From Zestosphaera tikiterensis (GTDB taxonomy: Archaea > Thermoproteota > Thermoprotei_A > Sulfolobales > NBVN01), in NCBI GenBank assembly GCA_003056265.1, contig NBVN01000003.1, positions 120,001 to 152,000 on the forward strand: 32,000 bases of DNA. The letters are read 5' to 3'. How positions within the stretch are numbered: position 1 is the first letter of the stretch; every line of letters starts with the position of its first letter. Positions 1 through 32,000 of the stretch are shown one piece after another. The translations under genes and the position numbers were made by a program. Below the pieces are notes generated by a model, which had not been told where the DNA came from, did not search any database, and saw only the letters and a program-made list of their open reading frames with translations.

Positions 1-2
1 TT

Positions 3-2264
3 AAAGGTAAGTCCCTCTACACTGCGGACTTCCTTAAGTTCTACAAGAACGCGGTTTTCGTTCATAGCGTTAGGACTAAATACGCTCATGCTTTAATAAA
101 GAGTATTGACGTTAGCGAAGCATCTAAATACCCAGGAGTTCTTAAAGTCATTACAGCTAAAGACATACCGGGCATAAACGACGTTGGGTATGTAATACCT
201 GATCAACCACTTATAGCTGATAGGAAGGTAAGGTATATAGGAGATATAGTAGCTCTCATAGTTGCCGAGGATCAGATGATAGCTAGGGAAGCTGAGAGCT
301 TAATCCATGTAGAGTATGAACCATTAGAAGTGATTACAGACCCGCTGCAGGTAGTTGACCTCATGACGCTTAAGGAGAAACCGCATACGTTAATCCATGA
401 CGAGAGAGGTAGCGACGTGTTAGTACATTACAAAGTGAGGAGAGGGGATATGGAGAAGGCGTTAAGGGAAGCGGACGTTAAAGTTGAAGGGGTTTATAAA
501 ACGCCTTTCCAGGAACACGCCTATCTAGAGCCTGAAGCCGCTATAGCCATTCCGGAAGCTGAAGGCGGAGTGACCGTGATTTCATCTACGCAATGTCCTT
601 TCGACGTTAGGAAAGCTGTAGCTAAGGTTTTAGGAGTTCCTCTAAATAGAGTTAGGATAGTGGTTCCGGCCGTTGGCGGTGGTTTCGGAGGTAAGGAGGA
701 CGTAGCTAATGAGGTAGCGGCTAAAGCTGCCTTAGCTGCTGTATTAACTGGAAGGCCGGCCGTATCAATCCACACTAGGGAGGAGTCGATCATAGGCCAT
801 AGTAAAAGACATCCCATGATTGCTTGGTATAGACACGCAGCTAAGAAAGACGGTACTTTACTGGCTGTTGAAGCTAATATAGTTATGGATACCGGTTCCT
901 ACGCTTCCTTAGGGCCTTTCGTGCCGTGGAGAGCTACCGTCCACGCTACAGGTCCTTATAAGGTGGGGGCCGCTAGAATCGACACTAAAGCTGTTTACAC
1001 GAATAACGTATACGCTGGAGCGTTTAGAGGTTTTGGAAACCCGCAGGTGATATTCGCTGTTGAAAGGCAGATGGACCTACTGGCTGAGGAGTTAGGTATG
1101 GATCCTGTAGAGCTTAGGTTAAAGAACATACTTCGCGTAGGTGATGAAACAGTACATGGTCAGAAACTTACTGAGGAACATGGCGTCGGGCTTGAGGAAG
1201 CCTTACTTAAAGCTGTTGAGGCCTCTAACTGGAGTAGTAAGAGGATGGAGTATAGGAAGGCCGTAGGTCCTTTAAGGAAGGGTATAGGGGTTGCCATCTT
1301 CTACCACGGAAACTCCATAGGCGTTGAGGGCGCTGACTACTCATCCGTTACGTTAATAATAAATAGGGATGGCTCGATATCCTTCAGAACAGGTCTTACG
1401 GAATTCGGTCAGGGATCGACTTGGGGTCTTGTGTTAATAGCTGCGGAGATATTGGGTGTCCCGCCCTCATACTTTAAGGTTGAGAACCCAGATACTTCAG
1501 CAACTCCCGACGCAGGACCTACGGTAGCTTCAAGAGCGACTGTTATGGGAGGGGCTGCTACGGTTATAGCTGCTCATAAGCTTAGGAAGAGGCTCAATGA
1601 AGTAGCCTCACATATATTGGGTTGCGATCCTGAGGATATCGTTATTAAAGCACCTGAAGTTTACTGCGGTTCAGACCCTAACCGCAGGACTGTTTGGCAG
1701 GATGTTGTAGAGCAAAGCTTCTGGTTAGGTATACCTCTTCAAGAGTTCGGCTACTACAGAGCACCTAGGGCTGTCTGGGATGAGGAGACGGGTCAGGGAG
1801 CGCCTTACATAACCTACACATTCGGTGCTATAGTAGCTGAAGTCACCGTAGATATGGAAACAGGCTTAACTAAGGTGGATAGAATCTACACAGCTTACGA
1901 CATAGGTAGGGTAATTAACAAGGTAGGTGCTGAGCTTAACGCTGAAGGGGGTGCCATACAGGCCTTAGGCTATGGACTTATGGAGGAGTTAATACATGAT
2001 AAGGACGGTAGGGTTATGAATCCAAACCTTTCAACGTATTACGTCCCAACCATAAAGGACGCGCCGGAAATCATACCTATATGGGTTGAGGCACATTATA
2101 GGAAAGGACCTCTCGGCGCTAAAGGTTTCGGGGAACCTTCATTTAACGCCGTCGCTACAGCTATAGCTAACGCCGTATCCCACGCGATAGGTTTACCCGT
2201 GTATGAGTTACCTTTAACTCCTGAGAGAATTTACATGATGTTGAAGAAAGCGGGTAAGATTTAA
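3..2264 (+). CDS. Xanthine dehydrogenase / aldehyde oxidase-family molybdopterin-binding large subunit, 5' end cut by the window edge
   Basis: Frame 3 is open from base 3 (KGKSLYTADF...KVRYIGDIVALIVAED) upstream of the listed Met at 276, so the gene starts outside the window. It has a VGGGFGGKE motif and a GFGEPS motif near the C-terminus, and the length and architecture are typical of CoxL/XdhA/aldehyde oxidoreductase large subunits. Confidence 0.85.
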   Translation, partial: KGKSLYTADFLKFYKNAVFVHSVRTKYAHALIKSIDVSEASKYPGVLKVITAKDIPGINDVGYVIPDQPLIADRKVRYIGDIVALIVAEDQMIAREAESLIHVEYEPLEVITDPLQVVDLMTLKEKPHTLIHDERGSDVLVHYKVRRGDMEKALREADVKVEGVYKTPFQEHAYLEPEAAIAIPEAEGGVTVISSTQCPFDVRKAVAKVLGVPLNRVRIVVPAVGGGFGGKEDVANEVAAKAALAAVLTGRPAVSIHTREESIIGHSKRHPMIAWYRHAAKKDGTLLAVEANIVMDTGSYASLGPFVPWRATVHATGPYKVGAARIDTKAVYTNNVYAGAFRGFGNPQVIFAVERQMDLLAEELGMDPVELRLKNILRVGDETVHGQKLTEEHGVGLEEALLKAVEASNWSSKRMEYRKAVGPLRKGIGVAIFYHGNSIGVEGADYSSVTLIINRDGSISFRTGLTEFGQGSTWGLVLIAAEILGVPPSYFKVENPDTSATPDAGPTVASRATVMGGAATVIAAHKLRKRLNEVASHILGCDPEDIVIKAPEVYCGSDPNRRTVWQDVVEQSFWLGIPLQEFGYYRAPRAVWDEETGQGAPYITYTFGAIVAEVTVDMETGLTKVDRIYTAYDIGRVINKVGAELNAEGGAIQALGYGLMEELIHDKDGRVMNPNLSTYYVPTIKDAPEIIPIWVEAHYRKGPLGAKGFGEPSFNAVATAIANAVSHAIGLPVYELPLTPERIYMMLKKAGKI

Positions 2265-2290
2265 TTTCTCCAACCTTAAATTTAAGACGG

Positions 2291-3013
2291 TTGAGATATG
2301 TGGAGGTTTTAACAACTTCTAAATTACTTGATAGCGTGCTTGAGGTTTTTAAGGAGAGGGCTGACGACCTAACGTCAAGCGGTTGGTGCGTTAGTGACGC
2401 ACAATCACTTAAGTGGTGGGGTTGTTTAGGAAGCGTTGATGAGATCTTCATCACTGCGGTTTTAGTTCAGTTAAGTAGGTGGGAAGCTGTGGTTAAAGCT
2501 TTAGAGAATCTTAAAGTACGTGGGTTGTTAAGCCTAGACGCGATTAACGAGGCGGATGAGGGAGTTTTAAGAGACGCTATTAAGCCAGTTGGTTTAAGAG
2601 GTGTTAAAACGCGAAGACTTAAGGAATTAGCTATTAAGGTTAAAGAAGTCGGCGGCTTAGATAAGCTTTCATTGCTTAAAGATGATGAATTAAGGGATTT
2701 TCTACTTTCGATAGACGGTATAGGTGAGGAGACCGCGGATGCTTTACTTCTCTTCGCGTTCAACAGAGCTACGATACCTATATCTAGGTATGTCGTGAGG
2801 GTTTTAAGTAGGGTTGGCGTGATTGAAGGGTTTGTAAGCTACGAGAAACTCAGGAAGGAGTTAATCAATACGTTGAATGGGGACCTCTATAAGTTAAAGC
2901 TCCTCTATTCAGGACTAACCCACGTAGGGAAAACAACGTGCTTACCTAAACAACCCGATTGTATGCGATGTGTTTTAAGTAGGATATGTCGAAGCTCTAC
3001 GGTTAAAAACTGA
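2291..3013 (+). CDS. Endonuclease III-related HhH-GPD DNA glycosylase-like protein with a 4Fe-4S cluster loop
   Basis: It has a helix-hairpin-helix motif (LSIDGIGEETADALLLFAF) and a C-terminal C-X6-C-X2-C-X5-C (CLPKQPDCMRCVLSRIC). The start is TTG. Confidence 0.75.
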   Translation: MRYVEVLTTSKLLDSVLEVFKERADDLTSSGWCVSDAQSLKWWGCLGSVDEIFITAVLVQLSRWEAVVKALENLKVRGLLSLDAINEADEGVLRDAIKPVGLRGVKTRRLKELAIKVKEVGGLDKLSLLKDDELRDFLLSIDGIGEETADALLLFAFNRATIPISRYVVRVLSRVGVIEGFVSYEKLRKELINTLNGDLYKLKLLYSGLTHVGKTTCLPKQPDCMRCVLSRICRSSTVKN

Positions 3014-3031
3014 TTGGGAGGAGTTTTTACG

Positions 3032-3700
3032 TTACGCTCCGCCGAAGGCTCTATCTCCAGCGTCCCCTAACCCGGGGACTATATAGCCTTTATCGTTAAC
3101 TTCCGGGTCTATAGACGCGGTATACAGTTTTAAGTTTATGTTAAGTTCCTTACTTATCTTCTCCAGCCTTTTAATCGCTATCGGCGTTGTTATTGCTGAA
3201 ACTATTATGTATTGTTTTGCTTTGCCGTACCTCATAAGAACGTTTAAAACCGTTTCCATTGTTGACGCGGTTGCCACCATAGGATCCACGATTAAAACTA
3301 TTTCGTCGTTTCTTATGTGCGGTATTCTAACGTATTCAACATCCACGTCAAACCTCATTTCCTTATCCATCCCCTTCTCCTCAACCCTCTTGGCTGAGAT
3401 TATGCCTTGCTTCGCGTTAGGGAAGATTTTAATTAGTCCTTCAGTCATAGGCCATGCAGCACGTAAAACCGTAACTATCACGACTTTATCCACGTCTTTT
3501 ATCCTAACCCCCTCAGCTTGAACTCCTAATGGAGTTTCAACAACGACTTTCTCAGTTTCAAAATCTTTAATTATTTCGAAGCCGAAGGCTCTCCCAAGCC
3601 TAACTAAAGACTTACGGAACTCAATCTGCTCCGTGTTCTTATCTCTTAACTCGGTTAGGACCGCCTGTATGTAGGGATGCCGTAGGACTTTAACCTCCAT
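3032..3700 (-). CDS. upp: Uracil phosphoribosyltransferase
   Basis: It has a PRPP-binding loop (LIVDPMVATASTM), a C-terminal YIVPGLGDAGDRAFG, an N-terminal RHPYIQ..LT.LRD, and is 222 aa long. Confidence 0.9.
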   Translation of the reverse strand: MEVKVLRHPYIQAVLTELRDKNTEQIEFRKSLVRLGRAFGFEIIKDFETEKVVVETPLGVQAEGVRIKDVDKVVIVTVLRAAWPMTEGLIKIFPNAKQGIISAKRVEEKGMDKEMRFDVDVEYVRIPHIRNDEIVLIVDPMVATASTMETVLNVLMRYGKAKQYIIVSAITTPIAIKRLEKISKELNINLKLYTASIDPEVNDKGYIVPGLGDAGDRAFGGA

Positions 3701-3714
3701 CCAGTCTACCCTAA

Positions 3715-4143
3715 TTACGAAGTTAAAATGCTTATAAAAGTCGCGATTACGTCTATAACGTCTCTTAAGGAAACCATACCTAATGGCTTACCGTCCTCAC
3801 TTACTACAGGTAGGTGGCGGACGTTGATCTCCCTCATCTTACGTAAAGCCTCATCTACCGGCGTACCGGGATTTACCACCACAGGGTTTTCAGTCATTAT
3901 CATGTATACAGGCAAGCCCTTACCGACCTTCCCATTAGCTATGGCAAACACTAAATCCCTCTCAGTTACTATCCCTTCTAAAACCCCTTCATTATTAACG
4001 ACTAGAACGCTACCTATCTTATTCTCAAGCATTACCTTAGCCGCGTCTTCAATGGAGGTCATCCGATGAACGGTTATCGGTGGAGAACTCATAACGTCTT
4101 CAACACGTATTGGGAATTTCCTCCTTCTTTTTATAAGTGGCAT
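3715..4143 (-). CDS. CBS-domain pair protein
   Basis: There are two CBS-like repeats (VMSSPPITV...GSVLVV..GVLEGIVTERDL and IMTENPVVV...HLPVVSEDGKPLGMVSLRDV). Confidence 0.8.
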   Translation of the reverse strand: MPLIKRRRKFPIRVEDVMSSPPITVHRMTSIEDAAKVMLENKIGSVLVVNNEGVLEGIVTERDLVFAIANGKVGKGLPVYMIMTENPVVVNPGTPVDEALRKMREINVRHLPVVSEDGKPLGMVSLRDVIDVIATFISILTS

Positions 4144-4188
4144 TTTAAACCACCGTTAAATATGTTGTTTTATAGCTTATTAGCTTTA

Positions 4189-4482
4189 CTAATCGCATTG
4201 AATTAAAACCTTAACTCTCTTTAAATTAAAGTATTTTTCGATTGCCGTAAGTTCAGAACTTCCTAACCCCTTAACTTTAATCCTCACGTTTAAACCCTCG
4301 CCTGCAGGACCTGGACTACCTTCAAAGTAGTATGTAGGGGGTTCGTCTTTAGTTAGTAGTAACTCGCTTAAATCCTTAACTAGTTTTTCAGCTGCCCACT
4401 GAGTAGGTATTCCCTTAAGTATTAACTCCTTTTTCTCTAGGCATACGTTAACGGAGTCTAATTCCCTACCCTGACGTCTCAA
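4189..4482 (-). CDS. Hypothetical protein (97 aa)
   Basis: This is ORF evidence only. It has a TTG start and no recognisable motif, and it sits between the CBS gene and the OFOR promoter. Confidence 0.35.
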   Translation of the reverse strand: MRRQGRELDSVNVCLEKKELILKGIPTQWAAEKLVKDLSELLLTKDEPPTYYFEGSPGPAGEGLNVRIKVKGLGSSELTAIEKYFNLKRVKVLIQCD

Positions 4483-4607
4483 ATTAAACCGCCTTTAACA
4501 TGGTGATAACGTATAATTTTAATTTGTGTTGTGTTTATGTTATATAAATAATAATAGATGTATATAAACTTATTTTAAACCTATTCAAACATTTTTAGGG
4601 TATAACA

Positions 4608-5168
4608 TTGTCAGAAGAGGAAGTTATTGAGATAAGGTTCCACGGCAGGGGAGGGCAGGGAGCAGTCACCGCTGCCAGCCTATTGGTTAATGCTGCGTTA
4701 CGTGCCGGCATGTACGGTCAGGCAATACCGTTTTTCGGTGCTGAGAGGAGGGGCGCGCCAGTAGTTGCTTACGCTAGAATATCTAAAAACCCCGTTAAAG
4801 TGAGGTCCTCGATAAGAAAGCCTTCAATCGTTGTCGTCTTAGATCCTATGCTGAAGGACTTAGTTAACGTGCTTGACGGGTTGAGGGAAGGTGGTACGTT
4901 ACTCATAAACTCTAGCTCAAAACCCGATGTTTTAGGGCCTTACAGGGTTTGCTATGTTGACGCAGTTAAGATAGCGTCGGATTTAGGCCTTGTTTTGTCT
5001 GGGTGGGCTTTAGTGAATACTCCAATGGTTGGTGCGTTAGCTAAGGTATTGAAAATACCTATAGAGGACGTCGAGGATTCTATTAAGGAAAGTATTGAGG
5101 GTAGGTTAGGTGAGTTAAACGCGTTAGCAGCTAGGAGGGCTTATGAAGGGGTGGTATGCAGTGGTTGA
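4608..5168 (+). CDS. 2-oxoacid (pyruvate/2-ketoisovalerate-type):ferredoxin oxidoreductase, gamma subunit
   Basis: The N-terminus reads [15 protein letters not shown]. It is the first gene of a gamma-delta-alpha-beta operon, has a TTG start, and follows an AT-rich promoter region at 4483-4607. Confidence 0.88.
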
Positions 5169-5430
5169 TGAGATAATTCTACCACTATCCAGGCCTACGG
5201 TCGGTGTAGCCGGTAGGACGGGAACTTGGAGGGTTAATAGGCCGGTATTCAACAGCGAGAAATGCATTAAATGCAGGCTTTGCTGGCTTTACTGCCCAGA
5301 CAACGTTATCGACGTTAATGAAGCCAACCCATCCAACTTCATAACCATAGACTACAATTACTGTAAGGGCTGTGGTGTCTGCGTTGACGTCTGCCCTACT
5401 AAAGCGTTAACTTTAGTTCCTGAGAGGTGA
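5143..5430 (+). CDS. 2-oxoacid:ferredoxin oxidoreductase, delta (2x[4Fe-4S] ferredoxin-like) subunit
   Basis: It has two CxxCxxCxxxCP motifs (CIKCRLCWLYCP, CKGCGVCVDVCP). It overlaps the end of gamma; an in-frame GTG at 5161 is an alternative start. Confidence 0.88.
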   Translation: MKGWYAVVDEIILPLSRPTVGVAGRTGTWRVNRPVFNSEKCIKCRLCWLYCPDNVIDVNEANPSNFITIDYNYCKGCGVCVDVCPTKALTLVPER

Positions 5431-6623
5431 TGGGTTTGGTCTTAACTACTTTAACAGGGAATTACGCGGTATCTTACGCAGTTAAACTATCTAGGGTTAA
5501 AGTAGTTTCGGCATATCCGATAACGCCTCAAACAACTATAGTTGAGAAGATAGCTCAACTTATTGAAGATGGTGAGATGGATGCTGAGATGATTAGAGTT
5601 GAGTCGGAGCATTCCGCGTTGGCCGCGGCTTACGGCGCGGCCTCAGCCGGCGTTAGAGCGTTTACAGCTACGTCGTCTCACGGCCTACTCTACATGCATG
5701 AGATGCTTTGGTGGGTTGCTGGGTCTAGAATACCTTTGGTTATGGCTGTAGCTACGAGGACTATCGGACCGCCTTGGAATATATGGACGGATCACAGCGA
5801 TTTAATGGATCAGAGGGATACGGGTTGGTTGATAGCTATGGCTGAAAACAATCAGGAGGTGTTGGATGAAACCATTAAAATGTTTAAAATAACTGAAGAT
5901 CCTAGGGTGTACCTCCCGGGGATCGTGGGGTTAGACGCCTTCATATTAACGCATACTTCAGAGCCTGTTGATATACCTACTCAGGAAGTCGTTGATCAAT
6001 TCCTGCCTGACAGAAGACAACCCTACGTGTTTAAAGCCGGGGATCCTTTAATCATGGGTAACATACCTAAAGACTTAGAGTTGAATATGAGGATGCGTGA
6101 AGACATAGATAAAGCTATGGAGAGGGCTAAGAAAGTTATCGACGAAGTGGATTTTGAGTGGGGGAAGCTGACTGGGAGGAGGTATGGAGGCTTAACTGAA
6201 TGCTATAGATGTGAAGACGCTAAACACTTCATCATAGGTATGGGGGCTTGGGTTGGAGATATGAGGGAAGCCGTCGATAAGTTAAGATCGAAGTATGGGG
6301 TTAAGGTAGGGCTGATTAAAATCAGGTATGTACGTCCCTTCCCTAGAGAAGACCTTATTAAGTGGTTAAGTAACGCGTCAAGCGCCGTCGTCTTCGACAG
6401 GTCTTTCTCGCCTGGTTCGGGCGGTCATCTATTCCTAGAGACTGTCGCCCACGCCAGCGTAGCTGGGGTTAGAACCCCGATAAAGAATTGCTTGGCTGGG
6501 ATCGCGGGCGTTGACGTAACTTACGAAGACATCGTTGACGTCGTGCTTAAATCCATATCTGAAGTTGAGGAGGTGGGTACGTTCAAAGAGTTTATTGAGT
6601 GGTATTATAGGGGTGGGCGGTGA
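5427..6623 (+). CDS. 2-oxoacid:ferredoxin oxidoreductase, alpha subunit
   Basis: The N-terminus is typical (GNYAVSYAVKLSRVKVVSAYPITPQT...ESEHSA). An ATGA start/stop overlap with delta suggests translational coupling. Confidence 0.9.
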   Translation: MMGLVLTTLTGNYAVSYAVKLSRVKVVSAYPITPQTTIVEKIAQLIEDGEMDAEMIRVESEHSALAAAYGAASAGVRAFTATSSHGLLYMHEMLWWVAGSRIPLVMAVATRTIGPPWNIWTDHSDLMDQRDTGWLIAMAENNQEVLDETIKMFKITEDPRVYLPGIVGLDAFILTHTSEPVDIPTQEVVDQFLPDRRQPYVFKAGDPLIMGNIPKDLELNMRMREDIDKAMERAKKVIDEVDFEWGKLTGRRYGGLTECYRCEDAKHFIIGMGAWVGDMREAVDKLRSKYGVKVGLIKIRYVRPFPREDLIKWLSNASSAVVFDRSFSPGSGGHLFLETVAHASVAGVRTPIKNCLAGIAGVDVTYEDIVDVVLKSISEVEEVGTFKEFIEWYYRGGR

Positions 6624-7510
6624 TGGTCTTAACGATTAAAGACCTACCTAAGGATAAGTACGTAATGCCGGGTAATGCGGCATGCCCCGGATGTCCGGAA
6701 AACTTAGGTTTAAAGTTCGTTGGGATGGCTTTAGGCGAGAAAGCGATTTTAACCATACCCGCCGGCTGTACCTCAGTAATTCAAGGCCTGCTGCCGGGGT
6801 CAGGGCTTAAATTCCCTATAATTAACGTCCCCTTCGCGTCGTCGGACGCTGTAGCTGCGGGGGTAAGCGTAGCTAAGAAGTTGATTGGGGAGGACGCCGT
6901 AGTTATTGCTTGGGCTGGGGACGGAGGCACTGCGGACATAGGGTTTGCGACGCTTTCAGGAGCTGCTGAAAGAAACGATAATATCATACACATATGCGTG
7001 GATAACGAGGCTTACATGAACACAGGCATTCAAAGATCTTCTCAAACCCCCTTAGGGGCTTGGACCACGACTACTTGGAAAGGAAAGAAGGAAAGGAAGA
7101 AAGACCTACCGATGATTATGTTAATGCATAAAATACCTTACGTAGCTACTGCGAGCGTCGCATACCCCCTAGACTTCATAGAAAAGCTTAGGAAGGCAGC
7201 ATCCATTAAAGGGTTTAAGTACATCCACCTACACGCTCCATGTCCAGTAGGTTGGAGGTTCGACCCAATGAAGACCGTAAGCGTTGCTAAGTTAGCTGTC
7301 GAGACAGGGATGTGGATATTATTCGAAGCCATCAACGGGAAGGTAGTGATAAGCCCTCCAAGCAAGCCATACGTAGATAAAACCAAAAGAAAACCCATAA
7401 AAGAATACCTATCAATTCAAGGCAGGTTTAGAAACATAACTGAGGAAATATTAAAAGACCTCGAAAGACAAGTAGATGAAAACTGGGAAACACTCTTAAA
7501 GTTTACATAA
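6620..7510 (+). CDS. 2-oxoacid:ferredoxin oxidoreductase, beta (TPP-binding) subunit
   Basis: It has a CPGCP cluster ligand motif and a TPP-binding GDGGTADIG...N motif. An ATGA overlap links it to alpha. Confidence 0.9.
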   Translation: MMVLTIKDLPKDKYVMPGNAACPGCPENLGLKFVGMALGEKAILTIPAGCTSVIQGLLPGSGLKFPIINVPFASSDAVAAGVSVAKKLIGEDAVVIAWAGDGGTADIGFATLSGAAERNDNIIHICVDNEAYMNTGIQRSSQTPLGAWTTTTWKGKKERKKDLPMIMLMHKIPYVATASVAYPLDFIEKLRKAASIKGFKYIHLHAPCPVGWRFDPMKTVSVAKLAVETGMWILFEAINGKVVISPPSKPYVDKTKRKPIKEYLSIQGRFRNITEEILKDLERQVDENWETLLKFT

Positions 7511-7686
7511 AACAGGTTTTCCCCTAACCTCCTTAATCAACATTACCTCAATAAGCTTACCCAAAAAGCCAATCAAACAAGCCCTCAAACCTTTAACCTA
7601 GTGTAGTCAGAATAAACATGGATTTACTTAGAAAATCCTTATCTTTCAAAAGCTAGAGGTTAGGCTAATACCTGATGAGGTCTTAG

Positions 7687-7702
7687 AGAGTAAATTTACA
7701 CT
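7687..7702. repeat. Copy A of a 16-bp palindrome (AGAGTAAATTTACACT, one mismatch to the perfect palindrome)
   Basis: Read directly from the sequence. It is identical to copy C and differs at one base from perfect copy B. Confidence 0.9.
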
Positions 7703-7772
7703 TAAATGAAGAAGCAAATCCCTTATCCTCCCTAAAAAATAGGAAAATGAGTAGATAAGAAAGCGTGTTTTG

Positions 7773-7788
7773 AGTGTAAATTTACACT
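7773..7788. repeat. Copy B, a perfect 16-bp palindrome AGTGTAAATTTACACT
   Basis: Read directly from the sequence. It is self-complementary over all 16 nt and lies about 130 bp downstream of the stop of the 7919..8281 gene. Confidence 0.9.
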
Positions 7789-7918
7789 TAAAAAGGTTTT
7801 CTGCAGTTTCTTAGTGTTCTTTAAGCTATTGTGTATGCTATGTGAAGAGGGGTTTGAAGAAGCTACGATAAACCCACCTACGGAAACTAAGGGAAAAGCC
7901 GTAGCGGAAGCGGTTGAT

Positions 7919-8281
7919 TTACTGCCCTGTAAATGCTTTTTCAAATGCCTTCTCAATAGCTTTCCTATAGTTTGTTAGACGTGTGAAGAGCTTCGTAAGA
8001 ACTTCCTCTACAGCTACTTCATATTCGATTCTTTCATCTTTTGATAATTTCTTAAAAGCTTTAAGTAGTGAGTTGATTGCTGTTTCGATATAGTCTTGAT
8101 CCTCTATGTTTGTAAGTTCTAAGTCGTGGAGGGCTTCAACCCTAACGTATCCATCTAAAGGGCCTACGTAGCAGTACGTAACACCCTTCGTCTCCGGGTT
8201 GTAGTGCCTGTAGTAGACGTACCTCCTGCCACTAATCACACGCACAATTCGAGACCCGCTCCTACCACATTTAGGGCACAC
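7919..8281 (-). CDS. Small Zn-ribbon protein whose N-terminus resembles the N-terminal domain of SSV-type integrases
   Basis: It has a CPKCG knuckle followed by GRRYVYYRHYNPETKGVTYCYVGPL. The same G-[KR]-x-YVY...Y-V-[GA]-P-L pattern occurs in the integrase N-fragment at 14936..15295. The C-terminal half is helical and charged. No tyrosine-recombinase catalytic domain is present. Confidence 0.6.
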   Translation of the reverse strand: MCPKCGRSGSRIVRVISGRRYVYYRHYNPETKGVTYCYVGPLDGYVRVEALHDLELTNIEDQDYIETAINSLLKAFKKLSKDERIEYEVAVEEVLTKLFTRLTNYRKAIEKAFEKAFTGQ

Positions 8282-8304
8282 GCTGTCTATTCCTAACCAC
8301 CCAC

Positions 8305-8320
8305 AGAGTAAATTTACACT
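8305..8320. repeat. Copy C of the 16-bp palindrome (AGAGTAAATTTACACT), overlapping the promoter/TATA position of the 7919..8281 gene
   Basis: It is centred about 31 bp upstream of the start codon at 8281. The TAAATTTA core could double as a TATA box for a leaderless or short-leader transcript. Confidence 0.85.
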
Positions 8321-8937
8321 GAAGAAACTAATAAACCTTACTTTATCTATTTACTGTAAAAGATGCGCCTACATTATTTTATTAATGTGAATCAATAGAG
8401 TTTAAGTCATGATTGTAAGTTGTTAAATTTTTCACCTTAGTATAAGTAGATATATTACATGAAGTCTAATATCTGAAAACCAATAGATTAGATATTAAAA
8501 CCAAAAGTTTTTAACCCCTTTATTTCCTGTGGAACCCACATACAACCCACGAAGCCAACTTTTACATCCAAGTTTTGCAGACATTCAAAATAGCGTTGAT
8601 TAAGCAACCGCAAGAAAATTTCGGGAGTGAAGGTATTGAATAATTATGTATGGGAAATCCAAAGGTTAGGAACCAACATTGCTGACCGCACTCACCTCAT
8701 AATCTATTATGAGGTTGTTAGAAATAAACTACTTCGATACTCCAAAAGAACTGAATACATAGGAAAGCATTAAATTACGTAACGTAACCTAGAGAACCCT
8801 TTGCTAAAACAAAGCTTAATCAAAAATAGATTTAACGTACTCAAGAGCTACTGCGAAATAAAAATCAACACATAATTTGAAATATAGTATAAAATTAAGC
8901 TAATTAAGGCTTTACTTTAAGCATTATTTAATTAACG

Positions 8938-8963
8938 CCCCCACCCCTTCATTTCCACTGGAA
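8938..8963 (-). repeat. ORB-like box, left (bottom strand reads TTCCAGTGGAAATGAAGGGGTGGGGG)
   Basis: It has the TCCAGTGGA dyad followed by a G-string, and is the inverted partner of 9251-9277. Confidence 0.7.
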
Positions 8964-9027
8964 CGGAAAACCCTATTAAACACGTTAATTTCAACATATC
9001 ACCTCAATGTTTTTAGTGAAGGAATTC

Positions 9028-9051
9028 AAGAATTTCTTAAAGAATTTCTTA
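9028..9051 (+). repeat. Tandem 12-bp duplication AAGAATTTCTTA x2 inside the AT-rich core
   Basis: Read directly from the sequence; the two adjacent copies are perfect. Confidence 0.8.
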
Positions 9052-9250
9052 AACCTTAAAATAAAGAATATATTACGTCTTATTTTTATTTTTTAAAATA
9101 ATGTTAAAGTAGAAAATAAAAAGATGTTATTTATTATAATTCTTACTTAGCATATTAAATAATTATTAACTATGCTTATAAAATAGAATATCTTATATAT
9201 AGAGATAATTATACAAACTAAATCAATGCAATTTAAAATATGTTAATAAT

Positions 9251-9277
9251 CTCCAGTGGAAACAGAGGGGTGGGGGT
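9251..9277 (+). repeat. ORB-like box, right (CTCCAGTGGAAACAGAGGGGTGGGGGT)
   Basis: It has the TCCAGTGGA dyad followed by a G-string, and is the inverted partner of 8938-8963. Confidence 0.7.
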
Positions 9278-9487
9278 GTTTCTGGATTTATTTTTAGGTG
9301 TTTATTGGTGTTTTATGAATTTTATTTATATGTTATTTTGTAGTGATGTATTTTATCTGCTTTACATCTGGTTTTGTTTGAATGTTTTTGATTTTGTATA
9401 AAGTGTTTTAATTGAGTTGGTTTTACTTAATGGTGGGTTTTGTGGTGGGGTTTCATCGGTTTGAGTTCCTCTGGAGTTTTCCTAAGG

Positions 9488-9673
9488 TTATGGTTTTCCT
9501 ATTATGTATGGTGTGAGGTATGTTAATATGATTACTGAGGTTGCGAAAGCTATTGAGAGCCATATTATCGTGTATGGTTTTATACCTACTTTAGATTCTA
9601 CTTCTTCGAAAAATCTAACTAGGCCAGCACCGCTTGCCGGCCCTACCTCCCTTCTTTTTCTTCTGCTTGACAA
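9488..9673 (-). CDS. secG: Preprotein translocase subunit Sec61beta (archaeal SecG)
   Basis: The protein is 61 aa. It has a basic N-terminus, then SGAGLVRFFEE...IKP and a single C-terminal TM helix, which is the signature layout of archaeal Sec61beta. Confidence 0.85.
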   Translation of the reverse strand: MSSRRKRREVGPASGAGLVRFFEEVESKVGIKPYTIIWLSIAFATSVIILTYLTPYIIGKP

Positions 9674-9737
9674 CTTAAGCCCCTACACATCTTACTTAAG
9701 TTTAGTTATAAAGCTTTCAAATTCTCAACGACTTGAT

Positions 9738-10010
9738 TTAATGGGGTGGTTCAGGATTTAAGTATTTCTTCTTAAACGCTTCGTTTAAATCTATGTTAAG
9801 TAGGTTAGCTATAGATGCTAACCAAGCTAAAACATCCGCTATCTCCTCCTCACTCCTCTCCCTATCGTTGGATATAAGCGCTTCAGCTAACTCACCAACC
9901 TCCTCAACAAACCACGTAAAAGTTGCGTAAAGACCTCTAGCGGAATCCCTCATAAAGTAATACCTCCTCATTAAATCCTGAACCTCCTTAAGTTTTAAAT
10001 CCTCCGTCAT
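9738..10010 (-). CDS. MazG-like nucleotide pyrophosphohydrolase domain protein
   Basis: It is a 90-aa all-helical protein with EEVGELAEA...EEEIADVLAWL metal-binding EExxE/ExxD-type motifs. Confidence 0.75.
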   Translation of the reverse strand: MTEDLKLKEVQDLMRRYYFMRDSARGLYATFTWFVEEVGELAEALISNDRERSEEEIADVLAWLASIANLLNIDLNEAFKKKYLNPEPPH

Positions 10011-10184
10011 TTAAACACACCATTAAATATACGTAACTTAGTTAAAGATATATGCTATGTGATTTACAGTTGGTTGGGTTTGAAATGAAAAAGCATGATG
10101 ATGGACAGTGTGGATTAAATATAGTTTTTAGAGCGGTATTTAGTTATATAATAGTATGTTAATAGCTTTAGGGGAATAACCTCC

Positions 10185-11237
10185 CTATATGAGGAGGACC
10201 GCCGATCCTCTGATTTTAGCTCCTTTAACGAGTTTTAACGCTTTATTAACTTCCTCTAGCTTGAATGTCTTCACTTCAGGTTTGACGTTGTTTTTTAGAG
10301 CTATTGAGAGTAGTTCCTTCACGTCTTTTCTAGTTACGTTAGCAACGCTTTTAACCTCTCTTTCCATCCATAGATGTTTGACGTAGTCTAAGTTCGTCGG
10401 TGTTTGCTTTCTTATTACGTTAATCACTAACTTTCCTCCTCTCTCCAACAGCTCTAAAGCTCTACTCACCATCTCCCCTACGGGAGTGAAGTCGATGGCC
10501 CTATCTAGTTTTTTAGGTGGGTTTTCCTGCGGGTGTCCCGCCCATTCAGCACCTAACTTCCTGGCTAGGTCGCGATGTTCCTCACTCCGGCTGAATACGT
10601 ATATCTCAACGCTTGGGTATAGCTTCCTAACAACTTGAGTTATTATGTGTGCTGACGCGCCGAATCCGAAGAGACCTAATCTAAACCCATCCCTTACGTC
10701 AGCTAGCTTAAGAGCTCTATAACCAACAGCACCCGCGCAAAGCAACGGCGCTATCTCATAATCTTCTAAACCACCTTCACTCGGTATTAAATACGTGAAA
10801 TCCTCGTAAGCTGTAGTATACTCCGCGTAACCGCCGTTTATATGGCATCCCGTCCCTTTAAACTCACTGCATAAGTTCTCCAAGCCAGACCTGCAGAACC
10901 TGCAAGTACCGCAGCTCCAGCCAATCCAAGCAACACCAACTCTATCCCCTACTTTAACCCTGCCCTTAGTTTCGAACCCGACTTCCTCAACCCTACCGAC
11001 TATTTGATGACCTAAAACCAACGGTAAACTACACTCAACCCTACCCTCTATGATGTCTATATCCGTATAGCAAACACCACACGCCTTAACTCTAATTAAC
11101 ACTTGATTAGGGCCTACCTCAGGTGTTGGCAGATCCTCCAAATCTAAAGGCTCTTCTTTAAGTGGTAGGTTAGGGTAACGCCTCGGTAACCCCTCCGCAA
11201 AAACTTCAGAGTGTTCTTTAAGGACTGCCGCCCTCAA
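10185..11237 (-). CDS. Zinc-dependent alcohol dehydrogenase family protein
   Basis: It has a catalytic Zn motif (CGVCYTD...GHQIVGRVEEVG), a structural Zn loop (CGTCRFCRSGLENLC) and a Rossmann motif (GLFGFGASAH). Confidence 0.88.
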   Translation of the reverse strand: MRAAVLKEHSEVFAEGLPRRYPNLPLKEEPLDLEDLPTPEVGPNQVLIRVKACGVCYTDIDIIEGRVECSLPLVLGHQIVGRVEEVGFETKGRVKVGDRVGVAWIGWSCGTCRFCRSGLENLCSEFKGTGCHINGGYAEYTTAYEDFTYLIPSEGGLEDYEIAPLLCAGAVGYRALKLADVRDGFRLGLFGFGASAHIITQVVRKLYPSVEIYVFSRSEEHRDLARKLGAEWAGHPQENPPKKLDRAIDFTPVGEMVSRALELLERGGKLVINVIRKQTPTNLDYVKHLWMEREVKSVANVTRKDVKELLSIALKNNVKPEVKTFKLEEVNKALKLVKGAKIRGSAVLLI

Positions 11238-11295
11238 TTAACGTAACACCAGATAGATATTATTCGATACGACGTTAATTAAATTTAACCATACC

Positions 11296-12654
11296 TCAAC
11301 GAATAAACTCGGTAACCTCCATAGGTAAATCAAGGCATGCCCTCCACCTACCGTAACGTACTTCAGGCATTATCAAATGCTTAACCGCTCTATCCACCGG
11401 TACGTAAACACCTAAAGATACTTTCCTTTCCAAAGCGATTTCATCCCTAGCTAAGTTAGAAGCTTTAAAACCGCATTTAGGGCATCTCCACCCCTTACCT
11501 CGACCTAAGGACTTCATCCTATGACCGCATTTAGGGCATTTAGGGTTTAAATACTTAACCCCAACGACATCTAACACGCTTACCTTATCCACATGAAGTA
11601 CGGGCCCGAAACCCGTCCAGAACTTAACACCGCCGCAAACCTCCACGCGATCTCCATCCATTAAAGCTTGAAGTACTTTATTAAGGCCTGTTTCTTTAAA
11701 CGCTACGGCGTTAAGGGTTGAAACCCCGTCAACGATTTTAATCATTACGTCACCACCTCGTAGGGTTGAGGGCCTACCTAACACAACACCTTCAAAACAA
11801 CCTGTTTGGTAGGGTCTCACATCATCTAAAGATCTCCTCACGTGGTGGGCGTTAGTTCCTTGATTGGTTTTAAACACTGCCCAACCTTCTATCTCCTCGC
11901 AGATCTTCAACGATTTAAAAGCTTTAAGAAGTGCTTTAGGGTCCTCACCTCTAATACCTAGAAGAACTGGATTACTTCCTGAGGGGGTTATGAGCGGCTT
12001 ATCCTTGCTGTAGTCGTAGTTAAGGAAAGTTACGTGTTTAAACTCCTCATCCATAGCTTTAATCGATTCTACATCAACACACCTCTCTTTAAGGTAGTTG
12101 CTAGGATGTCTATAAACGATTAACTCATAAGTACAGTCAGGTAGGTTAACAGCTCCAACGGCGGCTAAAGCCCCTACCAAACCCCTCTTTAAACCAAGGG
12201 GTGTTTCCACACGCCCGTTTAATTCGTTAATTACGTTAACTAAGTAGTCCATATGTACGTAATCGGTTAACGCCTTAAGGTAGAGCTTCCTTAAAGGTTC
12301 CGATACTTCACCATATACGAAAGCTAAGCCTGGATCCACACCATAGCTTGTTAAGTCTTCATTAACGCGTGTGCTTACATACTTTAAAACTTCATTAACG
12401 ACGTCCTTCTTCAAACTATCTAGAAGTTCCGTCGGTACCTTAAGCCTTAAGGCTAAGGCGGCATTCCCTCTAGTTTTGAAAGGTATTGTAGGGTTTAAAC
12501 GTATTAGGTTTGGAAAATCTAAGGGTGTTACTTTAGAGTGTTTGTTAAGTATGTTCTTAAGTATTCTGTAAGTTACGTGTGTTGTACAACCTGAAAACTG
12601 CGTATCTACGTCGTCTAAGCCTATATGGACTGTCGTGTAGTCGTTAACACTCAC
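11296..12654 (-). CDS. tiaS: tRNA(Ile2) 2-agmatinylcytidine synthetase TiaS
   Basis: The N-terminus reads HIGLDDVDTQFSGCTTH. It also has FPNLIRLNPTIPFKTRGN, GLVGALAAVGA and a C-terminal Zn ribbon (CPKCGHRMKSLGRGKGWRCPKCG), matching the TiaS domain order. Confidence 0.88.
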   Translation of the reverse strand: MSVNDYTTVHIGLDDVDTQFSGCTTHVTYRILKNILNKHSKVTPLDFPNLIRLNPTIPFKTRGNAALALRLKVPTELLDSLKKDVVNEVLKYVSTRVNEDLTSYGVDPGLAFVYGEVSEPLRKLYLKALTDYVHMDYLVNVINELNGRVETPLGLKRGLVGALAAVGAVNLPDCTYELIVYRHPSNYLKERCVDVESIKAMDEEFKHVTFLNYDYSKDKPLITPSGSNPVLLGIRGEDPKALLKAFKSLKICEEIEGWAVFKTNQGTNAHHVRRSLDDVRPYQTGCFEGVVLGRPSTLRGGDVMIKIVDGVSTLNAVAFKETGLNKVLQALMDGDRVEVCGGVKFWTGFGPVLHVDKVSVLDVVGVKYLNPKCPKCGHRMKSLGRGKGWRCPKCGFKASNLARDEIALERKVSLGVYVPVDRAVKHLIMPEVRYGRWRACLDLPMEVTEFIR

Positions 12655-12905
12655 TTCTTTTGAGTTACCTCCCTACCCTCGACAACTATCATAGTTAACG
12701 TTGATCTAACGTTAGGTATCCTTCTAATCTTACTGGATATTATCTCCTTTAAAGCTTCTGTTGTCGGCGCCCTAACCTTAGCTACGATGTCGTACACACC
12801 ATACACTATATACGTTTCGGTAACCCCCTCTATAGTGCTTAATGTGTTCATAACCTCCTCTTCCGTGCCTATATCCGTGTTTATTAACACTATAGCTTCG
12901 GGCAT
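12651..12905 (-). CDS. Stand-alone Lrp/AsnC-type ligand-binding (RAM) domain protein
   Basis: The protein is 84 aa with a beta-alpha-beta-beta-alpha-beta pattern (VLINTD...V.ET.IVYG.YDIVAKV...). It overlaps the tiaS start by 4 bp. Confidence 0.7.
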   Translation of the reverse strand: MPEAIVLINTDIGTEEEVMNTLSTIEGVTETYIVYGVYDIVAKVRAPTTEALKEIISSKIRRIPNVRSTLTMIVVEGREVTQKK

Positions 12906-12973
12906 ACTTACACCCTATAAAATAAGAGGTGAGGCTATATAAATTTTAAAGAAGAACATCCTTAGGTAGGGTA

Positions 12974-13522
12974 ATGGATGTAGATTGTTTTAAACCTAAG
13001 GTGTTTGTAGTTAGGTTGGAAGGAGATAATCCGAAACTCTCGACAGCCTTGAAACTCGTTAGGTTGGGGTATGCCACCCGAATAAGCCCTCACGACATAC
13101 CTAAGAACTCCATAGTTTTAAATCCTTTATCGACGAAGGTGTTAACCCCTCAAGACAGGGGTTTAATATGTCGTTACGGTTTAGTCGTTATAGATACTTC
13201 ATGGAATACCGGTATAGAGTTGATTAAGAAGGTTGGCGATAGCGTTAAAGCACAGCATAGAGTGCTTCCAGCGTTGAAAGCTGGAAACCCGATAAACTAC
13301 GGCGTTTTAACTAAGTTAAGTAGCGTTGAAGCCGTGGCGGCAGCGCTATACATCACCGGCTTAAGAAATTACGCGTTGGAGTTACTTAATAAGTTTAAAT
13401 GGGGTCCTACCTTCATAAACCTTAACCTCGAGTACCTAGAGAGGTATTCTCAAGCACGAAACGAGGATGAAGTACTTAAAATCCAGGAGGAAATACTTAA
13501 TAAACACTTACGCGTTGAGTAA
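12974..13522 (+). CDS. tsr3: 16S rRNA aminocarboxypropyltransferase Tsr3
   Basis: It has GDNPKLSTALKL.RLG, VIDTSWN and LPALKAGNPINYG...KLSSVEAVAAALYITG, the characteristic Tsr3 (DUF367) motifs. Confidence 0.8.
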   Translation: MDVDCFKPKVFVVRLEGDNPKLSTALKLVRLGYATRISPHDIPKNSIVLNPLSTKVLTPQDRGLICRYGLVVIDTSWNTGIELIKKVGDSVKAQHRVLPALKAGNPINYGVLTKLSSVEAVAAALYITGLRNYALELLNKFKWGPTFINLNLEYLERYSQARNEDEVLKIQEEILNKHLRVE

Positions 13523-13562
13523 GCATTAAAAATAGATAATAAGGTTGAAAACTTCTTTATTT

Positions 13563-13882
13563 GGCGGAGCCGGCTGGCAACCACGGGGTAATCCTGAGGA
13601 AGCACCGCCCTCCGCGCGGCGCGGGAACCCCGTAAGGGGTGCGGGGAGACCCGCGGCTCCGGCACAGAAACGACACGGCCGCCCTCGGATGTCTATGATG
13701 CGGTGAGGACATCCCGGTAACGGGGTGTCAGTAACCCGCTGAGTATGGGGGCGGATGCGTTGAAACGGCCGCCCTCCCGGGAGTAAGGCCAAGCAACGCC
13801 TATGAAGGCCGCGTGAGGCGTGGGTAGGCCGTTTAGCTAAATGTTGCCGTAGTACAGAAGGCGGGCTATAGCCGGCACCGCC
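13563..13882 (+). ncRNA. rnpB: RNase P RNA (archaeal type-A-like, about 320 nt)
   Basis: This is a GC-rich island in AT-rich flanks. The terminal P1 helix pairs GGCGGAGCCGGC with GCCGGCACCGCC. The 5' P4 strand is CR-I-like (CCUGAGGAAGCACC) and the 3' element is CR-V-like (GUACAGAAGGCGGGCUAUAGCC). The two minus-strand ORFs here have Arg/Pro/Gly-rich junk translations. Confidence 0.8.
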
Positions 13883-14086
13883 TAAAAATGCTTTTACGTC
13901 TTTACGGCTTTCGGTGAAAGCATTATCTTAACTAAACGTTTAAAGATATATGTTTTTAAATGTCTTAATGCTTAGTAAAGTTTTTATTGTTTAAAGGTTT
14001 TCAATCTTAATAACGTCGGTAGGTGGTGTTGAATAGGTAGTGGTTTACGCGTAGGTATCGTCGGCGCTGGTAAGATAGGTACTGCT

Positions 14087-14875
14087 ATGATAAAAGCGTT
14101 TCTGCAGTGTTTTGAAGGTATTCACGTTTACGCTAGCGGTAGGAGGGATGAGACCTTAGCTAAGGCTTCTAGTTTAGGTGCTGAAGCACATAAAGATAAC
14201 GACTACGTAGTTCGTAATTCAGACGTGGTTTTCCTTAGTGTTAAACCTTATCACTTCCCAGTGCTTTACTCGCAGGTTAATAGGGACTCTTGGGAGGGTA
14301 AGGTAGTGGTTTCAGTTATGGCCGGCGTTAAATTAGAAACTCTTGAGAAGGCTTTAGTAGGTGCTGAAGTTTTCAGGGCTATGCCCAACATAAACGCGTT
14401 TGTAGGGAGGTCCACCACAGCAGTAGCTACGAATAACGCAGCAGTGAGAAATGAAAGTAGGGACTTAGTCGATAAACTCTTCAGGTGTTTAGGAACTGTA
14501 TATTGGGTTCCTGAAGAGTATTTGGATATTTGGACAGGCCTCGTAGGTAGTGGGCCGGCCTTCATAGCTGAGATAATAGATGGGCTTGTATTAGGTGCTG
14601 TAGCCTCAGGAATGTCTAGAGAGGTAGCCTACAACGCCGTATTAGATATGATCGACGGAACCGTAAAACTCCTTAAAGAGTTGAAAATCCACCCCATAGA
14701 GGTTAGAGATGAAGTTACGACACCAGCGGGGACCACGATCAACGGGTTGAAAGTCTTCGAAAGTAAAGGCGTGAAAGCAGGACTTATGGAGATAGTTGAG
14801 ACCGCATATAAAAGATCCGTTGAGATAGGTAATGAAGTCAATAAAGCAATAAAAACTAAATTACAAATGATTTAA
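14087..14875 (+). CDS. proC: Pyrroline-5-carboxylate reductase; the true start is probably upstream of the listed ATG
   Basis: The body is P5CR-like (SVKPY, MPN....G, PAFIAE, TTPAGTT). The Rossmann loop (VGIVGAGKIGTA) is encoded in frame at 14054-14086, upstream of the first ATG. See the finding. Confidence 0.8.
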   Translation: MIKAFLQCFEGIHVYASGRRDETLAKASSLGAEAHKDNDYVVRNSDVVFLSVKPYHFPVLYSQVNRDSWEGKVVVSVMAGVKLETLEKALVGAEVFRAMPNINAFVGRSTTAVATNNAAVRNESRDLVDKLFRCLGTVYWVPEEYLDIWTGLVGSGPAFIAEIIDGLVLGAVASGMSREVAYNAVLDMIDGTVKLLKELKIHPIEVRDEVTTPAGTTINGLKVFESKGVKAGLMEIVETAYKRSVEIGNEVNKAIKTKLQMI

Positions 14876-14924
14876 AACATTCCTAAGATCATTTATAAGC
14901 TCTCCCAATTTCTAATTTATACTG

Positions 14925-15001
14925 GGGCCGGTAGCTCAGCCTGGAAGAGCGCTCGGCTTGCAACCGAGAGGTCCCGGGTTCAAGTCCCGGCCGGTCCACC
15001 A
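14925..15001 (+). tRNA. tRNA-Ala (anticodon UGC), CCA encoded, no intron
   Basis: I folded the cloverleaf by hand. The acceptor GGGCCGG/CCGGTCC has the G3:U70 alanine identity pair. The D stem is GCTC/GAGC, the anticodon stem is CTCGG/CCGAG with loop CTTGCAA, and the T arm is CCGGG-TTCAAGT-CCCGG. The discriminator is A, followed by CCA. There is a TATA-like TTTATAA about 30 bp upstream. Confidence 0.95.
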
Positions 15002-15295
15002 ACCCCTCATTAAGTTAACTACGTCGCCCGCGATTTCCTTCGCTAGCCTACGTAATTTCTTCGTGGTTAATCTGTAGTTAACTGACCCGTCATCGTTAAC
15101 TACGCCCAGCTGGGTTAGCTGGTAGTGACGCACTAGAACCTCAAGAGGGGCTACGTAGTTTGTGATGACTTTACCGCCGACCCTATACTGCTCGTAGACA
15201 TAGAGCTTACCCTTAACCTTCTTAACGACGAAGCCCAAGCCAACACCCAAATATGTAGTTAACTCTGAAGGCATATTAACCCAAACCCCACCCAA
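14936..15295 (-). mobile_element. Int(N): N-terminal fragment of a partitioned SSV-type integrase, reading antisense through tRNA-Ala (att junction)
   Basis: KGKLYVYEQYRVGGKVITNYVAPLEVLVRHYQLTQLGVV resembles the SSV-type integrase N-terminus. The last about 22 codons (WWTGRDLNPGPLGCKPSALPG) are simply the reverse complement of the tRNA gene. No catalytic C-terminal part follows. The likely ATG is at 15274. Confidence 0.65.
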
Positions 15296-15378
15296 GAGAT
15301 CCTACGTAAGTTATCTATAAAAACGCTATGTAGATGTAAGAAGCAAGTTCTGAAAAACCTTGGCAACATAAATTCATG

Positions 15379-16074
15379 CTAGCGTTTAAACCATTTATCT
15401 AGTGAAATATGTTTATTATGTTCAGCTAGCTCAATTCTATTTCTTATTTCATCGGCAATTTTTCGCTGTATTTCATTGATGTTAGTTAATAAATAGTTGA
15501 GAACTCTTTCTTCGATTTCCAGTTCCTTTGCCTTGACTTTAACCATTTCCGCTATTAATTCACTATATTTATTCTCGTCCAGCTTAACTTCTATTTCCTT
15601 AGCCAGCTCCTCGACTTTGTGTTTATATTCGTCGCTCTTTAATACATCCCGTATTTTTACTAGCCTTTCGTCTATTGGCATGTTCCCACTTGAGTGAAAT
15701 AGTTCGGATTTCAATATAATTTCAGCTAACTTTCTCGGATTCCTTAAGGTAGCTATGTAGTCCAGCATGTCATGCAGGTCTACTGCTAATCTACACTCTT
15801 CTTTATTATAATACTTACTACAAATGGTCAACACCATATTCCTTCTACCTTTACTACCACGACTCCAATCATGCCCGATAAAACCTGCCTCTATTAACTC
15901 ATAGAAAACCCTCTTATCATCTTCACTACTTAAACGGTCCGTAGCTTTAGATGGCTCATCAATCAATTTATTAACAAATCGAGCAACATCCTCACTAACA
16001 CCTAGACAACGAGCCAACTTCACGTGAAGCTTCCAAGAAGGCATTGTAATCAGCCTCTCACTAGCACCACTCAA
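15379..16074 (-). CDS. Hypothetical protein with His/Asp-rich N-terminal domain (SWKLH...GHDW...DLHDMLDY) and a C-terminal coiled coil
   Basis: The ORF has spaced H, HD and HD motifs suggestive of a metal-dependent hydrolase fold, and the C-terminal 80 aa are charged heptads. The probable start is the ATG at 16044 (MPSWKLH). Confidence 0.5.
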   Translation of the reverse strand: MSGASERLITMPSWKLHVKLARCLGVSEDVARFVNKLIDEPSKATDRLSSEDDKRVFYELIEAGFIGHDWSRGSKGRRNMVLTICSKYYNKEECRLAVDLHDMLDYIATLRNPRKLAEIILKSELFHSSGNMPIDERLVKIRDVLKSDEYKHKVEELAKEIEVKLDENKYSELIAEMVKVKAKELEIEERVLNYLLTNINEIQRKIADEIRNRIELAEHNKHISLDKWFKR

Positions 16075-16480
16075 ATTAAATTGTTAGTTTCCAATTTCTT
16101 GTTAGTTATTTTCTTTAAAACATTCACCATTTTAAAAATAGTAACACGAGTAACGTGATTAGAGTTGCTAGTCCTATAAGAGATATGGATATTTTCTTCT
16201 TATGATATCTAATATCACTTCAACGTTGTTGCTTCCTACGGGTACGTCTATCTCCTCCTTGTTGGCTTTGACAGTTCATTATATGGTTAATGATTAATTA
16301 TAAACGACCTTACACCTATGTCTTTAAATTCAAATAAATAAAGTAGTTTTGACTTCCTCAGTTATCGAGACAGAAACATATCCAGTTTAGCTATGACGCC
16401 TCATTGTGATAAATGCCTTTATCACTTTAAAAATTATCGTAAAGGCTTTACTGGAATCTCGCAGTATATTTAGTCAGCAC

Positions 16481-17812
16481 TTAACTTAGATTTCTCACGT
16501 AATTGGTGAACTCCTCGTTACTTGAGAAGAGCTTATACATATTGTATGAGTATATAGCATATACCCTACCGTTTACGCATCCACTCTGACTCCAGTAGCT
16601 AAAGTACTCTTGTAGTGCTATGGTAACATCTTTAGCGGTTAAAGCATAAGGCATATTAGTATAATATCTCCCTGCGGGATCTACTATCGCAAGCTTTCCG
16701 TTAGTTTCAGGTAAAGCTACTGTTGCATGACCTACTGTTTCGTTGTCTTTTTCAAAGACAACCAGCAAAACCCATACAATACGTTTCTTTCCGTTATAGT
16801 TTAATATCATGCTTGCTAAGAGGTTTGCCATATCTTCGCAATCACCAGTTAAATCTCTTGCTGTTTCGTTGGGAAATCTCCAAAATTCACGCCTCCACAT
16901 TAACGACGTATTCAATTCAGGCAATATCGGTTCTGGGGAATCGTATGAGTAGTATATGCTGTCTTTTACCCATAAATACATTTTTAGTATGTCATTCCAA
17001 AGCTCGTTTATATCTGCTTGATTGCTCCAACCGCCAGTAACGTTGATTACAAGCGATTTAATCGCTGGATCTTCTGGTGTTATAAACTTCATCCAGTCCT
17101 CATATTCTAGTGCTTGCCTTAAATTTACCTGGCTCTTGATGCTGTTATACCAAGATATGAAGCTCTCGTATTCGGTTTTAAGTGAGTTATACATATTTAC
17201 CAACGCTTCGTACTTGCTGACTAGCGAATCATAAAACTCTTTTAACATGTTGTAGTTTATGCTTAACTTATCGTAATCTTCTTGAAGTAATGAATATTTC
17301 TTGTTAAGGTCGTTGTACTTATTGTTGAGAGTGCTGTAATCACTAAGTAATGAGTTATACTGGTTTTGAAGTGCAACATAGTTGTTATTTAGTATGTTGT
17401 AGTTGTTAAGTAGCTCGTTGTATTGCGTGGTGATTTTTACGTAGTCGTTCTTAAGGGCCTCGTAATCGTTAAGTAACTGCTCGTATTGATTCTTTAACAT
17501 GTTATAATCGTTTTTAAGTACGCTATAGTTGTTGAGCAACCTACTATATCGAGCGGTAAGCTCGTTATAGCTGTCCTTAAGTTGGTCGTATTGGTTCTTT
17601 AACGTGTCGTAGTTACTTTTAAGTACGTTGTAGTTATTGAGCAACATACTATATTGATTAGTTAGCGAATCATACTTATTACTCAACGTTTGATAATCCT
17701 GTTTGAGAGATAAAAACTCACTATAGAAATACCCAAAAAGAGACGCAAAAACCATATTCAAAACAACTAACGTAACTACCACAACCTTCAACGAAGGCAA
17801 ATTACCTCCCAT
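16481..17812 (-). CDS. Membrane-anchored protein: N-terminal TM helix, 27-heptad Y-x-x-L coiled-coil stalk, C-terminal transglutaminase-like cysteine protease/transglutaminase core
   Basis: The TM helix is KVVVVTLVVLNMVFASLFGYFY. Tyr occurs at every seventh residue from Y40 to Y222. The Cys/His/Asp triad context is TGDCEDMANLL (C325), VGHATVAL (H362) and AIVDPAG (D378). Confidence 0.75.
   Translation of the reverse strand: MGGNLPSLKVVVVTLVVLNMVFASLFGYFYSEFLSLKQDYQTLSNKYDSLTNQYSMLLNNYNVLKSNYDTLKNQYDQLKDSYNELTARYSRLLNNYSVLKNDYNMLKNQYEQLLNDYEALKNDYVKITTQYNELLNNYNILNNNYVALQNQYNSLLSDYSTLNNKYNDLNKKYSLLQEDYDKLSINYNMLKEFYDSLVSKYEALVNMYNSLKTEYESFISWYNSIKSQVNLRQALEYEDWMKFITPEDPAIKSLVINVTGGWSNQADINELWNDILKMYLWVKDSIYYSYDSPEPILPELNTSLMWRREFWRFPNETARDLTGDCEDMANLLASMILNYNGKKRIVWVLLVVFEKDNETVGHATVALPETNGKLAIVDPAGRYYTNMPYALTAKDVTIALQEYFSYWSQSGCVNGRVYAIYSYNMYKLFSSNEEFTNYVRNLS
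17129..17722 (-). repeat. 21-nt (heptad) periodic coding repeat region
   Basis: It encodes 27 consecutive heptads with invariant Tyr and Leu/Ile/Phe at +3. The repeats are degenerate at the nucleotide level. Confidence 0.85.
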
Positions 17813-18371
17813 AATTTATCATAAAGAGTTACATAAAAAAGATTGCGTTGCTAAATAATAAATTGTTAGACAGATACTAGCTACTTCTTTAGTTAGTTTA
17901 AAAGACCTTTCTAATCTAACTCAGATACAAAGATCTTGATCATCACTCTTCTCTCCAAAGAATATAGGAATTGATGTCATATTACTGGTATTCTGGTATT
18001 ATAAAGAGAGTTCTCACGATTGCTTCGTACCTGCTACCTACCTATGATAAGCCCTTTTATTTCTCTTATTAGAGTTCAAGAAAAAGGTTAAAGAAATAGT
18101 AAAACCTGTTATAAAGGTAAGGAGCTAACGTTAGAAGAATACATTAAAAGAGTAGACGAGGAATGTAAAGGCATGAGAAAATTTAGAATAAGCACAAAAG
18201 AAAAATCTAAATACGAAGACAATTGAAACGCCCTATTAAAAACTTAGAAGTAGGTAACATAAACCAAATATTGTTGCCGTTGAAGCTTGCTCTTAATGGT
18301 AAGAGCGTAGATTGCTTATTAAACTGCTTAAACATGCTTATATCTTAACCTTTATAAGGTTTGCTTAGGGT

Positions 18372-19589
18372 TTATAAGTAAGGGTAGTGACCGTCTGGGT
18401 GGGAAGGGTAGAATTTCTCGTTCATTTCCTTTATCAGTTCTAGCAGTTCGTGTGAATTGTGAGCTAAAGGTATGCTATCGAGTAAATCTCGCCATTTCTT
18501 ACTTTGTTCGCATAACCCATTCCATTGCGAATACCCTTTGTCTAGTCCTCTAAGGGCATCAGATAAGCTAGGGTCTAGTCTTCTGAGGACGTTAGATAAG
18601 CTAGGTATGTCAACACCAACTTTCAATCCGTATTCCTGATATTTATTGGCGTAACCGCTTAACCAAGCTTTTTGGAACTTGTTAGGTTCAAACTCCTCAA
18701 GCGGAACTTTTCTTCCGTTACCTGTCTTTGGATTGTTGCGGAAATCTCTGTATGCTTCAAAGTGAGGCACGACATTATTTATGAACATATCGTATAGCGA
18801 ACTAAAGTCGTTTGACCAAGTTCTTGGGTGGAAAAGCGGATATTCCTTCGGTAGGGAGTAAGGATCTATGGGTACAACCGCTACGTTATGAAAGTCTATT
18901 GATGGGCCTAACCCTGCTACGACATATAACGCTACATTGTTAAAGTTCTCATCCCATAGGGGTTTAACAACCTTTAATAGGGTTTTAAAGCCTGTTAGTT
19001 GCTTTTCTAAAATCCTTGAGCTATCCCATTCACGTTTCCCAGTAGGATCCTTGAATGATAATTCAAAGATAATCCTTCCCCGCCCGCTATCACGTAGAGA
19101 TTTCTTAAGCTCTTCTCTAATAAGGCTAATTGCCTTCTCGTTATTATTTAAGGTCGAGAAGAAGATACCATTTGTTTGAATAACAGCTCTTGTGCTGGGA
19201 TATCTGTTCAGCCCAATTTCTTGTATTACCTGTAAAGCCTTACCGCAGGCTTTTAACGTAAGTAAAGTTCTATCCAAAGAAAGGCACGGCTCACCTCCCT
19301 GTATTCTTACCCAGTTAATTTTCCTTTGAACGTTAAGACTGTAGAGATTATCCAGAGCCTTCAATACGTGATCTAAACTATATGTGTAACCCTCTCTATT
19401 CGGAAACCACGCATATCTCCAAGCATAACATAAGGGACATCTAAGGTTGCATCCAGCATACCTTAAAACAAGGGCGTATCCTTCACCACCTCTTTTACCT
19501 TCCTTATTCAACTCAAAAGGTCTAATTTTCGAATCTATTGATGACTCAGTTGGTGATCTAGCAAAAAATTCGTATTGCTTCATAACCAT
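18372..19589 (-). CDS. Radical SAM enzyme (activase/QueE-like N-terminal core) with an uncharacterised C-terminal extension of about 200 aa
   Basis: The CX3CX2C motif is AGCNLRCPLCYAW (codons at 19428-19451), and the GGE SAM-binding motif is IQGGEPCLS. I do not recognise the second half. Confidence 0.75.
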   Translation of the reverse strand: MVMKQYEFFARSPTESSIDSKIRPFELNKEGKRGGEGYALVLRYAGCNLRCPLCYAWRYAWFPNREGYTYSLDHVLKALDNLYSLNVQRKINWVRIQGGEPCLSLDRTLLTLKACGKALQVIQEIGLNRYPSTRAVIQTNGIFFSTLNNNEKAISLIREELKKSLRDSGRGRIIFELSFKDPTGKREWDSSRILEKQLTGFKTLLKVVKPLWDENFNNVALYVVAGLGPSIDFHNVAVVPIDPYSLPKEYPLFHPRTWSNDFSSLYDMFINNVVPHFEAYRDFRNNPKTGNGRKVPLEEFEPNKFQKAWLSGYANKYQEYGLKVGVDIPSLSNVLRRLDPSLSDALRGLDKGYSQWNGLCEQSKKWRDLLDSIPLAHNSHELLELIKEMNEKFYPSHPDGHYPYL

Positions 19590-19787
19590 ACTCTATAACC
19601 TCATCAATATCCTCTCTGTAAATCTACTATGTTAAGTAACCTTATATAGTTTCAACTCAAACGTTGCTCACTATCTAAGCATTCAACGCAGACTTCTTAA
19701 CCCTTGCGTTTAAAGCTGTGGAAGGGAAGGTAAACGGTTTAAATGTTAAACACGTATATAATTATAGTGTTATGGTGGTTGCTTGTG

Positions 19788-20096
19788 ATGTTAGGAAAGA
19801 TACACATATTACTGAATAAGGAGATGATCCGCGATGGGAAGTATCAAGCAATCGTAGAGAGGCAAGCCAAGCTCTTAAGGGAACTCATAGAGATGAGTAA
19901 TATCAAATGTCCCTTCTGCGATTATAAAGCAGACATATCTCAATTCAAGCTCCTCAGAGATCCTTGGAGGTTTAGGTTCTACAGAGTTAGGATGCTTCAA
20001 TGCCCTAAATGTCATGGAGTATTCAACCATTATTACGGGCTGTCCTCAAAGGATAAGGAGGTTAAGTTCACAGTTAAAGTAAAGCCTGGGAAATGA
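19788..20096 (+). CDS. Small Zn-ribbon protein (CPFC...CPKC)
   Basis: The ORF track starts at 19743, but TATATAAT at 19755-19762 lies inside that extension, about 29 bp upstream of the in-frame ATG at 19788. A leaderless start at 19788 is therefore more likely. It has two CxxC pairs and is transcribed divergently from the radical SAM gene. Confidence 0.55.
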   Translation: MLGKIHILLNKEMIRDGKYQAIVERQAKLLRELIEMSNIKCPFCDYKADISQFKLLRDPWRFRFYRVRMLQCPKCHGVFNHYYGLSSKDKEVKFTVKVKPGK

Positions 20097-20102
20097 GCAG
20101 AG

Positions 20103-20276
20103 ATGGCTATGGTTGAAAAGCCTACAGAGAGAACTTACGCTACCGAATTGGTTGCGGTGATTAAAGAAAAGAAAGATTTAGGTTTTGACACGGAAGTTGA
20201 AGAGCGTTTGAGTTGCTTAGACTTTATAGTGCGGTTAACCATTACCCTGACTTTAGGGTTTGATAGGTCTTCATGA
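20103..20276 (+). pseudogene. 57-codon ORF, possibly a truncated PD-(D/E)xK-like nuclease N-terminal fragment
   Basis: It starts 7 nt after the Zn-ribbon stop. YATELVAVIKEKKDLGFDTEVEERLSCLDFIV resembles the E...D-hh core of restriction-endonuclease-fold proteins but ends prematurely. It is below the ORF-track cutoff. Confidence 0.3.
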
Positions 20277-20403
20277 TTTCCTCTAAAAGGTCTACAGCAT
20301 TTAACTCAAACGTCAAGATTATCTCATAAAAATTCTAAGAAAAGCAGAGAACCTCAACATTCGCCACATGCTTGAGGCTCCGCTTTTTAAGGTGGGGTAA
20401 ATG

Positions 20404-20410
20404 TTTATAA
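20404..20410 (+). promoter_or_regulatory. TATA box (TTTATAA) positioned for transcription of the structured RNA candidate
   Basis: It lies about 26-30 bp upstream of the first base-paired G run at 20432-20436. Confidence 0.4.
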
Positions 20411-20435
20411 GTTTGTGTTTAATTAAGTCATGGTT

Positions 20436-20588
20436 GGGTGTGGGCAACCGTAGCTTGGGATGAGACCCACATCTTCCCGGAGCTGACGGCGGGAGCTGAT
20501 AGGTGATGCGCTCCCGGTGAGGGGCTTCAGAAAGGTGATGGAAGCCCTAGGGGGAGAACCCCTGTTAAAAACAACAGGGGCCGTCAGC
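20436..20588 (+). ncRNA. Unclassified GC-rich structured RNA candidate (5' hairpin plus a 9-bp helix closing three hairpins)
   Basis: I folded these helices by hand: 20436-20444/20466-20474, 20482-20490/20580-20588, 20491-20496/20510-20515, 20521-20528/20541-20548 and 20559-20566/20573-20580. The G:U pairs form only on the + strand. No ORF of 60 aa or more is present, and GC is much higher than in the flanks. Confidence 0.45.
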
Positions 20589-20781
20589 ATCCAAGAACGG
20601 AATACCCTTAGAGAAAGCTTTCAACCCTATATATCATCTTATATTTGAACAAGCACTTAACAAACTGTTGGTTGAGGGTGTTGTAGTAAGTCCTAAGGAG
20701 AGGATTGATGGGGGAAGTATTCAGCGTTTCTTATCGTGCTTCAACCCAGTAAATAACCTACTGCTTAGTTGCTCTTATTAA
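20569..20781 (+). pseudogene. Start-less open frame (70 codons), likely the C-terminal remnant of a decayed gene
   Basis: The translation IPLEKAFNPIYHLIFEQALNKLLVEGVVVSPKERIDGGSIQRFL looks protein-like, but there is no ATG and its 5' end lies inside the RNA candidate. Confidence 0.25.
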
Positions 20782-21900
20782 CTACGAATAACTTCTTAAG
20801 TATTCTTGAATTATTGGTGAGAGACGTTTTTTAGCTTTTGATATTACTTCAAGTCCTAAAGTTAGTGTTTCTGCGTTGTCTAGAAGTATTTCATCGTTTA
20901 TTATTAGTGTTTCCACGCGTAGCTCTCCTTCAACGATAGCTTTAGTTAAGCTGTTTATTTCTGTAGGTAAGGGCCAGCCGGGCGGTTCTGAGGTATTAAA
21001 CATAAGTATGTTTGTTATGTAGTTGTTTTCTATAGGGCCTAAAGACTTAAATCCTAGGATGCTGGGGTTTCTGGCCGTCGCCGCGTAAATTACGTCTATT
21101 GGGTGTTTACCGGTTTTATACACGACCTCTCTAGAGACGTCTATCATGCTGTATGAAGGTCTAACGCCTATGCCTAACCCTTCGTTAGGTTTCCACATGC
21201 TTAACTGCGATCCCCACCTGATTACGTTATTTCCAGACCCGTTCGTAGGGTTTATATAAACTACGTTGGGTTCTGAAGGGTCTACGTAAGGCGCGTTTAA
21301 CACGAAGAGCTTCAAACCATATGCTTTAGCAGTCTCTAAAACTTCATCAGTGGGTTTTCCGCAAGTTGCTAAAGCTACCTTCACCTCATCAACTTTCTCA
21401 TGCCATCTGTTAATCAACATTTTAAACTCGTTCTCAGGCTCGAACTCCTCCAAACCGCAGTTTATAGGCGGGGCTAGAACAACGTTAAAGCCTGAGTCGT
21501 GTGCCGCCCTAGCTACCTCATCTAAGTATATATCTATAAATAACGCGTTCGTAATCCCTTTAGAGATCATTTCAATCATAGTCATAGCTGCTAAGAAATA
21601 CATATCAGTCCTGCTTAACTTCCTAAGGTAGTCTAGATTCTTACTTAAATCCGGGTCTTTAACGACGTACCTAAGCGGGTAAAGAGAAGCTATGGTGTAC
21701 GCGGAGCTAAACGCGGGTAGGACCAACCTATCCTTACCGCTAATCAATAGTTCGGGGTAGCTGAATTCCTCCGGAGGCTCTCCCTCACCCACTCCGTTAA
21801 CCCTTCCCTCACTTGAGAATATATACCCCTCCTTAATTAGGAGTTTCTCCTCGGTAGAGAACGTGAGTATTGAGGCGTTATTAATTAGGATTTTAACCAA
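20782..21900 (-). CDS. Amidohydrolase-superfamily-like protein lacking the canonical HxH metal motif
   Basis: The N-terminal beta-sandwich pattern (ILINNASILTF...GYIFSSEGRVNGVGEG...GKDRLVLPAF) is typical of cytosine/MTA deaminase-like amidohydrolases. Where HxH is expected the sequence is SSAYT. It has a TTG start and ends 6 bp from the nucleoside phosphorylase gene. Confidence 0.6.
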   Translation of the reverse strand: MVKILINNASILTFSTEEKLLIKEGYIFSSEGRVNGVGEGEPPEEFSYPELLISGKDRLVLPAFSSAYTIASLYPLRYVVKDPDLSKNLDYLRKLSRTDMYFLAAMTMIEMISKGITNALFIDIYLDEVARAAHDSGFNVVLAPPINCGLEEFEPENEFKMLINRWHEKVDEVKVALATCGKPTDEVLETAKAYGLKLFVLNAPYVDPSEPNVVYINPTNGSGNNVIRWGSQLSMWKPNEGLGIGVRPSYSMIDVSREVVYKTGKHPIDVIYAATARNPSILGFKSLGPIENNYITNILMFNTSEPPGWPLPTEINSLTKAIVEGELRVETLIINDEILLDNAETLTLGLEVISKAKKRLSPIIQEYLRSYS

Positions 21901-21906
21901 GGCTTT

Positions 21907-22761
21907 TCACAACCTCTTAGCTATTATAGCCGGCGTGAGGAACTTCCTACCCTCAATAGCTTTAACTTCATCCCATTCGCTAAGTATCTTCACGGCTTCG
22001 TTAGCTACCTTTATAGCTTCAGTAACTCCAGCCCCTGGAACGAACTCGTCGGTGATTCTATTAGCTATGGCAGCGCATACAGCGCCTCCCCTACCGCCGT
22101 AGATATTCGTTAAGGTGAATATTGTTGAGGCCTCCATCTCGAAGTTAAGTACGTTCACCTCGGAGAGTTTAAGATGTATGTCAGCCCACCTACTGGGTAA
22201 ATACCCTTTAAATCCAGGCCTCCCCTGACCTACGTAGAAGGAGTCGCTGCTTGCCGTTAAACCCACATGATACCTAACCCCTAACTCCTCAGCTGCCGCT
22301 ATCAACGCTAAAACTACTTCATAATTAGCTACGGCTGGGTAGGCCTCATCAACGTATATCTTCGTTACGCCATCATACCTCACAGCACCCGTTGATATCA
22401 CTAAATCACCTACTTTAATCTCCTTCTTTAAAGCCCCTGTAGTACCTACCCTAATGAACGTATCCGCCCCAACCCTAAAAAGCTCTTCAATAGCTATGGC
22501 TGCAGCCGGGCCGCCAATACCTGTTGACGTAGCAGCTATCGAAACACCTCGATACCTACCTACGTACGTAACGTACTCCCTATGTTTGCTTAACTCTTTA
22601 AACTCATCCCAAAAACTAGCTATTAATGGAACTCTATCGGGATCCCCCGGTAGTAGAACATACCTCGGCACCTCACCGGGTTTAACAGCTATATGGTATT
22701 GCCTTCCACCGACGTCCTCAGGTGTTGAGGCAGATCTAACCCTCTCAGACAAAGCATCCAC
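21907..22761 (-). CDS. Nucleoside phosphorylase, PNP/UDP family 1 (uridine/purine nucleoside phosphorylase-like)
   Basis: It has YVLLPGDPDRV, STGIGGPAAAIAIEEL, IRVGTTGAL and NFEMEAS motifs. The start is GTG. Confidence 0.82.
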   Translation of the reverse strand: MDALSERVRSASTPEDVGGRQYHIAVKPGEVPRYVLLPGDPDRVPLIASFWDEFKELSKHREYVTYVGRYRGVSIAATSTGIGGPAAAIAIEELFRVGADTFIRVGTTGALKKEIKVGDLVISTGAVRYDGVTKIYVDEAYPAVANYEVVLALIAAAEELGVRYHVGLTASSDSFYVGQGRPGFKGYLPSRWADIHLKLSEVNVLNFEMEASTIFTLTNIYGGRGGAVCAAIANRITDEFVPGAGVTEAIKVANEAVKILSEWDEVKAIEGRKFLTPAIIAKRL

Positions 22762-22850
22762 CTAAAATTGATTTCCACCGAGGTATTTTAAAACGCTGTC
22801 GTAAAAACGTATTTAAGCTCTCCATATACTATTTGTTTGGTGTGGCGTAG

Positions 22851-23324
22851 ATGGCTGTGAATATAGAGATACCCCCTGAGTGGAGGCGCTTTAGATATAG
22901 GGGGAAGACCTTAGAGGAATTGCTATCGATGCCTATGGATCAATTAATAAATCTTTTCCCCGCGAGGATTAGAAGATCCCTCATTAGAGAGTCTAAAACG
23001 CAGGTCTTACTTAGAAGGCAGGAATACGGAATTAAAGACTCACCCAGAATGAAACTCTTAAGTAAGGTTATGAAGGCCAGAGAGTTAATGAGTAAGGGTA
23101 AGAACGTAAGAATAAGAACTCACGTAAGAGACGCGATAATCTTGCCGGTGATGGTAGGCCTCACTATAGAAGTATATAACGGTAAGGAATATGTGCCGGT
23201 TAGAATAACGCCTGAAATGATAGGTCATTACCTAGGTGAGTACGCACCCACCACCAAGCAAGTAAAGCATGGAGAGCCAGGACTTAAGGCAACTAGATCT
23301 ACGTTATTCGTCGCGATGAAGTAA
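22851..23324 (+). CDS. rps19p: 30S ribosomal protein uS19 (S19P)
   Basis: It has [12 protein letters not shown]...[56 protein letters not shown], the uS19 core. Confidence 0.9.
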
Positions 23325-23556
23325 ACTTCAACCTTCTTTACAAATAAAACCTTAACTGTCCGTGGTTGGTATTAAAGTCTTTAACTCCTATATCTGGTGC
23401 TTTTATCTTTAGTAAGGTGACGTGTTTAAACCCTTCAAGACATTTCAAGACTTAGTTATGACGGTGTCTTAAGAATTAGGGCATCGTTCCAATAAAGACG
23501 GATATGTGAGTAATGCCTGTATAACTTAGGGGCATCGCTTTAGAACTTTAAGGAGG

Positions 23557-23850
23557 TTATTTAACCTCAAGACATTCTTTCAAAACGTTAAGTAAGTATT
23601 TCTTAAGTTTGACTGCGTCGTTTTCAAGCAATACTAGCTTAAACTCTCGTGTTTTATGTTTGATCTTAACTAAGGAGATGTAGCCTTTATAGCCCTCCGG
23701 TATTAAGTAAGCCAACTCTTTCCTATCCGCTTTTATGCGATGCTTCTCTACGGATGTAATGTCGCATAACCTAAGCTCTATCTCTTGAGGGTTTCTTACA
23801 GCGCTTAACGTTTTCAACTCCTTAAGTGAAGGTGATCCTTTAACCTTCAC
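23557..23850 (-). CDS. Hypothetical protein; the frame stays open 44 codons further upstream
   Basis: The ORF has a GTG start. The upstream in-frame extension to 23982 has no ATG/GTG/TTG but translates to protein-like sequence (see the finding). Confidence 0.45.
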   Translation of the reverse strand: MKVKGSPSLKELKTLSAVRNPQEIELRLCDITSVEKHRIKADRKELAYLIPEGYKGYISLVKIKHKTREFKLVLLENDAVKLKKYLLNVLKECLEVK

Positions 23851-24052
23851 TATGTTTGAAACAAGCTTAGGTTTTAACCTAAGTATTAGGTTTTCAGGGA
23901 TGTTTAAAGAAACTACACACTCAATAACTAACCTACCTTCAACGCATAAAGCCTTAAATAGCTTAACGCCTCCCTTAATTACTCAACCACCGTTGAGTGT
24001 TTTATTTTAAAGCTTATAATTGAAGTAATTCTTACTTTAACGGGTTTAAAAC

Positions 24053-24838
24053 ATGGGTATGTACGGTATAGACGAGATGTTTCGAGTGAGGTTCAGCAGG
24101 GAGGAGATTGAGGAGTTAAGAAATACGTTAAGCGAGATGAAAAACCCTGTTGAGGTATATACCTTCGTCGACGAGAGGTGTAGATACTGTTCCAACACAG
24201 TCAAGCTTGTGGAGGTATTAAGCGATGCCAGCCCATCATCCAACGGGGGTAAGTTAATTAAACATACGGTAGTTAGTAGGGGTAACGACGCCTTAGGGCT
24301 TTTCAAAAAGTTTAACGTGTCTAGAGTGCCTACAGTAGCTTTTCTCGACGGATATATAAGATATACAGGCATGCCAGCTGGGGAGGAAATCAGAGGTTTC
24401 ATTGAAACGTTAATTAGGTTGAGCACGGGGGATTCAGGGTTAAGCCAATCTACTGTTGAAACCCTATCTAAGCTTAAAGGCTTAGTACGTGTTGAGGTTA
24501 TAGTAACGCCCACATGCCCTTACTGCCCCTACGCAGCTTTACTAGCTAACATGTTCGCCTTCGAATCGTATAGACTAGGTAACAAGGTAGTTGTCGCCGA
24601 CGTAGTTGAGGCTTATGAAAATCCGGATATTGCCGACATGTACGGCGTTATGACAGTCCCTACAATAGCCATCAACGGTGAAGTCGAGTTCGTCGGCGTT
24701 CCTTACGAAGACCAATTCCTCGAGAAAGTTGTTGAGCATTCTAACAAAGCTTACTTAAAACAGAAGAAAAAAGAAGAGTATATGAGGTTATTAAAAGAAC
24801 TAGAGAAAGATACCACACAGGATAAGGACGTTAAGTAA
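24053..24838 (+). CDS. Protein disulfide oxidoreductase (two thioredoxin-fold units, glutaredoxin-like)
   Basis: There are two CxxC sites, CRYC in unit 1 and CPYC in unit 2 (TPTCPYCPYA), a V-P cis-Pro context (MTVPTIAING) and a Lys/Glu-rich C-terminal tail. Confidence 0.85.
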   Translation: MGMYGIDEMFRVRFSREEIEELRNTLSEMKNPVEVYTFVDERCRYCSNTVKLVEVLSDASPSSNGGKLIKHTVVSRGNDALGLFKKFNVSRVPTVAFLDGYIRYTGMPAGEEIRGFIETLIRLSTGDSGLSQSTVETLSKLKGLVRVEVIVTPTCPYCPYAALLANMFAFESYRLGNKVVVADVVEAYENPDIADMYGVMTVPTIAINGEVEFVGVPYEDQFLEKVVEHSNKAYLKQKKKEEYMRLLKELEKDTTQDKDVK

Positions 24839-24934
24839 CCCACTTTAATTAGTTAATTTACGGAGGATTCCCCCCACGCGTTAGTTACTTTTTATTAACG
24901 TGAGTTTATTGCTTAGTGAGGAGTTTAAGATGCT

Positions 24935-27900
24935 TTAATATTCGCATGTGGGGCATTCCCCTGACTCGCCTTCCTTTAACACGTATCGGGTGATTCTATA
25001 CCTACTTAAATCCTTTCTAACTTGTTTTGGCTCCACCTCATGTTCTGCTTCTTCAGATTTACGGATTACTCGTTCCTTTACTTGAGGTTCTTCAAGTTCT
25101 TTACCTTCACGTGACATCTTCTTAGTTAGCTTCGCACCGAAGTAAATCACTTGCTGTGTCTTGCTTTTATCTCTATATACGGTTATTCCTTTACAGCCAA
25201 CCACCCATGCCGTCATATAAGCTTTCCTAACGTCTTCTACGGTTGCTTCAGCCCTCATGTTAATTGTCTTACTTACTCCAGCGTCCACCCATTGCTGCCA
25301 TGCCGCTTGATGAAGTATATGCCATATAGGTTCAATGTCATGAGCTGTTGGGAAAACCTCCCTAAGCTTCTTGGGTATGAAGGGATTCCCCCTTACGGAA
25401 CCTGACTCCGCAACAACGCCAACTACCTCCGGGTTGTCGAGGCCGTAGAGTCTGAGGGCTTCTAGGAAGAGTGGATTAACTTCGATGAAAGTCCCTACAG
25501 TTACTACTCTAGTGAACGCTAAAGCAAATATGGGTTCTATAGATGATGAAGTGCCGCCGATTATCGAGACCGTCCCTGTAGGCGCTATAGAAAGTACGGC
25601 GGCGTTTCTTAAACCTTTAGCTCTAACCTCACTTTCAAGTTCTCTCCAATTAACGGAGGGCCTTTCAAACACAAGCTTCTTCACCTCACTTGAGATGTTG
25701 CCGGAGACGCCGCTAGCTTTGAAGATCTCTTCTAAAGGAAGTGCGTCACTCCAAAACATCTTGTAAAGCTTCGAGTTCCAAGCAGGGAACGGACCTTTCT
25801 CAATAGCTAACTTAAGTGAAGCTCTATAGGCGTTGTAAGCAATCCACTCAGCAAGGTGGTAAGCTAGGTAAACAGCATCTACGCTGTCGTAGGGGATTCC
25901 TAACTTCACAAGCATGTGGGCCCAACCCATAACACCTAAACCAACTTTCCTCGTTCTTCTAACACGCTCCTCAATTTGAGGGAGTAAAAACCTAGCAACG
26001 TCAATAACATTATCTAAAAATCTAACAGCTACCTCAACATCCTTTCCTAAACCCACCCAATCTATTCGGCCGTCGCTAGTCACGTACTTCTCAAGGTTTA
26101 TACTTCCTAAATTGCAGGCCTCCCACTCAAGAAGAGGTTCCTCACCACAGTTGTGATGTATTAATCCGGCCGCAATGTAGGCGTGAACCTCCGGTACGGT
26201 GAAGTCATAAAAGTCTACTACTCCAGCGTCTTCAACTCTCTCCACCGACACCCAGACCGGGTCGCTCTCAGCTTTACTTAACTTCAGCTCGGTGGTCTTT
26301 TCCAATGATTCAAAACCTACGAGTTCAGTGAATATGTGACGGCTGTAGTTACTTATCGTTAACTCATAGTATTCGGAAGCCTCATATACCTTCACCTCAT
26401 CATTTGCTGTGGCATAGCTGAATTTCCTGTCGTGTGGTTTGCTATATATCTCGCTGAATATCCCTATCGTCGTTAGCAATATTTGAACGTCCTTAAGCAG
26501 GTCTGAGCTGGCGTTAGTCAGCCTTATCGCATCGTCAAAACCTGTAGCTCCGTTGGCTGTGAATAAACCACGTAGGAAAGATTTAAGGGATTCTAGATCT
26601 AGCTTCCAAGCAATCTCTGGAAGTCTTCTCCTATGCTGGTATGGAGGGATTTCACCAATAAGTTCAACCACTTTCTTATATGCACTTGTTCCACTACCGA
26701 ACTTAAGTGTTAATTCAGCTTTATCTAACACCGCATTACCGTCTGAGTTCCCGCCTAACTTAGCTATCGCCTGCTTAACCCTCTCGAAAGCAGCTCCATC
26801 CCCTGATTTAAAGTGCCACGCGACATAATCCTTGCTTAATGCGCCGTTTCCCACCAACCAACCAAGGGCGAACGCAACGTCCGAATCGAGTTTGATAGTA
26901 GAGGTCAGGGCCCTCCCTACATACTCTGGATGCATTCTCGCTAACGCTATTGCGTCGCCAGGCCTTAACTCACGTGCTTCTTTCCAACCTTCAGGGGTTA
27001 GGAATCTATGCTCATACGTGACAGTTACCTCATACCCTTCCTTCGTAACTACCTTAAGTGCTGGCTTCCTACCTACGTACCAAACCCACGCTTTCTGCGG
27101 AGCTACGATTTTCAACTTTAACTCTTTGTTTTCGGCGATTCCGCGTACAGCAGATTCACCTACCGGCGCTACAAGCGTTGTTTCGTATGCTATCGGTTCA
27201 CCACCCTCGCCGAGAACTTTTTCATCAGCAACTACGGTTTTGACTTCAACTCCATGTTTCTTAGCCTCCTCCCAAACCTCCCGGGCGGTCCTCCACCCCT
27301 TAGGTGTTAATACACGGGTCTCTCCACTAACGCATGGGTTGGTCGCGTTTATCTTGCCTAAGTACCACGTCGGATGTCTTCGGTTTATAGTGTCTATGAA
27401 TAGAAGCCCTGGGTCTCCCGACTCCCAAGCGTTCTTAACTATCTCCTCAAATATTGCCTTAGGGTCTTCCCACGCTACTATCGCCCCCTCCGCTTCAGCT
27501 ATCGCTAAAGCTTCGTCCCACGTTATTATGAGGCTATTCTCTAAAGGTATGGAGCCTCCGTTCATTTCCAACTCATCTATTATTACCTCCTGAACCCATT
27601 CCTCATCCATGTAATGTCTTGCCCAGACGACAGCGTATTTCAGCGAGTTATGTGTTTTATCTAAGGAGGTCTTTCTTGGGTTGATTAAAGGTACGGGTTT
27701 TCCTTCATTTAACGCTTTCATGAAGTAGTCGTACATACCTACGGATATGTTGAAGTTTTGAAGGACGGCGTCTTTCCCCTCGCCAGATTTAGCTTTAATG
27801 AACTTCTTAATGTCTGGATGCCAAACGTGAAGTACGCCCATGTTAGCTCCTCTACGCCTTCCGCCCTGCTTAACGACCTCCGTATTCACGTCGAACAGCT

Positions 27901-28699
27901 TCATGAATGAAAGAGGTCCTGAAGCAACTCCAGCAGTTGAAGCGACTACATCACCTTCAGGCCTTAATTCAGAGAAGTTGAAGCCGCAACCACCGCCCTG
28001 CTGGAATATAATTGCTTGAGCTCTAACGGCGTCGTAAATCCCATCGTTTTCAGGCGTTACCATAGCGTCTCTAACGGGTAAGACAAAACACGCTGAGAGA
28101 ATTCCCAACTTAGTTCCTGCGTTCATTAACGTAGGTGAGTTGGGAATGAACCTTAACTCCTTCATTAAACGAAGGAACTCGTTAAACCAATATTCCCTAG
28201 ATTCCGGCTTCTCAGCGGAAGCGACGAACCTAGCCACCCTTTCAAAAAGGGCTTTAGGCGTTTCTAAAAACCTTCCGCTGTTTGGATCCTTCCTTAAATA
28301 CCTACTCATTAAAACCCTTAAAGCATAGTAAGTAAGTCTTAAATCGTCTGGGTCGAAAGAACTCCACTTACCCTTGCCGAAGACGTCGTTGTAGATCCTC
28401 GCAAGTAAGTAGTACCTACCAGCAACTTCATACCTAGGGTCTTCAACAACCCTGGTAATGAAAGCCTTCTCAACAAAGTCGGATATCTTACTTGAAGGAA
28501 CTTTATCAGGCTCGTTAAAAACGGAGTTTAGAACATCATCCATAACTGACGTAAGTGACGCGTCGTTTAAACCAGCCGCGTTTAACGCCGCATGAACACT
28601 CTTGACTAACTTACTCAACTCAAAAGGTTCTTCACGTCCATTCCTCTTAACTACGGTTAGGGATTTCATAGTCAAACTCAATCGACCTATACCATTCAC
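24935..28699 (-). CDS. nrdJ: Ribonucleotide reductase large chain, most likely class II (adenosylcobalamin-dependent), with an N-terminal ATP-cone and one intein
   Basis: The ATP-cone reads [19 protein letters not shown] core motifs are [36 protein letters not shown] and GGRRRGA. NP|CGE is interrupted by an intein. The C-terminal tail is CPTC. No small subunit gene is adjacent. The ATG at 28669 is a likelier start than the GTG at 28699. Confidence 0.88.
26150..27334 (-). mobile_element. Intein (395 aa) with a LAGLIDADG-type homing endonuclease domain, inserted in the NPCGE active-site motif of the RNR
   Basis: The host NATNP is followed by [10 protein letters not shown] (block A), TYEH (block B), LGWLVGNGA and [10 protein letters not shown] (LAGLIDADG motifs), and the intein ends IAAGLIHHN, followed by +1 Cys (CGEEPL). 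The length of 1185 nt is in frame. Confidence 0.9.
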
Positions 28700-28881
28700 T
28701 TAGTATTTAGTTATGAAGCTTATTTTCCTTAACTCCACGACTATTATTTAAGCTTGGTAATACCTTATTCACAGCCAGAGTAATAATACAGGCAGTTACT
28801 GCTGTAAGTTAAGTTAATCCCTAGGGAAAATTCGTTGAATAAGACTACCTAACGTTAAGTCGTGAAACGTTTATAAACTAC

Positions 28882-30039
28882 TTAAATAGCTTTGAACTTA
28901 GCATCCCAGGATTCGAAAACTTTAATCAACTCTTTATTAACGCTAGGTTTCCTCTCCTTTAAAACTTCCATAAAGTCCTCCATAGTTATAGGTCTAGGTA
29001 CGCCGTCGTGAGAGCCTCTAGCGAAAAGCTCTCTAACCGTTCTTAAATGAGCCGTCATAACTATATCTTTTATATCGCTTGCTGTATACCCGTCTAAAGC
29101 GTCAGCCAACCTGCTGAAGTCAACGTCGGGACTTAAACTTAACTTCTTCGTGTAAAGTTTAATTAACTGCAGCCTAGCTTCTTTGTTAGGTAGGGGTATG
29201 TAGATCCTTTTTTGAAATCTTCTTATGAACGCATCGTCGAGTTTCCATGGCTTGTTCGTAGCCGCTATGACATATACGAAGTACGTTTTGTCCTTGTCTT
29301 GAAGGCCGTCCATCTCCTTCAAAAACTGATTCCTAACTCTAGTTTCCCCACCTACTTCAGCGTTAAACGAGCTTAGTAGAGAATCTACTTCATCAATGAA
29401 TATTATCACGGGTTTTTTCGATGCTGCGGCTAGGTCACGCGCCTTACTGAATATTTTAGCGACCCTCTTCTCAGCTTCACCTAACCATTTAGACATTATG
29501 GAAGCGGCGTCCACATGTATGAAGTAGCCATCAACTTCATTAGCTACTGCGGCCGCTACGTAGGTCTTGCCACAGCCCGGAGGCCCGAAAAGTAAAATCC
29601 CTCTAGGCCACCCTAAAGGAAAAAGATCGGGTCTTTTGGTGGGGTAGATTATAGATTCGAAGAAAGCCTGCTTAACATGTTCTAAATCAGCAACGTCTTC
29701 AAAAGTAACCTTCGGTTTTTCCTTAAGTATAAACTCCTCAAGATCTTCATCGTCTGATTCCGAGCTCCTACTTCCGGTCGCTGGGAGGAGTGAAGTCCTC
29801 AAGCTTTCTAAATCTTTAATTCTCTTATGGTATTGCTTTATCCAATCCTTGTAGATTGTGTTGAGGGGGTTGTCGGGATATAACTGTATTATCTTGTTAA
29901 GTACTTCTATAGCGTTCCTATAGTTTTTTATAGCCTCCCCGTAATTACCTTCCCTATCGTTAAGAACTGCTTGAATCGCGTAATGCCTTGCTGCGTTTTC
30001 AAGATAGGGTAGTGAGTTGCTGCTCATCCGTAAAAACAC
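28882..30039 (-). CDS. cdvC: Cell division protein CdvC (Vps4-like AAA+ ATPase with N-terminal MIT domain)
   Basis: It has MIT-like helices ([27 protein letters not shown]), Walker A (GPPGCGKT) and Walker B (IIFIDEVD). It is in an operon with cdvA/cdvB. The ATG at 30027 is a likelier start. Confidence 0.9.
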
Positions 30040-30059
30040 CTCATATAGGTTTTCCCTTC

Positions 30060-30929
30060 CTAAAAGATTACCTTATTCTGTTCTTTCAACCTATTTAACG
30101 ACTCGTATATCTCTTCCTTACCTACGCCTAACTTAGACGCTACGTCATTTACGTCTAGGAAGCCGTTATGCGTTAATATATACTCCAGCACAGCCTTATC
30201 TAACATGCTGGGCTCCATCCTCCTACTAGGTGTTTTAGGCTTCGACGGCTGTGGTTGAGCTACAGCCTCCTTAACCCTCTCCTCCAAGTTACTCTTGACT
30301 TTAACAGGGACAAGGATATTCAACGGTATCTCGGGGAGTTGATTCTTCACAGTTTCCGCAGCTGCTTTCTCAATCTCCTCCAACAACTTCTTAGCTTCAG
30401 GTGTGTATTCCAAAGCCTGCTCGGGCTTCAGCTGGACGTAGTCTGTTGTGGAGGCTAGCATCTTCCTCGATTCGTTAATCATAGTTTCTATGTTGTACGC
30501 GAGGCTCGGTATAACGTCTTTAACGTAGTCTTTAGCTAGGGAGAGTAGGTTAGAAACCTCAATTAAAGATGGTGAGATATTACTCACATCTTCTAAGGTC
30601 TCAAGCCTTAGTTTAACTTGCTCAAGCACCTTCTCAACTATGACTAACTTCGTCACCATCTCACGTACTTGATGAGCTTCATTAGCGTATATTAAAGCTC
30701 TATCGCCTTCCTTACTGACCGTAGCCGCTATAGTTGCTTTCAGTAGGTTCTCGAACCTAGACTTAAGCCTAGCTATAGCTTCAGTAACCTCCTGCTTAGC
30801 TGTGTCTATATGAACTATAAGTAGGGATATAACTCTTTTCTTCTCTAGCTTAGATTTACTCCTACTAAACGGACCTATTAAGTTCCTGAACCATTTAAGC
30901 ACACCCCCCTCATTCTCTACCGATGTCAC
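30060..30929 (-). CDS. cdvB: Cell division protein CdvB (ESCRT-III/Snf7-like with C-terminal winged helix)
   Basis: It has a long helical-hairpin core and a C-terminal wH ([38 protein letters not shown]). It lies between cdvA and cdvC. Confidence 0.85.
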
Positions 30930-30961
30930 TGCTCACCCCTCCCAGCTCCTCCCTTCAGCGT

Positions 30962-31723
30962 TTAAGTGTCGACGACCTGAACTTGAATTGGGGATTCTGC
31001 TTTAGGCATAGACTGCGTGGCAGGGGTTGAGGGGGTTGTGAGTGTTTGTTGCGGTGCTTCCGCCGCCTGCCTTATCTCACCGGCTTCAGTCTCTAACTTA
31101 CTTATAAGTTCTAAGTGTTTCTCAACATCTCTTTTTTCGTCTAAAGACTTAGTTCTGTTGTTCCTAAGGAAGTCGGCCGCTATCTTATATGAAGCCTCGC
31201 TGAATTCGTTGCTCATGTAGAGCACTTGAAGGTTTGTTAAGTCCTTCTCAAGCCTTATTATGAGGTCTTCTAACTCCCCAGCTCTCTTCCTTAACAACTC
31301 CTTAACCTTCTTAACTTCCTCCTTTAAATTCCTAAACTCGACCTCCAGCTTTCTCTTCAACTCTTCGTAGGCGTGGACGGGTACGGTGCCTTTCCTGTAG
31401 AGATCTTCAGTAGCTCTTAACCTCTTCTTAACGCGGTCTAATTTATTTTCAATATCTAGCGCCTTCACTTTCCACTCGGGAACAACTACTAAACCGTCTG
31501 GAGTGAGTTTAATTCTTGAAGCAGGCACGCCTTCATACATAGCGTCATTAATGCTTAACTCTATAGACTCTACTTCACCGGAGACGTTGCTATAAACCAT
31601 TACTAACTTACCTAAAATCCTACCATACTCATCTTTAATCATTTGACCAACGAACTTATCCAGTTGATCCAAAGTTATTATCACTTTCTCAACACCTCGT
31701 AAAAGATACTGATGTATTAACAA
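30962..31723 (-). CDS. cdvA: Cell division protein CdvA (PRC-barrel plus coiled coil plus C-terminal ESCRT-III-binding tail)
   Basis: The N-terminal PRC-barrel-like region is GRILGKLVMVYSNVSGEVESIELS. A central coiled coil follows, then a Pro/Thr-rich linker and a terminal SPIQVQVVDT. The probable start is the GTG at 31684, preceded by GAGGTG. Confidence 0.85.
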   Translation of the reverse strand: MLIHQYLLRGVEKVIITLDQLDKFVGQMIKDEYGRILGKLVMVYSNVSGEVESIELSINDAMYEGVPASRIKLTPDGLVVVPEWKVKALDIENKLDRVKKRLRATEDLYRKGTVPVHAYEELKRKLEVEFRNLKEEVKKVKELLRKRAGELEDLIIRLEKDLTNLQVLYMSNEFSEASYKIAADFLRNNRTKSLDEKRDVEKHLELISKLETEAGEIRQAAEAPQQTLTTPSTPATQSMPKAESPIQVQVVDT

Positions 31724-32000
31724 TCCTTAAAAAACTTAATACTCATGAAAGCACGTAATAACTGAATGCATGCTTCAGCTTAACAACGACTTACGTATAG
31801 AGCTAAGGAAGGTAGCTTTAATTCACTACGGGTTAGAAAGTCTTACTGCTTGAATTAATTAGAGTAAAGTTTATGTCTTTCCCTAAAGACCGTTGTTGAA
31901 TTCTGTTGAGAGTGGCCGTAATTGGGGAGGTGCTAACCCTTACGGAGTTTAAAAGCGTGTTTTAAGAGCGGGTTTTAACGTGTTGGGAATTGCGAGTGAT

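Follow-up and report, generated by a model that had tools for sequence, protein, structure and literature searches.

The closest described systems are the Orc1-1-dependent oriC1 of Sulfolobus/Saccharolobus (S. islandicus REY15A, S. solfataricus P2) and Ori1 of Aeropyrum pernix. Sulfolobus oriC1 contains three ORBs, two of which are inverted around a DUE (PMC12141716). In S. islandicus, mutation of the ucm motif abolishes firing of oriC1, and ucm is bound by UBP, which also binds MCM and which was purified with the oligo UCM30TOP (PMC12141716). In A. pernix Ori1 (444,909-445,231 in strain K1), canonical ORBs bound by Orc1-1 flank an AT-rich region, a ucm has been reported, and an origin adjoins neither of the cdc6 genes (PMC8287685, PMC5333045, PMC12141716).

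We suggest, from comparisons of sequence, that positions 8514-9405 of the window (the whole 32-kb stretch of DNA that was analysed) are very probably a chromosomal origin of the Orc1-1/oriC1 class, belonging to an uncultured hot-spring archaeon of the Thermoprotei, related to the Desulfurococcales. The features of the region are as follows.

7919-8281, bottom strand: Zn-ribbon ORF of 120 aa on the left flank, a lineage-specific insertion
8514-8535, bottom strand: outer ORB, equivalent to ORB1 and oriented as ORB-L, reading GTTCCACAGGAAATAAAGGGGT on the bottom strand
8936-8964, bottom strand: ORB-L, with the 25-nt box at 8938-8962, reading GTTCCAGTGGAAATGAAGGGGTGGGGGCG on the bottom strand
8965-9249, no strand: AT-rich core between the inverted ORBs, candidate duplex-unwinding and MCM-loading region
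9028-9053, top strand: tandem repeat of AAGAATTTCTTA, 2.2 copies with 100% matches, within the core
9208-9218, top strand: ucm motif ATTATACAAAC inside the core, predicted UBP binding site
9250-9278, top strand: ORB-R, with the 25-nt box at 9252-9276, reading TCTCCAGTGGAAACAGAGGGGTGGGGGTG on the top strand
9386-9405, bottom strand: conserved 20-bp block, identical in the relative L084, holding an outer ucm-like copy, TTTATACAAAA
9465-9476, bottom strand: right outer box, CTCCAGAGGAAC, an exact match to the dyad with the G-string missing
9488-9673, bottom strand: sec61beta (Pfam PF03911, NCBIfam NF002318), right flank, in a conserved neighbourhood
11296-12654, bottom strand: tiaS, the anchor gene; gene order RiboBiog-AsnC-TiaS ... 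ORBs ... POR-Sec61beta-MazG

A sequence-only reading of this DNA had described two inverted 25-nt boxes that are identical at 22 of 25 positions, and pattern matching bears this out. ORB-L and ORB-R both follow the formula TCCAGTGGAAA-N4-GGGGTGGGGG with zero mismatches at the specified positions and differ only at three of the four spacer bases, and 100 dinucleotide shuffles yielded no match to the box. The dyads of both boxes face the AT-rich core, and the G-string of ORB-L is directed outward from it. The boxes fit the archaeal ORB consensus CTTCCAGTGGAAACGAAAGGGGT (PMC4153887, Table 2), and a 'GGGGGT' extension of the box is mentioned in the same source (PMC4153887). Together with the outer box, the region holds three full ORB elements, each a TCCA-N2-GGAAA dyad plus G-string (8514-8535, 8936-8964 and 9250-9278), where at least two are looked for in an origin of this type.

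Weaker, dyad-only copies had also been proposed further out on either side, inverted relative to each other. The sequences are indeed present at both sites (TTCCTGTGGAA at 8524-8534 and, on the bottom strand, TCCAGAGGAA at 9466-9475), and every exact TCCANNGGAA dyad of the 32 kb lies within 8.5-9.5 kb. The left copy is not dyad-only, however, since 8514-8535 is a full ORB including the G-string, and the mutual inversion does not hold, as both outer boxes read best on the bottom strand. The right-hand dyad was rejected as a functional element because it is not conserved in L084, the closest relative (TiaS 77% identical), where the box has no counterpart; its relevance to the origin is, on this comparison, doubtful.

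The spacer between ORB-L and ORB-R is about 287-289 bp long (287 bp when taken as 8964-9250). Its earlier description as almost pure A/T stands for a GC content of 18.5%. At lengths of 100, 200 and 287 bp alike, no other part of the window is as rich in A/T. The weakest 100-bp duplex lies at 9113-9212, where the energy is -97 kcal/mol; the mean for the window is -131 +/- 8. The inverted repeat around this 18.5% GC core thus gives the arrangement of inverted ORBs about an AT-rich unwinding region that is expected of an origin. The perfect tandem repeat reported within the core was found as described, with only loose similarity in L084; we rejected it as a functional element because of this lack of conservation, and it probably has no functional role.

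The ucm 11-mer occurs as a single copy in the window and matches exactly the 11-bp ucm of UCM30TOP. Its distance is 34 bp to ORB-R and 246 bp to ORB-L. The exact ATTATACAAAC is found within the presumptive DUE, a trait of Sulfolobales and Desulfurococcales origins. The outer ucm-like copy is located at 9392-9402 on the bottom strand, inverted with respect to the inner ucm. Copies of the shared core TTATACAAA number two in the window and two in L084, with none further in either, and the span from inner to outer motif is 193 bp in the window and 191 bp in L084. A function for the outer copy is something we infer only. We note that the earlier reading had overlooked the ucm at 9208-9218.

The locus therefore shares with Sulfolobus oriC1 the three ORBs, of which two are inverted around an AT-rich DUE, and also the ORB consensus and a ucm inside the DUE that is identical over 11 bp (PMC12141716). 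In contrast to Sulfolobus, where the ORB3-DUE-ORB2 unit measures 130 bp and ucm lies midway, the corresponding unit is 339 bp here with ucm at 34 versus 246 bp, and the window has a second, outer ucm-like copy. Two of these differences count against our assignment, namely that the 289-bp spacer exceeds twice the S. islandicus 130-bp unit, and that a ucm so strongly off-centre fits poorly with the symmetric MCM-UBP-MCM picture. With A. pernix Ori1, which likewise belongs to a Desulfurococcales-type lineage, the locus has in common canonical ORBs flanking an AT-rich region, a ucm, and cdc6 genes that are not next to the origin, but A. pernix has four ORBs, two per side, whereas the window has three, of which only one is on the right-hand side.

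The comparison with L084 distinguishes sharply between the motifs and the DNA around them. ORB-R is identical at 25 of 25 positions, within a 31-bp block without any change (it is also identical in the strain variant L003), ORB-L is identical at 24 of 27 with changes confined to the N4 spacer, and the outer ORB at 20 of 23. The DNA from the outer ORB to ORB-L, on the other hand, is no more similar than shuffled controls are, and the core has kept its length (289 vs 281 bp) but not its sequence (0.67 identity vs 0.63 for shuffles). The block flanking ucm, TAGAGA[TC]AATTATACAAACTAA, is kept in L084, is one base shorter in L007, and in L008 is kept only up to C. The pattern points to purifying selection on the ORBs, ucm and spacer length, with adjacent DNA randomised.

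Synteny in related genomes was among the checks that the sequence-only reading had called for, and ORB clusters with the ucm core were found to recur in the same block in 13 loci. These clusters, of 2-6 boxes each, lie in the tiaS-POR-sec61beta-mazG block (elsewhere there are 0.13 hits/kb), and such clusters in the tiaS/POR/sec61beta/mazG neighbourhood are seen in 12 Thermoprotei loci more distant than L084; no Aeropyrum TiaS was among the best 120 matches of two protein searches, and a scan of GTDB gave 54% as the highest identity for TiaS. The TTATACAAA core, which occurs 17 times in the 1.2 Mb of retrieved loci, is found inside the ORB cluster as an exact match in 12 of the 13 loci and with one mismatch in the remaining one, L014. 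It lies between a bottom-strand and a top-strand ORB in 11 of the 13 (10 exact, plus L014 with its mismatch). In nine of the 13 the locus-wide GC minimum is no more than about 100 bp from the ORB cluster. Across loci the inverted ORBs are separated by 99 to 289 bp, and the position of ucm between them varies from central to far off-centre. Both the L084 footprint and the 13 loci thus display the stable position and motif conservation in relatives that an origin should have. The earlier suggestion of an oriC is supported because an exact ucm lies in the core, because ORBs and ucm are selectively conserved in L084 amid randomised DNA, and because the unit recurs in relatives.

The absence of a linked initiator gene had been pointed out before, and it stands: Cdc6 domains were found in none of the scanned ORFs of the window, and an Orc1 HMM run on the six-frame translation gave nothing, the same HMM detecting the crenarchaeal Orc1 of L007 (1e-55) and L008 (1e-53) as positive controls. 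Whereas orc1-1 is directly adjacent to Sulfolobus oriC1, the origin proposed here has no orc1/cdc6 within 8 kb to the left and 22 kb to the right; nor did the window contain a UBP gene. To call this unusual, however, was to give it too much weight. An adjacent initiator is typical rather than universal, and among the 13 related loci there are 11 that likewise have no orc1/cdc6 within the retrieved flanks. In the other two, L007 and L008, about 6.8 kb separate the ORBs from an Orc1-2-like gene. This gene matches the Cdc6 of P. aerophilum and the ORC2 of A. pernix better than ORC1. Judged by this similarity it is probably a non-initiator paralogue, and for that reason we did not treat it as an initiator linked to the ORBs. 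In A. pernix no cdc6 gene of either kind adjoins an origin (PMC5333045), and we therefore regard the missing neighbour as a lineage trait with precedent.

The genes named earlier as flanking the region, a 120-aa Zn-ribbon protein and sec61beta, were confirmed, the latter by its two family matches. A search for the MazG product found it only on three short contigs, and one of these, L001, is 100% identical to positions 8147-11443 of the window. The Zn-ribbon ORF, whose exact product has no database record, is missing from L084, in which about 75 bp separate the end of PORbeta from the outer ORB; the ORF matches phrog_33343 (1e-8) and, weakly, a PSV ORF131-like domain. As a candidate for UBP or an initiator it was rejected, given that neither the PDB sequence comparison with UBP nor the Orc1 HMM gave a match and that L084 lacks it, and by these comparisons it is outside the origin machinery. 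The other small ORFs of the window gave no match to UBP, and the interval 7500-9700 gave no ncRNA match from Rfam at E <= 1. All five right-hand genes are directed toward the origin; neither the orientation of genes nor the GC skew in the vicinity gave an origin signal, and both were dropped as uninformative.

Could the site be an origin that is not normally used? A dormant or relic origin, like that of Haloferax mediterranei, or a back-up, would have intact motifs and perhaps bound initiators and yet be silent, and dormant origins with normal motifs do occur in archaea (PMC4595724). The asymmetric, over-long spacer, which differs from the active S. islandicus unit, and the lack of a skew and gene-orientation signal would be in keeping with this. 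We nevertheless consider it unlikely, since an unused site is hard to reconcile with purifying selection on ORBs, ucm and spacer length amid randomised neighbouring DNA, and with retention of the unit in one neighbourhood across lineages whose TiaS proteins are only 37-54% identical. It is very unlikely that the ORBs serve instead for transcription control of the neighbours, or for nucleoid organisation, as an Orc1/Cdc6-bound region without initiation. Orc1-2-type paralogues act as global transcription regulators (PMC9738581), and UBP has >300 non-origin sites (PMC12141716), but the region is not required by any promoter, since the genes on either side point away from it or terminate there. 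The end of sec61beta is at 9488, and the Zn-ribbon ORF was inserted recently. Inverted canonical ORBs and a ucm around the least stable DNA are moreover an origin signature and not a promoter layout, and the unit persists while neighbouring gene order and orientation vary among relatives.

Two further explanations invoke mobile DNA. Capture of extrachromosomal elements is an accepted source of extra archaeal origins (PMC4010727), and the 120-aa ORF, which matches a viral family and is inserted relative to L084, could suggest that the origin arrived with this virus-like gene from an integrated plasmid or virus. We hold this to be highly improbable, as L084 has the origin without the Zn-ribbon gene, 13 lineages have it in the same block with housekeeping genes around it, neither a rep nor an integrase gene nor an att site adjoins it, and the box is missing from viral contigs; a search for an att repeat of a putative integrated element at tRNA-Ala also found none. 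Nor does the locus resemble a WhiP-dependent, oriC3-type origin, its sites being canonical ORBs, with sec61beta and the virus-like ORF as neighbours and no recognisable whiP, rep or integrase. The 25-29 nt terminal inverted repeats around an AT-rich non-coding core do recall a MITE or another mobile inverted-repeat element, which the earlier reading had named as the scenario that would overturn its proposal. This we regard as having next to no likelihood: the 'repeat' is the pan-archaeal ORB, and the element occupies the orthologous position in the diverged L084, with a diverged core. The only copies of the 25-nt box in the 32 kb are these two, the box is absent from 2.9 million viral contigs, and the metagenome loci retained for carrying it, 80 in all, include none that resembles the window. 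No target-site duplication is shared by the flanks ...TTAATTAACG and TGTTTCTGG..., and neither dispersed copies nor a presence-absence polymorphism emerged from the window, the viral contigs, the 80 metagenome loci and L084.

Taking the region as an active Orc1-1-class origin, we can outline a mechanism for it that is modelled on S. islandicus oriC1 and A. pernix Ori1. The genome would encode an Orc1-1 orthologue at some other locus, and one monomer of this protein would bind to each ORB in a fixed polarity. Two inward-facing Orc1-1 molecules would recruit MCM hexamers to the core. A UBP orthologue on ucm would touch the N-terminal tiers of MCM and aid departure of the helicase from the origin, and bidirectional replication would begin within the core or at its edge. 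The initiator would work in trans, the cis linkage between origin and initiator having presumably been lost in the lineage, as in A. pernix.

A broader proposal, which we put forward tentatively and with some reservation, concerns a broad clade of Desulfurococcales-like Thermoprotei, most of it uncultured. An Orc1-1/ucm-type origin anchored in the tiaS-POR-sec61beta-mazG block may have lost its link to the initiator gene early in the history of this clade and stayed without it, so that A. pernix would be one example of an old and stable linkage loss and not an oddity. The unwinding region would have grown to 230-290 bp (window, L084, L005, L009), leaving only 25-34 bp between ucm and one of the ORBs, and beyond that ORB there is a further ucm-like site in inverted orientation (window, L084), an asymmetry that misfits the symmetric MCM-UBP-MCM model for Sulfolobus. 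The locus leaves current concepts unchanged. It does offer a confidently assigned origin, with both known cis elements (ORBs and ucm), for an uncultured thermophilic archaeal lineage, and origins without a neighbouring initiator, which appear common across the whole clade, matter for prediction tools that rely on orc1/cdc6 adjacency. The natural variation in spacer length and ucm position could also be used to test a recent proposal, namely that UBP acts in the release of MCM from origins.

At least 120 metagenome contigs carry an identical 25-nt box, either as a single copy or as an inverted pair. To our knowledge, UBP has been reported for the Desulfurococcales and Sulfolobales only, and a ucm is for this reason not expected at those of these loci where the ORB pairs are linked to orc1/cdc6. 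Such loci (L088, L094, L097, L124, L126, L163 and others), from archaea that are Methanomassiliicoccales-like or of other groups, resemble the window in having the same box as inverted pairs, but unlike in the window the boxes there bracket the orc1/cdc6 gene itself. They lie 1.5-1.7 kb apart around a gene of about 410-465 aa, which contained the Pfam domains Cdc6_lid and Cdc6_C in all three cases scanned.

We find that the 1.2-kb intergenic region between a 120-aa ORF (7919-8281, bottom strand) and sec61beta (9488-9673, bottom strand) is very probably a genuine origin of the oriC1 class, with origin recognition boxes (ORBs, bound by Orc1/Cdc6), a ucm (the 11-bp motif bound by the protein UBP in Sulfolobus islandicus oriC1) and a duplex-unwinding element (DUE). 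The region holds no credible ORF, and an Rfam search of it gave no match, even at E <= 1.

Elements of the intergenic region
8514-8535, bottom strand: outer ORB, reading GTTCCACAGGAAATAAAGGGGT
8936-8964, bottom strand: ORB-L
8964-9250: AT-rich core, 287 bp between the boxes
9149-9176: palindrome with 16-nt arms, AGCATATTAAATAATT/AATTATTAACTATGCT, inside the core
9208-9218: ucm, ATTATACAAAC
9250-9278, top strand: ORB-R
9386-9405: conserved 20-bp block, TTTTTGATTTTGTATAAAGT
9431-9453: tandem TGGTGGGGTTTG x1.9, G-string-like, right of the origin
9465-9476, bottom-strand reading: exact dyad without a G-string

The 32 kb contain exactly two matches to TCCAGTGGAAA-N4-GGGGTGGGGG, at 8938-8962 (bottom strand) and 9252-9276 (top strand), against none in 100 dinucleotide-preserving shuffles, which bears out the claim of the sequence-only reading that inverted 25-nt boxes surround AT-rich DNA. 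Mismatches between the two boxes are confined to three of the four spacer bases. ORB-L and ORB-R each supply one arm of the region's longest inverted repeat (29 nt), with their dyads toward the core and their G-strings outward. The core has 18.5% GC against 42% for the whole window; at segment lengths of 100, 200 and 287 bp the AT-richest DNA of the window falls here, as do its least stable 100 bp (nearest-neighbour energy -97 kcal/mol, mean -131 +/- 8). The perfect tandem AAGAATTTCTTA reported in the core is real, at 2.2 copies. Every exact TCCANNGGAA dyad in the window falls within 8.5-9.5 kb. The left outer box, previously described as dyad-only, is actually a complete third ORB oriented like ORB-L; for the right outer box the exact dyad stands, but the two outer boxes are both on the bottom strand and not inverted as had been claimed.

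L084, a contig of a relative with 77% TiaS identity and the gene order of the window, was aligned segment by segment. A few short blocks are perfectly conserved amid randomised DNA, and the length of the core is maintained (289 bp in the window, 281 bp in L084). The right-hand dyad at 9465-9476 is missing from L084, as is the tandem at 9431-9453.

Identity of the window to L084, by segment
ORB-R: 25/25 identical
ORB-L: 24/27 identical, all differences within the N4 spacer
Outer ORB: 20/23 identical
Stretch between the left ORBs (400 bp in the window, 243 bp in L084): 0.48, shuffled controls 0.47
Core: 0.67, shuffled controls 0.63
Right flank: 0.64, shuffled controls 0.59

Outside the inverted ORBs the strand composition is mirrored: top-strand counts are A35 C13 G50 T112 in the right flank (9278-9487) and A163 C72 G60 T107 in the left (8536-8937), so that on both sides the T- and G-rich strand is the one running 5' to 3' away from the core. 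The bias is also present in L084 and is weaker in most relatives, whose flanks partly overlap genes.

One conserved block, TAGAGA[TC]AATTATACAAACTAA, lies 34 bp left of ORB-R, and the ATTATACAAAC at its centre is identical at all positions to the 11-bp ucm of Sulfolobus oriC1, taken from the oligo UCM30TOP and its transversion control (PMC12141716). With substitutions overlapping the ucm, S. islandicus oriC1 no longer fired detectably in vivo, and the motif is conserved among the Sulfolobales and at both origins of A. pernix (PMC12141716). The 11-mer is single-copy in the window, and its 9-mer core TTATACAAA occurs twice, the second time at 9393-9401 (bottom strand). This second copy is part of the perfectly conserved block at 9386-9405 (4083-4102 in L084), in which the ucm-like TTTATACAAAA is read on the bottom strand, opposite in orientation to the inner ucm. 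L084 likewise has exactly two TTATACAAA copies, at equivalent places and spanning 191 bp against 193 bp in the window, and in both the inner and outer copies bracket ORB-R. The outer block may be another binding site for UBP, or else a TATA-like promoter.

The window boxes fit the published archaeal ORB consensus CTTCCAGTGGAAACGAAAGGGGT, for which a 'GGGGGT' extension was previously noted (PMC4153887). The exact 25-nt pattern is found in at least 120 public metagenome contigs, with one or two copies each, and a search of 2.9 million viral contigs gave no match. In 11 retained metagenome loci two copies are inverted, 1.5-1.7 kb apart, and the longest ORF between them is about 410-465 aa in 10 of the 11. 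All three such ORFs scanned against Pfam carry Cdc6_lid and Cdc6_C and are therefore orc1/cdc6 genes; as the box pairs bracket these genes, the box is an element marking initiator-linked origins in unrelated archaea.

Searching one genome per GTDB species with a TiaS profile yielded 80 loci, of which 19, from Thermoprotei MAGs, were examined. Clusters of two to six ORB-like boxes are present in 12 of these and in L084 (loci listed: L004-L011, L014, L015, L025, L027 and L070, with the exception of L004, which is cut at a contig end), against a background of 0.13 ORB-like hits per kb elsewhere in the related loci. The 13 loci, labelled Sulfolobales, Desulfurococcaceae, Desulfurococcales, Pyrodictiaceae, Ignisphaera or Thermoprotei, bear out the synteny of the region: all clusters lie in one tiaS-POR-Sec61beta-MazG block, arranged as RiboBiog-AsnC-TiaS, the ORBs, often an HTH_3+CBS gene, then PORgamma-delta-alpha-beta, Sec61beta and MazG, with sub-blocks inverted in different lineages. 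Nearly all cluster boxes in relatives end in GGGGT. The lowest-GC 100 bp of the locus falls within about 100 bp of the cluster in 9 of 13 loci, and a ucm core lies between a left (bottom-strand) and a right (top-strand) ORB in 11 of 13, counting L014, where it has one mismatch; L015 and L070 carry it inside the cluster, with no top-strand partner ORB found. Since clusters and ucm core recur in one gene block and TTATACAAA is rare (17 occurrences in 1.2 Mb of loci L004-L085), the element is a long-established chromosomal feature, fixed in place, rather than a mobile repeat.

In seven relatives the cluster is directly adjoined by a gene of about 190 aa that is oriented divergently from the POR operon; the scanned L007 and L025 copies have HTH_3 and two CBS domains, and the others were assigned by N-terminal sequence likeness. 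In the window and L084 no such gene adjoins the ORBs. It may be a POR regulator or origin-associated.

The ~190-aa gene beside the ORB cluster
L007: 11787-12359
L008: 11799-12374
L009: 11834-12394
L011: 3536-4102
L014: 12702-13271
L025: 7735-8343
L070: 5082-5513

Adjoining the RiboBiog-AsnC-TiaS block is an archaeal RNase P RNA (13565-13880; Rfam RF00373, 203 bits), a region also conserved in L005, L008 and L009.

Of the other explanations, a dormant origin is the least improbable but still unlikely, as selective conservation of the kind seen against L084 speaks against an unused site. That the boxes are a purely regulatory Orc1 site is more doubtful again, an origin captured from an element is slightly less credible than that, and a MITE we consider barely conceivable; each of these three is contradicted by layout, context or copy number. 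We favor a chromosomal oriC1-class origin, a kind of origin that is already known.

The sequence-only reading had called the lack of a linked initiator unusual. The lack itself is real: Pfam scans of all sizeable window ORFs gave no Cdc6 domains, and searching all six translated frames of the window with an HMM built on seven metagenomic Orc1 proteins gave no hit. In the related loci this HMM returned crenarchaeal Orc1 for L007 (1e-55; 3326-4579) and L008 (1e-53; 3732-4982), about 6.8 kb from the ORB cluster, and no Orc1 within the fetched flanks of the other 11 related loci. Judged by sequence comparison with the PDB, the L007 gene probably encodes an Orc1-2-type paralogue, since P. aerophilum Cdc6 and A. 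pernix ORC2 are better matches than ORC1. An unlinked initiator is, however, a trait common to the clade and has experimental precedent, having been documented earlier in A. pernix, where neither cdc6 gene adjoins an origin (PMC5333045) and four ORBs at Ori1 surround an AT-rich region, which opens when Orc1 binds (PMC8287685).

Our data bear directly on the cis architecture and its conservation; for the mechanism we draw on work in S. islandicus and A. pernix (PMC12141716, PMC3607249, PMC8287685). By analogy, Orc1-1 encoded in trans would bind each ORB as a monomer with fixed polarity, two inward-facing complexes would recruit MCM onto the core, and UBP at the ucm would contact the MCM N-terminal tiers and promote exit of the helicase from the origin. 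The geometry differs from that of Sulfolobus, where the whole unit is 130 bp whereas the spacer alone is 289 bp in the window, with the ucm at distances of 34 and 246 bp from the two ORBs. Among relatives the spacer between inverted ORBs ranges over 99-289 bp, and the ucm sits near the middle in L007, L008, L010 and L027 and toward one side in the window, L084, L005 and L009.

In L084 the end of PORbeta lies about 75 bp from the outer ORB, and the window has about 0.93 kb of extra DNA (7511-8513) directly beside that box, carrying a 74-aa ORF and the 120-aa Zn-ribbon ORF. The latter matches phrog_33343 (1e-8; a viral family, function unknown) and, weakly, a PSV ORF131-like domain; it was inserted next to the origin and does not belong to it. 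Considered as UBP or Orc1, the protein showed no similarity to either. L005 has a 30%-identical homologue about 4 kb from its ORBs. The DNA adjoining the origin block is variable within the population: L002 (Logan SRR17863203) has an identical MazG protein and 97.8% identical DNA over 409 bp (window 9630-10037), and in this strain glycosyltransferase and hydrolase genes upstream of mazG replace the alcohol dehydrogenase.

Further along, tRNA-Ala (14925-15001) is overlapped by a fragment similar to the SSV1 integrase (ORF D-335-like); the next 5.7 kb or so are low in GC and hold genes for a coiled-coil protein and a radical-SAM protein as well as Zn-ribbon ORFs. The region 14925-20750 probably represents what is left of an integrated element; no att repeat turned up, and in L004, which lacks the low-GC stretch, the PNP gene comes immediately after the tRNA. 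The ribonucleotide reductase large subunit (1254 aa, 24935-28699) is split by an intein with a LAGLIDADG endonuclease domain, and a cdvC-cdvB-cdvA cell-division cluster (28882-31723, bottom strand) scores far below Sulfolobales-trained NCBIfam cut-offs, consistent with a lineage distant from the Sulfolobaceae.

What the first reader, a model, noticed from the sequence alone, without database searches (positions are those of the whole stretch)
15296..20781. tRNA-linked accessory island with function-unknown cargo; best candidate for an undescribed system
The roughly 5.5 kb between the Int(N)/tRNA-Ala junction and the nucleoside-metabolism genes differ from the rest of the window. GC is visibly lower. 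There are long AT-rich non-coding gaps (16075-16480 and 17813-18371). No housekeeping genes are present. The gene set does not match any pathway or defence system I can name. It comprises an H/HD-motif protein with a coiled-coil tail (15379..16074). It also has a TM-anchored Tyr-heptad stalk with a transglutaminase-like C/H/D core (16481..17812), and a radical SAM enzyme with a novel C-terminal half (18372..19589). A Zn-ribbon protein is transcribed divergently from the radical SAM gene and is followed 7 nt later by a 57-codon ORF (19788..20276). Finally there is a promoter-equipped structured RNA (20436..20588) flanked by gene debris. Inference: this is cargo of an integrated element. A radical SAM enzyme, a predicted hydrolase and a surface-exposed cysteine-protease/transglutaminase domain in a mobile context are the kind of mix seen in conflict (defence or counter-defence) or cell-surface-modification modules. 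Whether the genes function together is unknown.
Basis: inference. Interest (0 to 1): 0.72.

Follow-up and report, generated by a model that had tools for sequence, protein, structure and literature searches.

The report
Decayed mobile-element island beside tRNA-Ala
This is a real 5.2-kb strain-specific island left beside a tRNA gene by an archaeal virus- or plasmid-like element, but its genes are unrelated passengers rather than one new system; the most interesting passenger is an uncharacterised stand-alone radical SAM enzyme that often sits among restriction and defence genes elsewhere.

Summary
The window comes from Zestosphaera tikiterensis. The accessory-island observation is right, and I could define it exactly. 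Contigs from a sibling strain (about 1.5% diverged, one from the same metagenome) join window 15015 directly to 20202. The island proper is therefore 15016-20201.

It starts with the N-terminal half of an SSV-type "suicidal" integrase that reads into tRNA-Ala. No Int(C) and no attR exist anywhere in the 32 kb, so the element is decayed and immobile.

The "undescribed system" reading is not supported. No window island gene and no other gene family recurs as a regular neighbour:
- **231-aa protein:** an ORFan with no HD domain.
- **443-aa protein:** a membrane anchor, a perfect 27-heptad Tyr/Leu stalk and a DUF553 transglutaminase-like domain. It belongs to a small family found in unrelated contexts.
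- **Radical SAM protein:** about 83 full-length archaeal relatives that are always stand-alone. About 55 loci were examined.
- **57-codon ORF:** spans the island junction.
- **"Gene debris":** the last 57 codons of a wHTH gene that is intact in the sibling strain.
- **GC-rich "RNA":** fills a second 220-nt strain-specific replacement and has no known family.

The remaining lead is the radical SAM family. It lies in restriction/defence or mobile-element contexts in 6 of about 15 loci, twice with a MazG-like gene.

The parts
14925..15001 (+). tRNA-Ala(TGC), the integration target (attL side). Its T-loop reads TTCAAGTCC here and TTCAAATCC in the island-less allele.
   Evidence: ARAGORN; Rfam tRNA 68.6 bits; alignment A3
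14936..15295 (-). Int(N), the N-terminal fragment of an SSV-type 'suicidal' tyrosine integrase. Its last ~22 codons (WWTGRDLNPGP...) are the reverse complement of the tRNA 3' half. A TTTATA box lies 26 nt upstream of the start.
   Evidence: PF07935 E 3.5e-4, 21.2 bits against a cut-off of 22. phrog_23443 E 5e-6. phmmer against 1.84e9 representatives gave 50 hits, mostly 100-135-aa fragments, plus full-length P0115 (PF07935 + PF16795) and P0120 (PF16795). tblastn of those hits only 14948-15238. Promoter-like box.
15016..20201 (.). Island proper: a 5,186-bp segment absent from the sibling-strain contigs L090 and L091, which join 15015 to 20202 through a 32-nt spacer.
   Evidence: blastn and MAFFT. 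Flank identity is about 98.5%, spread uniformly.
15379..16074 (-). 231-aa ORFan (annotated as 221 aa from the ATG at 16044; PUA32859.1). All-helical, with a coiled-coil-like C-terminal third. Function unknown.
   Evidence: The only hit is its own record. No family or PDB match. AlphaFold2 pLDDT 46.
16075..16480 (.). AT-rich intergenic gap (31.5% GC).
16481..17812 (-). 443-aa protein: TM anchor (residues 8-26), a 27-heptad Tyr(a)/Leu(d) coiled-coil stalk (residues 33-235) and a DUF553 transglutaminase-like Cys-His-Asp domain (residues ~245-443).
   Evidence: PF04473 E 2.8e-9. 18 homologues, most (about two thirds by length and precomputed Pfam hits) sharing the coiled-coil + DUF553 architecture. 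Invariant C325/H362/D378. Hydropathy and heptad register. DNA repeats of 105 nt.
17813..18371 (.). AT-rich intergenic gap (31.1% GC).
18372..19589 (-). 405-aa stand-alone radical SAM enzyme (PUA32861.1). The N-terminal core resembles PflA/QueE/NrdG (Fer4_12). The conserved C-terminal ~150 residues, ending in a near-invariant HYPYL, match no known family. It has a lineage-specific 11-aa tandem duplication (DNA 18540-18605).
   Evidence: Pfam and NCBIfam. 83 full-length homologues. Alignment A1 invariants. AlphaFold2 pLDDT 94. Best PDB fold matches PFL-AE 3cb8 and QueE 5th5, query TM-score only 0.26-0.35. TRF.
19743..20096 (+). Small CxxC...CxxC Zn-ribbon protein: 117 aa from 19743, or 102 aa from 19788 as called by JGI. 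NCBI annotates only 67 aa. Divergent from the radical SAM gene.
20103..20276 (+). 57-codon ORF that straddles the island's right junction. Codons 1-33 are island DNA and codons 34-57 are DNA shared with the island-less allele. Probably not a gene.
   Evidence: Its cluster has a single member with no relatives.
20202..20362 (.). Intergenic segment shared with the island-less allele (90-94% identity). Weaker similarity continues to about 20372.
20373..20592 (.). A second strain-specific segment of about 220 nt. It replaces about 1.07 kb in the sibling strain (the promoter plus codons 1-344 of a 401-aa wHTH gene). It contains a TTTATAA box (20404) and the GC-rich structured element.
20436..20588 (+). 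Candidate structured RNA (61% GC): a multibranch fold with a 9-bp closing stem and three hairpins, two of whose loops contain AGGUGAUG. Strand uncertain. Ends exactly at the rearrangement breakpoint.
   Evidence: fold z -4.1 (+) and -5.7 (-). No Rfam match at E<=5. No tRNA even when introns are allowed. No other copy.
20593..20753 (+). 3' remnant (last ~57 codons) of a 401-aa winged-helix regulator gene that is intact in the sibling strain (L089).
   Evidence: tblastn 76% identity, E 7e-22. Pfam HTH_5/MarR_2/DprA_WH on the intact protein.

Best explanation
The region is the decayed remnant of a mobile element that integrated into tRNA-Ala(TGC) of Zestosphaera tikiterensis using an SSV-type ('suicidal') tyrosine integrase.

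Such integrases carry their attachment site inside their own gene, so integration splits the gene into Int(N) and Int(C). Here Int(N) survives, fused to the tRNA. Int(C) and attR have been lost, so the 5.2-kb segment (15016-20201) can no longer excise by itself. It persists as a strain-specific island.

Its genes are independently transcribed passengers with separate evolutionary histories:
- an ORFan;
- a membrane-anchored, long-stalked DUF553 transglutaminase-like cysteine enzyme, probably working outside the membrane at about S-layer distance;
- a stand-alone radical SAM enzyme of an uncharacterised archaeal family;
- a small Zn-ribbon protein.

They are not a co-evolving system. Immediately to the right, a second strain-specific rearrangement replaced most of a wHTH regulator gene with about 220 nt that carry a promoter-like box and a GC-rich, strongly folding element. 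That element may be a small RNA gene.

Shown: the integrase homology, the read-through into the tRNA, the island-less allele, the absence of Int(C) and attR in the window, and the lack of conserved neighbourhoods.

Inferred: that all cargo arrived with the element, that Int(C) and attR were lost by a later deletion, the extracellular placement of the DUF553 domain, and that the GC-rich element is expressed.
For: **Integrase**
- The ORF matches residues 15-100 of full-length integrase P0115 (PF07935 + PF16795) and residues 5-86 of P0120 (PF16795). Most of its 50 relatives are themselves 100-135-aa fragments, as expected for split integrase genes.
- The ORF's C-terminus is encoded by the antisense of the tRNA 3' half.
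- The literature describes exactly this Int(N)/Int(C) partition for PF16795 integrases (PMC8371274, PMC7253208).

**Island-less allele**
- L090 and L091 join 15015 to 20202. L091 comes from the same JGI sample (3300005801) as the island-bearing contig L001.
- The flanks differ uniformly by about 1.5%, so these are two coexisting strains.

**Decay**
- No tRNA-derived repeat occurs elsewhere in the window.
- No Int(C) similarity at E<=10.

**No system**
- All-against-all BLAST clustering of ORFs in about 55 radical SAM loci found no recurrent partner.
- A Pfam census of 118 neighbours found no family in more than 3.
- DUF553 homologue contexts are unrelated.
- The ORFan has no relatives.

**Composition**
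- GC is 37.5% against about 43% in the flanks.

**Second rearrangement**
-.
Against: - No attR or Int(C) was found, so the original extent of the element cannot be reconstructed. Part of the cargo may have arrived by other routes.
- The present right junction lies only about 45 nt beyond where attR should have been. That is a tight coincidence for a random deletion.
- The direction of the event is not proven by two alleles alone. It could be an insertion in the window strain or a deletion in the sibling strain.
- None of the cargo genes has relatives in IMG/VR viral contigs, INPHARED phages or PLSDB plasmids. A viral or plasmid origin is therefore inferred from the integrase only.
- Synteny in more distant relatives was uninformative. 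24 P5CR loci share neither flank with the window.
Confidence: 0.75

Rival explanations
1. The island genes form one previously undescribed multi-gene defence or cell-surface-modification system.
For: The genes lie in a mobile context next to an integrase remnant. They include a radical SAM enzyme and a cysteine-protease-like domain. All are annotated as hypothetical.
Against: - No co-occurrence of any two island genes in about 55 radical SAM loci or 5 DUF553 loci.
- The 231-aa protein is unique to this species.
- The genes are separated by 400-560-nt gaps, and TATA-like boxes lie upstream of several of them.
- No PADLOC system match.
- The 57-codon ORF is a junction chimera.
Confidence: 0.05
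2. The radical SAM gene alone is a self-contained conflict gene: a nucleotide- or nucleic-acid-directed radical enzyme used for defence or DNA/nucleotide modification, analogous to prokaryotic viperins. In some lineages it would work with a MazG-like pyrophosphohydrolase. The rest of the island would be irrelevant.
For: - It is always a single, separately transcribed gene.
- 6 of about 15 loci with at least 3 kb of flank are restriction-modification, defence or mobile-element contexts:
  - L003: HsdM and IS110.
  - L006: C5 methylase, HhH-GPD, Cdc6, TraG-like.
  - L034: Eco57I-like methylase, DUF2357/PDDEXK_7, ParB_N, N6_N4 methylase.
  - L064: MrcB_N-NucS_C nuclease and Dam methylase.
  - L070: EVE, HindVP endonuclease, C5 methylase.
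  - This window.

- A MazG-like gene lies directly downstream on the same strand in two divergent members, L034 and L070.
- The distribution is sparse and patchy across Asgard, DPANN, Bathyarchaeia, Nitrososphaeria, Archaeoglobus and one bacterium.
- The nearest sequence and fold relatives are QueE and activase-type enzymes that act on nucleotide-like or protein substrates.
Against: - About as many loci are in plain housekeeping contexts: L004, L035, L037, L040, L048, L059.
- No background rate was computed, so no enrichment is demonstrated.
- Matches to viperin models are far below threshold: 16.9 bits against a cut-off of 180, and PADLOC pVip E 1.6e-4 over the cluster-binding loop only.
- None was found on viral contigs, phages or plasmids.
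- No biochemical data exist.
Confidence: 0.2
3. The island is ancestral in the species. The 'island-less' allele arose by deletion, for example imprecise excision helped by a superinfecting element's integrase. The segment would then be a region in the process of being lost rather than a recent acquisition.
For: - The island-less allele carries a 32-nt spacer after the tRNA that resembles a scar. It has CATTAAGTTATCAACTACGT against the island's CATTAAGTTAACTACGT, plus a TCAAGTCC fragment like the window's T-loop.
- Suicidal-integrase elements are known to be excised by related incoming elements (PMC8371274).
Against: - The short similarities could be chance.
- Int(N) fused to the tRNA still shows that the DNA originally came in by integration.
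- Either direction leaves the segment accessory and strain-variable.
Confidence: 0.15
4. The region is core chromosome, and its low GC simply reflects AT-rich intergenic DNA.
For: - Another low-GC stretch in the window (7500-10185, 34% GC) is not an island but looks like a replication origin.
- The radical SAM gene's GC (40.3%) is close to the genome average.
Against: - The island-less allele in a sibling strain at 98.5% flank identity.
- The integrase fragment.
- The ORFan.
Confidence: 0.01

Closest known systems
Integrated elements with SSV-type ('suicidal', type I) tyrosine integrases: SSV1/SSV2, pXQ1-type elements in Sulfolobus, pTN3 and pT26-2/TKV elements in Thermococcales
   Same: - The integrase N-terminal domain (PF07935) is present.
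- The att site lies inside the int ORF and coincides with the 3' half of a tRNA gene.
- Int(N) abuts the tRNA after integration.
- Presence varies between strains.
- Cargo is mostly ORFans and hypothetical proteins.
   Different: - Only Int(N) is left. There is no Int(C) (PF16795) and no attR in 32 kb.
- No replication, capsid or conjugation genes identify the parent element.
- The segment is only 5.2 kb.
- No cargo gene has a relative in known archaeal viruses or plasmids.
DUF553 (PF04473) archaeal transglutaminase-like proteins: family 3 of the Makarova-Aravind-Koonin 1999 transglutaminase-like superfamily, papain-like fold (PMC10318531)
   Same: - Pfam match above the gathering score.
- An invariant Cys-His-Asp triad in a GDCEDMA context.
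   Different: - The domain is fused to an N-terminal TM anchor and an unusually regular 27-heptad Tyr/Leu coiled coil.
- This architecture is shared with only a handful of the 18 close, metagenomic relatives.
- I know of no experimentally characterised member (own knowledge).
PflA/NrdG/QueE-type radical SAM enzymes (Fer4_12, COG0602 'organic radical activating enzymes') and, as a functional analogy only, prokaryotic viperins (pVips)
   Same: - CxxxCxxC close to the N-terminus in a GCNLRCxxC context, and a GGEP SAM-binding motif.
- The best fold and sequence matches are PFL-AE and QueE.
- Like pVips, it is a single-gene unit that is often found near defence genes.
   Different: - It is about 150 residues longer, with a conserved C-terminal domain and an HYPYL tail that match nothing known.
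- All curated equivalog scores are 10-20 times below their cut-offs.
- PDB query TM-score is at most 0.35.
- No glycyl-radical partner, queuosine-pathway gene or other partner is conserved nearby.
GC-rich non-coding RNA genes of AT-rich hyperthermophiles (the GC-island principle; own knowledge)
   Same: A local GC spike (61% against about 38%), a fold energy well beyond shuffles, and an upstream TATA-like box.
   Different: No Rfam family, no homologue and no covariation data. It sits exactly at a strain-specific breakpoint, so it could instead be a fragment of something larger or the end of another mobile element.

Membership tests
SSV-type (suicidal) integrase integrated element | Integrase N-terminal domain (PF07935) homologous to full-length SSV-family integrases | tested here: met
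   PF07935 E 3.5e-4, just under the cut-off. phmmer links the ORF to P0115 (PF07935 + PF16795) and P0120 (PF16795) at E 6e-11 and 3e-8.
SSV-type (suicidal) integrase integrated element | Attachment site inside the int ORF, coinciding with a tRNA gene | tested here: met
   The ORF reads through the antisense of the tRNA-Ala 3' half (WWTGRDLNPGP). Full-length relatives have CGGRDSNPG or CGGWDLNPR at the same position.
SSV-type (suicidal) integrase integrated element | Int(C) catalytic fragment (PF16795) at the other end of the element | tested here: not met
   tblastn of P0115 and P0120 against the whole window at E<=10 hits only the N-terminal part.
SSV-type (suicidal) integrase integrated element | attR: a direct repeat of the tRNA 3' part bounding the element | tested here: not met
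   No repeat longer than 11-13 nt of the tRNA region anywhere in the 32 kb. The right junction at 20201/20202 has no tRNA-like sequence.
Genomic island (accessory DNA) | Present or absent between close relatives with conserved flanks | tested here: met
   L090 and L091 lack 15016-20201 at 98.2-98.5% flank identity.
Radical SAM superfamily | CxxxCxxC cluster motif, GGEP SAM motif and a partial TIM-barrel core | tested here: met
   PF04055 30.9 bits (cut-off 29.5) and PF13353 27.6 bits (cut-off 22). C47/C51/C54 are at least 90% conserved and G98-G99-E100-P101 are invariant. AlphaFold2 model pLDDT 94 with alternating beta/alpha elements.
QueE / PflA / NrdG / MoaA equivalogs | Score at or above NCBIfam's curated cut-off over the full length | tested here: not met
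   Best scores are 26.1 bits against 260 (QueE), 24.2 against 131 (NrdG) and 23 against 232 (PflA), over the N-terminal ~90 residues only.
Prokaryotic viperin (pVip) | Match to viperin models over the whole domain | tested here: not met
   NF038283 16.9 bits against a cut-off of 180. PADLOC pVip E 1.6e-4 over residues 46-110 only.
DUF553 / transglutaminase-like (papain-fold) superfamily | Pfam match above the gathering score, and a conserved Cys-His-Asp triad | tested here: met
   PF04473 37 bits against 20.5. C325, H362 and D378 invariant in 19 sequences.
HD-domain phosphohydrolase (231-aa protein) | Match to an HD-domain profile or fold | tested here: not met
   No Pfam hit even at E<=10. 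No PDB sequence match. The model is unusable.
Any catalogued anti-phage defence system (PADLOC-DB v2) | Specific match of island proteins to system components | tested here: not met
   Only coiled-coil matches (LmuB, JetC) and the weak pVip hit.
Any Rfam RNA family (20436-20588) | Covariance-model match | tested here: not met
   No match at the gathering threshold in the window or at E<=5 in 15000-21000. ARAGORN with introns found nothing.

The most novel reading that the evidence does not exclude
The 405-aa protein represents a new family of stand-alone archaeal radical SAM enzymes with a unique C-terminal substrate domain. About 83 clusters are known so far. The family would act on nucleotides or nucleic acids in genetic conflict, as defence or DNA/nucleotide modification, sometimes paired with a MazG-like pyrophosphohydrolase. 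It would be a functional analogue of viperins that no current defence catalogue recognises. A second, weaker possibility is that the GC-rich 150-nt element at the breakpoint is a new promoter-bearing mobile or regulatory RNA.
Probability: 0.2. Interest if true: 0.75.

Novelty: new member of a known kind. Interest (0 to 1): 0.35.

Why it matters
For the scan, the result is mainly a clean-up. A candidate "undescribed system" resolves into a familiar object: a decayed suicidal-integrase island at a tRNA gene, with exact boundaries and an empty-site allele from the same hot-spring community. It is a tidy natural example of how such elements become trapped and eroded in hyperthermophilic archaea.

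Three leads remain:
- **Radical SAM family.** It is well conserved, models with high confidence, and has no known function, no structural relative for its C-terminal half and a recurrent restriction/defence neighbourhood.
- **DUF553 protein.** Its perfectly regular 27-heptad Tyr/Leu stalk would hold a cysteine-enzyme domain at roughly S-layer distance (about 28 nm by my estimate from 27 heptads; inference). The organism is the host of a nanoarchaeal ectosymbiont (own knowledge).
- **GC-rich element.** It folds strongly, carries its own promoter-like box and lies at a rearrangement breakpoint, and it remains unexplained.

Tried and rejected
1. **attR search.** I looked for attR with the repeat finder and with short-word blastn of the tRNA region. 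Nothing longer than 13 nt turned up.
2. **Int(C) search.** tblastn with two full-length relatives found no Int(C) remnant.
3. **Synteny in relatives.** I used my only genome-contig scan on P5CR. None of the 24 Desulfurococcaceae, Sulfolobales and Acidilobaceae loci shares a neighbour or a tRNA with the window, so this said nothing about an empty site. The empty site came instead from 90%-identity cluster members of the flanking proteins.
4. **Viral or plasmid origin of the cargo.** I found no relatives of:
   - Int(N), the 231-aa protein, the DUF553 domain or the radical SAM protein in IMG/VR;
   - Int(N), the DUF553 domain or the radical SAM protein in INPHARED;
   - Int(N) or the radical SAM protein in PLSDB, apart from one spurious 21-residue hit for Int(N).
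5. **Structure of the 231-aa ORFan.** The single-sequence model had pLDDT 46 and was discarded without a fold search.
6. **RNA identity.** All of these were negative:
   - Rfam at E<=5;
   - ARAGORN with introns, and tmRNA mode;
   - nhmmer against 835 kb of fetched loci;
   - an exact-pattern scan of the viral contigs.

   Reading it by eye as a C/D-box or H/ACA sRNA did not fit the box order or spacing, so I rejected both.
7. **The 30-nt similarity between 18350-18379 and 20383-20412 (D11).** I considered it as a possible internal repeat and rejected it. One copy overlaps the radical SAM stop codon, both are TATA-like AT-rich sequence, and part of the stretch between the two copies (20202-20362) is shared chromosomal DNA.
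8. **Import by homologous recombination.** Flank divergence is uniform at about 1.5%, with no gradient towards the junctions. I did not pursue this further.

Full report
**Source and layout**

Exact-sequence look-ups show that the window comes from Zestosphaera tikiterensis. The island genes are B7O98_05335 to B7O98_05355, all annotated as hypothetical.

The left flank is housekeeping: TiaS, an AsnC-type regulator, a ribosome-biogenesis protein, archaeal RNase P RNA (13565-13880, 203 bits), pyrroline-5-carboxylate reductase (P5CR) and tRNA-Ala(TGC) at 14925-15001.

The right flank is an amidohydrolase-like gene (20782-21900), a PNP/UDP-type phosphorylase and ribosomal protein S19.

**Checking the observation**

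GC is 37.5% for 15296-20781, against 42.9% and 43.4% for the flanks. The two long gaps are 31% GC. The contrast is real but modest. The radical SAM gene is 40.3% GC, and another low-GC stretch elsewhere in the window (7500-10185) has a different explanation, given below.

**The integrase fragment**

The ORF at 14936-15295 (-) scores just under Pfam's cut-off for PF07935, the SSV1 D-335 (integrase) N-terminal domain. It also matches a PHROG of unknown function.

A full HMMER search of 1.84 billion representative proteins returned 50 relatives. Most are 100-135-aa fragments, but two are full-length proteins of 342-343 aa. P0115 carries PF07935 at the N-terminus and PF16795, the archaeal phage integrase catalytic domain, at the C-terminus. 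P0120 carries PF16795.

The window ORF aligns to their residues 5/15-86/100. Its last ~22 codons (WWTGRDLNPGP...) are the antisense of the 3' half of tRNA-Ala. The full-length relatives have CGGRDSNPG or CGGWDLNPR at the same position.

This is the signature of the "suicidal" SSV-type integrases. Their attP lies within the int gene, and integration into a tRNA gene splits them into Int(N) and Int(C) (PMC8371274, PMC7253208).

The other half is missing. tblastn with the full-length proteins finds no Int(C) anywhere in the 32 kb, even at E<=10. No copy of the tRNA 3' part longer than 11-13 nt exists elsewhere in the window.

**An island-less allele defines the island**

Proteins at least 90% identical to the flanking P5CR and amidohydrolase led to contigs from a sibling strain.
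- **L090 (JGI 3300005800):** matches window 10468-15015 at 98.5%. A 32-nt spacer follows, then window 20202-20362 at 90%. It then runs into the 5' part of a 401-aa gene (98.6% identical to L089).
- **L091:** shows the same 15015|20202 join. It comes from JGI sample 3300005801, the same sample that yielded L001, a contig 100% identical to the window across the island.
- **L089 (JGI 3300020567):** matches window 20584-26824 at 98.4%. To the left of that it carries the intact 401-aa gene, whose last 57 residues correspond to window 20584-20753 (76% identity, E 7e-22).

Flank divergence is uniform at about 1.5%. These are therefore two coexisting strains, not excision products of one clone.

- **A, 15016-20201:** a 5,186-bp indel, the island proper.
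- **B, 20202 to about 20372:** intergenic DNA shared with the sibling strain.
- **C, about 20373-20592:** 220 nt unique to the window strain. They replace about 1.07 kb, namely the promoter plus codons 1-344 of the 401-aa wHTH gene (Pfam HTH_5, MarR_2 and DprA_WH).
- **D, 20593-20753:** the 3' remnant of that gene. This is the "gene debris".

The "57-codon ORF" (20103-20276) straddles the A/B junction and has no relatives, so it is probably not a gene.

The tRNA T-loop differs by one base between the alleles. This fits a 3' part of the tRNA that the element supplied.

**The cargo, gene by gene**

*The 231-aa protein.* Its own record is the only hit among 5.8 billion protein clusters. It matches nothing in Pfam, NCBIfam, PADLOC, PHROGs or PDB sequences, even at permissive thresholds. 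The single-sequence AlphaFold2 model is unusable. The "H/HD hydrolase" label is unsupported.

*The 443-aa protein.* It has one N-terminal TM segment. Its 200-residue stalk has all 27 tyrosines in the same heptad position and 25 of 34 leucines three positions later. Its C-terminal domain matches PF04473, DUF553 transglutaminase-like, above the gathering score.
- Of its 18 close homologues, about two thirds share the coiled-coil plus DUF553 architecture, judged from length and precomputed Pfam hits. The Cys325-His362-Asp378 triad is invariant in all.
- DUF553 is family 3 of the 1999 transglutaminase-like superfamily (PMC10318531).
- The homologues I could place sit next to a ceramidase, an EVE protein and DUF1156 in one case. 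In another they lie in a Cren7/Lhr/XPD chromosomal region. None is near a radical SAM gene.

*The radical SAM protein.* It has 83 relatives, nearly all full length. The named ones come from Njordarchaeia, Micrarchaeota, Bathyarchaeia, Nitrososphaeria, Archaeoglobus and one Caldisericaceae bacterium.
- The CxxxCxxC and GGEP motifs are conserved, and so is the C-terminal half, down to a near-invariant HYPYL C-terminus.
- An alignment-based AlphaFold2 model is confident (pLDDT 94, pTM 0.93).
- The best PDB fold matches are PFL-activating enzyme and QueE, with query TM-scores of only 0.26-0.35. BFVD gives nothing closer.
- The PDB profile search and the NCBIfam models match only the cluster-binding N-terminus, far below the curated cut-offs.

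*The Zn-ribbon ORF.* It has only generic zinc-ribbon similarities, and its start codon is uncertain.

**Is it a system?**

I examined about 55 loci that encode radical SAM homologues.
- All-against-all clustering of their ORFs found no recurrent neighbour. None of the window's other island genes appears in any of them.
- A Pfam census of 118 neighbouring proteins found no family in more than three.
- The only repeated partner is a MazG-like gene directly downstream on the same strand, in two divergent members, L034 and L070.

The island genes in the window are separated by 400-560-nt AT-rich gaps, and TATA-like boxes lie upstream of several of them.

**What remains interesting**

Among about 15 radical SAM loci with at least 3 kb of flank, six are restriction-modification, defence or mobile-element contexts:
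- L003: HsdM and IS110.
- L006: C5 methylase, HhH-GPD, Cdc6 and a TraG-like gene.
- L034: Eco57I-like methylase, MazG-like, DUF2357/PDDEXK_7, ParB_N and N6_N4 methylase.
- L064: an MrcB_N-NucS_C nuclease and a Dam methylase.
- L070: MazG-like, EVE, HindVP endonuclease, HhH-GPD and C5 methylase.
- The present island.

About as many loci are housekeeping contexts (L004, L035, L037, L040, L048, L059). I computed no background rate, so this is a lead, not a finding.

The GC-rich element in segment C is 61% GC and folds with z of -4.1 to -5.7. It has a TTTATAA box 31-32 nt upstream and ends exactly at the breakpoint with the wHTH remnant. It matches no Rfam family and no tRNA model, and it has no second copy in any sequence I held. 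It may be a small RNA gene, a fragment of one, or the end of another mobile element. I cannot tell which.

**Verdict**

The accessory-island observation is correct and can now be stated precisely. The interpretation as one undescribed multi-gene system is not supported.

The best explanation (confidence 0.75) is a decayed, immobilised SSV-type integrase element at tRNA-Ala that carries unrelated passenger genes, next to a second small strain-specific rearrangement. This is a new member of a known kind.

The most novel reading still open (probability about 0.2) is that the radical SAM protein founds a new family of stand-alone, conflict-associated radical enzymes.

Noticed in passing
window 7500-10185 (core 8934-9280): This is the lowest-GC stretch of the window (30-36%) and has almost no long ORFs. 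A 29-nt inverted pair (8934-8962 / 9252-9280, 86% complementary) contains TCCAGTGGAAAC followed by a G-run. That resembles archaeal origin recognition boxes; compare the Pyrococcus mini-ORB TTCCAGTGGAACT (PMC1904270). The pair flanks a 289-nt AT-rich spacer. Three copies of the palindrome GAGTGTAAATTTACACT lie at 7683-8324. It is a candidate replication origin, but no cdc6/orc1 gene is adjacent; the neighbours are a 2-oxoacid:ferredoxin oxidoreductase and an alcohol dehydrogenase.
   Followed up: partly
window 7919-8281 (-): A 120-aa ORF with an N-terminal CPKC zinc knuckle. It is weakly similar to the N-terminal domain of SSV-type integrases (tblastn with P0115 residues 18-58, E 0.087) and has no Pfam hit. 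It may be a second integrase-N-like DNA-binding protein or remnant, lying next to the origin-like region.
   Followed up: partly
L034:2256-3780 and L070:2083-3661: In two divergent members of the radical SAM family, a MazG-like pyrophosphohydrolase gene follows directly on the same strand. Both pairs are embedded among restriction-modification, EVE or McrBC-like genes. The window has a MazG-domain gene too (9738-10010), but it is 8.4 kb away.
   Followed up: partly
window 18540-18605: A 33-nt tandem duplication inside the radical SAM gene encodes a repeated 11-aa segment (LSNVLRRLDPS / LSDALRGLDKG). It coincides with the only low-confidence block of the AlphaFold2 model (residues 341-350, pLDDT 68) and helps explain why this protein is longer than its relatives.
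   Followed up: no
window 24935-28699 (-): The ribonucleotide reductase large subunit (1254 aa) carries an intein with a LAGLIDADG homing-endonuclease domain, at about residues 540-850.
   Followed up: no
window 20782-22761 (-): The island's right neighbour is a 372-aa amidohydrolase-like protein. It matches the N-ethylammeline chlorohydrolase / metal-dependent hydrolase models only weakly (54 bits against a cut-off of 609). By my own knowledge that group includes MTA/SAH/5'-deoxyadenosine deaminases. It overlaps no Pfam amidohydrolase model and is followed by a PNP/UDP phosphorylase. This could be a nucleoside-salvage pair, and its proximity to a radical SAM gene is probably coincidental, because the pair is also adjacent in the island-less strain.
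   Followed up: no
L090:4549-4580 (island-less allele, just after tRNA-Ala): The 32-nt spacer of the empty site contains TCAAGTCC, like the window's tRNA T-loop variant. It also contains CATTAAGTTATCAACTACGT, like the island's first bases CATTAAGTTAACTACGT. This could be a scar of an earlier integration or excision at this site, or it could be chance.
   Followed up: partly
L008-L031 (P5CR loci of 24 related genomes): The P5CR gene has a completely different neighbourhood in every related Desulfurococcaceae, Sulfolobales or Acidilobaceae genome retrieved, including Zestosphaera sp. at 65-71% identity. No tRNA and none of the window's genes lie within 10 kb. Gene order around this locus is therefore poorly conserved in the group.
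   Followed up: no

Follow-up and report, generated by a model that had tools for sequence, protein, structure and literature searches.

The locus studied here raises the question of what an archaeal cell gains from a polypeptide that joins a membrane anchor, a long array of heptads with an invariant tyrosine and a domain of the transglutaminase-like type, and where in the envelope such a protein would act. The gene lies in a stretch of 32,000 nucleotides from Zestosphaera tikiterensis (the window, i.e., the whole stretch of DNA that was analysed), and its features are collected in Table 1. Translation could also begin at a TTG at 17800 (residue 5), preceded by GGAGGT, and the public gene call (P0001) begins at this residue. 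The position of the TATA-box-like element relative to the ATG would be compatible with an archaeal mRNA that has no leader or a short one.

Table 1. Features of the gene for the 443-aa protein and of the adjoining integration site (window coordinates).
Feature	Positions	Strand	Remarks
Whole gene, 443 aa, TAA stop included	16481..17812	-	ATG start at 17812
TATA-box-like element TTTTTTAT	17833..17840	-	21-28 nt 5' of the ATG; read from sequence only
N-terminal signal-anchor transmembrane (TM) helix, residues 8-30 (LKVVVVTLVVLNMVFASLFGYFY)	17723..17791	-	Sole hydrophobic segment
Predicted continuous alpha-helix, residues 29-231 (203 residues, ~30 nm)	17120..17728	-	AF2
Tyr(a)/Leu(d) heptad array, residues 40-228	17129..17695	-	27 heptads, ~28 nm if coiled coil
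C-terminal globular domain, residues 229-443	16484..17128	-	DUF553 / transglutaminase-like papain-fold cysteine hydrolase, from Pfam, AF2, Foldseek and LapG profile
GDCED motif, residues 323-327	16832..16846	-	Aligns to LapG
Predicted nucleophile Cys325	16838-16840	-	27/28 in alignment A1, 28/28 in A2
Predicted catalytic His362	16727..16729	-	Invariant in A1 and A2
Predicted catalytic Asp378 (IVDPAG)	16679..16681	-	Invariant in A1 and A2
tRNA-Ala(UGC)	14925-15001	+	Overlapped by integrase fragment
SSV D-335-type integrase N-terminal fragment, int(N)	14936-15295	-	Overlaps tRNA-Ala

The three-part architecture put forward in the earlier note, namely a TM anchor, a long heptad helix and a transglutaminase-like Cys-His-Asp domain, is supported by AF2 models, Pfam and Foldseek. 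The single N-terminal TM helix before the repeat was borne out (Kyte-Doolittle 2.37), the rest of the protein being devoid of any other hydrophobic segment. In 28 family members, the N-side flank of this helix holds 73 K/R residues and almost no D/E, and the C-side flank 44 K/R; because of this positive-inside charge pattern the anchor is predicted to be oriented N-in and C-out, i.e., to belong to a type II membrane protein.

A recount on the ORF translation reproduced the heptad pattern exactly: Tyr occupies residues 40, 47 and so on to 222, which makes 27 consecutive heptads with zero stutters, and the +3 position is Leu in 24 heptads, Ile in 2 and Phe in 1. The features expected of a coiled coil are thus present, with Tyr at 'a' and a hydrophobic residue at 'd' in all of the 27 heptads, no Pro or Gly, and an AF2 helix over residues 29-231, modelled on a 28-sequence alignment as a monomer and with pLDDT ~78-90 along the length of the stalk. 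The composition of the stalk is N 17 %, L 16 %, Y 14 %, S 10 % and K 9 %, Tyr making up 4 % of the ORFs of at least 100 aa in this genome; 17 % of Asn is an odd composition for a helical stalk. Only one N-glycosylation sequon is found, so that glycosylation of this stalk is not indicated. The array is old and kept by selection, since its Tyr codons are mixed (14 TAC and 13 TAT) and its 21-nt units share a mean identity of 48 %. A recent origin by tandem repetition of DNA was considered and ruled out on these same grounds and by Tandem Repeats Finder, which detected no tandem repeat; the stalk Leu residues are spread over five codons.

At 0.1485 nm per residue, the 189 residues of the array would span 28 nm, and the predicted helix 30 nm. 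The scale of ~28 nm, which the earlier note had already compared with the crenarchaeal envelope, fits S-layer heights of ~30-70 nm in Thermoproteota, with values of ~30, 37 and 70 nm (bioRxiv 10.64898/2026.08.21.746120). No other Tyr run of period seven longer than four was found in the 2,291 ORFs of at least 100 aa of the whole genome, which encodes no second Tyr stalk; in the absence of such a hetero-partner, a homo-oligomer is favoured. Work of the Hodges laboratory from 1999 reportedly found a preference for trimers when position 'a' is taken by Tyr (and likewise by His), which we take as a lead only.

Pfam places the C-terminal domain in PF04473 (DUF553; E 2.9e-9, 37.0 bits vs a cut-off of 20.5, residues 273-384), a model also matched by 25 of 28 cross-phylum relatives, while PF06035 (BTLCP / Peptidase C93) misses the window protein and matches two of the 28 relatives at E <= 2e-4. 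The AF2 model of the domain (pLDDT 94.9, pTM 0.92) has, in its own numbering, a helix at 97-111 that starts at the Cys and strands at 130-141 and 145-150 that carry the His and the Asp. The top Foldseek matches all have the transglutaminase/papain-like fold (Peptidase_CA clan) and comprise 3isr, LapG, PNGase, CPR-C4, TglA, PeiP/PeiW and vasohibin, all of them Cys-His-Asp hydrolases, with modest TM-scores to known enzymes (~0.42-0.52). The family profile also reaches the LapG sequence (E 3e-4), aligned through WxPxE..GDCED..H..D; because this profile aligns and the PF06035 model does not match the window protein, the kinship with LapG is at the level of the superfamily. The triad context described in the earlier note (GDCED at 323-327, H362 and D378) was confirmed at these residues, and its conservation was followed in two alignments, the second of which (A2) holds 28 relatives across phyla: C325, H362 and D378 are invariant in all 28, so that the objection that these residues might vary among homologues does not apply.

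What has to be corrected in the transglutaminase-like description is its bearing on the enzyme class. The fold was confirmed, but the nearest solved relatives (LapG, a Cytophaga putative protease, PNGase and PeiW/PeiP) are hydrolases, with no cross-linking enzymes among them, and 'transglutaminase' is here the name of a fold and not of an activity. Characterised prokaryotic proteins of the transglutaminase/papain fold are mostly hydrolases. Between hydrolase and transferase chemistry, sequence cannot tell.

Taken together, the protein is probably a membrane-anchored, homo-oligomeric coiled-coil spacer that lifts a protease or isopeptidase acting on surface proteins to the level of the S-layer. 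Two or three copies of the stalk helix would assemble in parallel into a homo-oligomeric coiled coil, with rings of Tyr in its 'a' layers and Leu in its 'd' layers. Such a bundle would be a rigid spacer of ~28-30 nm, able to hold the catalytic domain level with the S-layer lattice, where the domain would work as a cysteine hydrolase on S-layer or other surface proteins; by analogy with LapG, which clips adhesins off bacterial surfaces, these substrates may be trimmed, matured or shed. The stalk would then act as a spacer of freely variable length and type. In fact, orthologue stalks range from 4 to 31 heptads, with Tyr sometimes replaced by His or Phe, other subfamilies have Thr-rich or WLxGNxT stalks instead, and the estimated lengths across the family are 6-48 nm; the spacer role is deduced from this free variation in length and type, combined with a fixed anchor and domain.

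It is unlikely that the enzyme is instead a true transglutaminase, introducing isopeptide cross-links between S-layer or envelope proteins and thereby hardening the envelope of a thermophile. The triad and the fold are common to cross-linking transglutaminases, Transglut_core (PF01841) is matched at E < 0.01 by 23 of 28 family members, and the fold matches include the transglutaminase-like enzyme TglA; furthermore, some Thermoproteales S-layers withstand SDS and heat, which has led to proposals of covalent links. However, the window protein itself misses the Transglut_core cut-off (E 0.053, 14.2 bits vs 23), and its closest structures and sole significant profile match are hydrolases.

The genomic surroundings bear on a second alternative. 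The tRNA-Ala/int(N) pair (14925..15295) is a scar left by integration and lies on the left border of a low-GC accessory stretch (~15.3-20.8 kb), whose right flank gene (20782-21900) is core, being present in 49 of 51 genomes; in relatives, the proC flank is found on one contig and the 372-aa flank on another, so that no clean empty site could be read from them. The gene was probably acquired horizontally into this tRNA-Ala-linked accessory region, as supported by its GC content (0.365 vs 0.419 for the genome), by the presence of relatives, ~43 % identical at best, in 24 of 351 genomes of the class, and by the fact that Tyr stalks are rare in its own order and common in other classes. The mobile island suggested in the earlier note is thus upheld as far as int(N) at tRNA-Ala, the GC dip and the patchy distribution are concerned; on the other hand, neither a second att copy nor int(C) was found in the window, and most family members are located among housekeeping genes.

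The same signs could be taken to mean that the gene is carried as cargo by a mobile element or virus, whose membrane-anchored, stalked enzyme would either reach the host S-layer from within and cut it to let virions out, or remodel the surface so as to keep out other viruses. Besides the low-GC stretch with its adjoining SSV-type integrase fragment and the patchy distribution, four IMG/VR contigs hold relatives of 35-42 % identity, one of these contigs (L102) has a Tyr/Leu stalk with a terminase large subunit ~5 kb off, and PeiP/PeiW are fold neighbours. We nevertheless judge this improbable, because 50,697 phage and 72,556 plasmid records gave no match to the protein, at 27 cellular loci most of the 149 neighbour ORFs are housekeeping genes and the 25 commonest families include no integrase, terminase or capsid, one relative (P0012) sits between glycine-cleavage and NAD-kinase genes, and the window has no att repeat, int(C) or recognisable virion genes. 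A viral cargo of this kind would merge PeiP/PeiW, from methanogen viruses, with the type II anchor and coiled coil of phage i-spanins. Three contexts and the census of 149 neighbours revealed no conserved operon partner and no conserved neighbour gene hinting at the substrate. A link of the gene to its radical-SAM and 231-aa neighbours was rejected, their co-occurrence being absent from the contexts of the homologues.

Two further readings are very improbable. The first, an amidase or deamidase of the PNGase type whose targets would be glycans or side chains, and not peptide bonds, in surface glycoproteins, could draw on mouse and yeast PNGase in the top fold matches (E ~1e-3) and on the heavy N-glycosylation of archaeal surface proteins, but PNGase is placed under the protease matches, there is no sequence-level PNGase match, and the zinc-binding and carbohydrate-binding modules are absent. 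That the Tyr heptads are not a coiled coil but an isolated helix, a disordered segment or a non-helical repeat with a role in Tyr modification or adhesion might be argued from the high Asn content, the monomer-only AF2 model and the disordered RPB1 CTD, which has the same Tyr period and provides the only significant PDB sequence matches, yet it is countered by the lack of Pro and Gly, the strict 3-4 a/d spacing, Leu at 24 of 27 'd' positions, the single AF2 helix, an E+K+R content of 14 % where single-alpha-helix domains require dense E/K/R, orthologue indels of whole heptads, and RPB1 alignments that cover Tyr alone. Homology of the stalk to the RPB1 CTD was also discarded, since the CTD is Pro-rich. 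The PDB sequence search found no Tyr/Leu heptad core among solved structures.

Comparison with known systems places the preferred reading, a stalked surface hydrolase, among several partial parallels. According to PMC10318531, DUF553 is 'family 3' of the 1999 paper of the Koonin group on the superfamily of transglutaminase homologues. The window protein shares with this mainly archaeal family the Cys-His-Asp triad and the papain/transglutaminase fold, but its weak match of 37 bits marks a divergent subfamily; the canonical DUF553 paralogue of the same genome (C14, 110 bits) is built differently, with a cytoplasmic domain first, followed by a TM helix and a Thr/Pro-rich linker that leads to the DUF553 domain. 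LapG (Peptidase C93; PDB 4FGO, 4FGQ, 4U65) is the best profile-to-PDB match and one of the top fold matches, shares the WxPxE...GDCED...H...D motif, and is an extracytoplasmic cysteine protease clipping surface proteins; unlike the window protein, it is soluble and periplasmic, works in diderm bacteria under LapD/c-di-GMP control, and has no stalk or anchor. The pseudomurein endoisopeptidases PeiW/PeiP (PDB 8JX4, 8Z4F), with a transglutaminase-like fold, cleave archaeal cell walls and are in some cases virus-encoded; their similarity is weak (E ~5e-3 to 1e-2), they have neither TM anchor nor stalk, and this lineage is not expected to have pseudomurein, their substrate.

As regards the stalk, Staphylothermus tetrabrachion and Sulfolobus SlaB are likewise membrane-anchored coiled-coil spacers of tens of nm below the S-layer, but they are not homologous to the 443-aa protein. 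Tetrabrachion is a right-handed tetramer of 11-residue repeats with an aliphatic core, and the protease carried by its stalk is a separate, bound protein of the subtilisin type; the 443-aa protein instead has its enzyme fused to the stalk, a strict repeat of seven and a Tyr/Leu core. Among generic coiled-coil families, HALZ (PF02183, the leucine zipper of plant HD-Zip proteins) gives the stalk its best Pfam match (E 9e-15). This match comes from a Y-D-x-L-K-like heptad in common, i.e., from composition and periodicity and not from homology, and HALZ is a short nuclear dimerisation zipper without a long Tyr ladder. The phage i-spanins Rz/LysB also have a type II anchor followed by a periplasm-spanning coiled coil, and their weak NCBIfam match (E 0.04) reflects this layout alone; they have no catalytic domain.

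The earlier note regarded the tyrosine core as unusual, which is true against textbook coiled coils but not as a peculiarity of this protein: the database check showed that such arrays are common among archaeal surface proteins, and they can no longer be considered special to the locus. Of 1,235 cluster representatives that matched, the best 150 include at least 111 proteins with Tyr(a)/Leu(d) stalks; matches are also present in 111 of the 401 genomes that were sampled in the phylum, and the stalks carry several different surface domains. The anchor-stalk-domain architecture extends to many archaeal phyla and to Dehalococcoidia, and these hosts are S-layer-type organisms. The stalks of the relatives contain the N(g)-Y(a)-S/T(b) sequon 189 times vs 86.5 expected, and these embedded N-glycosylation sequons argue that the wider class is extracellular. 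No description of Tyr-at-a arrays was found in the literature that could be searched, nor any match to 'tyrosine zipper'. The Tyr/Leu stalk type is therefore widespread in archaea, apparently undescribed in the searchable literature and without a solved structure, and the window gene is one more member of a recurrent uncharacterised family.

More tentatively, the Tyr/Leu array may represent a class of extracellular coiled coils in its own right, found largely in archaea, with its own packing rules and a continuous Tyr ladder, that serves as a modular ruler tuned to the height of the S-layer; Tyr rings would then be stacked or H-bonded, often with N-Y-S/T glycosylation sites between them, and the number of heptads would set the distance of enzymes and other domains from the membrane. 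This is of interest because archaeal envelopes are poorly understood and sub-S-layer enzymes almost uncharted. The family is that of a fused, self-positioning enzyme, and since the length of its stalk is legible from the sequence, the relation between stalk length and S-layer height is directly testable. The Tyr/Leu zipper is common and strictly kept by selection; its structure would reveal the packing of a core whose 'a' layers are all aromatic, and it could provide a thermostable, polar-surfaced rod for protein design. The result for the 443-aa gene itself is more modest. Among those examined, its array is the longest perfect archaeal Tyr array.

The 443-aa protein combines a transmembrane anchor, a Tyr/Leu heptad stalk and a C-terminal transglutaminase-like domain, an anatomy conserved among its relatives, and the interpretation of the earlier note, which had proposed these three parts, proved largely right. 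The public gene call begins at a TTG (residue 5) preceded by GGAGGT, and a TATA-box-like element lies upstream of the ATG (see table). The single hydrophobic segment, residues 8-30 (Kyte-Doolittle 2.37), is flanked across 28 family members by 73 K/R on its N-terminal side versus 44 on its C-terminal side, and acidic residues are nearly absent before it, which indicates an N-in, C-out signal anchor. In the AlphaFold2 model built with the 28-sequence family alignment, residues 29-231 form one unbroken predicted helix (pLDDT about 78-90) and the C-terminal domain is compact (pLDDT about 96); the domain modelled alone, from an independent cross-phylum alignment, reached pLDDT 94.9 and pTM 0.92. 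With a rise of 0.1485 nm per residue, the array (189 residues) would measure 28 nm, the length proposed earlier, and the predicted helix (203 residues) 30 nm.

Coordinates of the features discussed, in the window unless another source is named.
Feature	Position	Strand	Remark
tRNA-Ala	14925-15001		overlapped by SSV D-335-type integrase N-fragment
Stalked-protein ORF	16481..17812	minus	443 aa
PNET stretch	16862-16873		residues 314-317
TATA-box-like element TTTTTTAT	17833..17840	minus	21-28 nt upstream of the ATG
Radical-SAM gene	18372..19589	minus
Tandem 33-nt copies	18540-18605		two, 85 % identical, inside the radical-SAM gene
372-aa gene	20782-21900		core, in 49/51 genomes of the taxonomic family
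Leucine-zipper-type ORF, same genome (G000:C2)	frame offset 289535	minus	252 aa
Second, canonical DUF553 protein, same genome	G000:C14:105984-106310; L006 ORF 1120..3324	minus	734 aa, 110 bits
Stalked member, L102 (IMG/VR_UViG_3300031876_000075)	278..1366	plus	Tyr/Leu stalk
T4-type terminase large subunit, L102	6430..7350	plus	E 3.8e-14
Relative on IMG/VR contigs L103/L104	5278..6648	plus

A scripted check bore out the 27 consecutive heptads, with Tyr at residues 40, 47 ... 222 and, at +3 from each, Leu (24/27), Ile (2/27) or Phe (1/27). The stalk is composed mainly of Asn (17 %), Leu (16 %), Tyr (14 %), Ser (10 %) and Lys (9 %), and contains neither Pro nor Gly. The second-longest Tyr period-7 run in the 1.81-Mb genome, across its 2,291 ORFs of 100 aa or more, is 4, which excludes a chance origin. 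Recent slippage was rejected as well, since the Tyr codons are mixed (TAC 14, TAT 13; n=27), five different codons encode Leu and the 21-nt units share a mean identity of only 48 %; Tandem Repeats Finder detected no DNA repeat under the array. To judge from its sequence, the array is old and the residues themselves are under selection. Only one further long period-7 array occurs in the genome, in a 252-aa ORF; it is a conventional leucine-zipper-type coiled coil with 13 Leu and 8 Glu at 7-residue spacing.

Sequence comparison places the protein in a recurrent family. A word-indexed search recovered 27 proteins with the anchor-stalk-domain layout (33-50 % identity), nearly all metagenomic, in which 4 to 31 Tyr/Leu heptads are present, His or Phe occasionally substitutes for Tyr, and indels remove or add whole heptads. 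Some branches retain anchor and domain with another type of stalk: Thr-rich heptads (P0020-P0024), repeats containing WLxGN[IV][ST] (L011, L013 and L014, relatives from the same order) or sequon-rich L-N-x-x-L heptads (L103, L104). In the second type, the motif S-W-L-x-G-N-[IVKT]-[ST]-x-Y-E-S recurs every ~35 residues with Trp, Gly and sequon conserved, and may form a glycosylated kink or layer. Assuming full helix, stalk lengths are estimated at roughly 6-48 nm. With one genome per species scanned, archaeal carriers were Bathyarchaeia, Thermoproteota (Pyrobaculum, Desulfurococcales), Nitrososphaeria, Brockarchaeota, Hadarchaeota, Thermoplasmatales and Methanofastidiosum, and bacterial carriers were Dehalococcoidia, whose stalks contain just 1-3 % Tyr. 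Since the wall of Dehalococcoidia is of the S-layer type, with no peptidoglycan, their inclusion suggests that the family tracks membrane-plus-S-layer envelopes.

The Tyr core, which had been considered unusual, is less singular than claimed. When the stalk alone was run with phmmer against 1.84 billion cluster representatives, 1,235 matched at E <= 1e-3, of which 194 also passed E <= 1e-10; among the top 150 of the 1,235, many have long Tyr period-7 runs adjoining an N- or C-terminal transmembrane helix, joined to unrelated domains (Ig-like, beta-rich, other transglutaminase-like). In a sample of 401 genomes of the phylum, 111 had a match at E <= 1e-8, clustered in families that do not belong to the window's own order; all 11 loci inspected held genuine Tyr/Leu arrays, five of them in anchor-stalk-transglutaminase-like proteins. 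The Tyr/Leu zipper is an idiom of archaea in general. Profiled over 1,739 heptads in 111 proteins (at least 111 of the best 150 matches hold arrays), it has Y 0.88, F 0.06 and H 0.06 at position a, L 0.92 at d, 28 % hydrophobic residues at e and 43 % charged residues at g. The count of the sequon N(g)-Y(a)-S/T(b), 189 versus 86.5 expected, would fit extracellular, glycosylated stalks for the wider class; the stalk of the 443-aa protein has one sequon only. A few matches are unrelated, near-perfect low-complexity repeats among them, one with 31 units. One match, P0095 (1,785 aa), an LPXTG-type bacterial cell-wall-anchored adhesin-like protein, has a helix rich in Ala, Lys and Asp (..AKxxYDxxKAxYD..) in which 42 Tyr follow one another at period 7; this Tyr-periodic helix is of a second, unrelated type. 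No PDB entry with a Tyr/Leu heptad core was found, and the only significant PDB match, the RPB1 CTD, was rejected, the common feature being Tyr every seven residues alone. Full-text literature searches returned no description of the motif.

Searched by itself, the domain scores above the Pfam cut-off for DUF553 (PF04473, "transglutaminase-like domain"; E 2.9e-9, 37 bits, cut-off 20.5), misses that for Transglut_core (14 bits versus 23) and has no Pfam match to Peptidase_C93. According to PMC10318531, DUF553 is among the archaeal families of transglutaminase homologues described in 1999 and belongs to the papain-like superfamily; the literature searched contained no experiments on it. G323, D324, D327, H362, D378 and P379 are invariant in the 28-sequence alignment, in which C325 is kept in 27/28, and the proposed Cys-His-Asp triad (C325, H362, D378) is invariant in the cross-phylum alignment, covering Bathyarchaeia, Pyrobaculum, Desulfurococcales, Nitrososphaeria, Hadarchaeota, Thermoplasmatales and Dehalococcoidia. 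All Foldseek matches in the PDB are Cys-His-Asp enzymes of transglutaminase-like fold: 3isr, a putative cysteine protease from Cytophaga (E 1.3e-5), LapG (4fgo and 4u65; E 3-5e-4, TM about 0.5 on the target), and further PNGase, CPR-C4, TglA, PeiP/PeiW and vasohibins. The LapG sequence also aligns with the family profile over W-x-P-x-E ... GDCED ... H ... D (E 3e-4). The PNET stretch, which aligns with P-x-E of LapG, has P314 and T317 invariant among the 28 sequences and at least 90 % conserved across phyla; its N-E-T is an N-glycosylation sequon 8 residues ahead of the catalytic Cys, and its conservation could reflect a structural role, a conserved glycan site, or both.

The amphipathic Tyr/Leu seam would need burial, which points to a parallel homo-oligomeric coiled coil, dimer or trimer; the 2,291 ORFs include no second Tyr stalk as hetero-partner. 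A single-alpha-helix domain was rejected on composition, E+K+R being only 14 %. In model peptides of the Hodges laboratory, Tyr and His at position a reportedly favour trimers. Published membrane-to-lattice distances in Thermoproteota (Sulfolobus about 30, Pyrobaculum 37, Staphylothermus 70 nm; bioRxiv 10.64898/2026.08.21.746120) agree with a 28-30 nm stalk, as the earlier suggestion of an S-layer length scale had anticipated, so the enzyme would be held at, or just beneath, the S-layer lattice. There, by analogy with LapG, it would most likely act as a protease or isopeptidase on S-layer or other surface proteins. True cross-linking activity, for which the transglutaminase-like fold might speak, is less probable, the close structural relatives all being hydrolases; PNGase-like activity, suggested by the PNGase match, is less probable still.

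Beside the proposed protease or isopeptidase, a virus-derived protein with a lytic role is a further, less probable reading. A viral structure library returned transglutaminase-like and pseudomurein-endoisopeptidase matches to the domain, and phage and plasmid databases returned none to the family. Neighbours at 27 cellular family loci are mostly housekeeping genes, none recurrent, and the family as a whole is not element-borne, save for four IMG/VR contigs carrying relatives. On one of these, L102, a terminase lies about 5 kb from the stalked member, which places at least one copy on a tailed-virus or provirus contig. The L103/L104 relative has an N-terminal cytoplasmic zinc ribbon, a transmembrane helix and a stalk of about 130 residues, whose L-N-x-x-[LI]-x-x heptads are rich in N-x-S/T sequons; its neighbours match no recognised family save a weak SU10-adaptor-like match. 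The gene for the 443-aa protein was likely acquired horizontally, since among 351 genomes of the class only 24 carry a relative of the domain (best 43 % identical) and the resident DUF553 paralogue is built differently: a cytoplasmic domain of ~280 aa, one transmembrane helix, a Thr/Pro-rich linker (PPTTT...TTTTATT) and the catalytic domain, with no coiled coil. The mobile island postulated earlier stands in part: the integrase fragment at tRNA-Ala and a GC of 0.32-0.40 across 15-20 kb (0.419 genome-wide) favour it, whereas neither a second att copy nor int(C) was found in the window and the flanks are non-syntenic in relatives. In the nearby radical-SAM gene, the tandem copies encode a duplicated 11-aa segment, PSLSNVLRRLD / PSLSDALRGLD.

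Follow-up and report, generated by a model that had tools for sequence, protein, structure and literature searches.

A candidate family of small structured RNA genes with K-loop-like arms in hot-spring Thermoproteota

The window, a stretch of 32,000 nucleotides from contig NBVN01000003.1 of Zestosphaera tikiterensis, contains a GC-rich block at 20436-20588 with a GC content of 60%, compared with 42% in the genome and about 42% in the background. The initial annotation described this block as lying in ORF-free DNA, which holds apart from spurious small ORFs, and as part of a putative integrated element between gene fragments; comparison with relatives indeed revealed truncated genes on both sides. 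On the left, the first 33 codons of a gene (20103-20201, plus strand) are present. This gene runs on in the related contig L032, which is collinear with the window up to 20201 and divergent after it, placing the left breakpoint at 20201|20202. More distant relatives have a gene of methyltransferase/restriction type behind the zinc-ribbon gene; in L033 the ORF at this place matches MmeI_Mtase and N6_Mtase. The adjacent non-coding stretch (20202-20359) includes an 11-bp inverted repeat (20204-20214 with 20302-20312) and has neither a counterpart in relatives or other copies of the RNA nor a significant paralogue in the window. On the right, positions 20592-20753 (plus strand) hold the last ~57 codons of a frameshifted wHTH gene, which is intact (401 aa) in L027, a 98%-identical relative collinear with the window from about 20592 on. 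Residues 345-401 of the L027 protein matched the window in tblastn, and Pfam HTH families were found on this protein. The RNA copy sits in a decayed integrated island that carries an SSV-type integrase fragment and lies beside tRNA-Ala.

Homology to the other copies of the RNA starts at about 20360 with a conserved upstream block (20360-20403, plus strand). The block includes CCACATGCTTGAGGCTCCGCTTTTTAAG, which the window shares with L269 and L271a in the alignment, and a terminator-like hairpin for upstream transcription, GCUCCGC / GUGGGGU (20377-20398), which surrounds a T5 run (20386-20390). The TATA box TTTATAAG follows at 20404-20411 (plus strand), starting 32 nt 5' of the first helix, and is preceded by an A-rich, BRE-like TAAATG. 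The RNA had been credited with its own TATA box on the basis of TTTATAA at 20404-20410. This motif was confirmed, and the assignment gained weight from the nearby tRNA-Ala gene, which has an identical TTTATAAG located 33 nt ahead of the tRNA 5' end, and from the other full-length copies, which at about equal distance have TTTATAAG (L269), CTTATAG (L270) and TTTGTAAG (L271a). The TATA/BRE region is conserved only upstream of the plus strand; the 3' flanks of the copies are unrelated and therefore offer no conserved promoter to the opposite strand. The plus strand was hence assigned because of the conserved promoter, and not on account of G•U wobble or thermodynamics. An apparent second copy of the promoter at 18350-18379 was not significant against shuffles and was discarded.

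The window copy is predicted to fold, on the plus strand, into a 5' hairpin and a four-way junction. The 5' hairpin pairs 20436-20444 with 20466-20474 (9 bp including two G•U) around a 21-nt loop, CAACCGUAGCUUGGGAUGAGA, and is joined by the linker UUCCCGGA (20475-20481) to the closing helix of the junction, in which 20482-20489 pair with 20581-20588 (GCUGACGG(C) with (G)CCGUCAGC). Arm 1 (20490-20516) has a stem of 5-7 bp and is stacked straight onto the closing helix, no nucleotide separating the two. The junction strand GUGA (20517-20520) leads to arm 2 (20521-20548), which contains the bulged A20542, and the junction strand AGGGGGAGAA (20549-20558) leads to arm 3 (20559-20580), an 8-bp stem with a variable loop of 4-6 nt. 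The 3' strand of the closing helix and a variable tail of 3-4 nt complete the RNA (20581-20591). All arms are uninterrupted stems, formed by GGGAGC/GCUCCC, GGGGCUUC/GAAGCCCU and CCCCUGUU/AACAGGGG. Every helix named in the initial annotation was recovered in sequence and position, except that its 9-bp closing helix and its third hairpin both use G20580, so that one of the two is one pair shorter. None of 200 dinucleotide shuffles folded as well as the native sequence (z -4.4), and a GC-corrected MFE scan across the entire window ranked the block second, behind RNase P RNA. The minus strand reached a z of -5.2; both strands fold about equally well, and therefore thermodynamics alone cannot pick the strand.

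Homologues were reached by phmmer with a spurious antisense ORF as query, which led to the small ORFs P0076, P0077, P0080 and P0082-P0084 and through these to contigs L269, L270 and L271 from JGI hot-spring metagenomes. A model derived solely from the window sequence located four copies on these contigs (67-168 bits), which are 75-90% identical and reside on contigs of 44-56% GC. Four further copies were seen solely as stray ORF calls; back-translation of the stray ORFs P0077 and P0082 left too high a share of ambiguous bases for use. Copies of the family occur in hot-spring Thermoproteota. L271 holds two inverted copies, L271a and the 5'-truncated L271b, which lie 1.6 kb apart around one gene. 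In blastn against L269, window positions 20360-20591 aligned with 87.8% identity and homology stopped at 20591, delimiting a shared module of 232 nt.

In a model-guided alignment of five copies, two of them on one contig, 91.6% of the cells were paired, compared with 44-54% in slid controls. Two-sided changes were seen in nine pairs; shuffles gave 3.9±1.3 such pairs, and none of 500 reached nine. In a structure-blind MAFFT alignment 90.4% of cells were paired and six pairs showed two-sided changes against 2.6±1.3 (6/500). With five sequences these covariation statistics are weak, and related but unstructured sequences can exceed the shuffle control. RNAalifold independently recovered the helices. 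A homologue search, as suggested with the initial annotation, has thus yielded four copies in which the helices are kept with compensatory changes, which shows that the family exists and that its structure is maintained. The changes are distributed over the structure. Two U-A pairs of the 5' hairpin become C-G in L270; 97.5% of closing-helix cells are paired, and its pair 20486-20584 varies between A-U, G•U and G-C; in arm 1 of L270 compensatory changes replace A-U by G-C and C-G by U-A; and in arm 3 four pairs are changed on both sides (model-guided alignment). The unpaired parts are at least as conserved as the stems: 17 of 20 positions in the 5' hairpin loop and 9 of 10 in AGGGGGAGAA are invariant among the four full copies, GUGA is invariant in 5/5 copies, and the linker keeps UCCC, with 4/7 positions invariant. 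The arm 3 loop is not conserved in sequence, and none of four positions of the 3' tail is invariant. An earlier argument for the plus strand, that G:U pairs exist only there, is weak across the family, which has 15 G•U-type and 11 A•C-type cells.

The loops of arms 1 and 2 share the octamer AGGTGATG (20501-20508 and 20533-20540), which is enriched in the window (5 copies, 0.63 expected), in part because GGTGAT is Shine-Dalgarno-like. As an RNA motif the twin octamer AGGUGAUG is present in the window copy, as first reported, and is peculiar to it; the homologous loops read AGAUGAUG, AGGCGAUG, UAGUGAUG, CGGUGAUG and GCGUGGUG. A role of AGGUGAU as SD-mimic or anti-SD sponge was discarded, the heptamer not being conserved among copies. 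The initial annotation could not fit a canonical k-turn; both loops do fit a K-loop of the C'/D' type, with the caps CUGA-UAGG-UGAUG in arm 1 (20496-20508) and CAGA-AAGG-UGAUG in arm 2 (20528-20540), and match the consensus of D-box CUGA and C-box UGAUG (PMC5539422). Hairpins capped by C-N-GA, 3-6 nt and UGAUG occur twice in the window, both times within the RNA block, where 0.037 were expected; none of 300 shuffled windows had two, for a pattern that was set after seeing the data. Arm 1 retains CUGA and UGAUG in 4/5 copies; C20496 and G20508 are invariant, whereas the pair C20496-G20510, innermost in the MFE fold, lacks conservation. In arm 2 covariation supports the K-loop register (Y20527-G20541, C20528-G20540, A20529-U20539), which is paired in 45/45 cells and is predicted independently by RNAalifold; UGAUG becomes UGGUG in both L271 copies. 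The five copies have ten such loops, all of which allow a G•A pair at 1b•1n. U ends the 3-nt L1-L3 segment in nine, and the critical 2b•2n pair is a canonical A•G in seven, being A•A in arm 1 of L270 and G•G in arm 2 of both L271 copies. Judged by these motifs, binding of L7Ae to the candidate K-loops is plausible.

The RNA did not affiliate with any known family. In a scan of the window with Rfam 15 only RNase P and tRNA matched, a permissive scan of 20300-20750 returned only sR58 (11.8 bits, E 8.8; cut-off 55 bits), and the homologous loci gave no Rfam match at the RNA. ARAGORN predicted a single tRNA in the window, tRNA-Ala at 14925-15001, with no cloverleaf at the RNA locus. Split or half tRNAs, group II intron domains V/VI and hammerhead-type cores were set aside by eye, motifs and Rfam support being missing. 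Twin-loop DNA patterns gave 25 matches in genome contigs, all bacterial and due to chance, and at least 120 chance matches in metagenome contigs; the loops vary among homologues, the patterns are too specific, and the matches say nothing on absence from those collections. Six DNA-pattern and two protein-based scans of viral contigs gave chance seeds or nothing, blastn against phage and plasmid collections gave no match, and relatives reached via the amidohydrolase and zinc-ribbon neighbours had no RNA copy. A CM match on L130 (16.9 bits) was dismissed, as it is without arms 2 and 3.

We favour, with moderate confidence, the reading that 20432-20591 together with the promoter block from about 20360 represents one copy of a structured small-RNA gene from an undescribed family, whose product forms a trans-acting RNP. 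The homologues, the promoter and the negative Rfam and protein searches support the core of the initial annotation, a stand-alone structured RNA gene outside known families. Transcription would start about 25-30 nt past the TTTATAAG box and yield an RNA of roughly 160 nt, with the 5' hairpin and its conserved 21-nt loop followed by the four-way junction closed by a helix of 8-9 bp. Two junction arms would be capped by C'/D'-type K-loops, in which tandem sheared G•A pairs are followed by U•U or A-U, and arm 3 would be a plain structural hairpin. The RNA probably acts in trans as a stable RNP with L7Ae on one or both K-loops, and the invariant unpaired blocks (5' loop, GUGA and AGGGGGAGAA) may offer surfaces on which another protein or nucleic acid makes contact. 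Not all copies need be active: beyond the 3' end in L269 and L271a lies a T-rich trailer (GCAATTTTTCT / GCAATTCCTCT), with a T5 run 9 nt past the end of the L269 copy; this trailer is absent in the window because the rearrangement ends 3 nt past the closing helix. With the window copy terminator-less and L271b 5'-truncated, some copies may be dead.

The position 20591|20592 is both the end of family homology and a rearrangement junction, and the 3' end of the RNA abuts truncated genes at three independent loci, namely the wHTH stub in the window and the N-termini of a Rossmann protein (40 aa) in L270 and of a multicopper oxidase (115 aa) in P0086. Such neighbours are not expected of a plain housekeeping RNA gene, and this counts against the reading that we favour. 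They agree with the 232-nt module being a mobile DNA element or its terminal part, a possible though rather unlikely alternative in which the 3' end is an insertion boundary and the RNA serves the element, for instance as guide or scaffold in the manner of the TnpB omega-RNA, which lies at the right end of IS200/IS605 elements or of the PATEs derived from them. The sharp limits of homology at both ends within unrelated contexts, the multiple copies, including the inverted pair and the truncated copy on L271, and an identity of 75-90% despite contig GC contents of 44-56%, which is compatible with horizontal spread, all point in this direction, as does a tnpB gene 1 kb from the L270 copy. However, this gene (1648-2997, plus strand) is divergent from the RNA copy (476-633, minus strand) and its 3' region did not match the RNA model, the copies in the window, L269 and L271 have no adjoining transposase, and no OrfB/TnpB domain was found among the window ORFs. 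The module varies in its terminal 3-4 nt, unlike IS200/IS605 right ends, and the RNA has its own TATA box and does not overlap a coding 3' end. Unlike those of a MITE, the module termini, TTCGCCACAT... and ...GTCAGCATCC, do not form inverted repeats, and neither direct repeats nor target duplications were detected in the flanks. Moreover, the flanks are never two halves of one gene, so that no copy is a simple insertion, and a 7/11 microhomology with the intact L027 gene at the window junction suggests a deletion. A more speculative proposal, which we regard as unlikely, is that the unit is a self-propagating RNA-gene module, a new non-autonomous archaeal mobile element whose RNA 3' end would set the insertion joint in an RNA-guided or RNA-templated manner; this would account for independent copies ending no more than a few nucleotides from the closing helix, directly against truncated host genes.

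The clustering of rearrangement end points at the base of the structure could also reflect a repeat without RNA function, the hairpins of which would act, if at all, at the DNA level, be it as an origin for single-strand synthesis, as a site of recombination or attachment, or as a deletion-prone fragile palindrome. The two strands differ little in folding, A•C-type cells almost match G•U-type cells in number, and the locus lies in a decayed island with an SSV-type integrase fragment beside tRNA-Ala. Nonetheless, we judge this improbable, as only one strand has a conserved promoter, which is of the local type and keeps a fixed spacing, the unpaired blocks are nearly invariant while the stems covary, as is typical of folded RNAs with partners, and a T5 terminator lies behind one of the copies; in addition, the att region of tRNA-Ala is not duplicated at the locus, where no attR copy was found.

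An unusual guide sRNA of the C/D-box or H/ACA(-like) type is very unlikely and already fails the defining features of both classes. Box pairs resembling C'/D' at 20496-20508 and 20528-20540 and the C/D affiliation of sR58 suggest the former, but the sR58 score is far below the cut-off. A regex scan for the C...D'...C'...D architecture found none at the locus, and where a box C/D sRNA has its terminal k-turn, the RNA ends form a 9-bp hairpin and an 8-bp helix. Between UGAUGC (ending at 20509) and CAGA (starting at 20528) lie 18 nt, which are locked in the arm 1 and arm 2 stems, leaving no free guide of about 12 nt. By hand count, the GA stems comprise 9-10 layers in arm 1 and 11 in arm 2, each with a bulge of 1-2 nt, near the 10 layers typical of H/ACA RNAs (PMC4652768). 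However, no pseudouridylation pocket was found in the arms and no ACA/ANA box lies 14-16 nt from the upper stem (PMC4652768): ACA triplets occur only at 20571-20576, 23-28 nt past arm 2 and inside arm 3, and AUC follows the closing helix. Hardly any credence is due to a GC-rich fragment of a former protein-coding gene, which the initial annotation had considered, despite two true gene fragments as neighbours and a minus strand open for 55 codons, since a six-frame chimeric query matched no protein at E ≤ 10 among 5.8 billion, the 55-aa frame matches only equally short ORFs over the same RNA with unrelated N-termini and low-complexity repeat proteins, and substitutions keep base pairs rather than the reading frame, with non-triplet indels in L270 and L271.

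The family is multi-copy and new relative to Rfam 15, and it comes from uncultivated hyperthermophilic archaea, in which structured ncRNAs are barely catalogued. Two of its arms resemble L7Ae sites outside both known guide-RNA architectures; if L7Ae binds, the RNA would represent a third type of archaeal K-loop RNP. Should the association of 3' ends with truncated genes reflect mobility, it would indicate a new route for the spread of RNA genes and for the remodelling of archaeal genomes.

Hgc RNAs are orphan high-GC ncRNAs of AT-rich hyperthermophiles, structured and sometimes multi-copy, with families represented in Rfam. The RNA described here was likewise found as a GC spike in AT-rich DNA and shares structure and multiple copies with them, but no Rfam Hgc model matched, and phylum and architecture differ. 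The omega-RNA of TnpB is encoded at the right end of IS200/IS605 elements, with PATEs as non-coding derivatives. Similar to omega-RNA, the present RNA is a multi-helix molecule of about 150 nt in multiple copies, one of them near tnpB, and its 3' end lies at a sharp repeat boundary beyond which the flanks are unrelated. In contrast to omega-RNA, it has its own TATA promoter and variable terminal nucleotides, and it shows neither a properly oriented tnpB in cis nor simple insertion. Mobile sRNA genes are known for Pyrobaculum within the Thermoproteota, where they are duplicated and relocated and overlap protein-coding genes at their ends, including MITE-like C/D sRNA elements with guides of 50-60 nt flanked by inverted repeats (PMC6009581); the window RNA, of 160 nt, is without inverted terminal repeats. 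Archaeal H/ACA RNAs and the H/ACA-like sRNAs of Pyrobaculum are multi-hairpin RNAs of similar size with K-loops or K-turns in their upper stems (PMC4652768). Arms 1 and 2 resemble these upper stems in having about 9-11 stacked layers that end in a putative K-loop, but they lack the internal-loop pocket, the flanking single-stranded guide pair and the ACA/ANA box, and are arranged in a four-way junction. A parallel in motif is the C'/D' K-loop of archaeal box C/D RNAs, an L7Ae site composed of CUGA or CAGA and UGAUG (PMC5539422 for the consensus boxes) with a loop of 4-5 nt, tandem sheared G•A pairs and U•U or A-U. Box C/D sRNAs differ in their terminal k-turn, 12-nt guides and above-threshold Rfam match, and 3 of the 10 loops examined here deviate at the second G•A. 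Whereas the motif forms the internal C'/D' site in those RNAs, here it caps stems of 6-9 bp in a multi-helix RNA of 160 nt.

The GC-rich block at ~20432-20591 very probably belongs to a real and conserved family of structured RNA genes that was previously undescribed. Positions 20436-20590 contain 60% G+C against a window average of ~42%. The fold drawn by hand in the initial annotation, a 5' hairpin followed by a closing helix around three hairpins (arms 1, 2 and 3), was reproduced by the minimum free energy (MFE) structure of 20430-20600 (-77.2 kcal/mol, z = -4.4), a value that none of 200 dinucleotide shuffles reached. G20580 had been counted in both the 9-bp closing helix and the third hairpin, and hence one of them is one pair shorter. 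In a GC-corrected MFE scan of the 32 kb (160-nt windows, both strands) the locus was the second outlier after the RNase P RNA (13565-13880), and the tRNA-Ala region had a similar score. The minus strand of the locus folds about equally well (z -5.2).

In searches of genome and metagenome collections with DNA patterns of the twin loops, the matches listed were all due to chance; the loops vary and the patterns were too strict, so these scans are uninformative on distribution. The homologs were found through a spurious minus-strand ORF of 55 codons (20423-20590), which matched six very short 'proteins' (56-83% identity) among 1.84 billion representative proteins. Contigs were retrieved for three of the six (L269, L270 and L271), and a covariance model built from the window sequence alone located four copies in them: L269 969-1129 (168 bits), L270 476-633 (130 bits), L271 8224-8382 (L271a, 118 bits) and L271 10014-10148 (L271b, 67 bits), the last missing the 5' strand of its 5' hairpin. 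Exactly where the replaced 5' part of L271b was, positions 10166-10219 (minus) give a weak C/D-like match (Rfam sR5, 21 bits, E 0.3) with UGAUGU/CUGA/UGAUGA boxes. Four further loci are recorded solely as translations of stray ORFs over the RNA (P0077, P0082, P0084 and P0086). All homologous copies originate from JGI hot-spring metagenomes. Another contig, L254, shares 100% identity with the window and represents its source population; its JGI annotation oddly places one 'gene' (6677-7028, window 20401-20752) with a product of 33 residues over the RNA and the adjoining winged-helix (wHTH) stub.

The proposed pairs are kept among the homologs. In a model-guided alignment 91.6% of the pair cells were standard, compared with 44-54% when partners were slid by 1-3 columns, and two-sided changes occurred at nine pairs against 3.9±1.3 in shuffles (0/500 reached nine). 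Since such an alignment leans towards the model, the count was repeated on a structure-blind MAFFT alignment, in which 90.4% of the cells paired (41-56% for slid partners) and two-sided changes occurred at six pairs against 2.6±1.3 in shuffles (6/500). The 5' hairpin GGGUGUGGG/CCCACAUCU is replaced by GGGCGCGGG/CCCGCGCCU in L270, position 20486-20584 of the closing helix holds A-U, G•U or G-C depending on the copy, arm 1 shows A-U to G-C and C-G to U-A changes, and four pairs of arm 3 are changed among the copies. RNAalifold independently recovered the same helices. With five sequences, this compensatory evidence is consistent in four of the five helices and is supportive, not conclusive.

The RNA has its own, well-spaced TATA box, as initially annotated. 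The octamer TTTATAAG (20404-20411, plus strand) begins 32 nt ahead of the first helix; an identical octamer precedes the tRNA-Ala gene, 5.5 kb off, beginning 33 nt ahead of the gene's 5' end. The box is kept upstream of other copies as TTTATAAG in L269, CTTATAG in L270 and TTTGTAAG in L271a. Just upstream of it, a small hairpin enclosing a T5 run (20377-20398) would act as a stop for incoming transcription. Homology between copies starts ~75 nt upstream of the RNA (window ~20360), takes in both elements, and stops at 20591, 3-4 nt past the closing helix. Since the 3' flanks are unrelated to each other, a conserved promoter exists on the plus strand only, which decides the strand. The G:U pairs formerly put forward for that strand are indecisive in the family (15 G•U-type versus 11 A•C-type cells). 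In L269 a T5 run lies 9 nt past the RNA end and L271a has a similar pyrimidine-rich trailer; the window copy has none, as it runs into the wHTH-stub junction before that point.

The neighboring proteins are nearest to Zestosphaera/Desulfurococcaceae, with 61% identity for the adjacent amidohydrolase-like gene. In the related locus L028 (83% DNA identity) the tRNA-Ala 3' end directly follows the amidohydrolase gene, and hence 15002-20781 is, by this comparison, an inserted, now decayed island at tRNA-Ala. An ORF at 14936-15295 (minus) overlaps the tRNA-Ala (region 14925-15295) and aligns with the N-terminal portion of the SSV1 D-335 integrase, the signature of SSV-type integration, which splits the integrase gene; no attR, i.e. 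a second copy of the tRNA segment, is left within the window. The island also encodes a 443-aa coiled-coil protein with degenerate 105-nt tandem repeats (17241-17666), of which the copies 17478-17561 and 17583-17666 are 79% identical. A small zinc-ribbon protein encoded upstream of the RNA locus (19743-20096) has homologs in Fervidicoccus and Nezhaarchaeales (loci L033-L041), on several contigs directly before large genes of methyltransferase/restriction type (MmeI-like, or DUF1156 plus DUF499), which suggests a small, conserved protein that partners with defence-type enzymes. Elsewhere in the window, the ribonucleotide reductase large subunit (24935-28699, 1254 aa) is interrupted by an intein that has a LAGLIDADG endonuclease domain and is missing from the 858-aa Zestosphaera homolog, and the extremely AT-rich stretch 8400-9600 (GC 0.18-0.31; no long ORF at ~8281-9738) is possibly an origin-like or otherwise special region.

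The segment 20202-20591 has a truncated gene on either side and carries the RNA at its right end; this bears out the earlier placement in an integrated element flanked by gene fragments. Collinearity with the close relative L032 (96% identical) extends from 18958 to 20201, past which the L032 ORF runs on and the window diverges. A second close relative, L027 (JGI 3300020567, 98.4% identical), is collinear from 26824 down to ~20592 and continues into an intact 401-aa winged-helix gene, of which the window retains the last ~57 codons, frameshifted. Two plus-strand copies and one inverted copy of an 11-nt motif, AACTCAAACGT, are present (19651-19664, 20204-20214 and 20300-20313), the inverted copy starting 2 nt past the left breakpoint 20201/20202; the pair 20204-20214 and 20302-20312 might bound a ~110-nt MITE-like insert or form a regulator site.

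The 3' end of the RNA directly abuts a truncated gene in three independent loci: the wHTH C-terminal stub (20592-20753) in the window, a 40-residue Rossmann-fold N-terminus in L270 and a 115-residue multicopper-oxidase N-terminus at the P0084/P0086 locus. The two copies of L271 are oriented towards each other, with one glycosyltransferase-like gene between them. None of these loci shows a simple insertion with two halves of one gene on either side. Deletions of flanking DNA may have stopped at the border of an RNA gene that is under selection or blocks replication, or the module may be mobile with its 3' end as the joint. Compared with the intact gene, the window junction has 7/11 microhomology, which suggests a deletion there. 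A role of the RNA as a component of a mobile element seems rather unlikely.

Action in trans as an L7Ae-type RNP is the full best explanation and, on balance, slightly favored. Among the four full copies, 17 of 20 positions are invariant in the 21-nt loop of the 5' hairpin, 4/4 in the GUGA joining arms 1 and 2 and 9/10 in the AGGGGGAGAA joining arms 2 and 3; the arm 3 loop and the 3' tail vary freely. The octamer shared by the first two loops in the window is not conserved (loop 1: AGAUGAUG, AGGCGAUG, UAGUGAUG; loop 2: CGGUGAUG, AGGUGAUG, GCGUGGUG), which removes the idea of Shine-Dalgarno mimics. The sequence AGGTGATG is enriched across the window (5 copies versus 0.63 expected), in part because GGTGAT is Shine-Dalgarno-like. 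As to the noted k-turn resemblance, the conserved part of both loops fits a C'/D'-type K-loop (box consensus in PMC5539422): D-like CUGA/CAGA and C-like UGAUG strands allow G•A, A•G, U•U or A-U, and C-G. RNAalifold predicts this register for arm 2, with A20542 bulged and 45/45 cells paired, U•G to C-G changes included. In arm 1 the MFE-register pair C20496-G20510 is broken in three copies, and C20496 and G20508, required by the K-loop register, are invariant. Over the loops, the first sheared pair is possible in 10/10 cases and the second in 7/10. Two such hairpins occur in the window, both at the RNA, versus 0.037 expected for a pattern chosen post hoc. In Sulfolobus, sRNAs whose function is unknown are bound by L7Ae (PMC5539422). 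Its binding to the predicted K-loops here is an inference.

As for known classes, no Rfam 15 family reached threshold at the RNA (best permissive match: the C/D family sR58, 11.8 bits versus a cut-off of 55), ARAGORN placed no tRNA there, as initially annotated, and a chimeric query of all stop-free frames, compared with 5.8 billion sequences, gave no protein match at E <= 10. The usual type of TnpB omega-RNA is rejected: there is no tnpB in cis, and the RNA carries a promoter of its own and is variable in its last nucleotides. The tnpB of L270 lies 1 kb from the RNA copy and is divergent; this gene (1648-2997) encodes OrfB_IS605 and Cas12f1-like TNB domains, and the RNA model gives no match in its own 3' region. 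The view that this is not a simple C/D or H/ACA RNA holds by the defining features checked. A box C/D guide is excluded by the missing terminal C/D k-turn and by inter-box stretches that are paired and 18 nt long. Lastly, an H/ACA or H/ACA-like guide is excluded by the absence of a pocket and of an ACA/ANA box at 14-16 nt (criteria of PMC4652768); the 'GA stems' of 9-11 layers fall within the range of H/ACA RNAs (PMC4652768).
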